From the NCBI RefSeq assembly GCF_004010195.1, contig NC_057721.1, forward strand, positions 44,845,768 through 44,909,767: a stretch of DNA of 64,000 nucleotides, given 5' to 3'. The notes under the pieces were generated by a model, which saw only the letters and a list, made by a program, of their open reading frames with translations, was not told the origin of the DNA and ran no database searches. Made by a program: the position numbers and the translations under genes. Origin of the DNA: Chiloscyllium plagiosum (taxonomy: Eukaryota). Below are positions 1 through 64,000 of the stretch, one piece after another. How positions within the stretch are numbered: the first letter of the stretch is position 1; each line of letters starts with the position of its first letter.

Positions 1-376
1 ATGCCTTTCCTCATGGATTCACTCATGGTACCTGCCCGAAGCATACTGACATACACCTCCAGCAGGTCCTGGCCAATCAAGTCCCACAGAGCGGAATAGA
101 GCTCGACCAGTAAGCCGTCGCTTCCGGGAGTTTTATTCTTTTTAAAGGACTAGAGGGCCTTGGTCAGCTCATCCAGAGATAGCGGCTGGTCCAGCCTCTC
201 CCGTGTTCTGACGTCTAAGAGCTCCGTGATAGAGGACAGGAACGACTGGGAGGCCGCGCTGTCGGTCGGCTTCGCGTCATACAGACTGGCGTAGAAGGAT
301 TTACTGATCCTCATGACGTAGGCCTGAGATGACGTTACCGAGCCATCTTCTTCCTTCAGGCTGCTGAGCACACTCT
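1..376 (-). mobile_element. Tx1-clade LINE ORF2 fragment (runs off window start)
   Basis: SVLSSLKEEDGSVTSSQ...FYASLY...LDQPLSLDELTKAL is followed by a KTPGSDGL-type motif, typical of the L1/Tx1 ORF2 region before the RT domain. Confidence 0.8.
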
Positions 377-1379
377 TAACCAAAAGATGAACTTTTGAGT
401 TGATCACCTTTAATATTCAACTCTGTTTGCCTTGGTCAGGTTTGCTGGAGTCAGCCATTGTGCATCCCTCATTAGGTCAGGCTTATTGATGCAGTCAGGC
501 TTCACTCCCAACTCTGGAGGCGTTTCATAACGACAAACCTGACTGGGACTTCTCAGCAACATGGAGAGGCTCATCACTAAAGCTCTGAATTTTTGCTTTA
601 AGAAACATTTTAGTTCCAAATGAGTCAAGTAACTGAAAAGGTGTTAGTTTATTGGTGCTTAGGGAAAGCAGTACATCCTACTTGGTGCACACCTGATAGA
701 TAGTCAAATTTGTGACAACATTTAATTTCCATTTGGGCTCAGAGTGTTGTGACATGCTAATTAATGCAAAACATATACCGAACAGTGATGTTCAGGAAAG
801 CTTACCTCCCTGAAAAGAGCTGAGAATTTACTAGCAAGAATTCAACTTACTGTCAGGAATCTGAATCTTCACCTCCTGCCCAATTCGATTTCCCTGCCCT
901 GCCCTTTTGAGAGCTCTGGGCTCTGGATATTCTGTTATTAGCAAGTGAACAAAGAACTTTCTCAATTAATCTAATTAGTATTTTTCTCATGTCCAGATGT
1001 ATTGTCAGGAGAGGTGAGGGCTGAAACTTCAAAACAATTATAATTTAAGGGGCCAGGAATTTTAGTTCGAACTTGATGATGTATATGTATCTTGGGACTC
1101 AATGTACATATTGGGGAAAAAAAAATTGAAATAATTGAGGGTCCTGGCTGACAATTCACATTTTCGCTTTGTAAACCTCAGGTCAACCAAAACTCTGTTG
1201 TAAGTATCTTAGCTTGCACCAAGCACCATGTACCTGTCATTTCCAAATCCATTGATCTCGGTTAGCCCCTAATCAACTTTAAAAATTCTCATCCTCGCTT
1301 GTAAATCCTTTCATGACCTCAACTCTATCCATCTCTATAATCGTCCCCATTGCTAAAATATTCAGAGATTATTTTTTTT

Positions 1380-1705
1380 TTACAATCAGAATCCATATAG
1401 TGTGACGACAGGCCCTTCGGCCCAAATAGTCCACATCGAACCCCTGAAGAGTAACCCACCCAGACCCAGACCCATTCCCCTCCCCTATATTTACCCATGA
1501 CTAATGAACCTATACATCCCTGACCACTATGGGCAATTTAGCATGGCTAATTCACCTAACCTGCCCATCTTTGGATTGTGGGAGGAAATCCACACAGACA
1601 CTGGGAGAATGTACAAACTCCACACAGACAGTTACTCGAGGCTGGAATTGAACGCAGGTCCCTGGTGCTGTGAGACAGCAGTATTAACCACTGAGACACA
1701 GTACT
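1380..1705 (-). mobile_element. HE1-type V-SINE
   Basis: Same head, core and tail as the 28350-28658 copy, more diverged. Confidence 0.8.
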
Positions 1706-3229
1706 ACCCTTGCTGCTTTAATTCTGGCATCTTGAGTATCCATTATTTTTATTGACCTATCATTGGTGGCTCTTCCTCCATCAGCCATGCATTTATATTC
1801 TGGAAATTCCTTCCTAAACCTCCCCACCTCACTTTTATTAATTTATATATATAAGAGTTAGACAAATTATTGACTGACAAGGGAGTCAATGGTTATTGGG
1901 GCCAAACAGGGAAATTAGTTAAAGTCACATTAGGTTAGACATGCTCTTGTTTATTGGTAGAGAAGGCTTGAATGGCTTACCCCTAATTCCATTGCTTTTA
2001 TGTTTTAAAATCTTCTTATGTGGCTCAGTGTCAATTTGGGTCCTTAACACTCCTGTGAAACATCTTAGGACAATTTATTGAGTTAGAAGCGGCTTTATGA
2101 ATACAAGTTATTATTTTTTGAATTTGGGTTTGATTCTCTTGTGTGAAAGTATGGAACAGGTACTATCATTATATTGAGTGTTACGATTAGTCTGGAATAG
2201 CTAACTGTAAACTTTAAAGTTTTTACTCAAGGACAGAGGAATTGGTGATGGGAAGTAGATTTTGAAGTCAACTGAATTTGCTCTATCCATTCATGACTAA
2301 TGTTTCTGCCTCCTTGCTGTCTAGCAGCATTAATCTCTGGAACTACTTACAATGCCTCATATATCTGGGCCCAGAATTAGAATTGTCATTATTGTTAAGC
2401 TCGGTTTATATTCTTTACCTTACAGTGCTCTAGAATCTCAGAACTTAATTTAGTTCAAGACAGGGATTGATACATTTCCAGTCACTAATGGCATCAAGGA
2501 AAAATGGATGGTGTGACAATGTATCATTAAGGTAGATGATCAGTAGCTTGGTAGAGCAAGCTCAAGAGCTTGAATAGCCTACCTCTGGTCCTTTGTTGCT
2601 CCCTCTGTTGTTCTGCTTTGCAACACCTGAGACATCTACCAATAGCTCTTCCCTGACTGCAAAATTTGGAATGTGTACTGTAACATGTCACTAGTGTAAG
2701 AACTGTGTTTTTTTTATTTTTGTGTCTTTTAAAACTTCAAACTACAATGAGAGTGAACTTTAAAAGCAGGGAGTTACCAAGATGGCTGCATAATTTCACA
2801 GCAAAAAATTTGAATCTATTGTGATCTCTGTTTTTGTTTTGTGGCTGTGGGTTCCCGCAATGGACAGTCAAATAAGAGCTGATCAGCTCCTCATTTTGTT
2901 TAAAAGTGAACCTGATTGGTTGTTAGCTAACTGATCAGGTTGGAACTGGAAACAAGTTACAGTGACATCGACAGGGAGAGCAAGAAAGACACAGAAAGCT
3001 GTACAGTTGCTCTCCTCCAGCAGAAGCTGCCTGTTCTCTGTAATAACACGCAGTTTAAACTTGAAAAAGCAAGTTATCTTTCCTACAACTGTGGATACAA
3101 CGTAATAGCAGAAGATGGTTTACTGAAAATGAAGTTTGGAAAACAAAAAGGAAAAAGAAAATTAAACAGAAAATTACAATCTTCGTGATGTCATGAAAAA
3201 TGACAGAATATAAGTACAAATTATCTGGA

Positions 3230-4030
3230 TATGATCATCTTCCTTTTTTTCAGGTCATACAAAGAATGAAGTGGATATTGTGCTGCAAGGTGTATTACAT
3301 ATGTCATATTTGATATTTGGATTTTAAAATAGAGGTGGGTAGATATGGGTCAGTTCAGTGAAGGTTTTTATATATCAGTTCAGAAAGTCATTTGGAGGAG
3401 AGACGTAGATACATCAATTCCAAGAAAGTATGTGACTATAGTCATGTGACTGGGATAACCCTCTGGGATAATCCATTAAATTATCCATTTAATGGATAAA
3501 ATGTTTATGCTGTTGAGTTATTGAGTAAACATGTCAAGGTAAGTAGTTTGGTTGGGACGTCAGAACAAAATGCTCATGGGATAGAGTTTTCCAGGTATAA
3601 GAATGATATAGGTTATGGCTAGAAGGTTAGTTGGGAAAATCACATGAGATAATCCATCATGGAACTTCTCAATGGAGAGTATTCTGAGGGGACTTGACCA
3701 GGTGAATGTTGAAAGGATGTTTCCCCTTGTGGGAGAATCTCAAACCAGGCATCACAGTTTAATAAGCGACACCCATTTAAGACAGAGATGAAGAATATCG
3801 TTTTCTCTCAGAGTGTTGTGAGTCTTTAGAATTCCTTTCCTCAAAAGACAGTGGATGCAGAATGATTAAAGATTTTTAAGGCAGATAGATTCTTGATTAC
3901 TAAGGGGATGAAAGATTATTGTGGATATGCAGATATGTAGAGTTGAGCTTAAAATCAGATCAACTGTGATCTTATTGAATGGCAGAGCAGGCTTGCATGG
4001 CCAACTGTTCTATTCCTGTTCTGTGTTGGT
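3230..4030 (+). mobile_element. CR1 LINE fragments
   Basis: 3' end ggatgtttccccttgtgggagaatct...gagtgttgtgagtctttagaattc...gaatggcagagcaggcttg. Confidence 0.7.
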
Positions 4031-4607
4031 TTGCTTGTTTGAGAACAGAAAGTCTAATTTTCTAGTGAATGCTGAATGGGGAGATGAAATTCTCACGAGG
4101 GAGTGGCAATAAGCCCATTGTATGCATTGATGTGCACTAACATCTCATTATTGCCTAAGCTCACCCTCTTATTGTGGGTGGTTTCCCATCTTGATGGTGC
4201 CAATTCATGACATGAAAGTTAGAACAGTTACATGGACACTCCAGCTCTTGCATAACTGCTCCATGAGTCCTTATAAGATGATTGTCAATGCCGTGAATTA
4301 TGCCGGCATGCCATCAAGTGCTGGAAATCACAGCCACACACAGATTTTGGAATTCATGCAGAAGTAAACAAATTTGCAGGAGTGCTAGGCGCAAGCAGAA
4401 ATCAGTCAAGGGGTTGCTAGATGTCATCATGCTACATTTATCTCACACCTGGACCATGTGCCAGCAACATTCACTACAAACACACACAATGTACATGAAC
4501 CATTTGATAGTCTCTGGTGGATGTAGATTGCTATTGAAGATGTGCCATATAACTGCTGTCATTTCTTACTTTGTATATGATTTCAAGGTGGCCCACATAA
4601 ACCAGAA

Positions 4608-4868
4608 TGGCACAGTGTCTCAGTGGTTAGCACTGCTGTATCACAGTGCCAGGAACTTGGGTTTGACTCCACCCTTGGGTGACTGTCAATGTAAAATTTC
4701 CTCCAGGTGCTCTGGTTTCCTCCCAAAGTCCAAAGATATGCAGGTTAGGTGAATTAGCCATGGGAATTGTAGGGATAGGGTGAGTGGACTGCTCTTCAGA
4801 GGGTCGGTCTGGACTCAATGGGCCAAATTGCCTGCTTCTGCAGAGTAGGGATTGTATAATTCGATGAT
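4608..4868 (+). mobile_element. HE1-type V-SINE (internally deleted)
   Basis: tggcacagtgtctcagtggttagcactgctg...ctggtttcctcccaaagtccaaagatatgcaggttagg. Confidence 0.8.
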
Positions 4869-5035
4869 TCACTTAAAACAATTAGAAGTTCTGTTTTTAA
4901 AATTACGAACAATTGATTTGGTGATAAAACTTGCTCAAGATAAATTTGGAAAAGTGTGGTTACCTCCCCAGGACATATAATAGGACGAAGGCAAGTGCTG
5001 TCAAGAACAGCAGAAGTATTGACTTTGAAAGGGTT

Positions 5036-5238
5036 GATTAGATTAGATTACTTACAGTGTGGAAACAGGCCCTTCGGCCCAACAAGTCCACACAGACCCA
5101 CCGAAGTGCAACCCACCCAGACCCATTCCCTTACATTTACCCCTTCACCTAACACTACGGGCAATTTAGGATGGCCAATTTACCTAACCTGCACATTTTT
5201 GGATTGTGGGAGGAAACCGGAGCACCCGGAGGAAATCC
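5036..5238 (-). mobile_element. HE1-type V-SINE, 3' half
   Basis: Plus strand shows a (GATTA)n tail followed by the reverse complement of the SINE 3' region and core. Confidence 0.85.
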
Positions 5239-5893
5239 ATAAAACTAAATGAGAAATGGTAAGATTTGTGGGAATGTGTGGTTTCTATTGCAGGTTTGTA
5301 GCAGACCTCAGCAAAATAGCAGCTCTTCGGAATGATTTGCTACAAAAGAATACAAGGTAGTGTGGTCAAAGGAGTGTCAAATAGCTCTTGAGAGTCTAAA
5401 GGTAATTATGATCAATGAATCCATGTAGGCAACCCCTAATTTCATGACACGTCAAGGTAGCAATTGATGCTATGACTTAAAGTAGGTGCAGTTCTGTTAC
5501 AATAAATTGAGTCAAACATAGAGAAGCTAGTGGGATGCTTTTCTAAAAAGCTAAATCAACACTAAAAAAGATACCTGCCAGTGTGTAATGACCAGATATA
5601 AAGGGACGATCAACTTCTCTCTTTATAAGCTCCCTCTTGGTCATTTGCACCAAATATTTTGTATTATAACATCTCCAAGCATGTTGATTAAAATAACTGA
5701 TGAAAATTAGTGTCTTGTCTTTTCTAAACCGCATCCCCTGACACACACACGCACACACGTACTCAAACAATAGTCAAGATTCAGAACTCTGGTGGATATA
5801 GATTTCTATTAGAGATGCACCTCTGTTATTTCTTAATGGATTTCAAGGTGGTCCACAAAAACTAGATAGAAACAGCTTCTCACAACTGGCTCC

Positions 5894-5929
5894 ATTCCTG
5901 ATGAAGGGCTTTTGCCCGAAACGTCGATT
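5894..5929 (+). ncRNA. Minimal type I hammerhead ribozyme motif in a short Penelope-derived insertion
   Basis: attc-CTGATGA-A-GGGC-TTTT-GCCC-GAAA-C-GTC-gatt: intact core, 4-bp stem II, palindromic ACGT stem III and a GUC site. The insert is flanked by the direct repeat CTCCATTC (5890-5897, 5992-5999). Confidence 0.75.
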
Positions 5930-7423
5930 TTCCTGCTCCTCAGATACTGCTTGAGCAGCTGTGCTTTTCCAGCACCTCTATAATCTTGACTCTCCATTCA
6001 AAATCTATTGAAGTCGTGAAACCGACATCCAGAACCTCAACCTGAGTGTGAAAATCCTGTACTGTGTAGCCTGATAAGGGTCACATATTGCCAAACAACC
6101 TTTCTGGCACTGAAAATGAATTTGTGTAGACTCTCAATCTCACAGATATTAATTGTTACTAGAGATTTTTTAAACTAAGTTTTACTCTCTTTCTCTCGAC
6201 GACTTTATTTCTCCAGCTTTTAAAAGATCCTTTTTTTCTCTTTATTTCATTTTTTTAATCTAATATGACATTAGCTTTACCATTCTAACTTTGCTAATTT
6301 ACATTTCTTTGTGAAAGATATTGTGCTGTTCATTGACAATAATTCAATCTGATGATTTAAAAAGACACACAAGGCTGAATCTTATGGGCTTTGTTTGATT
6401 AAATATCGGCTAGGTCAAGATTTTTGGAAGGCTTTTTTTGCTGTGAGGCCCAACGAGATCTCTCACCAAACCCAAACACTCCCTTGCACATATAACCCCA
6501 TTTTCTCACCTTATTCTCCATTTAATCACAAGCTCACACTGTTCACCTCTCCTCACTCATATCCCAGCTAAACACTGACTCAACATCATCATTATTCTGT
6601 CACCATTGCCCATTGGATACCTGAAGTTTGTCTTTGTCCAATGGAGGAACATCACTCGCAGGCAACCAATCAGACAATTCCAAATATAATTTTTGATTTA
6701 CAGCTCATAAAAGAAAACACAAACAACAAAAAGAAAATAAAGGTTGCCCATTATACCCACAATACAAACTGGTTGCTGGCATTATGACCAATAACCACAG
6801 TTAACATTCTGTGTTGGTCTACTGCACCCAGCTCTCATCTACTGGAAGCTGGTGGTAATCAGTCCTGACACAGCTGAACTCTCATGCACAGGAAAGCTTC
6901 CTCCTCTCCATTATCTGTTTCCACTCCTCGGGGAAGGCTGTTCCAGTTCTCCCAAGTCCTCAGTATTTGGCAAATCACCTCATTGTCTGCTCCAATTGTG
7001 CAATGCAGAGCAGAACATGATGATGTGTCACCCTGTGTTTGGGCCGTACCACTCAACACTCTCAGATCAGTTCAAGCAATGGAACTGGATCTTCAGAATC
7101 CCTCTTGTCTGCTCCACATGGTTCTTGTCGCAGAAAATGCATCAACTTGATGGAGGTAAGTGGTCAACATATTACATCAAAAAAGGAAGGCCTGCTGTAC
7201 TTTGATTCCTTTCCCATCCCATAATCACATTAATCATTCAACTTACCATTAAATTCAGTAGAACCCTTACATGACATAGGATCAAGCAATGTTCCCAACC
7301 TCCCACAGCACCCTTGGAAGGTTCACAAGTGACGAGATGCTTTTAGCCTGCATGTATTTAAGTCATTGCCACTAATCGCTGCATTACTACGATGTCAGTG
7401 TTAGGTTTGTGATCACCAGCAGT

Positions 7424-7634
7424 GTGTACAAAATTAAAAATCACACAACACCAGGTTATAGTCCAACAGGTTTATTTTGAAGCACTAGCTTTTGGAGTAC
7501 TGCTCCATAACCACCTGATGAAGGAGCAGCGCTCTGAAAGCTAGTGCTTCCAATTAAACCTGTTGGTCTATAACCTGATGTTGTGTGATTTTTAACTTTG
7601 TACACCCTAGTCCAACAGCAGCACTTCCAAATCG
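7424..7634. mobile_element. Palindromic short Penelope-derived element
   Basis: Imperfect inverted arms of about 75 bp (from 7424 and to 7605) around the hammerhead. A decayed relative lies near 25445-25530. Confidence 0.7.
7512..7546 (+). ncRNA. Minimal hammerhead ribozyme motif (second family)
   Basis: cac-CTGATGA-A-GGAGC-AGC-GCTCT-GAAA-GC-TA-gtg: stem I CAC/GTG, 5-bp stem II, palindromic AGCT stem III and a CUA site. Confidence 0.7.
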
Positions 7635-9384
7635 TGACCAACAGTATGGTTCTTATTGCCTTTAGTCAGCACTTGTGCCTCCCCCACCCCAAAGCATGTT
7701 TAGTCCTGTGCATTGTAAATGAGCAAACAAATGATTGGAAATTAAATGGATCTGAAGTTTGAAAAATTCATGTATTTGATCCTTCAAGAAGATGTGGATC
7801 TCATACTTTTTCTCTTCAAAGTGACACTGGCTCCACTCACCATGGCTGCTGTACTGAGTATTTTTCCGTTATATTAGCACCTAACGAATGTCAAATGATG
7901 GCAAGAGTGTAGCTCACCATGGACACCGTCAGCACTGAGCTCAACCTGTTTTCCAGGTACCTCCCCACAATCAAACTCTCCCAGGCCTCTCAGACCCTTC
8001 ATGCTCCCTTTTACACTGCACTACCCTAGCAGCCCATTTCCACCCACTCTACCCACATCCCCGGCCAAGTCTCCAGTATGTGGAGATCCATTATAATGAA
8101 CTTTGTTTCAACTATCCTCGCTGCTCCATGAGCTCTGTCACTACCACCACCCCCAGTCCACTCCTCCATCCTGAGGAGTGTACAGTGATCACAACAAAAA
8201 ACACCACCTCTCACAGCCCACCATGCTCTCTGATGCTGCTCCATATAATTCTCATAACACTTTGAGATTCTTACCTCCCCCTCCTGCATGCCTCTCATTT
8301 CATTCACCTTTCCAACCTTCACTGCCCTGTTTTTAGCACTGATACCTCCCTTTGCCCTACAGCACTCAGCAATTAATACACTGACCCCCAGGATCGTACT
8401 CAATTCAGACCTCTGACTGATTTCAAGGAGCAGCCCCTAGACATTACTACTCAGGCCCCTGAATGGTGTCTTTGCAATTCGCCTGTTAATGGTACACAAT
8501 TCTCCTCACTGCTTGTGACAGTCCTACAGTAGGATTGTTGCCCAGTCCCCTGGACTGCAGTTCATCTTATCTGACAGGGACTGGCTCAAGTGGACAACTA
8601 ACCATGGCTAAACACTGGACGATGCGCTGACTGTGCCAGCGACTGATGGTACGGGGACCATTTGACTAATGGTGCCATACTAATTGACTGGACTGAGGAC
8701 AAGCCTGTGACCAATTTCTGGTGTGGCTATTTGGTTGAATAAATAGGCAGTTCTTTGCTGAGCAAGAAGCTGGCACATGCTCTAGGTTTCCCTGACAATC
8801 CCCCCTACCCCACCACCTCCCCCAGACAGGTCCTGACTGACGAGCATGGCAAGCAGCCTGTTGATGTGACTGTTCACATCTGCATATCAATATGGCAGTA
8901 CTGATATCATGCAGGGTCTGGCTGAAGCATCGACAAACTAACAGGCCAGTCAAGGCAAGATAAGGCTGCTGTGAATATGCAGGCAGGCAATAAGTGGGTG
9001 AGCACTAAATAAGCAAGTGAGCAGCTCTGAGAAGCAGCCTGGTCTGGTCTGTCAGCTGGGTGCCTGTCCCTGCACAGAAAATGTCCACGCAGCAAGTTTG
9101 CAAAACAAGATGCTGGTGCACCCTTCGGTGCAAGTCTGTGCTTTCTAAGCAGAATGAGAGTGGATCAGAGAGCTGCCATGACAATTCTGAGGCATTGGCA
9201 AATATCAGATGCCAATGTACATGTCAGTGGTGCCCAGGATCATGCCCTGAGACAATATTTCTTGCTGAGCAGTCAGTGGCAGGCTGAAGTTACCGAGTAG
9301 CTATGCCGACTTCCATTTTGAAAATTCAAGATGTCTAGTTTGTTCAGCCTTTTTGATAAGATAGGTAGCTGCAAATTAATCAGA

Positions 9385-10440
9385 GAGTCATACAGTCATA
9401 CAGCACAGAGTCAGACCCTTTGCTCCAATCTGTCCACGTTGATCATAATCCCAAACTAAACTAGTCCCACCAGTCTGTGCTTGGCCCATTTCCCATCAAC
9501 ATTTATTAATCATGTACTTATCCAAATGTCTTTTAAATGTTGTAACTATACCTGCATCCACTGCTTCCTCTGGAAGTTCATTCCACACATGAACTCCTCT
9601 CTGTGAAAAAATATTGCCCCTCATGTCTTTTTAAAATCTATCTCCTCTTACGCTCTGGTCTTGAAATCCCCATTCTGACAGAAAATACATTTGCCATTCA
9701 CTTTATCTATATCCCTGATGATTTTATAAATCTCCATAAGGTCACACCTCAATCTCCTACATTCTAGTGAAAAATGTCCCAGCCTATCCAATCCCTCCTT
9801 CTAAGTTAAACCCTCCATTCCTGGCAACATCCTGGTAAACCTCTTCTGAATCCTCACCAACTTAGTAGTTTCCTTTCTATAGCATGATGACCAGACTGGA
9901 CACAGTAGTCCAGAAGAGGGTTCAGAAATGTCTTGTACAATTTTAAAATAGCATCCCAACTCCTATACTCAAAGGTCTGAGTGATGAAGGCAAGCATACT
10001 AAATGCCTTCTTAACCACCCTGTCTATATGTGATACATACTTCATTAGGTTATGATCTGAAATTGTAGGTCTCTCTGTTCTACAACACTACCAAAGGCCC
10101 GACTTTTAATAGTATATGTACCGCCCTTGTTTCTTTCATCAAAATGCAATACCTCTCATCTATCCAAATTAAACTTCATCTGTCACTCTTTAGCCCACTG
10201 ACGCCATTGATCAAAATCTCTTTGTAATCTTAGATAATCTTCTTCTGTACCCGTTACACCATCAATTTTGGTATCACCTGCAAATTTACTAATCATGCCT
10301 TCTGAATTCTCATCCAAATTATTTATATAAATGGCAAACAAAAGTGGACCCAGCATATATCCCCATTGAACACTGCTGGTCACAGGCCTCCAGTCTGAAA
10401 AACAACTCTCCATCAATACACTCTGTCTCCTGCCTTTAAG
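9385..10440 (-). mobile_element. CR1 LINE 3' portion
   Basis: SDWRPVTSSVQWGYMLGPLLFAIYINNLD...ISKFAGDTK and LKLYKTFLNPLLDYCVQ. Confidence 0.88.
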
Positions 10441-11455
10441 ACATTTTTTTTAATGAAGCGGGTTGTGTGATTAATAAATTATTTAACATGTGATAATCTC
10501 CCCAATAGACATCTCACTGCTGCAGAGCAATAAACTTGTCTCAATACCTAACATCATAGATGCAGTGAGTTATTCCCAATGTCAAGATCGGCCTCAATGT
10601 GTTTCTCATGTGATCCTGCCACAAATCTCGCCACAGGCCACATTGTTCAAGACCCTAAAAGATTCCAGCACAGTTGCTTTCCTTGTTCATAAAGGTTACA
10701 AATGACCTGTAGAGAGCATGTTTTAGATCTCTAACTTACATCAACATCTCATGCGAAAGACCAGTGCAGTTTTATCAAGTTGCTAAGTTCATGAGCTTAC
10801 CATCTATAGTTAATATAAAAATGAGTTGTTGTATATCAATAAAAATAAATGCATGAATGGAAATGGGGTAAAGGTTGGTGATTAGAAAAATTGAGGGGTT
10901 GAAAGGTTTAGGTTGACAAAACATTAAAAGCAACCTTGAGTGCATAAGTGCAAAGCTAATGGATTCTTGCCAGAAAACAGTAAGCATAGATTATAAAATA
11001 TAATGCTGAAGCTCTCTATGAAATTATAGAAAGGCCACAACTGGCATGCTCTGTTGTTCTATACGTACAAACATAAAAGACAAGCAAGGATGGATAAAAA
11101 CTCTTGGCCTGACCATACGTAACAAACAAATAATTTTGGAATTTGTTTTCAAAAAATATGCAATTGCAATCAACTAAAAGAACACAGAATAATACAGTTT
11201 ACTGTATTATATCAAAATATTAGGAAACTGTACTCATTAATGGAAAAAACAAATCTAGCAATCATCACAATATACCTAAACCACTTAAATGATTAAAATT
11301 TCAGTTTAAAAAAACAATTAGTGTTAACGTCCAACTTGAGACACTGGAACCACTCTAAAGTTATATTTATTTAAGCATTTGCAGTTGCAAAACCATTCTT
11401 TGCCCAAATCACATATTTGAAAGTTGCTGGCAAGGTCAGCACTTTGTTGGCATCC

Positions 11456-11765
11456 TTAACTGCCTTTGAGAAAGCGAATGATATGAAATGATATGAAACG
11501 TTTATTTCTTAAAGACGCACATGTGGTTCCTTTGTAGTTAGCAGTTTGCCTTATGTTTGATGTGGGGCAAATGCTGGCAGTTGAGTAATCCCTGTAGAAT
11601 CGATTATTTTTATCTTTGACCTTTACAACAGTAGATTCTGTTGTCTGGTCCTGCTCTGGTCTTTTCAATTCCTGTTTTTTTTTCCTCTTTGGAAGAGTTT
11701 TGACATGAACAGATGCATAATGAAGAGTTTCACTGCTGAGAGAAATATTATTCTGCAACATATGT
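11456..11765 (-). pseudogene. Putative terminal cytoplasmic exon with an ITIM
   Basis: Strong acceptor tcttatttctctttctcag|, phase 2. Open frame HMLQNNISLSSETLHYASVHVKTLPKRKKKQELKRPEQDQ... LHYASV (11708-11725) matches the ITIM consensus [ILVS]xYxx[LV]. Confidence 0.6.
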
Positions 11766-12479
11766 CTGAGAAAGAGAAATAAGAACACAAGATTAATTAA
11801 AAATAAGTTAATTGGAATTTTAGGTTTGATATTAATTTAGCATGAATCTTGTTTTCCTGTTGTACAATGCAAAGCAACATAGAAATATTAATATTCCAAC
11901 ACATACAGCAAACATCTAAAAACAAGCAAATCAACTGTACATTTCTGACTTTCATGTTTTGACAATAGCCTCTTAAAAATTCTGTCTGTTCTACACTTCA
12001 CTGAAACTATTGGTTGGCATTCAATCAGCCCTCTCCACCATCTCTGGTTCAATTCCCAGGACCCAGCACTGGTAACAAATACAATCCTGCTGGTCCTTAA
12101 TTGCACCTTCATGTTTGTATTGGACAATCAATATCATGTCGCTTAATGACTCATTAAGAACTGTCCACACCTTTGAAAAGGAAAGCTTGTGTTTAAGGAA
12201 TTGTGGGATGCTCTTATGTGGTGCCCAGCTCACTGGATTTCCTACTGTTGCAAGCAGCTTCCTCCTTCTTCTGACTTGAAATGTTAACTCTGTTTCTGTC
12301 TCCACAGACGCTGCCAGACCTACTCAGTTCCTCTCGCGCTGCATTATAATCAATCAGACTTCCAACTAATAAGCAGAACACCAGCTTGCCAAACATAAAC
12401 TGGAGACAAAATTTACCTCATTTATAATCTCTTGCAACTAATTTAGTGTTGGATACTGGATAAAGCATCATCCCATGGT

Positions 12480-13270
12480 ATCATAGAGGTGTACAGCACA
12501 GAAACAAACCCTTCAGTCAAACTCGACCATGCCAACCAGATATCAGAAATTAATCTAGTCCCATTTGCCAGCACTTGGCCCATATCCCTGCAAACCCTTC
12601 TTATTTATATACTCATTCAGATGTCTTGTAAATGTTGTAACTGTACCAGCCTCCACCACTTCCTCTGGCAGTTGATTCCACACACGCACCATGCTCTGCA
12701 TGAAAATGTTGCCCCTTGGGTCCCTTTGAAATCTTTCCTTTCTTACCTTAAACCTAACACCCTCTAGTTTTAGAATCCCCTACCCTGGGAAAGAAAGACC
12801 TGGACTATTCACCTTATCCATGCCCCTAATGATTTTGTAAACTTCTCTAATGTCACCCCTCAGCCTCTGATGCCCCAACATATTCAATCTCTCCCTACAG
12901 CTCAAACCCTCTAATCCTGGCAACATCTTTGTAAATCTTTTCTAAACCCTTTCAAACTCTTTCCTACAGCAGGGAGAACAGATTTGAATGCAGTATTCCA
13001 AAAGTGGCTTAACCAATGTCCTGTACAGCCACAACATATCCTCCTCAATTCCTACACTCAATGCACTGACCAATAAAGGTAAGTGTACCCAAATGCCTTC
13101 TTCACTACCCTGTCTACTTGCAACTCCACTTTCACTTCCAAGGTCTCTTTATTTGGCAACAGTCTCCAGGACTTTACTATTAATAATGTAAATTTGCCCT
13201 AATGAAATGCAGAACCTCAAATTTATCTACCTTAAACTCCATCTGCCAGACCTCAGCCCATGTTCAATCA
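12480..13270 (-). mobile_element. CR1 LINE 3' portion
   Basis: Homologous to 9385-10440. Confidence 0.85.
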
Positions 13271-14326
13271 TCCACACTGGGAAGAAGATTTTAGTTTAAA
13301 TACCCTCATTTTCAGCTGGATGCAATTGAAGCAGTGCGGTTTTACTGAGTATTACTGTCATAAGGGCAGAAAACTGCTTATACTCATGCATATTTAATCA
13401 GTTTTGCCTTAAAGTACATGTGTATATATGTATGTGTACACTTGCCTGATTAAACATTGTCATGATGCCCCCTTTAGTCAACAATATCTTACTTAATTCT
13501 AATGCCTAAACTAATACCTCAAGAAAACTCACATGACATTTACTGTGATTTTTTTTACTATATTTAGATGCAAGTAAATGTCTCCAGGAGTAGTAGAACA
13601 AAAGCTGACTTTTGAAAATTACAGAACTACAAAATGTTGGTTTGTTTATGGTCAAATGTCAACAGTCTTCTTATGGAAATTGAGCCATTAAATAGGCAGG
13701 GCATCAATCTCAGGTATCACTGTGGAAGTACCAATGTGAAACAACATTGTCATTTACCTCAATCATGTGGGGAGCCAAATAAAACAGACTTTTTGAAATC
13801 TAGGATTCATCATTTTACATCCAGAGATAATTATTTGAGAGACTGAGATTCAATCCAAAATGCTAATGCCATTGTTTTCACAGCTGAACACAATTATTTC
13901 AGCTGTTGGTGGATTTCTATCTTTACAATGCTAATGTTTGCTGATTGAAGGTCAGGAATGAATAAGTGACTGTTCTGGAAAAATACGCACCTTTCTCTAT
14001 TTACTCCATCCTATCTCACATTTGTATTTCCTCAAATTGTTGAAAATTGAATTAAAAGTCAATAGGCTGGGTCTTGTTTCAACTTTCAATATGAACTTCA
14101 TAATATAATAAAAAGCATATTAATTTTCCCAATCAGATTTGGTGGTTAATACCAATAGTTCCTGGACAACCTCATCCTGGAAAGTTTGCAATTTATGCGT
14201 GTTTCTTGTCGATGCTAATTAAAACCTAGATTAGACATTGAACTTAATTCACTTGCAGCTAAATCACCAAAATAGCAGTCATCTCAAAAAAATTGTTCAC
14301 ACTCATCAATCATATGACTTAATTGG

Positions 14327-14493
14327 CTTTAGAGAATGTAGGGACTGCAGATGTTGGAGATCAGAGCCAAGATTGTGGTGCTGGAAAAGAACAGCAGGTC
14401 AGTCAGCAGAAACGTATGCCCGAAATGTCGACTCTCTTGCTCCTCAGATGCTGCCTGATCTGCTGTGCTTTTCCAGGACCACACTCTCGACTC
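14327..14493. mobile_element. Inverted Penelope 3'-end mini-element
   Basis: Inverted gtggtgctggaaaag / cttttccaggaccac arms, flanked by the near-direct repeat tgacttaattggc / tgacttcattggc. Confidence 0.75.
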
Positions 14494-14568
14494 TGACTTC
14501 ATTGGCGAAAGAGCATGAAAAGTAGTTGCATAACCAAGGACTTTCTCTCTGGTGAGAGATGTTCTCTC

Positions 14569-14604
14569 ATTCCTGATGAAGGGCTTTTGCCCGAAACGTC
14601 GATT
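14569..14604 (+). ncRNA. Minimal hammerhead ribozyme motif (same family)
   Basis: Identical to the 5894-5929 motif, at the head of a ~135-bp Penelope 3'-end copy. Confidence 0.75.
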
Positions 14605-15959
14605 TTCCTGCTCCTCGGATGCTGCCTGAGCTGCTGTGCTTTTCCAGCACCACTCTAATCTAGACTCTGATCTCCAGCATCTGCAGTCCTCACTTGCGCC
14701 CGAGAGTTATTCTGCCAGTCAACCAGCAGGATGTTCAAAGCTCCATATCAAGGATGCTTACCAATATGACCTGAAGCTTCTAGAATATTGAACCTAGGAA
14801 TCACTAGCTGACAATAGTGGAAAATGGCAATAGCTTCTGTAAGGTGTTGTGATGACCAATGGTTATTACAGCAGTTTGACATCAGACACTAATATTGCAA
14901 AACAACTTCCGATAATATTCAGTTGTGTAATGTGAGACAGGATTCTTAAGAATTGACTTCTTCAGCGATCAGCAAAGGTATGAGCACCCTGAAAAATGAA
15001 TTTGCTTCCTGTACGTTCATCATCTTCCATAGATGGAAGGCTGTCAATGAGAATTTATTCATGGATTATTGTGCTAATGATGGAAGTGATACACTTAGCA
15101 GAGCAATAGTTCAACAAATGTTGCCTTCAGTGTTATCTAAAGGCATGCCATAGAATTAGGGATTTTACTCTTGGCAGTCAAATCTCATTGAAATCAAATC
15201 AAAGATTGCATGATTTTGAAGAAACTTAGCCTAAAAAAAATCTAGATTTTGTTGATTCAACTTTGTAGACCCTGTCTCGAAGATATGCAGCAAAAAATAG
15301 TTTCTGGTTGGGGAAAAGACAGAACAAAAGATAGCCTGCATCTCCTTGGGATAAAGTTACAATAGAGTAGTGGTACCTTCTCATGTACAGTTTCCATGTG
15401 GAAAAAAATAAACCTTCCTGAAGAAAGTTAGCCAAGGCAAAACATTGTTGTATTGACTTAATGAAGTGGAGCATATGAGGAACAAATACCTTTGTCTTAA
15501 CCTTTTACTCATGGAATATGGGCATATTTCAATGTTCATCTCCATCATATATCCGCAACCAATGAGGAAAGGGAAAATAGACAGACTGTGTAGCTAGGAT
15601 ATTATCCTCTATATCCATTTTTTCTTGCTGCATTCCCTACATACCCAGGCAGAAACAAGATCGAATCAAACTGTATGTCAATTTTCATTAAGTTTGATCT
15701 AATTAAGCAAGTGAGGACTTAAATTATATTCTATTTGATTATGGGTATATGTAAAAATACTTTCTCAAAAAGGAAGAATGTCTATATGGCCCAGTCAAGG
15801 CAAGGTCAATGATTTATGGTTTTATTTCTGTTTATATGGCCCAAGCTAATGTACACACAGGGTAACAAATGTGAAAATACTTTGCGATAAGGACCTTTTA
15901 CTGAAGGATACCAATCACAGAGTACAAATTTGACTGAATGCATTGCTTTTATTGAGTAC

Positions 15960-16034
15960 CATTTCTTTTGTGCATATCTTGATAAACTTAAATTCTGTGA
16001 AGCCTGAGAAACTGTCTCATATATCCGATTTGGT
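15960..16034 (-). pseudogene. Putative cytoplasmic exon 1 with a tyrosine motif
   Basis: ttaattacaag|A CCA AAT CGG ATA TAT GAG ACA GTT... = (R)PNRIYETVSQASQNLSLSRYAQKK, 75 nt, phase 2/2. The donor (gtactc) is weak and splicing it to 11765 would create TGA, so the 3' boundary is uncertain. Confidence 0.4.
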
Positions 16035-16759
16035 CTTGTAATTAACAAATATAAGTTAACCTTTTAAATTGGCCCTGTCAATTCGGACTATAATCGCAAT
16101 TAAGGACTCTTATAGCCCCTACTTCTGAGCCAGGAGGCTTTGGTTCAAGTCCCACCTGCTTCAGAGGTGTGCAATAAAATTTCTGAACAGGTTAATTAGG
16201 ATACACATATGATTGCAATTGACACACTTTACAATTAAAGTAAATCTTAAATCTTAGATAAAGACAAAAGATATTCTGCTTCCTTTGTGTTCCCAGTGCA
16301 TCATATTCACAAATAATTTAATTAAAGCTGACAATATTTTATAACAGCTTCAGTTTAGTGCAGCACAGATCACGTAAAGTCAAGGAATATATCAAAACAT
16401 CTACTTGTTACACATTTTGATTTTTCCATAATTTGGTCATCAACATCTTTGCCATGAACTGATGAATCTGTAAATATATCAATATGAAAACAGTCTTATA
16501 GTAAAATATAGTTGTATGTATAAATGAAATCCAACTATAAAAATAGTCTATTACAATGAAATCATGCTCCATTTGGACAATCACTAAGGGTAAGAAATGT
16601 ATATGTCATATGCACTTGCATGAAAAGGAAGAATATCCACATTACCCAGGTCAGTGTAAGGAGAAGAATTTATAGTTTTATAACTATAACACACAGGCTA
16701 ACAAATGTGAAAAGGCAACAAAATGAAGAGCATTTACCAAGGACACTGATAACAGGCAG

Positions 16760-19700
16760 CAAAAAAACACATAAATCCTATCTCTGTTTCCATCCAAGGA
16801 GCCTGGCTTTGGTTTCCCCCAACCGTTTGGAATGTACACATTCTGTGCTTGACACATTGTCACTAGAAAGATGACCCATTGTTCTGATATAGATTCTCCA
16901 TCAGCCTTAGCTTCATTCTTCTGGAAAGATCCCAATGCATTTCAATGAAGGTAGCCCTCTTTCACGTTAGACATTTTCTTACTCTTTTAAATCTTACAGT
17001 TTGAGGATCAAATATAGTCAAATTTTGATCTAGCATTATTCATTTGATATTTGGATGATTAAACTTCCCAAAATCACCACAATTAGTTCTTGCATATTGA
17101 CTGAAAGTCGACAGAAAATTTCCAAGAATGTGAGTATACCTTTCCACTTCCTCAACTCAATGCAAATAGATTCTGTCCTGTTCCTTCAAGGAAACCCTCT
17201 GTCTCCAAGACTAAGATGTCTTCCTGAACCAGTGCCATTGCCTTGCCTCCCTTTCATATATTTTTGAACACTCTTTCTCCTTGAATATTTTGTAGCCAGT
17301 CCTCACAGTTTATAAGCCATGTTTGTTATTGCCAATACATCAAATTCTCACACAGCTTGTGCTTGTAGCTCGTCAATGTTATTGACTAGACTTTGTCTTT
17401 TTAAGTGTGTGCATTCAAAATGTCATTGTATTCCTTGTAGTCCTTCTTAGTCATCTCCTATTCAACATGGGAGCACTTCCTCTCTGGTTCTATGCATCAT
17501 TCTCAGTGAATGTACCTTATGTTGTTCTGCCACTTCTGCATGCTGCTGCCCATTTCCCTGTGAGTTTAATTTAAATCTTCCACAGCCACTGTCATGTGTT
17601 TCTCTGAGAACATTGATCCAGGTACTGGTGAGGTGTGAGCTGCAACTTATTGAAATGGATCTTGTATTTACCCTGTGGCAGATGTTAGACCAATGGGCCT
17701 GTACTCTCTTATTTTCTTTCTCCTTCCTTTCTTGCCAGAGAAGTTTTGTTGACTATTTTTCCAATCTGTTAAGACCTTTCCAGAATCCAGCAAACTTTAC
17801 AAATTAGAATCAATACATCAATTATTTCATCAGCTACTCATTTACCGACCATACCATTCATCACTTCTCATCTTTCAGTTCCGATCGTTTTCTCAGTACC
17901 TTTTTCTTCGTGAACATAATTTCATTTCAACAATTGCATAATTGTTTTAAGTACCTCCCTCTCTTTCAGTTCCTGGTTTTTAAGATGCTATTTGTGTCTT
18001 CTACATTGATTACTTACATAAAATGTTATTTCACACTTCCAATCATTCTTTAGTTCCCACTAATTCCTCATTCTCAACCTCCCAGTGGAACAATGCTTGC
18101 TTTCCTCTTTTCCTTTTCAAATGCTGATAGAAATCTTACAATTTGTTTCTATTTTTCTACTTAGCTTTCTCTCATATTCTAATTTCTCCCATATATTTTA
18201 GTTGTTGTTTGTTTTAGAATTTTATCTCATCTTAGACCATAAAATCATATGCTGGCCTTCATAGTGAGAGGATTTGAGTATATGAGGAAGGATGTCTTGC
18301 TGCAGTTATACAGGGCCTCAGTGAGGCCATGCGTTGAGCATTGTGTGCAGTTTTGGTCCCCTGGTCTTAGGAGGGACATGCTTGCTGTTGAGAGTCCAAC
18401 AAATGGTTCTCAAGACCGATTCCTGGGATGGCAGGACTGACATATGAAGAAGGATTGGATCGACTGGACTTATGCTCGCTGGAATTTAGAAGAATCAGAG
18501 GGCATCTCATAGAAACATATAAAATACTGATGGGACTGGACAGGCTAGATGTGGGAAGAATGTTCCTGATGTTGGGGAAGTCCAGAAGTAGGAGTCACAG
18601 TCTAAGAATAAGGGGTAAGCCATTCAGGATTGAGATGAGGAAGAATATCTTCACTCAGAGAGTTGTGATCCTGTGGAATTTCCTACCATAGAAGGCTGTT
18701 GGGGCCAGTGTATTAGATATTTTCAAGAGGCCCTTGTGGATAAAGGGATCAAAGGGTATGGAGAGAAAGCAGAAATGGGAAACTGAGATTGCATGATCAG
18801 CCATGATCATATTGAATGGTGCTGCAGGGTCGAAGGGCCGAATGGTTGACCCCTGCTCATGTTTTCAATGTTTCTGTGTTTCTATAAGACATAGGTGCAG
18901 GAGTAGGCCATTCAGCCCATTCTATCATTCAACGAGATCACAACTAGTCTGATAATCAAATCCACTATCCTATCTTTCCCCTACAACCCTCAATTCCCTT
19001 ACTAATTAAAAATCTGCCTGTCTCAGTCTTGAATATATTTAGCAACATAGCCTCAACATCCTTCTGTAGCAAATAATTCTATAGTTACACTATTCTCTGA
19101 AGGAAGAAATTGCTCCTCATCTCTGCTTAACTGTATGGTCCTTTATTCTGAGGTTATGCTTTCTGGTCCTACACTCTCCCACAAGGCAAAACAACCTTTT
19201 TTGCATCTACCCTGTTAAGTCTTCTAAGAATCTTGAATGTTTCAATAATGTCAATCTGATTCTTCTATATTCCAGTGGGTACTGGTCCAAACTACTCAGC
19301 CTTGCTTCATAAGACAATCCCTCCATACTTGATATCAGCCTAGTGAAACTTCTCTGAACTGCCCCTAATACCAGTATGTCTTAGATAAGGGACCCAAAAC
19401 TGTTCACAGTATTTCATCTGTGGACTGATGAGTGCGTTGTATCCTTTTAGCAAATCCTCCCTACTTTTATTCCCCATCCCCTTTTACTGGCTGACTGAAT
19501 GCTTTCTTTGTTTTGTAGACGATGACCCTCAAAACCATCTGTTCCATGGCTTTCTACAGTTTTTGTCCATTTAAATATTATTCAGCTCCTCTATTCTTCC
19601 CACCAAAAGGGGATAACCTCACATTTCCCATATTACATTTCATTAATCAACTTTTTCGCCCACTCGCCTATCCGGTCTATGTCCCTCTGAAGACTCTGTG

Positions 19701-20780
19701 TCATCCTCACCACTTGCCTTCCCAACTATATTTGTGTCTCAAGCAAACTTGGCTTTAGTCCAATCACTTTCTTCATCCAAAGCACTAACATGTATTGTAA
19801 ATAATTCTGGACCTAACACTAATCTTTGTAGAATAGTGCACTTTTTCCTTCAAGTTAACACTATCTTGAACTTCCTTAGCTATCCACAGATTGTGCATTC
19901 CTCTCCTAGATTCTCTCTTACTAGAATGTATCTTTGCTAATAATGATGAAATTATCTCATTAAATGTCTGCCACTGCATGTCTATTGTCCTATTCCATAA
20001 CATTATTTCTCAACTCACTTTGGGTAGTACTGCGTTCATACCCTTATCAATGACCTTTATTTAAGTTTCAAACATTAATCTTCAACCCACTCTTCTCCTC
20101 CTCAAAATGAAGGCAAAATATGATCATGTTTTGACTTTGTTTTCCTGGAGCCTTCTTCACGATGAGAACAGTCTTGTCATTCCACCTTATGAGTTCTGGA
20201 ATGACATCTCTCTCTAGTTGACTGTAGAAGATTTAAGAATCTGTCCTGAAAACATTACATGAACAGATTCCATGCTACCTTTGTAATTTAAATCATCTTT
20301 GATTTATCTCCATATCCTTTGCAAAATTCCCCATTATTTATTCCTGTATATTCTAACAGTTTAGTTACCATGTGCAGACCTACAAATACTCCCACAAGGC
20401 ACATCTTACATTTACTGTCTATTATTTCTGCCAAAACTGCACCTTGATCTTTAGTACAAATGTTATCTTTTACTGTGTACTAAATTCGTTTTTAATTAAC
20501 ACAGCTACCTCAACACCTTTTCCAAGCTTCCTATCCTTTTGAAGTATCATGAAGCTTTTAATATATAGGTCCTAGTCTTGCTCATGCTGTGGTCGTATCT
20601 CTGTAATAGCTATCAAGTCATACATATTTATTCCTATATGACATAACAATTCATCCATTTTGTTACGAATGCATTCAGATACCATTGTTTTTACTATTAT
20701 TTGTTGATGCAATCTGAAATTTTAAGCTCTATCCCTTCCTGCCTCACTGATTATCATTACCCATGTTGGTACCTCGTACT
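16760..20780. mobile_element. Nest of old CR1 fragments with a younger plus-strand CR1 3' end at about 18240-18885
   Basis: MLAFIVRGFEY...LLQLYRASVRP and GLTYEEGLDRL...LIETYKIL on plus; decayed endonuclease/RT pieces on minus. Confidence 0.75.
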
Positions 20781-20787
20781 ATTGCCT

Positions 20788-22570
20788 TAGAACATAGACG
20801 TGTACAACACAGGAACGGACCCTTCAGCCCATGATGTTGTGCCAAATATGACTCCAAATCAAACCAATTCCTTTTGCCTATCTTTGGTCCATGTCCCTTG
20901 CATAATCATGTATTTATCTAAAAGACCCTTAAATGTCCATAACGTGTCTGTGTCCACCACCCTTGGCAGGGCGTTCCACACTCCTACCACTCTCTGTGCA
21001 AAATCTTGACCCTCATATCTCCTTTGAACCTACCCCCCCTCACCTTAAATGCATGCCCCCTTGTATTAGATATTTAAACTCTGAAAAAAAGTTTCTGACA
21101 ATGAACCCTATCTATGCATTCCATAATTTTATAGACTTCTATCAAGTCTCCACTCAGCCTCCACCCCTCCAGAGAAAACAACCTGCGTTTTTCTAGCCTC
21201 TCCTTATAACTCATACCCTCTAATCCAGGCAGTATCCTAGTAAACCTCTTCTGCACCCTCTACACAATCTCCACATCCTTCTTGTAATGTGGCAACCAGA
21301 ATTGAACAACTGAATTACTCCAAGTGTGACCTAACCAACATCTTATAAAGCTGCAACATGACATCCTGACTCTTGTATCAATTCCCCAACCAATAAAGGC
21401 AAGCATGCCATACACCTTCTTTACCATCCTATCTACTCACGTGGCCACTTTCAGGGCTTGAACCCCAAGACTGTTCTGTACATCAATACTGTTCGGAGTC
21501 CTGACATTAACTGTATACTTTTCCTTAACATTTGACCTCCCAAAGTGTAGCCTATTACACTTACCCAAGTTAAATTCCACCTGCTATTTCTCTGCCCATT
21601 TTTACAACTGATCTATATCCTGCCTTATCCTTTGACAACCTTCTACATTATTCATAACTACACTGATCTTTGTCTCATTTGCAAACTTACTAACCCACCC
21701 ATCTACATTTTCATCCAAGTAATTTAAACCCATCACAAACAGCAGAGGTGCCAGTATGGATCCCTGCGAAACACCCCTGTTATGGACTAGGTCATTCTTA
21801 AGCAGGCAGCCCAGACCGCAACTTTGCTATTTGTTTTGGTAAGGGTACAGTGAAAATTATCCAGAGTAGGTTAGCTAGGTTGACTACCAGATTTTAAAAA
21901 CAGACAAAAATTTATTCACAAAATTACATAATGAAACACAAAGAAATGAAACGGAAAGAACAACATAGAATACTCACAGAACTCAGTCTGTCCAAAATAG
22001 ACTTAATTATACTGTTCTGAAAATATACAACAGTCCCAAGAAACAAACCCCTTAATCACAGAGTAAAAATGAAACAGAGGCTTACAGGTCAAAGTTAGAA
22101 GGGCAGAGGAGGGAGAAAGAGGTTTCTGGCCTTCTTCCATACAGCTTCTGCTGCAACTGACTAAAACAAGAATTCAGCTTTCAGGACTGACCACTCTCCT
22201 TTCATTATACAGGTTACTTCTAAAACATAAAAGCCTTAGCCTAAAGTCTCATCTGTTTGCATACAAACAGAAAGCCTCTCAGTAAACACTTTGATCTCTG
22301 TACCACTTCAGCCTATTCTGAGCCTGGGCTGTTTTATGACCCGTCTGATAAAAATCAAGGACACAATATCCTTGAGAAAAAGGACCAGCTTTGTGACACA
22401 ACTAGGCACGGACCTTCAGCAAGAAAAACACCCTTCCATCACTACCTTCTGCCTTCTATGGCCAATTCCCCATTCTGAATTCATGTGGCCAAGTCAGCGT
22501 GCATCCCAGTCATCCTAATCTTCTGGATGAGCTTACCATGAGAGACCTTGTCGAAAGCCTCGCTAAAGCC
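20788..22570 (-). mobile_element. CR1 LINE 3' portion (contains a solo LTR)
   Basis: QKRFTRILPGLEGMSYKERL...GDLIEVYKIM. Confidence 0.85.
21778..22398 (-). mobile_element. Solo LTR in a CR1
   Basis: TGT...ACA termini. Reverse-complement homologue of 37416-38049. Confidence 0.85.
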
Positions 22571-23465
22571 TTGTCCTTTCCCTTATATTTACCACATCTC
22601 CCACCATTTGATCTGTCTTCCCCCCCCCCCCCCCCACTATTTGGCTCCACTGCTCCAGTTATACAACTCATCACTTGTAATAGTCTTAATGCTGACCTGC
22701 ATTTTCAATTTTTCCCTACTCTTTCAGATGGCTAACTATCTGTAATCCTGAACTCTTACTGTCTGTGGAATATGAATTTTTCTAATAGTTATTTTTATTA
22801 GAATTATGTCATGCAGCATTTATACATTGTTTTCAATGCAATGCATTTAGTTCAGCCAAAAAAGAAGATTGCATTCTATTCCAAATACTTTTTCCATTCT
22901 TCAGTTTATGGCATTCACTCCTAATGATCCAAAGACAAAATGGTACAATAAGGAGAAGACTCATTAGACCAAAGTATTAATAACTGGAAAAATCTTCAAA
23001 TTGCAACTGGAACATCAATCAAACCATTAGTAATAATTCATTATATGTGATCAAGAATTGATACATTACGTTCAATAATTTAAAATTCAGATCTTCAGAT
23101 ATATTCTTTAAACTGCATATTAAATCTGAAATATATTTACTCACTGTCACTGGAATTTTTTAATTGACTTGTTGTGTGAAATGTATGAGTAGAACACCAT
23201 GAAAGACTAATATTAAAAATACTTCAATTTGTGTAATTGAACTTTATATGCATTATCCTATTTCTACTAAAATTTTCCAAACAAGTGCAGTAGCTATTTA
23301 ATGGTTGAAGGACTAATTCCACGCCATCATTGAGGCTTTATCATAATGGTTATATTATTCATGAGTGGTTTTGTCACTGCCTGAAGGGAAGTCACACCTC
23401 ACTGTATCGGCGTATTGAATCGCGTTACTGAGATATATAGTATTACCACTTTCAATCGAATATCA

Positions 23466-24499
23466 TCCTTTAACTATATTGCAAAAATAGCTGGGCACAA
23501 CACCCTAAGAGATAACCTTAAAATATTTTCAGTTTGCACCAAATAACTACAGATATTTAAAAATAACTTCAAAACCTAAGCCATCCTGCTGTGTTTCTAT
23601 TCTCTGAATCCTTTATGTTCAGTAACAAGTTCACTACAGCCAGATAGTGATAAGCAAATTATCCATGTACATTTAAATGCAGAAAACCAATGTACTGCCA
23701 GCCTCTTACTGAACTCACACCTCCATTTTTGCTGCAGTTACAAAGGCTTGAAATGGGCAATGTAACTTGAACTCCTTACTCAAATTACTGGCGATTGGAA
23801 AGTTAATTTATAATGTGCCTTCATGATTGTCCTTCCCTCATCCAACACGTTTGTCTAAATTCAGGTGTCCTGTCATTAATGGTACCTTTCAAAAATGATG
23901 TGTGTTATTTCTGGTTTACAATGCATACATGATGGCTATCAATGTTGCAAGCTGACGGTTATTATTATAAATTGCCAGTTCTGGTTCAAAAAGAAAACAA
24001 ACCAGTTCACCTACATTGGAGATTGCCAGGGTAATTGTCATCTAATTTGAAAGTTAGAACTGGAGACTGCCAGGACCAATATTGTTGAAAATAAATCTCA
24101 TGCCTTCAGCATTCACACCTATCTTCTGCAATTTTCAAATCACCCCTGTTGCTGTATATTTGCAACTGATGGACAGAGCTACAGATTGTTATGACAAGCC
24201 ACTTCCTATCCAACACAGTCTAGCACCTTAAATTCATAAATAGGTGACACATATGTCCGACTATCATTTACCTGCTTTTCTGTTGGTCAGCCTTTTCTTT
24301 GGTCTGGCAGCATAAAATAACATTTTTTAACAAGATTGGTTTCAAACTGCATACTATGGAGACAGAAACCATTCAGGCAGCCTCCGAGAGGAAATAGTTT
24401 GCCACAGCCCATATTAATACATTTTATAATTCCTCCCTTCCAAACTCCTACTCCCAATAGGGTGTTGTGCACAGCTATTTTTGCAATATAGTTAAAGGA
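23466..24499. repeat. 42-bp inverted repeat pair (1 mismatch)
   Basis: 23466-23507 is the reverse complement of 24458-24499. Confidence 0.92.
24272..24383 (-). pseudogene. Putative transmembrane exon of the same receptor (degenerate)
   Basis: Reads (E)AA*MVSVSIVCSLKPILLKNVILCCQTKEKADQQKS(R) and ends AG|gtaaat. The 112-nt phase 1/phase 2 exon fits the V exon upstream and the exon at 16034 downstream. The acceptor reads tttcctctcgg (AG apparently mutated to GG) and there is an in-frame TGA at 24373-24375. Confidence 0.5.
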
Positions 24500-24504
24500 G
24501 CTAT

Positions 24505-24690
24505 AGTCCTGCTCTCTCATTAAAGAGATATGGCTGGTGGTAGATTAGCCTGAGGAGTCACCATGCATCATATGAGGGCAGAAGTTGTGAAAGTGGGAAT
24601 TCCTGGTAACCACAGCTGGTGTGTGAATTGAACCTGTGCTGTTGGTGTTCCTCTCCATCAGAGGCTGGCCAACTTAACTAACCAGCCCCC
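24505..24690 (-). mobile_element. Second tRNA-derived SINE family (related copies near 54260-54452 and 63105-63251)
   Basis: Three diverged copies share ctctcatta.agaga...tttaacctgagggtcaccac...gttgagaag...ctaactgacccc. A B-box-like gaattgaacc is present. Confidence 0.55.
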
Positions 24691-26184
24691 AATTGCTGAC
24701 TGCAGTGACTCACTATTAGGTGAGGACACCTCACTACTACCTTCTCAAGGGCAATTCAGGATGAACAATAAATGCTGATCAAACCAGCAAAGTCCACATC
24801 CCAAGCAATAAAACCCCAGAGAAGGCTGGAAATAATTGGCAGCATCTGCGGAGAGGGACCTCTCACTTTCCAGATAACTCTCCTTAGTGTTCTGATGAAA
24901 GGTCACCACCTGCACTGTTGGACTCCCTTTCCACAGAAGTTACCTGATCTTCATTGCCAGCATTTTCTACATTCATATCAGATTTCCAGCATTTTGGTTC
25001 TGGAGTGGTGCATTCTGTAGTCTGCTGAGCGAGGATGACACTGCTGCCTTGGTGTACACCAAAAGCACATTGTGCCACAACCAACTAGTGCCAGTCTATG
25101 GCTAGGTCTTATTACTTGTAACTTTGGTTAGATGATCAACGGGGGGTGGGGGAGTGAGGACTGCAGATGCTCAGGATGTGGCTATTCAGCTGATGATATT
25201 TTAGCCTCAGGGCTTTTGCCCAAAATGTTGATTTTCCTGCTCCTTGGATGCTACCTGACCTGCTATGCTTTTCCAGCACCACTCTAATCTTGACTCTGAT
25301 CTCCAGCATCTGCAGTACCCACTTTCACCTACTGTAGTCTCACAGTCTGACACTTCTGATCATCACAGAGACTTATTATTCAGTCTGTGGATATGCCACT
25401 CACACCATTTGTTTAATCTTTTGATCTCTCCGTGCTGTGCGCTTCTCTTCACCTGAGCAAGGGACAGCGCTCTGAAAGCTTGTGACTTCAAATAAACTGG
25501 CTGGACTATAACCTGTGTGACTTCTAACCTGTGGCTAGGCCCGGCACACTCATTCTCCAATAGTTTTAAGTTGGTCATGAATTCCCTGTTCCAAGCTTCT
25601 GCCTGATGTGCAAATCCAATGCGCTGACCCTCACTGGAATTTGGCTCATAACGGTTTTCAAAGATGCTGGCAGATCAACACAACNNNNNNNNNNNNNNNN
25701 NNNNNNNNNNNNNNNNNNNNNNNNNNNNNNNNNNNNNNNNNNNNNNNNNNNNNNNNNNNNNNNNNNNNNNNNNNNNNNNNNNNNNNNNNNNNNNNNNNNN
25801 NNNNNNNNNNNNNNNNNNNNNNNNNNNNNNNNNNNNNNNNNNNNNNNNNNNNNNNNNNNNNNNNNNNNNNNNNNNNNNNNNNNNNNNNNNNNNNNNNNNN
25901 NNNNNNNNNNNNNNNNNNNNNNNNNNNNNNNNNNNNNNNNNNNNNNNNNNNNNNNNNNNNNNNNNNNNNNNNNNNNNNNNNNNNNNNNNNNNNNNNNNNN
26001 NNNNNNNNNNNNNNNNNNNNNNNNNNNNNNNNNNNNNNNNNNNNNNNNNNNNNNNNNNNNNNNNNNNNNNNNNNNNNNNNNNNNNNNNNNNNNNNNNNNN
26101 NNNNNNNNNNNNNNNNNNNNNNNNNNNNNNNNNNNNNNNNNNNNNNNNNNNNNNNNNNNNNNNNNNNNNNNNNNNNNNNNNNNN

Positions 26185-27400
26185 ACAAAGCCATGTTAAC
26201 TATCCCTAATCAGTCCTTGCCTTTCCAAATACATGTAAATTCTGTCCCTCAGGATTCCCTTCAACAATTTGCCCATGACCAATGTCATCCTCACTGGCCT
26301 ATAGTTTCCTGGCTTTTCCTTAGCACCTTTCTTAAACAATGGCACCAGGTTAGCTAATGTCCAGTCTTTCTGCACCTCACCTGTGACTATCAATAATACA
26401 AATATATCAAAAAGGTGCCCAGCAATCACTTCCCTAGCTTCCCACGTTGTTCAATGGTACACCTGATCATGTCCTGGGGATTTATCCACTTTTATGCATT
26501 TTAAGACATCCAGCACCTCATCCTCTGTGATATGGACATTTTTCAAGATGTCACCATCTATTTCCCTGCATTCTATATCTTCCATGTCCTTTTCTCTATT
26601 TCCCTGCATTCTATATCTTCCATGTCCTTTTCCACAGTAAACACTGATGCTAAATACTCATTTAGTATCTACCCCATCTCCACACATAGGCTGTCTTGCT
26701 GATCTTTGAGGGGTGAAAATGTGTTGCTGGAAAAGCGCAGCAGGTCAGGCAACATCCAAGGAACAAGAGAATCGATGTTTCGGGAATGAGCCTGCCCGAA
26801 ACGTGGATTCACCTGCTCCTTGGATGCTGCCTGACCTGCTGCACTTTTCCAGCAACACATTTTTCTGATCTCCAGCATCTGCAGTCCTCACTTTCTCCTC
26901 GATGATCTTTGAGGGGCCCTATTCTCTTCCTAGTTACCCTTTTGTCCTTAACGTATTTATAAAATCCCTTTGCATTCTCCTTAACCCTATTTGCCAAAGC
27001 TATCTCATGTCCTCTTTTTGCCTTCCTGATTTCCCTCTTAAGTATATTTCTCCTGCCTCTGTACTTTTCTGAGAATTCATTTGATTGCTGTTGTCTACAC
27101 CTGACATATGCTTTCTTCTTCTTGACCAAAACCTCCATTTCTTTAGTCATCTAGCATTCCCTATACCTACCAGCCTTGCCTTTTACCCAAGCAGGAACAA
27201 TTTGTCTCTGGACTCTCCTTATCTCATTTTTGAAGGCTTCCCATTTTCCAGCCATCACTTTACCTGAGACCATCCGCACTCTATCAACTTTTAAAAGTTT
27301 TGGCTGAATACCATCAAAAATGGCCTCCCCCCAAATTAGACCATCAACTTTTACATCTTGTCTATGCTTTTCTATCACTATTTTTAGACTAATAGAACTA
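26185..27400 (-). mobile_element. CR1 LINE ORF2 fragment
   Basis: DWTLANLVPLFKKGAKEKPGNYRPV and KENAKGFYKYVKDKR. Contains a 38-bp tandem duplication (26557-26632). Confidence 0.88.
26714..26902. mobile_element. Inverted (head-to-head) Penelope 3'-end mini-element with a 14-bp TSD
   Basis: Inverted arms tgttgctggaaaagcgcagcaggtcaggc / gcctgacctgctgcacttttccagcaaca. TSD TGATCTTTGAGGGG at 26700-26713 and 26903-26916. Inserted into a CR1. Confidence 0.85.
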
Positions 27401-27668
27401 TGAGCGGTTTTCTTCAAGCTAAGTGTTGAAAAGGATGGGACTGAAAGGATCTGATAGAAAAGCAGGTGCTGCTGGTGGGTGGTTAATGTGAGATTAAAGG
27501 TAAACCCCGGGCAGACCCTGTGCTCCCACACAACATCCCAGTCTGGGCTCTATCTCTGTGATTCTAAGCACTGTTTCTGTTTCCTTCTCTCACACATTGA
27601 GTTATTTCACTCTCCCTTCATCTTCTCAGAGAAAGCTCACTGCACAGAACCAGGCCATTTGGCCCATC

Positions 27669-27857
27669 GTGGCGAAAGTGAGGACTGCAGATGCTGGAGG
27701 TCAGAGTCAAGATTAGAGTGGTGCTGGAAAAACACATCAGGTCAGGCTGGAGCTTCAGTGAAGGGCTGCTGAAGGGCTTTTGCCCGAAACGTCGATTCTC
27801 CTGCTCCTCGGATGCTGCCAGACTTGCTGTGCTTTTCCAGCACCACTCTCACCTTGA
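27669..27857. mobile_element. Inverted Penelope 3'-end mini-element with a 13-bp TSD
   Basis: TSD CATTTGGCCCATC at 27656-27668 and 27858-27870. The hammerhead core is mutated to CTGCTGA. Confidence 0.85.
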
Positions 27858-28235
27858 CATTTGGCCCATCATGTCCTTATTTGGAAACTCTGAGAAATGT
27901 TTCTCTTCAGAATGTTGTCCCATTCTCTTTTGAAATTCATGATGAAATCTATCTCTGTCCCAGTCCGAGGCAGGGCGGGTAAAACCGAGCCCATATGTGG
28001 CCTCTATTTCTGAGGATATTCAGTGTAACTCTGTACCGCTTGGTTTGGAAGATGGGGATAGACTCTCCCTGTCTATTCTGTTCAGACACTGCATCAGCAG
28101 CAAAACATCGCGGATTCTGGGAACACTCAGCAGGTCAGGCTGTCTCTGGGCATGGCTCAGATAAACGACTTTGATAAACTCTTCAACCATTTAACCTCCA
28201 ACTTCTTCCAGTTCTGACCAACCTGAGCCATGACC

Positions 28236-28269
<34 letters not shown>

Positions 28270-28313
28270 GATGCAGCCCTTCCTGCTGAATATTTCGGAT
28301 CTTCCACAATTAC

Positions 28314-28966
28314 CTTGGATGTTCAATGTTGTTCCATTTCCCTGGAAGTATATTAGATTACTTACAGTAGTGGAAACAGGCCCTTCGGCCCAACAAGTCC
28401 ACACTGCCCCGCCGAAGCGCAACCCACCCATACCCCTGCATTTACCCCTTACCTAACACTACGGGCAATTTAGCATGGCCAATTCACCTGACCTGCACAT
28501 CTTTGGACTGTGGGAGGAAACCGGAGCACCCGGAGGAAACCCACGCAGACACGGGGAGAACGTGCAAACTCCACACAGTCAGTCGCCTGAGGTGGGAATT
28601 GAACCCAGGTCTCTGGCACTGTGAGGCAGCAGTGCTAACCACTGTGCCACCGTGCCACAAGTCCACTGTGCCAGGGCCGAAGTCTCTCTCTGAGAACCAC
28701 ACAGCAGTAAGTGTCAGAATCATTTACCATCAGCTCCCGGATAATGAGGAAACTCTCTGACACTGACACACGGGAGCTGTTTTCCAGGAAATTCCAGGAT
28801 CTGTTTCCGCTGAAGTCAGGATTGTCTCTTGCCCGACACCAATAATATCTCACCAGCTCTGCCCGCTCCTCTCCTGGTATCAGGCTGCAGTTGATCCGAG
28901 CTGTCTGCCCTCTCAGGAGGGAGAGAACTGGAGGAGACTCAATCACTTTCAGAGTGACAACAGGCC
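28314..28966 (-). pseudogene. Disrupted single-exon VJ-type Ig V domain (NKp30/NCR3-like), split by a SINE and frameshifted
   Basis: LKVIESPPVLSLLRGQTARINCS...VRYYW...FLIIRELMVNDSDTYCC contains the B-strand Cys, C-strand Trp and DxxxYxC motif. Removing the SINE (28350-28658) and correcting the frame in the GA run (28683-28692) gives ...DFGPGTVDFQGNGTTLNIQ G|gtaatt, a J-like GxGT G strand with a phase-1 donor at 28313. There is no MYPPPY, so it is not CD28/CTLA4. Confidence 0.85.
28350..28658 (-). mobile_element. HE1-type V-SINE inserted into the VJ exon
   Basis: tRNA-like head GGCACGGTGGCACAGTGGTTAGCACTGCTGCCTCACAG, V-SINE core (GGAGTTTGCACGTTCTCCCCGTGTCTGCGTGGGTTTCCTCCGGGTGCTCCGG) and a TAATC-type tail. 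Possible 4-bp TSD (plus-strand AAGT at 28346-28349 and 28659-28662). Confidence 0.92.
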
Positions 28967-29061
28967 CTGGAACATAATGTGACAACAAATGGGAACATCA
29001 ACTCCACAGAGCCCGAGTCTAACTGCAATGACTGCTCCCTGGAACCAAAGGCAAGCCTTAC

Positions 29062-29098
29062 CTAAGAGGAAGAGCCAGAGCCTGAGAACTGAGCCCAT
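29062..29098 (-). pseudogene. Leader (signal peptide) exon of a VJ-type IgSF receptor gene (NKp30/NCR3-like)
   Basis: Minus strand reads aagaacATG GGC TCA GTT CTC AGG CTC TGG CTC TTC CTC TTA G|gtaagg = MGSVLRLWLFLL(G). Good Kozak context, hydrophobic peptide and a phase-1 donor. A 95-nt intron ending ttccag| joins in frame to the V exon (GPVVTLKVIESPP). Confidence 0.85.
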
Positions 29099-29124
29099 GT
29101 TCTTGAGGATGACGCTGTCTCACT

Positions 29125-31018
29125 TTTTTTTATTTCAAAAATATACTTTATTCATAAAATACTTTGATGATCTGTACAACTGGACATGCCATGCATATGT
29201 AAACATTCCATTTCTTTGCATACCGAAAACAGAGTAATCATTCCTATTTACAGATCTGTGCAATTACATTGAGCTGAGGCGTCAGCAGAGCCCGAATGAC
29301 TGCGCGGGCCCCCTGTTCTTCGTTAGGCAGGCAGATGTTACACGGTGGTCTTTCCCCACCGCGCCTTGGCAGCAGCTGCCCCAAGCTTCAGCGCGTCCCT
29401 CAACACGTAGTCCTGGACCTTGAAATGTGCCAGTCTGCAACACTCAGTCGGGGGTCAACTCCTTCAGCTGGAAGATCAGCAGGTTTCGGAGCACCCAGAG
29501 AGCGTCCTTCACCGAGGTGATGATCCTCCAGGCATAGTTGATGTTCGTCTTGGTGTGCGTCCCGGGGAACAGGCCGTAGAGCACGGAGTCCCGCGTCACG
29601 CGCTGCTCGGGACGAACCTCGACAAACACCATTGCATTCCTTTCCAGACTTCCTCTGCATAGACACATTCCAGAAGGAGGTGTGTGACAGTCTAGTCCCC
29701 CCCCGCAGCTGCTTCGAGGGCAGCATGTGGTGCGGCTGAGAGTCCGGGCCTGCATAAAGGATCTCACAGGCAGAGCCCTTCTCACCACCAGCCAAGCCAT
29801 GTCTTGGTGCTTGTTGGAAAGTTCTGGCGATGAGGCATTCTGCCAAATGGCTTTGACGGTCTGCTCAGGGAACCGCTCGATAGGATCCACCCTCTCCTTT
29901 TCCCGAAGGGTCTCAAGGACACTACGTGCTGACCACTTCCTAATGGACCTGTGGCCAAAGGTGATTTTCTTCATAAGTTTCTCCACGAAGGACAGGTGNN
30001 NNNNNNNNNNNNNNNNNNNNNNNNNNNNNNNNNNNNNNNNNNNNNNNNNNNNNNNNNNNNNNNNNNNNNNNNNNNNNNNNNNNNNNNNNNNNNNNNNNNN
30101 NNNNNNNNNNNNNNNNNNNNNNNNNNNNNNNNNNNNNNNNNNNNNNNNNNNNNNNNNNNNNNNNNNNNNNNNNNNNNNNNNNNNNNNNNNNNNNNNNNNN
30201 NNNNNNNNNNNNNNNNNNNNNNNNNNNNNNNNNNNNNNNNNNNNNNNNNNNNNNNNNNNNNNNNNNNNNNNNNNNNNNNNNNNNNNNNNNNNNNNNNNNN
30301 NNNNNNNNNNNNNNNNNNNNNNNNNNNNNNNNNNNNNNNNNNNNNNNNNNNNNNNNNNNNNNNNNNNNNNNNNNNNNNNNNNNNNNNNNNNNNNNNNNNN
30401 NNNNNNNNNNNNNNNNNNNNNNNNNNNNNNNNNNNNNNNNNNNNNNNNNNNNNNNNNNNNNNNNNNNNNNNNNNNNNNNNNNNNNNNNNNNNNNNNNNNN
30501 NNNNNNNNNNNNNNNNNNNNNNNNNNNNNNNNNNNNNNNNNNNNNNNNNNNNNNTCAGGCTCGCATCCTTTCTGATGGACTCGGCAAATGGCTCTATGCA
30601 GCACACAAACAAGGCAGGAGAGAGAGGGCAGCCCTGTCTGACTCCAGATCTGACTGGGAAGCTATCTTGATTCCCACCCATTGATTGAGACTGCACTGAC
30701 AATGTTGGTGTAGAGCAGTCTGATCCAATTGCAGATTTCCTCCCCAAATCCCATTTTGGAAAGAACATCTCTCATATACCTGTGTGATATCCTGTCAAAG
30801 GCTTTCTCCTGGTCCAGGCTGATCAGGCAGGTGTCCAACCCTCTGTCCTGCACGTAGGCGATCGTATCCCTGAGGAGTGCGAGACTCTCAGCGAACTTCC
30901 TGCTCGCTACCGCACAGGTTTGGTCAGGATGAATCACCAACCCCAGAGCAGACCTGACCCGGTTGGCGATTACCTTTGACAGAATTTTGTAATCCGCATT
31001 CAACAGTGAGATTGGTTA
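29125..31018 (-). mobile_element. 5'-truncated Tx1 LINE with a 10-bp TSD
   Basis: RT motifs (NADYKILSK, ISLDQEKAFDRISH, GVRQGCPLSP), C-terminal Cys-rich region, AATAAA and an A-tail. TSD CTGTCTCACT at 29115-29124 and 31019-31028. Contains an assembly gap. Confidence 0.92.
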
Positions 31019-31028
31019 CTGTCTCACT

Positions 31029-31200
31029 GGTTACTTGGAGCTGTTGGTCATTGTGCAGGAAATTCAGGTCGCAGCGAGCTTGGTGCGGGTGGACCGCGCA
31101 CTGACTCACATCACACTCACTGCTGCTCACAGACAGAAAGGAATAGCAACACTAAACCGGTCAGTGCCAGGATATTCACTGCTTCTGTGCAATAGCAATT
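31029..31200 (-). promoter_or_regulatory. Displaced 5' UTR/proximal promoter of the VJ receptor gene
   Basis: The Tx1 TSD shows that this DNA originally lay directly upstream of the leader exon. It contains an AP-1 motif TGACTCA (31102-31108) and an ETS/NFAT-like CAGGAAAT (31056-31063). Function is inferred only. Confidence 0.4.
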
Positions 31201-32730
31201 CAAGTTCCCCTTCATGTGCAAACCAACAAATCCTACACCACGGTTTATAGGAGATTAATGCATACTGCCGAGAGATCAAATTTCCCGCATGTCTCCTCCC
31301 TCACCTCCTCTGTCATCCGCCTCCCTCAGAAAGACATTGATTTCAAAATTAATTTGTTTTATTTCTTAAGGGGAGCTTGAGATTAGAATGAGGAACAAGG
31401 CAGTAAAGTGAGATTTTGATCTGAATTTCTGTCAAAGATTGTCCTTTCAATTTTTTCCGCTTGGTTCTCCACTAAGTTTGTGGTGAGGGATGTTTAAACA
31501 CCACCGCCCTCATGTTGTATGCAAAATACCTTTCCAAGGGACCTGCTTTGAGTTGATTTTGCTTTAATAATTCTTCAGGCTTACTTCCTATAATATCAAT
31601 ATTCACTAACTTCATTTTAAATATTTATACTTATGGCTACTTATACTTTCTCTTGTACTCCAAATTTTTCCTTCCTTATTAATTTTTAACTGTTCTATGC
31701 TGCTTGTTGTATTCTGTCCAAGCTTCTGACTTGCTGTCCATCTTTGCACAATTATGTCATTTTTGGAGTTTAATACCATCTTTTAGTTTTCTGGTAAATC
31801 TTAGGTGGTGGGTCTATCCCCTGGAATTGTTCTTACTCATTGGACTGCATCTGTTCTGTTTATCTGGGAATATCCCATAGAAACATAGAAATGTGAAGCA
31901 GGAGTAGACCAGTTAATTCTCCAAACCTGCTCCACCATTCAACAGGATCATGGCTAGTCATTCAACATAATACACTTTTCCTAATTTGTCCCCATACCCC
32001 TTGATCCTTTTAGCACAAAGACCTATATCTAACTTCTTCTTGATATCATTCAATGTTTTGGTCTCAACTGCTTTCTGTGACATAGAATTCCACAATTATT
32101 AGTAAGGTGAATGGTTTGAGCTTTTGAGAAGGAAATTCCAGAGGTAAATGAGGGCAAAGGGAATAAGTGTGGGAAACTGTTTCCTGTAAAAGGTCATAAT
32201 GTTGGTCAACTGCAAAGAAATTAAAGAGCTAGAGGAAGGTGTGTGTGGGGGGAGTGTTAATCCTCAGGTTTCCTGCCTCCATATACAATGTCTGTGGGTA
32301 GAGGTAGATGCCAATGGCAAGGGGACACCAGACCTCCAGTACAGTGTTACAATTGTGATCGATTGTGTCACTTTGCCTGGGATTGTAGAGCACCTTGACG
32401 GTACTGACAAGGACAGACACAAGAACAGGAATCAGGCCAGGGGTACAGAGCTCTGTCACTAGAAGGGAAGCAGAGGACACTGCTTCACTTTATCCACCAG
32501 TACCGAATGCAAATCCAAGAGCATGACTGTGCCAGGCCTCTCCAGTGTGGGTGTGTAATGCCACACTGTAGGCAGTGTAGGCAGCTTCAGGGCTCCTGTG
32601 CCCAGGGGTTGTCCACTATGTCAGTTTTTTTCTCAGTTTTTAAAATCTTGTTTTAAAGTTTTTTTCCTCTTTTTATCGATTTTTGGCAGAGGCAATATGA
32701 AAGCAGCTTTGTTGAGATCCAGAGCATGGC

Positions 32731-33027
32731 TGTGGCTGGTGAGTCTGGAGCAGGATCTGGAAGATGGCAATGAGGTAGTTGGTGAGTATGGTGCGGGATC
32801 TGGAAGATGGTAGCGAGGTGGTTGGTGAGTCTGGTGTGGGATCTGGAAGATGGCAGCGAGGTGGTTGTGAATCAGGTGCGGGATCTGGAAGATGGCAGCG
32901 AGGTGGTTGGTGAATCTGGTGTGGGATCTGGAAGATGGCAGTGAGGTGGTTGGTGAATCTGGTGTGGGATCTGGAAGATGGCACCGAGGTGGTTGGTGAG
33001 TCTGATGCGGGATCGGGAATATGGCAA
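32731..33027 (+). repeat. 43-bp minisatellite, about 7 copies
   Basis: Unit GGTGGTTGGTGARTCTGGTGYGGGATCTGGAAGATGGCAGYGA; one unit is 42 bp. Confidence 0.92.
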
Positions 33028-33259
33028 AACAGATTCGAATTAAGCCAATCAGTTTTCTTAGACACTGTGGTAACCCATGGGAAATGCAAAATTGAAAAGA
33101 AATGCATTCAACCAATATGCAGTTGTCCCCTCCCTAAAGATGTGAAATTGCTTTGATCTTTTTTGTTGACTTTTGTAGAAATCATATTGATAGTTTTGAT
33201 ACCAAAGCATTTTCATTATCACATCTTTGGAAGGAAAATATTCCCTGGTAGTAGACTGA

Positions 33260-36215
33260 ACAACACAAGCTGTTTCAGATTAAAACAGGCTTTAGCTACA
33301 GCTCCACAACTGCAAGAATGGGAAAATGGGACGATTGTCTTATGCTTCTAGGCTTTTAACACAAATACAGTAAGGATTCACGCTGTATGAAAGGATTCAC
33401 ACTGCTTTGGGCAGTGCAGCATTTTTCTTACATAATTAGGCTTCATTCCTTGATTATCCTTACAGAACATACTCCTATTCAATTGTTGTTAAGATAGATG
33501 CATTAAAAATGGTACTGTTGGTCAAATCAGACAGTGGGTTGGACCTTAATGATTCAAGATCCAGATATCACAGTCAAATGACCAAATTGCTAACTTTCTA
33601 GCTGATAATGTAAGTTACAGTGGTAAATTGCATGAGTGTCAAATTTGGACAATAGGTGATCCTAAGGGATCATTTGTTACAAAACAAAAGAGGACTCATA
33701 AATTCAATAAGATTGGAATATATGTCTGACATACCTGAACAGAGAGATGCCACCAAACAGCTTTTGAATATTTTTGTTGATGGATCCTGTATGGTGGAGA
33801 ATGCCATTAGAAAGTGTTACGACACGGGTAAACCTTTCTGCTTAATTTAAAACCAGCAACACAGAAAAGATTTATCCCATGCAGTAATCTGTAAAAATTC
33901 AAGTGGCCAAGAACTATTTAGAGTAAAAATTAATAAATTTATTTCTTAAAGTATAACAGAGAATAATTAACTGACAACTATATGCAAGTCCTTACTCTAA
34001 GCTATCTTTTACCTTCCCTTCTCTAATTATAGTTCGATAAAACCCTCGATTATGATTTACAGAACAAAATGTCTTATCTCAAAACCCCTGCAGCTTTCAT
34101 TCTTATCGGTATTTTGGTCCTCTTTTCTTCTTCTTGGTGATCCTGCTTCCCAGGTTACTGATTGATAAAGGTACCTTTTAAGAGAGCTATTTTCTGGGCA
34201 GTGTGCAGATGTTGTTGACTTTGCAGTTCTCCTCTCAACTGTTCAATTTTCCTGGGTCTTTCCCCTCTCCCCAAAGCATTGGATTGTGTCATTGGCTTTT
34301 AAGATTGTCAATATACTCAATTCAAAGTGGATTGGAGTTTGGTATTTTTTCGGGATGTAATCTAAACTGATTGGCCTAATTCGAATCTGTTTTGTCATTT
34401 CCAGGCAACCAGCTAATCAAGTTGTTCCACCAAATGTGACTTTTTTTTTTCAGAACACTTGGTTCTGTCAGGTAGTTCTGTTGCTTTTAACTCTCTTAAA
34501 AGTACAGTACACCCATATCTTCATAACAAAAGTCAGAATGGGGAATATATGTAGAGGATCACCAAGGGTACACCTCATGCTGTGTTAGCTGTTAAATGAC
34601 CAAATGGAATGAATTCTCAGCAGCCGAATTGGCACCTATAGCTTATGTAGTTAGTCACCCAGATAAGTTCTCAACACCAGCAGATATATCTTCTGCCAGT
34701 ATGTATGTAGTTTAACGGACTTCCTGCCATTGTGGGAAGTGAGAGAGTTTTGTTTCAGTTGATTCTATTGTCTATGTTCTTGTTGAAGTATAGTTTTCAA
34801 ATTGCCCAACATGGATGTTGTTACCATTAGTCAGGCTAAAGTAGAAGATCTCAAACAGGCTCAGTGTAATGATGATAATTTAAAACAGTTACAGGATGGA
34901 ACATATCCTGCTTTCTATCACAGATGGAAAGCTAAGTTACAACTCCAGGATGGACTTGTTCTAAATAATGGATGGTATGTGGTGCCAACTGAAGATAGTA
35001 ATCAAATTGTTTATCAATTTCATGACATTCAAGGTCATCAGGGAGCAAAAACAACTGTTAATTAAATTACAGGGCTATGTTGGTGGCCTAATTTGCATAC
35101 GGTTGTGAAGCTTTACGTGGCCAATTGTTTAATATGTGCTCAGAATATTCCTGATAGGTACGTGAGTGAGAAGGAATTGAGGCACGCAAGACTGGTTGAA
35201 AGCCCAAGGACGAATGTACAGATAGATTATATCAATCCTTTACCACCATGTCAGGGAGGATTCTGATATTTCCTCGTGGTAAATGATGCTTTCAGGAAGT
35301 GGGTTGAGGCATTCCTTACCAAAGCAACACAGCTAACGTGACAGCAAATGTCCCAGTGCAACAAGTGTTTTCTAGGTGGAACTCCTACGTAGTATCGAAT
35401 CAAGGCACTCATTTTACTGCTCAAGTAACGCAAGATGTTATGATCTTATTTGGGATCAATCATATGTTCTGTATTGCCTGTCATACTCAATTAAGTAGGA
35501 TAGCAGAGAGGATGAATTGTACTTTAAAAAACATGAATGGGAAGACCCTACAGCAAAACAATTTTACATGGAACATAGAACTACAATTTGTTCCAATGAC
35601 AGTGTGAAAGACAGTTTCTAGTTCAACTGGATTTACTTCACCATGTTTTGATAATAGAACATTCCATGAGGGGAATTGAATCTCTGTTGGGGGTTAAATT
35701 TTCTGAACCTGACATTGTTGCTCTTAGTCATGAGAGAACTGTACAACAATTGCTTGGCAAGGTTCAAACAGCTCAGGTGTCAGCAGTTATTAAAATTGTA
35801 CACAAAAAGAAACAGAGGAAGGCTTACATTGATGGTAAAGTGAATTCGACAGAGTATGAGGTGGGACAACAGATGATGCTTCAAGTTCATCAACCAGGTA
35901 CTTTTTTGTCATTTGGATAGCATGGACCCTATTCTATTGTAGATAAAGTAGGTCCTTAATGTATAAAGTGTTACAGGATTCTGGAAAAAACTAGATGGTT
36001 TCATATAGACCAAGTGAAGGCATATAGTGTTCCATGTAATAATCGGTTTCATATTCTGTCAGAAGCATGTGATCTCTATGCATACACTTCTAATTCTTAC
36101 ATTTGTTCTTATTTATCTGGTTGTTTGACATTGATTTTACAGGGAGATAGTCAGATAGATAGTGAGTCAAAAGATTCCACAGATTGCCAGTCAGATAGTT
36201 CATCTGATTCTTTGC
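33260..36215 (+). mobile_element. Decayed retrovirus-like pol (tether + RNase H + integrase), interrupted by a solo LTR
   Basis: YASRLLT...WAVQHFSYI...LTEHTPIQLL (degenerate first RNase H), then NIFVDGS...AELAPIAYVV (second RNase H), HDIQGHQG...WWPNL...CLIC (HHCC), QIDYINPLPP...KWVEAF, SNQGTHFT, IAERMNCTLK and GPYSIV. Many stops and frameshifts. Confidence 0.8.
33815..34528. mobile_element. Solo LTR
   Basis: TGTTA...TAACA termini with 4-bp TSD AAAG. It splits an RNase H coding stretch. Confidence 0.85.
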
Positions 36216-36478
36216 CTTCTGTCAGTCAGCCAATTCTTTAACCATGTCAGTACCTTGCCTCTAACACCATGGGCTCCTACCTTATTTGCCAGCTCCTGTG
36301 CAACACATTGTCCAAGGCCTTCTAGAAATCCAAATAGATCGCGTCCACTAGCTCTCCTTTGTCCAACTTTCTTGTTACCTCTTCAAGGGATTCTAAAAAA
36401 TTTGTCAGGCATGACCTCTTCTTGATGAAATTATGCTGACGCATGTGTTTCCAAGTAATCAGCAAACTCATCTTTAAT

Positions 36479-37317
36479 TTTTTTTTCTTTTTTTCTTTTT
36501 TTTTTCTTCCTTTAACCCCCACACTACCACCTAAGTGCGGTAGTGCTTATTTTTTTTCCCCAGCACCCATGGTGTGTGTGTGCAGGTGTGAGACACAGTG
36601 AGAGACACAAGGTGCACGAATCTTTATTCAATTTCCACCACCAGGAAGATAGGAAAACACCCGGGTGGCCAGTGACAAACACTGCCCTTCACATCAAAGG
36701 GCAGTGCTGTGTGATCAAAAACAGTGAGAGGGGAGGGTAGGGACTAAATCAAAATAGAGTTGGAGGGAGAAATGATGCACTCCACTCCCTGCGGCGCCCA
36801 CCTCTCCCTGAACAACTCCAGGGTGTTGGTGGGCACCGCGTGCTCCTTCTCCAAGGACACCCGGGCTCTAACGTAACCGCGGAAGAGGGGCAGGCAGTCG
36901 GCCTTAACGACCCCCTCCACGGCCCGCTGCCTGGACCTGTTGATGGCCAGTTTGGCCAGGCCCAGGAGCAGACCCACGAGGAGGTCTTCAGACCTGCCCT
37001 CCTTCCTCCGTACCGGGTGCCCAAAGATCAGGAGCGTGGGACTGAAGTGCAGCCAAAAACAGAGGAGAAGGTTTTTCAGAAAATCGAAAAGGGAGTGCAA
37101 ACGCCCACACCCAATATACACGTGGTCCACGGACTCCACAGCGCCACAGAACAAGCAGTTGGGCTGGGAGTCCGTGAACCACCGCAATCTGCGGTTGCAG
37201 GGGACTGCTGCGTGCAGCACCCTCCACCCCAGATCCCCGAGAGAAAGGGGGAGGACTCCCGCGTAGAGAGCCCTCCACTGGGGATCCCCACCGCCCGGTG
37301 GCAAATGGGCACGCCAA
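36479..37317 (-). mobile_element. 5'-truncated Tx1 LINE (second family) with a 16-bp TSD
   Basis: Open 186-aa ORF2 C terminus (WRVLH...CLFCGAVESVDHVYIGC), A-rich tail, and TSD CAAACTCATCTTTAAT at 36463-36478 and 37318-37333. Inserted into a CR1. Confidence 0.9.
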
Positions 37318-37415
37318 CAAACTCATCTTTAATAATGTACTCTAAAGTCTTACCAATGGTCAGCCTAAAATGTCCCATCTTCTGTCTCCATCCCTTCTTA
37401 AACAGGGATGTAACA

Positions 37416-38049
37416 TGTCATAAAGCTGGTCCTTTTTTCTAAAATCTGTTCCTTTTCTCAATGATACTGTGTCCTTGGCTTTTTTCAGAGGGGTCATAAA
37501 CAGGCCAGGCTCCGAGATGGCTGGGTTTGGTACAGAGATCAAAGGCCTTTTTGCTTATACATAAACAGATGAGTTTTTAGGCCAAAGCTTTTATGTTTTT
37601 AGAAGTGGCCTGTATAAATCAAGCGGTGAGACCAACTCTCGATCTGAGCAGTTCAGTCCAGAACTAGTTAAGGAGTTCAGCAGTGGACTGTGTGAAGAAG
37701 TGCTGCTAGAGTCTCTCTCCATCTGCCCTTCTAACTGCGATCTGTAAAGCTTTGTTTCACTTTTACTGTGTTTAAGGGGTTTGCTTATTGGGACTGTTGT
37801 GTATATTTGGAACAGCATAATTAAGTCTGGTTTAGATAGATTGAGTTCTGTAGGGGTTCTTTATTCTATCCTTTGTGCTTCATTATATAATTTGGTGAAT
37901 AAATTTTTGTCTGTTTTGAAACCTAGTAGTCAACCTAGCTAAATTACTCTGGGTAATTTTCACTGTACACTTACCAAAACAAATTGCAAAGTTATGGTCT
38001 GGGCTGCCTGCTAAAGAATGTTTTGAGCGGTCTAGCCTAGTCCATAACA
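37416..38049 (+). mobile_element. Solo LTR in a CR1
   Basis: TGTCA...TAACA termini, TSD AACA/AACG and an internal AATAAA. Confidence 0.85.
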
Positions 38050-39159
38050 AACGTTAGCCATTTTCCAGTCCTCTGGGACCTTCCCTGATAACTATTGCTT
38101 TCAGAGTCCAGTGTACTGAAGTTGAAGCGGTGGTCAGGTGCCTATAGCAGAAATGCTTACAAGCACACCTTTAGATAAGTTAGCAGAACATAGGAGAAGC
38201 CTTTAAGATCACATTTGAAAAACACATGCCCTGAAATCACCTTCAGAAAGAACAAAGAATTACGAGGTGGAATCTACATGGAAAATAAAGTTGGTGACTT
38301 CACTCGAATTAGGATAGGGTTTGATTCAACCCAAATTTAAAGATCCTGCCAGACCTGCTGAGCTTTTCCGGCAACTTCTTTTTTGTTTCTGAAAGAGTTA
38401 AAGTTCCTGTTAAATGTGAATTAAGTAATGTAAATGAAGTGAGTTAAAGTTAAGTTTAAGTTAGATGAAGTAAGAAGTAAATGCTGCAATAAATGTATGT
38501 TTTATATTGAGTTTTGGTACTTTAAGAATTAAACAGAGTTTGTTTAATTAAATTCTGAATTGGTTCCCTGCCTTTTATCTGCCAAACAAGAGAAGAACAC
38601 CTGGGTAAAAGGTTTGAGTACTCCTTTTCGGGCAACAAATCTGGCAACTGCCATGCTCCAAGTTCAATTTCATATTCCTAATAGAAGCTGACTCTGTTTT
38701 CTTCCTTCACCAGCATCCCCTCAGGAATGTAACTCTGTGTTCATTTAATAGTTCCTACAACCCCATGGAATCCTCCAGTTCTGAAAAAAATAGCCTTTTC
38801 AATCAATGAATACTGTTGAATTGTCTAAATTAAGTTAGCAAAGTTGGCATTGCTGACAACTTCTCAAGGAGTGGACAGCAAAATGGCTGTCTTGTCAAGA
38901 TTGCCAGAGGTTCATGTCTAAATGATACTCAGTGTCAGCCTCAGTACAAATATCTGAGAAGAACCTAACACAATGCTCCGCTAACATTTACATCCAATTC
39001 CAGACACCTTCACACAAGTCAGTAGATCCAATGGTTTGACCGAGACCCTGAGGATAGAAATGTGAAAAGTGATTTCTCACAATTCTGGGCAACATCTTTC
39101 AGGATCTACATGTTTTAGTTAGCACTTTCTACCTTCCCAACAGGCTTAACTTAGCAATA

Positions 39160-40050
39160 GAACATAAAGCCATAGAAAGCTTACAGAACAGAAAGAGGTC
39201 ATTTTGTCCATCATGTCTATGCTAGCTGAATAAACTAACTACTCATTCTAATCCCACTTTCCAGCACTTGGAAAGTCTTCACATTATAAAGTTTCATGTT
39301 CAAATCTAGGTTCCTTTTAGTTGGTTGATGGTTTCTTCCTCAACTCCCAAAATGGACAGCAAATCACAGATACCCACTACTTTCTGGGTGAAAACATTTT
39401 TCCTCATATCCATTCTAACCTTTGTAGTAATCACCATATGTCTGTGCTCCATGGTAATTGGCCTCTCCACTGGGGAAAGTAGGTCTTCCCTGTCCAATCT
39501 TTCTAAACTCCTCAGCCTCCCTTGTTCTATGAGAATCTTATCCAGCTTCCCTCATAGGATTCACTCCAAGGTCTCTCTCTTCCTCTGTCCCTCTCAACAC
39601 CTTCCCAATTATTGTGTATTTCCTTTGCTTTGTTTGCCCTCCACAAATGCAAAGCCTTGTGCTTCTCTGGATTGAATTCCACTTATCCCTTTTCTACCTA
39701 CACAACCAAACCATTGATATCATTCTGTGGTCAACAGCCTCTCTCTTCATTATCAAATATATGGCCAATTTTATATGTCAGCAGCAAATTTCCCAATCAT
39801 GCTTCCCACAGTTAAGTCTATATCAATAATACATATCGTAAACAGCAAGGTATCGAACACAGCCTTGTGGAACACCACTGGAAACCACTTTCCATTAGCA
39901 AAAATATCCTCAACCATTACACTTTGTTTCCTGTCAGTGAGCGAACTTTGGATCCAGATTGGCCCATTTCCATCCGTCTCTCTGGCTTTAACTTCCCTGA
40001 CTGGCCTGTCCTGTGAAACCTTGTCAAATGCATTTATAACATCTGCCTCC
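39160..40050 (-). mobile_element. CR1 LINE fragment
   Basis: WIQSSLTDRKQSV...IGKFAADI and MRKNVFTQKVV. Confidence 0.8.
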
Positions 40051-41452
40051 ACGATTGTCCTCACAACTTTTCCCTCACCAGTACCTGACCTCCAATTTTC
40101 TGTTTCTGTGTCTGACATATGTGCTAATTTTCAGTCATACTAGTTATAGACTCCAAAATAAAATGCAAGCATTGATTTCTGATAATTTCTGTTGAATAGA
40201 GTTGTTGCAGCAGTAATGAATGTAGTGATCATTACAATGTTAAACTATCTTTTACTGGGATCATTTTAACTTTTAGTGATGTTTAAAAACAGGCAATATT
40301 GGATCAACAGCCTGTTACACACCCAATTTCTCATTCCATGTATGCCAAGTGAAAGGGAACCTATATGAGATGACATTCTGACACTATCTGTTCTATACCA
40401 TTACTGAAAATTTCAACTACTTTTATTGCCTTTAGCAAATCCTAAACCACATTTCACAATCCTGCTGCTCTGGTAATTGAACCCCTCGGGGGTTAGGTTT
40501 AGCTTAGTAATAGCTTTTAATTTCTTATTGTCAGTTCATAAAATGTAGATACCATTGGCTATGCTAGCATTTATTGTCTTCCTTTAATTGTGTATCATCC
40601 CAAAGTTCCCCTTTACAAAAAATTTCAAAATGTCACCCTCAGGTATTATCATTAATTACATCTCAAAGATTGTCTTGAGTTTTCAAAGGTTAGTTAGGTT
40701 TCTGTTGAAGTTTAGGGGAATTTGTGATTTGCTTAAGATATTTATTCAAATTATTTGCAGATCCCTGAAACCAGATTATTGTATAATAAATTAATGCAGT
40801 GGAACTTGCTCAATGAATGAATGGAATTTTTAAAACTTTATGGAAAGTCATAAAGAAATCAACATTTTTATAATATGGGTAGAACAATGTTTCTATGTCC
40901 TATATGAAGGAGAAAGCATTTAAAACTAATAAAATGCTGGACTAAATATAAAATATTATTGGATTTTTCTACACGTAATTTTTGAAATTGCTCGATAGTG
41001 TTTTGCCCTTGGAGCTGAAAAAAAGAGAAATGTTGATTCGTGTTTTTGGCCAGTACATGGCACTGTTGTACTCTGCAATTGTTGTTTTGTGGCCTGTTAG
41101 GAGAAAGGTTTTAAAAGACAAAGCATATAACTATACCGTGTAAATGAGTACCAGATTCATCCCTATAAAGCTAGGAATGTTAGAGCAAAATCCACAGATC
41201 CTGGTGCACACTCCAAAAAATCGTTAAAATAAAATAACTAACCAACTGGCAGACATTAAGACACATCGTATGATTTTACACCACCTAATGCTGAATTTTC
41301 CTGATCACATTCATAATTAATCTAATGGATGACTTTGCATTATGCAGTCATTTAGAATTAGAAGCATGATAAAGAACACTTTATGTTTTTGTGCCCATAT
41401 AGGCTAAAAGTAACATTCTGACACATTCATACACGGTTCTTAAAGTTGAAGA

Positions 41453-41793
41453 GCAGCACAACAGCTCAGTAGTTAGGACTGCTGCCTCACAGCATCAGGG
41501 ATCTAGATTTAATTCCAGCCTTGGGTGACTGTGTGGAGTTTGCACATTCTCCCCGTGATTGTGTGGGTTTCCTCTGGGTGATCCAATTTCCTCCCACGAT
41601 CTAAAGATGTGCAGGTAAGGTGGACTTGCCATGCTAGGTGGCCCATAGTGTACAGGCTAGGTGGATTAGCCATAGGAAATGCAGGGTTACAGGGGTAGGT
41701 TACTGGTGTGGGTCTGGGAGGGATACTGTTTGCAGGGTTAGTGTGGACTTGGTGGTCTGAATGGCCAGCTTCCACACTGTAGGGATTCTATGA
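41453..41793 (+). mobile_element. HE1-type V-SINE
   Basis: Head ctcagtagttaggactgctgcctcacag and core gtgtggagtttgcacattctccccgtg. Confidence 0.85.
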
Positions 41794-44209
41794 TGCTTGA
41801 AACACAGTCAAATAATACTTCCTAAGAATTCTTGATTACCAACTGAATATTAAATCTGGTTGTAAATGGCACTACCTCCCAGACTGTGTTAATGTCATTA
41901 ACCAGGAGAAGTAATCTTACAAATTTTCAGAAAATTGCTCTCTTCAAAGAAAAATTGTCACATTTTTTCATTGGTTGTTAGCCTTATCTGACTGAATGCA
42001 AAGTGCCCTTATTAATCGTGCAGCATATATCCTACTCTACCAATTTTAGTGAAAAGCTTTGAGCTTTATTAGTAAAATCGTAAACATATTTGGGAAAAAA
42101 AAGGGTTTATAATTTCTGGAGCCAATAAACCGAAGAAATCCTCACGAAAGCATGTATGATGTCAGTAATGTAACAACCAGCTGATTTCTGACAACGTTAT
42201 CTTTCCATGTTTGGCCCTTCTAAAGATGAAGAAAACTCCTTTGCTGAACATGTAGTGGCTTTCCAATGAATGATTATATAACAATAGCTGTGCAACAGAA
42301 TTAAAGGTATACAGTCACTTAAATACAAGTTGTTGCATGTCGTATGATTTCTTACTTCTTTCAAAGATTGCGAGGATTTAAAAATATTTTTCAATCTTTC
42401 CAAAGCTAGTTATGGAAACAAAGTGTGCAACCAAGTTATAAAACTCAGTGCCCAAGTTCCCTTTTTCAGGGCTTGAAAAGGACATTGGATGATTGTTTGG
42501 ATAAAAGAATAATGCACAAGGATATGGAGATAGAGCAGGAGATGGCTCATTTAACAAGTTGGTATAAGTACAAAAGGCCAAATGACCTCCTTCTGTGCAT
42601 AACACTTCAGTGATTAATGGAGTGAGCTGTTACATGAGTTGACTGCTAGGGGAGAACCTTTCCCAAAGGATAATAGTGTGGTATATTTGGAGTCAAAACT
42701 AAATATACAATTCCAAGTCCTTGCAGATGCTAGACCTTAAAACAACTGACAAGATAATGTTATCCAATCATACCATTAAACTGCCAGGTAGTCCCTCAAA
42801 TATACATGGCAAAATTGTTCAATATCAATTTATTTTGCATTTGCTGTTGACCGATGTCAAATCTTTATACAGCCCAACAGCACTGTTTTAAAATGCTCAA
42901 AATCCATTCTGCACCTTATAAATCAAAGACCTGCCATATTCATCTTCAAAGGGTTTCTCATTTTAAATGATTATAGCATAACCCGGTGAAAAAGAACACA
43001 GTCATTAAATGCCACAAAGGATGGGCTATGGTGTAGCCTCAGCAAGATGTCACTTACTCCAGGAGTACAGTTCTGAGCTAAAGGAAAGTGCAGAATTTAC
43101 ACCCCTTGATGTGTATTGAGCAGGTCACTTTGGGCATGCCAGCATGAATATTTGTTCTTAAATTCCCACTTATTCTTGGTTCTGAGATAGACATCTGCAC
43201 AAAGATCATGCTAGTATTTCATACACAGGTATATGTTACTTTATGAATGCTGTAGTAAATGTTGTAATTGTAATTGTGTCTTATTATACATCAAAGATTA
43301 CTCTGCCTGGAAACCAGGCGTGTGGTTGGCTGGATTGGGATAAAATGGAAAAAGTAATGAAAACATTCTTCTCATTCTAATCTCATCGACGGCAGCTTTT
43401 AAGTCTTTCAATATGGCCTGATCTGCCTTTTTAAACCAAGACTTGATCAGAAGAACAGTGAGGCTTGCCAATCTGGCCAAACTTGTTCTTCTGGACATCA
43501 CAAAGAAACAGAATCCCTCTGATGTCTAGTTATGTTTTATCATGTGGCTACATTCTATTGTGTGTGCATGGCATTCTTTGTTCTGTGTAGCTATGCTTTG
43601 TTGGCTATTGATATGCTGTATTGTCTGTGGTTATGCTTTGTTTTATGGGCATATTGCATTTTTGTGTCTTTTCACTGCTACATGCTAAAATAGCATAGAC
43701 TTTAAAATTGGCAATGAATACTTTAAAGAAAGATTTGTGTATCACATCCAAGTTTTTCCCCTCTGATTGAAACAATGAAGACTTGTAAACCTGCAAACTT
43801 GAAAGATTATGGTCATTTAGCCATTCAGTACTTGGTCTGGATAAACCACATAAAGTACATTCAGACCCTACTCTCTTCTACTTAAACTGCTCATTATTCC
43901 TCATCATCCTGGAATGCAATAATTGCATCAACTGGTTTTCTCCCCTGTGAATTATCTTCTTAAACCATTCTTCCAAATCTGTTCCATCAGCTAAAAGAAA
44001 TTGAAAGGAACTCATGGATTCCTTTATCACTGAGATCTATACCATCCCACCAGTGGCAGCTTCTTCTTCCCTCCCTTCCTGCTCGGAAGGTCTCCCCTGC
44101 TCTAACACTGAAATTGTATCCTTCTTCACATTTTCTGCTATCTCTACATGACATCACAGAGCTGATTCAGACCCTTGACAGCTTCGTCTTTCCTATTGCC
44201 ACTAAGCTA

Positions 44210-45820
44210 TGAGACATAAGACATCGGAGTGGAAGCAAGGCCATTTGGCCCATCAAGTCCAGTCCTCCATTTAATCATGGCTGATAGGCGATTCAATTCC
44301 ACTGACCAACACTCTCCTCATAGCCCTTAATTCCTTGCGAGATCAAGAATTTATCAATCTCTGCCTTGAAGACGCCCAGTGTGCTGGCCTCCACTGCGCT
44401 CCATGGCAACAAATCCCACAGGCCCACCACTCTCTGGCTGAAGAAATGTCTCCTCATTTTCGTTCTACATTGACCCCCTCTAATATTAAGGCTGTGCCCA
44501 CAGGTCCTGGTCTCCCACCTAACGGAAACAACTTCAAAGCGTCCACCCTTTCTAAGCCATGCATTATCTTGTAAGTTTCTATTAGATCTCCCCTCAACCT
44601 TCTAAACTGTAATGAATACAATCCCAGGATCCTCAGCCATATGTTAGGCCTACCATTCCAGGGATCATCCGTGTGAATCTCTGCTGGACACACTCCAGTG
44701 CCACTATGTCCTTCCTGAGGTGTGAGGCCCAAAAATGGACACTATATTCTAAATGGGGCCTAACTAGAAGTTTATAAAATCTCAGAAGCACGTTGCTGCT
44801 TTTATATTCCAACCCTCTTGAGATAAGTGACAACATTGCATTTCTTTCTTAATCATGGACTCAACCTACAAATCAAACTTTAGAGAATCCTGGACTAGTA
44901 CTCCCAGATCCCTTTGTACTTTGGCTTTATGAATTTTCTCACTGCTTAGAAAATAGTCCATGCCTGTGTTCTTCTTTCCAAAGTGCAAGACCTTGCATTT
45001 GCTCATCAGCCATTTGAATTTCATCAGCCATTTTCTGGACCACTCTCCTGAACTGTCTAAATTTTTCTGCAACCTCCTCACCTCCTCAGTACTACCTGTC
45101 TGTCTGCCTAACTTTGTATCATCGGCGAACTTCGCCAGAATGCCACCAGTCCCTTCATCCAGATCATTAATATATAAAGTGAACAGCTGCAGCCCCAACA
45201 TTAAACCATGCAGGACACCACTTGTCATCAGCTGAAATTGTTTTATCCCCACTCCCTGCCTTCTGTCAGACAGCCAATCCTCAATCCATGCTAGTAGCTC
45301 ACCTCGAAAACCATGGGCCCTCACCTTACTCAGCAGCCTCCCATGAGGCATCTTATCAAAGGCCTTTTGGAAGTCTAGGTAGATAACATCCACTGAGTTT
45401 CCCTGGTCTAACCTACTTGTTACCTCTTCAAATAATTCTAACAGACTTGTCAGGCAAGTCCTCCCCTTACAAAATCCATGCTGACTTCTTCTAATCTGAC
45501 ACTGCACTTTCAAGAACTTAGAAATCTCATTCTTAATGATGGATTCTAGAATTTTACCTACAACCGAGGTTAGGCTAATCAGCCTATAACTTTCCATCTT
45601 TTGTCTTGATGCTTTCATGAACACAAAGGGGTTACAACAGCAATTTTCCAATCATCTGAGACTTTCCCTGACTCCAGTGATTTTTGAAAGGTCACAGTCA
45701 GCACCTCCGCTATTTCCTTAGCCCTCAGAACTCTAGGATGTAGCTCATCGGGGCCAGGAGATTTATCAATTTTCAGACCTTTTAGCTTTTCGAGCACTTT
45801 CTCTTTTGTAATGGCTTTGA
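44210..45820 (-). mobile_element. CR1 LINE, 5'-truncated, RT largely readable
   Basis: 261-aa ORF with YRLISLTSVVGKILE, YLDFQKAFD, LFTLYINDL and AKFADDTK. Confidence 0.92.
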
Positions 45821-45829
45821 TCCCTGGTT

Positions 45830-48345
45830 GTCTTGTTCTCTCTCTACACATACTGTACCTCTCTTCTGTGAAACTGTTCAAATCATCCCTCGTCTTAAAA
45901 AACAACCATTGACATTTGACAACCTTTTATATTAGGACCCTATCTCAAACCTTTCTTTCCTCTCCAAAGCCCTTGAATATGTGCCACCATCCAAAATCCA
46001 TGTCAGTTCTCCCAGAACGCCATATTTGAATCCCTCCTTTCGGAAAGTAGTTTTTATCAAAGTCACAACTGATATTTACTATGACCGTGATGAAGGTGAC
46101 AATTTCCATTCTTATCCTTCACAATTTGTCTGCCGCCTTTAGCACGGTTGATAATAACACTCTCCAGTGCTGCCTACTTTCTCCAGCTGGTCAGCCCTAC
46201 TATTACCTGTCTATTCCTATCTTCTAATCATAGTGACAGCATCATTTTCAATAGTTTCTTATCCCTCTCCCACATAATTAGGTCAGCCGTTCTCAAGAAT
46301 CTATACTTAAACACATTTTTTCTAAGTAACGTATTGTCCCAATGCAACATAATCTACAAACAATGCATCAGTTTTCGTAGGTTCACTACTGGCACCCAGC
46401 TAGCTCATCATTCTCTCAATTCCTTCATTGCTGCTAAATTATTGGATTGCTAATCTGGTGTCCAATATTGGGTGAACATTTTTTTTTCCCAGTTAGCATC
46501 AGGAAGTGTTATGATCCCAGACCACACTGCCACTTTTTTATTACAATCTGGTTAGGGACCAATAACAATTTTTTAAAGCAGGCAAAATGAGAGATTCAAA
46601 GGTCTCATTCAGAGAATAAAACACAAGTTTCCATTCTTTTGAACAAATGGTAATAAACTCTATATTATGTTATAGTATTTTAAACAGATATTAATAAAGT
46701 ATTACATTTTAACAATCTGTTTGAATTAACCTGAGATAAAAATGCGTAATAAATGCACTGTGGATGAATACATGACAAAACATACCAAATAACTGATGTA
46801 ATCAAGACAGATCCCACAAATTTCTCAGCATTCTCCCAAAAGTCAATTGCACAGCAGCTCACCGAATCTCATTAAAACCATAAGGGATTCCAATTATTCA
46901 CTGTTCATGACCTTGCTATAGAACTCCCTCAAAATCACTCTGTCAGGGATTGTCTCAAAGGCTACCTACAGTCTGGTAATTCACTCTCACAATTAGCACA
47001 GCCCTGTCTTGGCTTCTAGAAATAGTACTCCAGCATTTATTAGGAACAATTCCTTCAACCTCACTTCCGCCGCACTATTAGGGCAACACAGCTAATAGTG
47101 TTGCCACCTTTATATTAGGTTCCCACAGCTCCCAAGTTTTTCTTGAGCCTTAACCACAACACTGAGTTGATTTTCTGGCTGTCCATACTCCAGAGTTCTA
47201 ATGGATCAGAGGCTGTAGCAGGAGATTTATGAGGTGGAGTCTTTATTTCCTGTTCCTAACTCTGGACTGACTGAGATAGGAACCTTCTCCTCTGACTGTC
47301 TATGTCCAACTGACTGTTCAATTATTCTTGAACTGTTCTAAGTGACCTATTGAAAACATTGCAATTATTATTATTATTATTGCTTGAAAGTTTTTAATGT
47401 AACTAGTAGTTTGGAACAAAGGTAACAATGCCTTGCAATTGTTTGTTTTATGAATGTTATAACATTCATAGATTGCTAACTTGCAAAGTAAAAAGTAAAA
47501 CTAAAACATGATTCCATCACAGAAGACTGAAACCAATGACTTGTGTCCCTTTTAAAATTTTTGTCCCCTGACTATTAACACCACCGCTCTCCACGGAAAC
47601 TATTTCAGGTGGAAATTGGCTGTTCATAACCTTGGTGTTATACTTGATCCTGCGATGCATATCCAATCACACATCTGTTCCATCACCAAGTCTGGTTGTA
47701 TTCATATGCATAAAATACTTGACTTTAACCCTCCTCAGTTCACCTGCTTCCAAACTCTCATTCATGCATTTATTATTTTGAAACATTTCTATATCACTGT
47801 ATTGATTATTGTAACACGTCGGCTTGTGTCCCAAATTTGTTTCTCCATAAACTCTGTTGTTCTTGTCTTTTCAGCAATGCACTGATGCTCGCTGTCTGTC
47901 TCAAATTCCCCTAAAGCCACAATTTGATTCATAAATTTCACCTGGTTTTCAAATGTTTCCATGGCCTTATCATTACCTCTGTAGTCTTCCCCAGACTAAC
48001 AAATCTCTCAGATATCTCCAATCATTTAATTCTGATCCCTTTAGCAGCCCTTATTTTAGCAACTCAACCATTCGTGACTGGGTCTTCGAGAGTCTAAGTT
48101 CTGAAATTTCCTTGTCAAACCCCACCAATTCTCCACAACCTTTTTCATGTGGCCACAAAAACAGCAGAAGTAGACCATTTCTTTCTTAAATTTACTTCAA
48201 AACATTGACCTCTGATGAAGCTATTGGTCACCTGCTCTAATTTGTTTGGCTCTGTGCCTAATTTGTGTTTTATGATGATCTTATAAACAGCCGAGTGACA
48301 TTCTATTGCATGAAAGTCACTACATAAATGTAAGTTGACGTTGAT
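45830..48345 (+). mobile_element. L2-clade LINE relic (5' part probably at about 43850-44200)
   Basis: Decayed IKVTTDI...LILHNLSAAFSTVD and VHNLGVILDP, with 3' tail ataaatgtaagttg. Confidence 0.65.
46507..47521. mobile_element. Solo LTR in an L2 element
   Basis: TGTTATGA...CATCACA termini with TSD GAAG (46503-46506, 47522-47525). Confidence 0.75.
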
Positions 48346-49693
48346 TGTTACAACTTGCCTTCAGTTCCTCCACCATAATAACTCATGATGGATACCATGG
48401 GACTTCAGCAAGGTAGTCCCAATACTGAGTACTAATACAATTCAAAGATTTGGTTTAAATTTGACTGCAATTCTGAAAAAGTGTCATGATAAAATACATT
48501 ATTTCAGATACTTTGTTTCTTCCCATCAGTTCCTTAATTATTTCTCATCAAAAGACTGAATCCAGGGGAATTAAACTGTTCGTAGAGCTCTAACTGTCTT
48601 CCTTTATTTTCACAACCCATCATTCCTGGACTTCTCAAGCAAATTGGGCTTAAAGCCAATAACAATCTGACTTTTAAAAGTATTAAATTTTGCTTTATCT
48701 TCCTGCCTAATTGCTACATTGAACAGGTTCCATTGTTATTCTTAACTGTTATGACTGTCCTGAAAGAAAAGGAATATAATTGATCTGATTTACTCCATAA
48801 TAATTGTCTGCTTTTTCACAAATTTGTATCCATTAAAAAAATAAATTGAGGTATTCTGAGGGTGATTTCAACTCATTTGCCAAATGCTTTTAGATAGAAT
48901 TGTTATTTTTTAAAAGATTAAATTTTGCATCTGAACATCAGATTAAAAGTAGCTATCAGGAAATTTTCCTTAAAATATGCATAAAATAATTAAAATAATG
49001 AACAAATTATCTGTAAAACAAAAAGATATGAAGTAACTATTAGAATGATTCATTATTTTTCTGTGTCCCAGACTCTTCATTAGCTTAATTTGCAACTGGA
49101 CATGACAAGTGCTTTGGTTCAAACATTTTTCTGCCTGGAAGTGTTATTCTAAAATGTATGGACTAAAATTATGGGCTGGGTTTTAATGTACAAGAATGCA
49201 TAAAATTGGAAGGGGTTGGATTGTTAAAACCAACAAAATTGATAGTGCTTATTTAAACCAATTCCAATTCAGTAGGTCTCTCTTTTCACTGCAGCCAAGA
49301 GGGTGGAAGCAAGGAATCCCCTCAGGAGAAGCAGTTCGTCATTTTCATTATGTTACTCTGTTGACAAGGCCAGTGTTTGTTACCCATTCCAAATTGCCCT
49401 TGAACTGAATTGCTTGCAAGTCCTCTTCAGATGCCAGTCGTGAGTTAACCACATTACAATGGATCTGAGGTGTTTAAAGTGATGTGTGTTTAATGGCTAC
49501 CACAGACTACACATAAAGGCACTTACAGCAGAGGTAAAGGTCACATCGCTTTGACAATCTTGCCAGCAAACAATGTATAATTTCATTTTAGCTAACACCC
49601 ACTTTTCATAAATAAAATTGCATGTGTAATCATTTGTAGTTACAAATTATCCAAGTTACCCAACATACACAGCCAACAATGAAAATTATCGTT

Positions 49694-50080
49694 GATTAAA
49701 AGAGCAGAAGATTAACAGTCAGCTTCCATCAGTCTCTGTACTTGCATTGCATTTAAAATGCTTAAATAATGCAGATCTCCTAATTGTATTCATATCTTTT
49801 ATCATTAGTTGTTCATGATGTATCTGCTTCTTCCGAGAATTATGTTGCTTCTTCAAAGAATGTCATTCGTGTGATGAATGCAGTTGCCATGGTAATAACT
49901 GTTTCTGATACATTTCCATTGCTGGGAGCAATGGACTAATGGTTGTTCAGAATTCCACATAGGTGATGTGATCACATCTTCTTGGTCAGCTGGCTGTAGT
50001 GAAGACACTCCTTCTCCAACTGCAGATAGATGTCTGAAGTTTGCAACACTACTGACTGTTAATCTTCTGCTCTTTTAATC
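49694..50080. repeat. 29-bp perfect inverted repeat pair
   Basis: GATTAAAAGAGCAGAAGATTAACAGTCAG (49694-49722) and its reverse complement (50052-50080). Confidence 0.92.
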
Positions 50081-50424
50081 TTTTCGTTCAGGTTCACTGC
50101 ATATGATTGAGATGAAGACTGCTCAGTACATGTCCCATGTTGACATGTGGACTGGCTATTGTTGAGAGCTTTGAATATTTGCACTCTGGTTCACCACTAC
50201 TTAACCTGAGCAATGACTTGGCAGTTTTATCAAAGTGAAATTTAGAATTCTGTCATTTTGCCTTAATTTTGTTATTTATGCTTCCTACTTTTTTCTGGCT
50301 TCATTGGTTCTTTCACCCTTGGAACAGTATTTCAGTTGTGGCATGACATTGTTCCTTGGACCGGACTACTTTCCAGTTCTCCAGGAAGTATGTTTTTCTA
50401 CCTAAGGATTGCTTTGCCAAAGGC

Positions 50425-50543
50425 AGTAGTGGGTACTGCAGATACTGGAGATTAGAGTCAAGATTAGAGTGTTGCTGGAAAAGCACAGCAGGCCAGGCAG
50501 CGTCCGAGGAGCAGGAAAATTGATGTTTTGGGCAAAAGCCCTT
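50425..50543 (-). mobile_element. Penelope 3'-end mini-element (similar copy at about 25150-25330)
   Basis: Reverse complement of aagggcttttgcccaaaacatc...ctccagtatctgcagtacccact. Confidence 0.75.
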
Positions 50544-50656
50544 AAAGTCTATGCTGGATTTACTTGATTTTGTTGTCATACTTTGGTGATTGTTACTCAT
50601 TAAAATGTGTGGAATACTTAACAATTGAAGTATGCTTTTAGGCATTCTTTAATCTT

Positions 50657-50726
50657 ACTGGTAGTCATTGATGTCAGCTGATCTAACTCCTAGTAGTTAG
50701 ATCAGCTGACATCAATGACTACCAGT
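50657..50726. repeat. Perfect hairpin: 32-bp arms, 6-nt loop
   Basis: ACTGGTAGTCATTGATGTCAGCTGATCTAACT-cctagt-AGTTAGATCAGCTGACATCAATGACTACCAGT. Confidence 0.95.
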
Positions 50727-52091
50727 TTAGAAAGCAATCAACAGTGAAATGAAAATCCTTTGTTATGGATGTAAGGAAGTGTATTGTAAGCTTCATCCTT
50801 GGCCTTTCTGGAACATCATGCATTATAATGGACTCTTTAGCTCACTTAGCTTAGTATTCAGCAAAAGCAATGCACTGGCTGATACGGTCCATGATTTTGT
50901 TGCTCACTTTTGGCAAAGAGAGCATTTCTGTTGCCTTGCTCAGGTGAGATTCAATTCCTTCCTGGCTTGTCTGAATGCACTTCAGCATTTCATTTTTCAC
51001 ATTCTGAGTGATAATGAATTTATTTCCTTTGTACAAGATGGTGTCTCTGGGCAAACACTTCATCTCTCTGTGCTGAAGCTCTCTGATACTAAGAGACCTT
51101 GCTATATTTAGACTATCCTTTCAACACTACATCCTGCAGCAAGTACAGAGTTTCATTTTCTTGCATAGCTTGCTTGCTTTGTGCAAGATTTACCTTTCAG
51201 ATTCAATGCATCTGCTGAGCATATTGAGCCGTTGCTTTTCCTTGAATACGGAAAATTTCGTAATCTATCTTTGCATTCTCAACTTTCTTCACAGGAAATG
51301 TTGAGGCCTGCAATGCATTTCTGTTTCTTTTGTTTGTATTTCACACCGAGATGATATCTCTGCAAACTAAGCAATATTCTTTGCATACTCTTTGGAGCAG
51401 ATAGAAGCAGCTTGAGGAAAATATGTCAAAGAGGCTTTTGTTGGAATCTGCTGCCACTTTGTCTCTCCTAAACAGGTGTTGAATAAAAAGGCTGCCTGGC
51501 AAAAGCACTAGCCACACACCTTTTTCTCAATCTAAGCATGGAGTTGTTTAGTGTGCAACTATTTGTCTTTGCGAGACAAGAATTATTCTGAGATCTGTCT
51601 TGCTGACATTATTCCGTAATGTGAAATTATCATTTACGTTGTAATACCTTAGTGTTGTTTTTTATGTTCAATGTCGCAAAAGCCACTACATATTGTTTGC
51701 AATGAGCTTGCGCAGTGATTTAAACTCTGATGACAACTTAGACAAGAACTTGGGTAAATAGCACATGAATTCAACAAACTGTTGCACTGCTGTCCCATCT
51801 ATTAGTCATTGCATCTCTGCTTCAGCTCTCACCTTGTCAGGATCCATATGAAATCCTATCACTATCGGTACATGATCTACACACTTGACTCCAGGCATTT
51901 TCAAATGTATTTTTTTCTTTTCAACTTCAGCTTCATCAGGTGATTGCTCTCTAGCGGTCACACTATATACTGATCATGGTCTGTGATGGATTCTTCCATT
52001 TTGCCCCACACGTATATATTTTAGCAGACTATCCACAATACTTTCCAATCTAGGAAGATCACAAGCTATCTCACACTGGATTACAGGATAT

Positions 52092-53547
52092 AGGAAAAAG
52101 AGAAGACTACAGATGCTGGAGATCAGAGTCGAGATTGTGGCGCTGGAAAACACAGCTGGTCAGGAAGCATACAAGGAGCAGGAGAATCGATGTTTTGGGC
52201 ATAAGTCCTTCATCAGGAATAAGGCTTGTGGCCCAAGAGGGCTGAGAGATAAATGGGAGGGTGGTGGGGCTGAGGAAAAGGCAGCTGGGAATGCGATAGT
52301 TGATGAAGGTGGGGATGAAAGTGATAGCTTGGAGAGGAGGATGGAGCAGAGAGGTGGGAAGGAAGATAGAAAGGTAGGACCATTCAAGAGGATGATGCTA
52401 AGTTGGAAGGTTGGATCTAAGATAAGATGGTGGGAGGGGAAATGAGGAAACTGGTGAAATCCACATTAATCCTGTGTGGTTGAAGTGACACAAGATGTAA
52501 GATATGGTGTTCTTCCTCCAGGTGTTGGGTGGTAAGGGTTAGGTGATGGAGGAGAGTCAGGACCTGCATGTCCTTGGTAGTTAGTTAGTGCAAATGTCAC
52601 AGAGATGTTCTCTGAAACGATCTGCAAGTTGGTGTCCTGTCTCCCTGATGGAGAAGAGACCACATTGGGTGCAACGATACAATAGATGACGTGTGTGGAA
52701 GTACAGGGAAATTTCTGCCGGATGTGGAAGGATACTTTGGGCCCTTGGACAGTGATGAGAAGGGAGATATGGGCACAGGTTTTGCACTTTTTGCGGTGAC
52801 AGGGAAGGTGCAGAGAGAGGATTGGTGGTAGTGGTGGTGGCGGTGGTGGGGCATGGACATGACAAGAGAGTCGTGGAGGGAATGATCTCTGAAACACAGA
52901 TAGGGGTGAGGAGGGATATATCTCTGGTGGTGGGGTCTATTTGTAGGAGGCGGAAATGGTGGAGGATGATGCGATGTATCTGAAGATTGGTGGAGTGGAA
53001 GGCGAGGTCCAAGGGTGTTCTGTCCTTCTAAGATTGCAGGGGTGGTGTTCAAGGGCAAAGGTGCAGGAAGTGGAGAAGATGGACTGGATGGTACTGGTGT
53101 AGCTGTGTAAGATGGACTGTTCCACGTACCCGACGAAGAGGCACCTATATCTGAACCCATGCAGGTGCCCATGGCTACCCTTTTGGCCTGGAGAAAGTGA
53201 GAGGATTGGAAGGAGAAATTATTGAGGGTGAGGACCAGTTCAACCAGTCGAATGAGAGTGTCAGTGGAAGGGTACTGGTTGGGTCTTAGTGTGAGGAGGA
53301 CCTGGAGACCTTTGTCATCCTGGATAGATGTGTATGGGGACTGGATGTCCATGGTGAAGGTAAGGCGTTTGGGGCTGGGGAAACAAAAGTCACGGAGGAG
53401 GTGGAGGGCATGGGTAGTGTTTTGAACATAAATGGGTGGTTCCTAGACTAAGGGGGACAGAACGGTGTCAAGGTATGCAGAGATAAGTTTGGTGGGGCAG
53501 GAGCAGCTGAGACAATGCATTGACCAGGGCAGTCAGGTTTGGTTTAG
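52092..53547 (-). mobile_element. Penelope-like element (Neptune-type), decayed RT plus GIY-YIG
   Basis: ELVLTLNNFSF...VAMGTCMG (RT), Cys-rich linker PCHRKKCKTCAH, and TSTHVIYCI / CTQCG...ETGHQLADRFREHL (GIY-YIG). The 3' end carries a degraded hammerhead motif. Possible TSD AGGATAT at 52085-52091 and 53548-53554. Confidence 0.88.
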
Positions 53548-53939
53548 AGGATATGTCAGGTAGCATGCAAAATCATCTCCATCTCATAAATGGCATTGGA
53601 AGTAATTGCTTTCATTCTCCCAGTCACCATCATTCACATCAAAGGTAGTAAAGAACTTTAAGTTGGCAAGTTACAACAAAATTTATTCAGTGGTTGCTAT
53701 GGCTTTATTGAGACTGTGCCAATTCCTCTCCAAACCACTCATCATCTTGACCTGGAGTTACCTTTTGCTGAGCCAAAGTGCTGGAACACCCTCCATGACA
53801 GCATTGAGGATGCATCTAGTGGTTCAAGAAGGTGACTCTCAAACACCTTCTCAAAGACAAATAGGGACAGGACAAGAACTGATGGCCCAGCCAGCAAAGC
53901 CCACATTCCCTGAAAGAAGAATTAAAAAAGAACCTAATC

Positions 53940-55003
53940 TTGGCATTGATATTCATTGACATTACCATCACTGAAGCTTCCACTATCAATATTTTGATGG
54001 TTACCATTAACAATAACTGAAATCAACCAACAATATAAATACCCTGGCTCCAAGAGCAGGTTAGAGATTATGTATTGAATAAGTCATCTCCTGTCTCCCC
54101 AATGTCTGTCCACCATCAACAAGACATTGTTCATTCATCTTTGATATTCTTTTCCTCTATCATCCTAAACCTTATGATGCAGAGATCACTGTTCCTTAAA
54201 TATTTTCCTACTGATACTTGATCCACTTGGTCAACTCATTGTCAAAAAAAGGGTTAAAGTTACTATAGTCCCATAGGGCTTCACTCTAGAAAGTCAGCTT
54301 ATGGTAAGTTTATCCTGGGGGTCACCCTGACTCAAGAAAGGAGTGAGGTTGAGAAGGCAGGAGCTTCATGGTAACTTTAACCTGAAATAGGAATTGTTGC
54401 TGTCACTTTATAGTGCAAACCAATGGTCTAGCCAATTGAGCTAACTGACCCTATATTACTAAGTCTAATAGTGTTTCTGAATTGCTCTTCAAGTTCATTC
54501 TCCATTCAATTAGAAGATAGTTGATCTATTTGTGTTCTGCATTTTCCAATGCAATGAGATTTGGACAATACCCAGTCTTGGGCTGACAAGTGGCAAGTAA
54601 TGTTCATGTCACACAAATGTCAGGCCATGACTATCTTAAATAAGATACAATCTAACTATTGCTCCATGACATTCAAAGGCATTACCATTACCGAATCCTT
54701 GACTATCAATATCCTGGGAGTTACGGTTGACCAGAAACATCAATTAGACTCACCAAATACATACATTGGATGCAAGAGCAGGTCAGAGTCTAGGAATACT
54801 GTGGTGAATAACTCATCTCCTGACTCCCCAAAGCCTGCCCCTATCTACAAGGCAGGGATGTGATAGAATACTCTCCATTTGCCTGCATAAGTACAGCTTC
54901 AACAACACTCAAGAAGCTTGGCAGCATCCAGGCCTAGCAGCTCACTTGATTGGCACTACATCCACAAATATCCACTCCCTCCATCGCCAAAGTTCAGTAG
55001 CAG
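53940..55003 (+). mobile_element. CR1/L2-related LINE fragments
   Basis: DNTQSWADKWQVMFMSHKCQAMTI...NILGVTVDQK. Confidence 0.6.
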
Positions 55004-55502
55004 ACAACAAGCAAAACTAATGTAATTTACAAACTAATGTGCAAGAAACACTACATTGGACAAACAGGCAGAAAACTAGCCATCAGGATACATGAACTTC
55101 AACTAGCCACAAAACGACCTGACCCTCTCTCACTAGTATCCTTACATAAAGATGAGGAAGGACACCACTTCGTTTGGGACAACACATCCATCCTAGGACA
55201 AGCCAAACAAAGACACGCATGAGAATTCCTAGAAGCATGGCATTCCAACCAGAACTCTATCAACAAACACATTGGGTTAGACCCCATCTACAACTCCCAT
55301 AGAAAAAGAACAGGAAATAACATCACCATCGGAAATGATGTCACCACAGGAAATGACATCACCAACCCAAAGAGACCCAAACATATAAATAGAAAGCAGA
55401 AATTATCAACAGTGCTTCGCCCAGAGGCCCACTGAAGATGTCTAGTAGGGTGAGAATCATCTAGAAATGAACCTTCCAGCTCAGTAAGCAAACCTGCCTC
55501 CA
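55004..55502 (+). mobile_element. Penelope-like element 3' fragment (GIY-YIG, different family)
   Basis: CKKHYIGQTGRKLAIRIHE...HHFVWDNTSILGQAKQRHA*EFLEAWHS. The 3' region has a decayed CTGAAGA hammerhead-like motif near 55432-55460. Confidence 0.85.
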
Positions 55503-55509
55503 AAATAAT

Positions 55510-57110
55510 ACTTTGTCATTTAACTCTTCACATTTTCTCATATTCTACTCCACCTGCTAGAATACAGCCCAAGTGCATAAACTATCCACATTATTCTGCA
55601 TCATTGTAATGTCAACTTCACAATATACTACTATTTTGTGTCAACTGCAAATTTAGTTATCTTGCTTTCAAACCCCTTATCTAAGTCATTGATATGTATT
55701 GGTAAAAAGCTGAAGTTTGAGCACAGACCCCTGCAGGACCTCACTTGTAACATGCTGTCAATCAGTAAAAGACACTTTGATCCATAGTGTCTACTTTCTA
55801 GCAGCCAGAAAACCTTATGTACATTCAAGTGTGATATTCCCCATATCATCAAGTCTGTACTTAATGATCGATTTTTGCACCTTCCCCAGAATAGATGTTG
55901 CCTTTAGTTTCTTGTTTCCTTCCTTCTCCCCTTCTCAAATAGAAGGGTTATACTTGTTATTTTCCAGGATCTAATGAACTTTGGAAAATTAACATCAATG
56001 CATTTACTATCTCATTACTATCTTATGGGTGGCATGGTGGCTCAGTGGTTAGCTCTGCTGCCTCATAGCACCAGGGTCCCAGGTTTGATTCCAGCCACGG
56101 GTGACTGCCTGCGTGGAATTTGCACGTTCTCCCCGTGTCTACGTAGGTTTCCTTCGGGTGCTCCGGTTTCCTCCCACAGTCCAAAGATGTGCAGTTCAGG
56201 TGAATTGGCCATGCTAAATTGCCCATAGTGTTAGGTGCATTAGTCAGAGGGAAATGGGTCTGGGTGGGTTACTCTTCAGAGGGTCAGTGTGGAGTTGTTG
56301 GGCTGAAGGGCCTGTTTCTGCACTGTAGGGAATATAATCTAATTAGCCATCGTTTGTAGAATGCATCAGGACATGGAAATTTATCAAATCGCAGCTTCAT
56401 CAGTTAGCTCAGTACTGTTTCTCTACAAATTATATTTTCCTCAAGTTCTTCTCTTCCTTCAATGTGTGATTTACAGGTATTACTGGGATGTTTTTATATC
56501 CTCTATAGTGAAGACAAAAGCAAAATATTTCTTCATTATATCTGCTATTACTTTATTACTATTACATCCCCATTCTCACCGTCCAGAGGACCAACAGTCA
56601 GTTGACTTATATTTTTCCTTTTAGATGAAAAAGAAATTCTTGCTAATTTCTGGCTAGCTTTCTCTTCTGCTCTAATTCCTTGCCCCAATTATCCTTTTAG
56701 TCATTCAATGGTATTGTTTGCATTCTGACCAGTTATTTAACCTGCCACTCAGATTTGCAAAATTATATGTTTTTCCTTTAGTTTGATGTTCTCCTTAATC
56801 TCTTTAGTTAGGCATGGAGAGTGGTTCCTTGCCTTGGAACCTTTTTAATAGTAGGAGTATACTTATTGTGAATATTCTGAAGTATCTGTTTAAATGTCTG
56901 CCACTGCTTCTCCACTCATCTATCTCCTAGTCTAATATCTCAGTCCACTTCCATTAATGCAGCACTCATGTCCATACAGTTGCTCCTTTTTAAGTTTAAA
57001 ATACTAGTCCTGGATCCACTCTTAGCTGTTTCAAGCTGGATGTAAAATTCAATCATGTTAAGATCTGTGCGACCTGCAATTGCCTTTATTCTGAAGGGAT
57101 TAGTTGATCT
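55510..57110 (-). mobile_element. Old CR1 relic
   Basis: IHINDLDKGFESKITKFAVDTK. Confidence 0.65.
56027..56345 (+). mobile_element. HE1-type V-SINE
   Basis: Full head, core and aatctaat tail, inserted in an old CR1. Confidence 0.88.
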
Positions 57111-57356
57111 TGTCATTTCATGATTTCACTTTGGAGTTCAGACACACTGATAACTTCCATATTTCTGTAAGGATGTTTGGTGTGTAGGAACTCACACACA
57201 CACACATCTCATGCATTCAAATAGAATGCATCTTATGGCTCCTAGTTTACCTTCTTAGCACTCACTCATTTTCTACTTACTTGAAGAATGCCAGCTTCTG
57301 TGGGATTTCAATGACTGTTAACACAGAGGAAAATACAGGCATCTTTTGCGCTTCTG

Positions 57357-57444
57357 CGGGTCGGTGTGAACTTGTTGGGCCGAAGAGCCTGTTTCCACAC
57401 TGTAAGTAATCTAAGTAATCTAATCTATGTAATCTAATCTAATC
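57357..57444 (+). mobile_element. HE1 SINE/CR1 3' tail fragment
   Basis: gggccgaagagcctgtttccacactgtaagtaatct followed by (taatc)n. Confidence 0.75.
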
Positions 57445-57700
57445 TTTTCACCGTTCATAGCACTGAACAGTTAAGGTGGTGGACATGTCACTGTATGGTT
57501 CCAGGCTAAGTCAACGTCAAACCTACAGCATGTGCCTGCAGTTTAAATGAGAGATGCAATGCATTAGTTTCAAACAAATGGCCATGTCTGAAAGTCTGAA
57601 AAGGAGTTATGGTCAGTCAAGGGGCGATACTATCCTTAAAGATGTCAGTTCATTGGCTCATCCATTTTTGGTCTTGGGGCTTGACTATAGTCAATCAGAT

Positions 57701-58866
57701 TCTGGATTAGTGGTGCTGGAAGAGCACAGCAGTTTAAGCAGCATCCAAGGAGCTTCGAAATCGACGTTTCGGGCAAAAGCCATTCATCAGGAATAAAGGC
57801 AGTGAGCGGGGAGAGATAAGCTAGAGGAGGGTGGGGGTGGGGAGAAAGTAGCATAGAGTACAATGGGTGAGTGGGGGAGGGGATGAAGGGAGGAGAGGGT
57901 GGAGTCNNNNNNNNNNNNNNNNNNNNNNNNNNNNNNNNNNNNNNNNNNNNNNNNNNNNNNNNNNNNNNNNNNNNNNNNNNNNNNNNNNNNNNNNNNNNNN
58001 NNNNNNNNNNNNNNNNNNNNNNNNNNNNNNNNNNNNNNNNNNNNNNNNNNNNNNNNNNNNNNNNNNNNNNNNNNNNNNNNNNNNNNNNNNNNNNNNNNNN
58101 NNNNNNNNNNNNNNNNNNNNNNNNNNNNNNNNNNNNNNNNNNNNNNNNNNNNNNNNNNNNNNNNNNNNNNNNNNNNNNNNNNNNNNNNNNNNNNNNNNNN
58201 NNNNNNNNNNNNNNNNNNNNNNNNNNNNNNNNNNNNNNNNNNNNNNNNNNNNNNNNNNNNNNNNNNNNNNNNNNNNNNNNNNNNNNNNNNNNNNNNNNNN
58301 NNNNNNNNNNNNNNNNNNNNNNNNNNNNNNNNNNNNNNNNNNNNNNNNNNNNNNNNNNNNNNNNNNNNNNNNNNNNNNNNNNNNNNNNNNNNNNNNNNNN
58401 NNNNNNNNNNNNNNNNNNNNNNNNNNNNNNNNNNNNNNNNNNNNNNNNNNNNNNNNNNNNNNNNNNNNNNNNNNNNNNNNNNNNNNNNNNNNNNNNNNNN
58501 NNNNNNNNNNNNNNNNNNNNNNNNNNNNNNNNNNNNNNNNNNNNNNNNNNNNNNNNNNNGAGGCAGAGGAATTGGGAATACGGGATGGCATTTTTGCAAG
58601 AGGTAGGGTGGGAAGAGGTGTAATCCAGGTAGCTGTGGGAGTCGGTGGGTTTGTAAAAAATGTCAGTGTCAAGTCGGTCGTCATTAATGGAGATGGAGAG
58701 GTCCAGGAAGGAGAGGGAGGTGTCAGAGATGGTCCAGGTAAATTTAAGGTCAGGGAGGAATGTGTTGGTGAACTTGATGAATTGCTCAATCTCCTCGCGG
58801 GAGCACGAGGTGGCGCCAATGCAGTCATCAATGTAGCGGATGAAGAGATGGGGAGTGGTGCCGGTG
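57701..58866 (-). mobile_element. 5'-truncated Penelope-like element with a 13-bp TSD
   Basis: RT segment FIRYIDDC...LKFT...SFLDL...FYKPTDSHSYLDYTSSHP. TSD TAGTCAATCAGAT at 57688-57700 and 58867-58879. Contains an assembly gap. Confidence 0.92.
57759..57794 (-). ncRNA. Minimal hammerhead ribozyme motif at the 3' end of the Penelope element
   Basis: attc-CTGATGA-A-TGGC-TTTT-GCCC-GAAA-C-GTC-gatt, with one stem II mismatch. Confidence 0.65.
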
Positions 58867-58879
58867 TAGTCAATCAGAT

Positions 58880-60700
58880 GCTTACTCCTCCCAGAACACT
58901 GTGATCTGTGCTCTTGCAGGATAGGGATTGGGTCATGGCAAGTCTTACATGTTATATGCAACCTATCTGGGGATTACAGGGGGAGAATTCAGTTTGGAGG
59001 CAGGACCCCTGTCAGATGGGCTGTCCTGCAAATTCTGGGATAATGGGAGAGGCATGTGGGAATAGATGTACGCTGAATTGTCGTCAGGGGCACAAGGTGA
59101 GCACTTCAAAATGGAACATGAAAGATTGGGTTTGGAGCAGGTCATGCTGCATCCCAGACGTTGCCTGAAATTCACTGAGGAGGACATGAAATTGAAACCT
59201 TTCCACCTTCATTCCAAAATTAACAGTTTAATAACAAGAACAAATGACTACCACCGTATGTAGAGTGGGCAGAGTAAATCCATGTTGTTTTTTTCAGAGG
59301 CTGTGTATAATTCTTTGATTTGGAAGTGCTGCTGGGACAATTGCATTAATTGCATCAATAGATTCAGTAATTCCACTCTCCTGGGATCAAGTCGCAATTC
59401 ATTGGCAGATCATTCTTTGTGCAGGAATGAACATTACAAATTACAAATTATGGTCTCAAGTAAACATGACCATTACAAACTTTGCACTAATTACCTCCTT
59501 GTCACACCAGATAAACAATTTTAATCAAATGCTAGCTTAAACCTCTCACCTTGGTTTTCAGTTTTCTGAATTACATCGCATACCTGACACTGGATGACAA
59601 TCTTTGGAGTGGCTGTATTTGTACACTGAATTGCAAGATCTGTAATTTTTAAGGATGACTCTTTTGGGGAATGATGCTAAATAGATAAATGCCAGAATTT
59701 CAGACCCCTGGTGTAGCTTTGATTCTGCAGCATTCATCTGGATAAGATTACATATCTCAGAGCTCCTTATCCAGACATGACATTCCTCCTTGTGGAACCT
59801 CAATGGCATAGTGTCGGAGCATGACATGAGGCTTTGTAGTGATTGGTTTGAGTCCTGTCACTGACATGCTGTTGTTATGATTCAAGCTGATGTTATTACT
59901 TGATAAGTCAGCCTGAATTTGACTCGATAGAAGGACTTATAGATCAACCAGTCTTGCATTCTTGAACTTATTAGTTGTTAACTGAATGTTTTCTTATCCA
60001 TATGATTCAATAGTTGGTAAACTGTATTTGGATGATCCCACTTTCATATATTTGCACTTTATGGATTCTGCTAACAGGGCGAAAGCAGCAGTCAGTGAGA
60101 CAGTGCATTAACATTGTATTGCTCCGAGAGTAGGTATCTTTTAGGTTTAACTGAGTGTATGATTCCAAGCAAGTCTCTTATCAGAGGTAGCAGGTTGGGA
60201 GAAATCCTGAGACACCTTCGCAGCCTTCTATTTTCCATTAGCTTTTAATGATTCAGAGTTTGCATAGACCTCGATTTGATCTGAAATGTTTGAACATCCA
60301 GTGGGATGGCATTTAACGTAAGAGAGGCAGCTCTTCATGGTAGACAACTATGCTACAAGGGGAGTGTGCTTGTGAACTCCCCCTTACACACCTTGCAGTC
60401 TAGAATAGCAGTGTTCTCCCTTGGCAACGTTAATAGATAGAATGCAACCTTACACTCAATAAAGTTTAAAGGCAATCAAACAAATAACACCTTTATCTAA
60501 TAACTAGGACTATTTAAAGGACAAGCAAAGGATACAAGCAGATCATACTTAACAGCAACACAGAACAGACTTTACACTGGTTCACTAAACTTGGCTTGAG
60601 TAGAGAAAATCTTGTCTTCCTTGAGGTAAAGCACCTACATTTTTGATACTGATACCCATAGACAGAGGTATCTGCTCTGAGAACTTCCCCTGAAGACTAG
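58880..60700 (-). mobile_element. Old Gypsy-like gag/protease relic
   Basis: Decayed Cys/His knuckle-like segment (HSKDCHPVSGMRCNS) and an LTR-like flank. No intact ORF. Confidence 0.35.
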
Positions 60701-60712
60701 GTTAGCTTAAAT

Positions 60713-61820
60713 TGTATGACATTACTATGGATTTATGAGGTATCTTTTGTCCTTTGTCCTTTATTTTATGGGAAGAGGTTGAGACAGAGGTGTTGAGTAG
60801 TCTGTTCCAAGTCAATAAACATCCTTTCATGTTGCTTCTATTGTTCTAACTTAAAAAAAAACCTTATGAGGCCTTGGGTTTTAAAAAAAAAATTAGAACA
60901 ATAGAAGCAGCATGAACGAATGGGGTCAGGCTCCCACAGAACCAGGATTATCATTTAACTTTCAGTAGCTGACAGGTTTGGAAGCTGCTATATATCTCTA
61001 TCTGCTATAGCAAAATACTTGAGTTCTCTTTCTCCCAGTCCCAGAATTTTCTCTTGATGTTCTTTTCTCCTGGACTGGAGAATTTTATGTGAGACAATCT
61101 ATTTTACTGAATTTGCCTTTGTTAAGAGTGTATTTATGGGATACTACTATATTGGAACAGTTGCTGTGCAGTAGCTGAATAATCTATTATTCTGTCACAT
61201 TTTCCAGTAGAGTTATGTTATTCCAATTTTTCCTTCTACTGTTAGAATTTTTTTTACTATAGTGTAAGAATAAAGTATGTTTTGCTTCAAGCCTGCTAGT
61301 TTGATCAATCAAATTGTATTCAGAACACAAAGCCTTACACTTGCCTTTAAAAATAAGAAAAAATTGGGGTCAAGGCTATCTTAAGGGTGTTTAGTCTTGT
61401 CCATAACAAACTGGGGGCTCTTGTCAGGATCAAAATGTCTAATCCTATGTTGTGTTTAGGATTATTGGACTCAAAGACAGTGCGGGTGAGTGTGGGTGTT
61501 CTCTTTTCGGGTGTTGCGTTCAGTTGGTAAATAAGGTGAGCCTTGTATAGTAATTGCTCTTCCAGTCGCTAAGAGTTTCCTGGGGGTGGAAGAAGTCACT
61601 TTGAGAGTTTTACAGGATGTGAACAACACAAAGCTTTTGGAATTGGCAAACAAGCTGGAGTTGGAGGTGCCTTTGTCCATGTGTATAGGGGAGGTAATTG
61701 CAGCAATAGCTCGACATTTATGATTGCCAGAAATTGCCATCAGACTATTTGGAAATGGCTAAAATTCAATTGCAGCTTGAATTACAGGCACAAGATGAAG
61801 AAAGAGAAAGGGAATGATAA
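60713..61820 (+). mobile_element. LTR + tRNA-Pro-type PBS + start of gag (Gypsy-like)
   Basis: LTR ends ...CCATAACA at 61408, followed by tgggggctcttgtcaggat (resembles the Pro PBS TGGGGGCTCGTCCGGGAT) and a gag-like ALPVAKSFLGVEEVT...KLLELANKLEL. Confidence 0.7.
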
Positions 61821-63349
61821 GATGCTGGGCATATGAAGTGATGTATTGAGAATCGTAAGATGGTTTGTGGCGAAGGACAGGTAAGTTGTGTGGCTTGGTG
61901 CCTAAACAGCAGTAGGTGTAGGAAAGATCATTTGTATGTGCAAAGGAGTGTCAGCCGTGCCATGTATTTGCCATGAGAAGCATTATCTTGTGGTTGCTAT
62001 ACCACTATATTCACATTGAAGGGCAACTTTAATGTTTCAATGTTTCACCAGTGGCATGGCTAGTATTCAAGGATGGTATTTGTACCTGGAACCCCAGTAA
62101 TGGTGAGAACATCATCTCCAGCAGTGGGGGCTAGTTTTAGATGAGTGAGTTACCGTAGGAGCATGATGCATGATTAATGAGGTGAGTGTGGGATGATAGA
62201 GTGAGAAAATCTGCTAGGCCCTGCAGAAAGAGACCTTAGAAATGAAACTCGACATAAGTGACATCTAGCCGATTTTTGATAAAATTCAGTCCAAAGTGTT
62301 CAAATTAATGCCTGCCAGAACCTGCAATTTATATCAGATTACAAAAAAAACCCTTCCCTGAATCAAACACTGATTTTGAAATCTACTTATTAATAATGTG
62401 ATAATAGTCGATTGAATGGTTTTGTCCATGTGTGTGGATTTCACCCAACATATAGACAGTGGAGTATCTTATAATGTTTTTCTAATATCTAAAATGAATA
62501 AAGTTTTATTTAGAACTGTCTCTATTGTTCAGTAACAGTGGTAGTAATAAGACTCTGGATTTGAGGTGGTTTGTTATTCCTTTCCCATTTATTCTTTTCC
62601 TACAATATTGTTGTTATGATACTTAGTAAAATACAGACTGTTCATGTAATTAGTAGAAAAGAATAAAATGCAGCCTTTATTAATTATTGATTACTTATTC
62701 TTCAATTCTTGCATAATTGATGTACTCCTTTGAATCAATCATCTGTTGTTGGCTGCTGGTTTCCAGTAGTAGTACATAGTCAGTATTCTGAAATTGAATT
62801 AATATGTCATATTTTGACAGCACAAGATGGCTTCTATGCTTTGTTAGACTGCTAGCATACCCTAATATCCCCTAACAAAGGCCATGCCAATTGAAAATCT
62901 AAATCTTGTGTCTGCTTCTACATTTACATTATGATCTGGCTTCTCTGACTGTTGACAAGGTACACTCCAAACAATGACATTAATGCCCTCCCCATAAGAC
63001 TGTCCTTTGCTGGTCCAAAGGAACTACAAACACAAGATCCACCCAATGTACAGGGTGTAGAATAAACAGGGGCAACAGAGCCAAATTTTGTGGCATTGGT
63101 CTAAAGTCACCATATTCCTACAGAGCTGCTCTCTCATTAGAGAGAGACAACTGATGGTAGTTTAACCTTAGGGTCACCACACCTCAGTCAAAAGCCAAGA
63201 TTGAGAATGTGAGACCTACATGGAACCTCAGCTGTCTAGCTAACTGACCCCTGTAGTCCTGGTCTGTGTGACTGAATGTTGTATGCGACATAGCTATATG
63301 ATAGCTAATTCCATCACTGGGTTGGGGCAGTATCTCATCTCCCAAAGTC

Positions 63350-63900
63350 AGGCTCCTTGATACTCTGTTGACCTCCAGATCCTCCTCCTCTCTAGATCGT
63401 CAATGAAAGAGGGTCACTTCCAGCTCTGAGCTTCTCCCTCCCTTTCCTTTTGTCCTTTTCTCCTGCAAGAAGGGGGAGAAAAGGCTAGGTACAGTGACTG
63501 GTGAGAAATATTCATCTGCTAGATGGTGATTATGAAGGAGAGGTGTGATGTTGCATAGGAATGAGATGTAAGGAAGTGCACTGGTAGAGAAGGATAGGTA
63601 TATCCCAAGGTAAACTGATGTGAGGAATGCTGTACTGCAGTAGGTTTGAGAGCAGAGTGTGTGAAGAGATTTGGAGTAAAAAGCACATCAGTATATGTCA
63701 TTTTTCACTTCCTGCACTTAATCCAGGAGCATAGCACTATATTACTGAGGTTGACCTCCTGCACGATTTCCAACCAGGCCTTGTGTCATCTGCAAGTATC
63801 TTCCTCATATTTATAGGAAGGAGTGCCTCCTTACAACTCCCAACAGCACATCGATGTTGGGGTCATTGAAGTGAAAGCAGCCTTTGCTCCACATTTTAAA
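63350..63900 (-). mobile_element. Harbinger Myb/SANT-like ORF relic
   Basis: Minus strand FNDPNIDVLL...AWLEIVQEVNLSNIVLCSWIKCRK resembles the Myb-like protein of Harbingers. Confidence 0.5.
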
Positions 63901-64000
63901 GCAAAAAGGTTTTGGAGAGAGTAAAACAAAGGGGTGACAGGATTGATGTATGAAAAAATATTGAATTGATTAGGACTATATTCACTGGACTTTAGAAAAA

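What the first reader, a model, noticed from the sequence alone, without database searches (positions are those of the whole stretch)
11456..29098. Hidden shark NKp30/NCR3-like VJ receptor gene with an ITIM-bearing tail
Seen: a leader exon, a V exon carrying its own J-like strand (QGNGTTLNIQ), a TM-like exon and two cytoplasmic exons, all on the minus strand with mutually compatible phases (1,1,2,2). Established: non-rearranging single-exon VJ domains ending in GNGT characterise NKp30/NCR3 and CD28 relatives and are regarded as resembling the pre-RAG ancestor of antigen receptors. Mammalian NKp30 is activating and has a short tail, and shark NCR3 genes form a divergent MHC-linked family. Inferred: this is an inhibitory or dual-signalling member of such a family. 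No single ORF reveals it because TEs break it up. Linkage of the 3' exons to this V exon is inference.
Basis: partly seen in the sequence, partly recalled or inferred. Interest (0 to 1): 0.85.

Follow-up and report, generated by a model that had tools for sequence, protein, structure and literature searches.

The report
Dead copy of shark VJ-C1 receptor
This is a broken duplicate of a shark immune-receptor gene whose intact relatives carry an antibody-like V domain, one constant domain and an inhibitory tail, so it is a decayed family member, not a hidden working NKp30 gene.

Summary
The leader, V exon, J-like strand and ITIM-bearing last exon are real. Exon by exon they match an elasmobranch receptor family. 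The best match is the epaulette-shark protein P0030: leader 11/12, V 88/98, J strand 12/12, tail 68/82.

The stretch read as DFGPGTVD is out of frame. The true frame reads RERLRPW, matching REKPRPW in P0030, so no frameshift repair is needed. The true TM exon is at 22889-22993, not at about 24361.

Intact relatives are VJ + C1-set domain + TM + ITIM/ITSM-like tail. RefSeq names them SIRP-alpha/beta-like. No hit carries an NCR3 receptor name.

This copy looks dead:
- a ~310-nt SINE splits the V exon, and the frame stops 11 codons into the insert;
- a TAA stop lies in the TM exon;
- no C1 exon was found with any of 18 queries (it may lie in the N gap);
- the family-invariant ITSM-like tyrosine and a shark-conserved C-terminal tyrosine are replaced;
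- the usual stop codon is lost.

The gap is intronic, so linkage of the two halves stays an inference.

Other unchecked notes of this scan report intact genes of this architecture elsewhere in the genome.

Verdict: an unprocessed pseudogene of a predicted family, of modest interest.

The parts
29062..29098 (-). Leader exon (MGSVLRLWLFLL + first base of a split Gly codon), phase 1, donor GTAAGG at 29061
   Evidence: 11 of 12 residues identical to P0030.
28659..28966 (-). V exon, 5' part: PVVTLKV...DSDTYCCVVLRERLRPW, then 12 nt (HSGL) with no counterpart in homologues; acceptor TTCCAG at 28967
   Evidence: Pfam V-set 30.8 bits; 88 of 98 residues identical to P0030. Across leader, V and J strand together, 0 of 25 family-invariant columns are changed.
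28351..28658 (-). SINE-like insertion of about 308-320 nt in the FG/CDR3-like loop. The V frame runs into it and stops at TAG 28637-28635. Short ACTT repeats flank it (28663-28660 and 28349-28346). Boundaries are good to a few bases.
   Evidence: 82.6% identity over 321 nt to 56029-56344, plus five other copies. Searches show the head and tail junctions.
28314..28350 (-). End of the V exon: J-like G strand YFQGNGTTLNIQ + G, phase 1, donor GTAATT at 28313
   Evidence: 12 of 12 residues identical to P0030 and P0036.
26187..26531 (-). LINE ORF fragment (just upstream of the RT domain) reading into the assembly gap; intronic
   Evidence: two tblastx matches to the LINE at 44400-46200, whose ORF scores RVT_1 at 1.6e-22.
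25685..26184 (.). Assembly gap (500 N) inside the V-to-TM intron. It may or may not hide the C1 exon.
   Evidence: It was not filled.
22889..22993 (-). True TM exon (105 nt, phase 1 to 1): (D)FSSY*YFGLMSLLLIVPFCLWIIRSECHKLKNGK, with an in-frame TAA at 22979-22977. Acceptor ..TTTGAAG, donor GTATTT.
   Evidence: 25 of 34 residues identical to P0030. 11 of 11 homologues with this TM type hit here.
16412..16467 (-). Cytoplasmic exon 1: (N)SSVHGKDVDDQIMEKSKC. Acceptor TTTACAG, donor GTAACA (phase 0).
   Evidence: 15 of 18 residues identical to P0030. E = 4.4e-06 (P0030) and 0.001 (P0032).
11456..11752 (-). Last exon. ITIM LHYASV kept (11708-11725). TEY becomes TES (Ser codon 11635-11633). TTY becomes TTC (Cys codon 11521-11519). 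The ORF runs 15 codons past the point where shark homologues stop.
   Evidence: 68 of 82 residues identical to P0030. 4 of 10 invariant tail columns are changed, among them Y319S.

Best explanation
The locus is an unprocessed (intron-bearing) pseudogene. It is a decayed duplicate of an elasmobranch gene family that encodes type I receptors.

Architecture of the intact family:
- a split leader;
- a germline-joined VJ V-set domain;
- one C1-set domain (two in some rays);
- an uncharged TM;
- a tail with an ITIM (LHYASV type), an ITSM-like TEYAVL motif and, in sharks, a C-terminal TTYASL motif.

How intact members probably work (inferred): they bind an unknown ligand through the V domain. After tyrosine phosphorylation they recruit SH2 phosphatases, as SIRP-alpha does.

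Why the window's copy cannot make that protein:
- a SINE sits in the FG loop of the V exon and ends the frame;
- the TM exon has a nonsense codon;
- no C1 exon is found in the read letters;
- the invariant ITSM-like tyrosine and the shark-conserved C-terminal tyrosine are replaced;
- the normal stop codon is lost.

Shown: homology of each exon, the lesions as assembled, and the family architecture. Inferred: the signalling mechanism, that the V half and the 3' half are one gene, and that the lesions are not assembly errors.
For: - Exon-by-exon matches to P0030: leader 11/12, V 88/98, J 12/12, TM 25/34, cyt 1 15/18, tail 68/82. All lie on the minus strand in gene order.
- Family: 15 proteins from sharks and rays, with V-set plus C1-set.
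- SINE. The stop inside it is seen.
- TAA at 22979-22977, where P0030, P0029, P0026 and P0027 have Tyr.
- C1: 0 of 18 C1-bearing queries hit the window with their C1 part at E <= 0.05.
- Decay is uneven. 0 of 25 family-invariant columns are changed in leader + V + J. 5 of 18 are changed in TM + cyt + tail, among them the Tyr of TEY, which is Tyr in 10 of 10 homologues.
- Canonical splice sites are retained, so this is a duplicate and not a retrocopy.
Against: - A single-base TAA and the tail changes could be assembly errors.
- The C1 exon may lie in the gap.
- The V exon is well kept (90% identity, no invariant residue changed), so the decay may be recent, or the V exon may still be used in some way.
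- A weak donor (CTT|GTGGCA) and the acceptor CTTCCAG| could in principle splice the SINE out in frame. This was not tested.
- The two halves are joined only across an N gap.
Confidence: 0.85

Rival explanations
1. One reading: a working, hidden NKp30/NCR3-like V-only receptor (leader-V-TM-tail) with an inhibitory tail, missed only because TEs interrupt the ORFs.
For: - V to TM is phase 1 to phase 1, so a V-only product would be in frame.
- Frog relatives are V-TM with a three-tyrosine-motif tail and no C1. They are homologous over V, TM and tail (hhalign probability 99.2%, E = 1.1e-19).
- The GNGT strand is present.
Against: - A SINE lies inside the coding V exon and a TAA in the TM exon.
- Intact shark relatives all carry C1.
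- No protein named as the NCR3 receptor is among the hits, and no NKp30 chain is among the rows shown in the PDB searches.
Confidence: 0.04
2. A functional VJ-C1 family member that only looks broken. The C1 exon sits in the gap, the TAA and tail changes are assembly errors, and the SINE is removed by splicing (intronised).
For: - The V exon keeps 25 of 25 invariant residues (counted over leader + V + J) and all splice sites.
- The gap length is unknown.
- A phase-0 GT (CTT|GTGGCA) and a phase-0 AG (CTTCCAG|GGA) flank the insert.
Against: - It needs several independent rescues at once.
- 5 of 18 invariant TM/tail columns are changed and the stop codon is lost, which fits relaxed constraint.
- The flank of the gap is LINE sequence, not exon.
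Confidence: 0.07
3. Two separate gene relics brought together by scaffolding: a V-bearing 5' fragment and a TM/tail-bearing 3' fragment of different copies, joined across the N gap.
For: - Continuity across 25685-26184 cannot be shown. The LINE ORF that enters the gap does not come out on the other side.
- The two halves differ in decay.
- Other notes of the scan report several genes of this type in the genome (unchecked).
Against: - Same strand, correct order, one copy of each exon, and similar kinship to the same best homologue, P0030.
- A second leader/V or tail set is not present in the window.
Confidence: 0.1

Closest known systems
Predicted elasmobranch 'SIRP-alpha-like / SIRP-beta-1-like / Ig kappa light chain-like' proteins (for example Hemiscyllium ocellatum P0030, Scyliorhinus canicula XP_038658211.1 = P0001)
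   Same: Every exon found in the window matches them, at 74-100% identity to P0030. They share the split leader, the VJ exon, the TM motif LIVPFCLWII and the tail motifs.
   Different: The window's copy is broken: SINE, TAA, no C1 exon found, two tyrosines replaced. It is only 87-90% identical in V to the nearest protein, so it is a separate, older duplicate or an orthologue in a related species.
SIRP-alpha / SIRP family
   Same: - N-terminal V-set followed directly by C1-set, then a TM and an ITIM tail that recruits SHP-1/2 (SIRP features from passages of PMC12975943).
- The family profile matches SIRP-alpha chain 2wng over V + C1 in one stretch (E = 2e-31), and SIRP-gamma 4i2x.
- Rays have short-tailed forms with a basic residue in another TM (P0024, P0037), like the paired alpha/beta forms.
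   Different: - One C1 instead of two in sharks.
- The V-only profile ranks Ig light chains, TCR V-alpha and VNAR first, and no SIRP V is among the 60 rows shown.
- Orthology was not tested and CD47 binding is unknown.
UrIg2 / UrIg (non-rearranging shark VJ-C genes; Sci Adv 2025, PMC12227049, outline and section 7 read)
   Same: Split leader, single-exon VJ, C1-type domain next to V. UrIg2 V-C1-C2-C3 (9dmx) is the best PDB match of the family profile (2.9e-34).
   Different: - UrIg2 has nine to eleven C domains; this family has one.
- Section 7 describes a TM/cytoplasmic domain for UrIg2, and the words ITIM and SIRP do not occur in the paper's main text.
- The paper's UrIg2 accessions differ from this family's. 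For catshark it lists XP_038644097.1, against XP_038658211.1 here.
NKp30 / NCR3
   Same: A non-rearranging V domain with a J-like strand in one exon. Frog relatives of this family are V-only.
   Different: - NKp30 has one IgV domain, a TM arginine and no signalling motif of its own (passages of PMC6514059). This family has C1, an uncharged TM and an ITIM/ITSM-like tail.
- No sequence link to NKp30 was seen.
PRARP (chicken non-rearranging VJ IgSF genes, Fu et al. 2019)
   Same: Named in PMC10751288 as a VJ gene of the MHC (passage). From recall only: VJ + C domain + TM + an inhibitory-type tail.
   Different: Not tested. The paper is not held, and no PRARP sequence was available from any tool.

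Membership tests
Elasmobranch VJ-C1-TM-ITIM/ITSM receptor family (RefSeq 'SIRP-like') | Split leader + single-exon VJ V-set domain homologous to the family | tested here: met
   V 88/98 and J 12/12 identical to P0030. 0 of 25 invariant columns changed (leader + V + J).
Elasmobranch VJ-C1-TM-ITIM/ITSM receptor family (RefSeq 'SIRP-like') | C1-set domain exon between V and TM | tested here: inconclusive
   0 of 18 C1-bearing queries hit the window with their C1 part. A 500-N gap lies in that intron.
Elasmobranch VJ-C1-TM-ITIM/ITSM receptor family (RefSeq 'SIRP-like') | Family-type TM exon and tail exon with ITIM + ITSM-like motifs | tested here: met
   Both exons are present and homologous. As a working gene it fails: TAA in the TM exon, and only the ITIM is kept.
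NKp30 / NCR3 | A single IgV domain as the whole ectodomain (no C domain) | tested here: not met
   The intact relatives have C1-set (48.3 bits in P0030; alignment). For this broken copy alone the point is open.
NKp30 / NCR3 | V-domain sequence kinship to NKp30/NCR3 | tested here: not met
   Of 22 hits at E <= 1e-3, 19 carry a source name and none is named as the NCR3 receptor. NKp30 is absent from the 60 rows shown. No tree with shark NCR3 could be built.
NKp30 / NCR3 | Charged TM residue and no own signalling motif (mammalian form); MHC linkage; B7H6 binding | not testable with these tools
   The TM here is uncharged and the tail has an ITIM. The window holds no MHC gene, and MHC notes of the scan are on other pieces. 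Binding needs the bench.
SIRP family | V-set + two C1-set domains, ITIM tail (alpha) or basic TM residue (beta) | tested here: inconclusive
   Sharks have one C1; Mobula and Hypanus have two (P0028, P0025). ITIM tail and short-tailed basic-TM forms are present. SIRP-alpha matches at 2e-31 over V + C1. Orthology was not tested.
UrIg / UrIg2 | VJ followed by several C domains (UrIg2: nine to eleven); the accessions given in the paper | tested here: not met
   One C1 only, and different accessions.
Rearranging Ig/TCR V segment | V exon ending in a recombination signal, with J encoded apart | tested here: not met
   The J-like strand ends the same exon, with a donor right after it. The CACAGTG next to the break belongs to the SINE head. 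Homologues have V and J contiguous.

The most novel reading that the evidence does not exclude
The family behind this dead copy may be an undescribed, ancient lineage of non-rearranging VJ(-C1) receptors that signal through their own ITIM + ITSM-like tail.

- It is present in sharks, rays, sturgeon and paddlefish (P0016, P0052) and, with or without C1, in frogs (P0051; P0007, P0021, P0041).
- It appears distinct from NCR3, SIRP, UrIg and UrIg2.
- Its V profile lies closer to Ig light chain, TCR V-alpha and VNAR than to any SIRP or NKp30 chain shown.

If so, it is a further surviving relative of the pre-RAG antigen-receptor precursor. The window's copy, with V spliceable straight to TM, would illustrate how loss of C1 yields NKp30-like V-only receptors through birth-and-death evolution.
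Probability: 0.3. Interest if true: 0.6.

Novelty: new member of a known kind. Interest (0 to 1): 0.25.

Why it matters
The locus itself matters little. It is one more decayed duplicate in a multigene immune-receptor family, and its relatives are already in RefSeq as predicted proteins.

It has two uses:
- It points to the intact family, a germline VJ + C1 receptor with an inhibitory tail found from sharks to frogs. I did not find this family described in the searched literature. Automatic annotation names it inconsistently: SIRP-like, Ig kappa-like, Ig heavy chain Mem5-like, NCR3-ligand-like.

Such genes bear on which non-rearranging VJ-C1 genes survive from before the RAG transposon. That question should be asked of the intact copies, not of this one.

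Tried and rejected
It is out of frame with the V domain, and the in-frame reading matches the homologues.
A stop stands before it and it has no homologue.
- Rearranging V segment: rejected.
- UrIg2 identity: rejected.
- Structure route: AlphaFold2 on the seven-sequence V alignment gave a mean pLDDT of 60.9. That is too poor, so no fold search was run.
- ESM Atlas: only generic V-set clusters ('putative antigen receptor', CD22-like, nectin). These are leads only.
- Literature: the PRARP search returned 106 unrelated papers and then only one citing paper. UrIg 2023 and Flajnik 2012 are not held. I did not see Kinlein 2021 on the shark NCR3 family, so what I say of it is recall.
- Supplementary files were not opened. 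Fig. S1 and table S1 of PMC12227049 may list further VJ-C genes.
- MHC synteny was not testable. 54 ORFs of at least 90 aa were listed. Of the 10 ORFs scanned, the only Pfam hits were reverse-transcriptase families (2 RVT_1, 1 zf-RVT below its cut-off).
- Exact TSD of the SINE: unresolved. Only ACTT is shared, and 12 nt (CACAGTGGACTT) before the SINE head are unexplained.
- The cyt 1 to last-exon joint could not be set against an intact gene's DNA.
- The third homology search was cut to 8000 candidates.

Full report
WHAT IS THERE

On the minus strand an ATG at 29098 opens a 37-nt leader exon (MGSVLRLWLFLL + G) that ends at a GTAAGG donor. A 95-nt intron later, a TTCCAG acceptor opens a V exon at 28966. 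The translated exon passes Pfam's V-set threshold (30.8 bits, cut-off 26).

The V frame reads ...DSDTYCCVVLRERLRPWHSGL and then runs into a SINE-like repeat. The repeat spans about 28658-28351. It is 82.6% identical over 321 nt to the copy at 56029-56344, and five more copies lie in the window (junctions). The frame stops at TAG 28637-28635.

Right after the SINE tail the exon resumes as YFQGNGTTLNIQ + G and ends at a GTAATT donor in phase 1.

THE GAP

The N run 25685-26184 lies in the intron after the V exon, and no exon letters touch it. The flank on the V side is the start of a LINE ORF that reads into the gap. The far flank does not continue that ORF. Continuity therefore cannot be shown.

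The tie between the V half and the 3' half rests on strand, order, single copy number and shared kinship.

WHAT IT BELONGS TO

An HMMER scan of 1.84 billion representative proteins with the 94-residue V piece gave 22 proteins at E <= 1e-3 and 6 at E <= 1e-10. The best was a catshark protein at 1.1e-30 and 70% identity.

A word-indexed search with that protein gave 15 shark and ray proteins. RefSeq names them 'tyrosine-protein phosphatase non-receptor type substrate 1-like' (that is, SIRP-alpha-like), 'signal-regulatory protein beta-1-like', 'immunoglobulin kappa light chain-like' or 'Ig heavy chain Mem5-like'.

Their common architecture is as follows:
- leader;
- VJ V-set domain;
- one C1-set domain (48.3 bits in P0030; two copies in Mobula and Hypanus);
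- a TM of the ..LIVPFCLWII.. type;
- a tail with LHYASV (ITIM pattern), TEYAVL (ITSM-like) and, in sharks, a terminal TTYASL.

The ITIM and ITSM consensus patterns are recalled, not taken from a call.

The epaulette-shark protein P0030 is the nearest relative.

| Exon | Window position | Identical to P0030 |
|---|---|---|
| Leader | 29098-29063 | 11/12 |
| V | 28964-28671 | 88/98 |
| J strand | 28350-28315 | 12/12 |
| TM | 22991-22890 | 25/34 |
| Cytoplasmic exon 1 | 16465-16412 | 15/18 |
| Last exon | 11752-11507 | 68/82 |

All 10 homologues that carry the tail hit the last exon. All 11 that carry this TM type hit 22.9 kb.

It is preceded by a stop and matches nothing.
In frame, RERLRPW aligns with REKPRPW of P0030. 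The frameshift in the GA run, also noted in s1-886261, is not needed.

WHY IT IS A PSEUDOGENE

1. The SINE splits the V exon between the RPW codons and the G strand and ends the frame.
2. TAA at 22979-22977 replaces a Tyr codon of the TM exon.
3. None of 18 C1-bearing queries finds a C1 exon in the window at E <= 0.05. It may still lie in the gap.
4. The Tyr of TEY, which is Tyr in 10 of 10 homologues, is Ser. The terminal TTY Tyr, which is Tyr in 5 of 5 sharks, is Cys. The ORF runs 15 codons past the usual stop.

Invariant family columns are untouched in leader + V + J (0 of 25) but changed in 5 of 18 columns of TM + cyt + tail. Splice sites are canonical, so this is an unprocessed duplicate.

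I could not check the lesions against reads:
- The look-up of sequencing runs found DNA holders from two or more studies and no true RNA holder.

PHASES

Leader to V is phase 1. V to next exon is phase 1. The TM exon is 105 nt, phase 1 to 1. It matches the 34 residues that the TM-less isoforms P0032 and P0033 lack relative to their TM-bearing counterparts (P0031, P0027), which is consistent with one skipped exon.

For cytoplasmic exon 1 to the last exon, the only canonical in-frame joint is phase 0 (TGT|GTAACA ... TTGCAG|AAT). It gives one residue fewer than P0030. I could not confirm it.

NKp30, SIRP OR SOMETHING ELSE?

- The family profile's best PDB matches are UrIg2 V-C1-C2-C3 (2.9e-34), an IgA1 heavy chain and SIRP-alpha (2e-31, V + C1 in one stretch).
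- The V-only profile ranks Ig light chains (from 4.5e-15), TCR V-alpha (2e-10) and shark VNAR (4e-10) first. Neither NKp30 nor a SIRP V domain is among the 60 rows shown of 5123.
- Of the 22 first hits, 19 carry a source name and none is named as the NCR3 receptor.
- NKp30 is a single IgV with a TM arginine and no signalling motif of its own (passages of PMC6514059).
- SIRPs are V + two C1, with an ITIM tail (alpha) or a DAP12-binding TM (beta) (passages of PMC12975943).
- UrIg2 has nine to eleven C domains and other accessions (section 7 and passages of PMC12227049).

The family therefore works like SIRP-alpha: a V-C1 ectodomain and an ITIM tail. Rays also have short-tailed forms with a basic TM residue, P0024 and P0037. 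Membership in SIRP, NCR3 or UrIg is not established.

RELATIVES OUTSIDE ELASMOBRANCHS

- Paddlefish and sturgeon have VJ-C1-TM-ITIM proteins (P0016, P0052).
- A frog V-C1 form exists (P0051).
- A frog V-TM family with three tyrosine motifs aligns with the shark family over V, TM and tail while skipping C1 (hhalign probability 99.2%, E = 1.1e-19).

LITERATURE

With the searches I found no paper describing this family. PRARP (Fu et al. 2019) and the shark NCR3 family paper could not be read, so overlap with them is open.

CONTEXT

Of the 10 other ORFs scanned in the window, the only Pfam hits were reverse-transcriptase families. MHC linkage could not be tested. Other unchecked notes of this scan report four apparently intact VJ-C1-ITIM/ITSM genes in this genome, one of them 9.5 kb beyond the window's start. 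That fits a multigene family with birth-and-death turnover.

VERDICT

The locus is a pseudogenised member of a predicted VJ-C1 inhibitory receptor family. Its own interest is low. The intact family deserves the phylogenetic and synteny tests listed under next steps.

Noticed in passing
window 56029-56344, 5039-5239, 41464-41798, 1408-1702, 4608-4762, 57346-57414: Six further full or partial copies of the SINE family that splits the V exon, at 69-91% identity to it.
   Followed up: partly
window 14624-14700, 25254-25329, 50428-50498, 26829-26904, 14334-14402, 52097-52164, 27671-27747: A dispersed unit of about 75 nt, found on both strands at 81-92% identity. It translates to the recurring CRCWRSE.. 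ORF pieces. At least seven copies, several of them in this gene's introns.
   Followed up: partly
window 44866-45651, 30662-31003, 36744-37304: LINE remains: RVT_1 at 1.6e-22 and 1.4e-10, and zf-RVT at 24.6 bits (below its cut-off of 27.5). The 29999-30554 gap interrupts one of them.
   Followed up: partly
window 28240-28275: A (GA)n microsatellite about 40 nt downstream of the V-exon donor.
   Followed up: no
P0030 residues 249-325 (homologue, not the window): The cytoplasmic tail gives a near-threshold Pfam match to DUF4578 (25.6 bits, cut-off 27). Meaning unknown.
   Followed up: no
P0024 (Pristis) and P0037 (Hemitrygon), homologues: Ray forms have the same V-C1 but a different TM holding a basic residue, and a short tail without tyrosine motifs. 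They may be activating partners of the ITIM forms, as in paired receptors.
   Followed up: no
P0007, P0021, P0041, P0046, P0048 (frogs); P0051 (frog V-C1); P0016, P0052 (paddlefish, sturgeon): Homologous receptors outside elasmobranchs. The frog V-TM forms carry three tyrosine motifs and align with the shark family over V, TM and tail. Most are unnamed or inconsistently named in RefSeq.
   Followed up: partly
runs of organisms B and C: Two other organisms hold about 45% of the sampled words of the V-exon stretch. The locus, or its SINE, is therefore shared with relatives.
   Followed up: no
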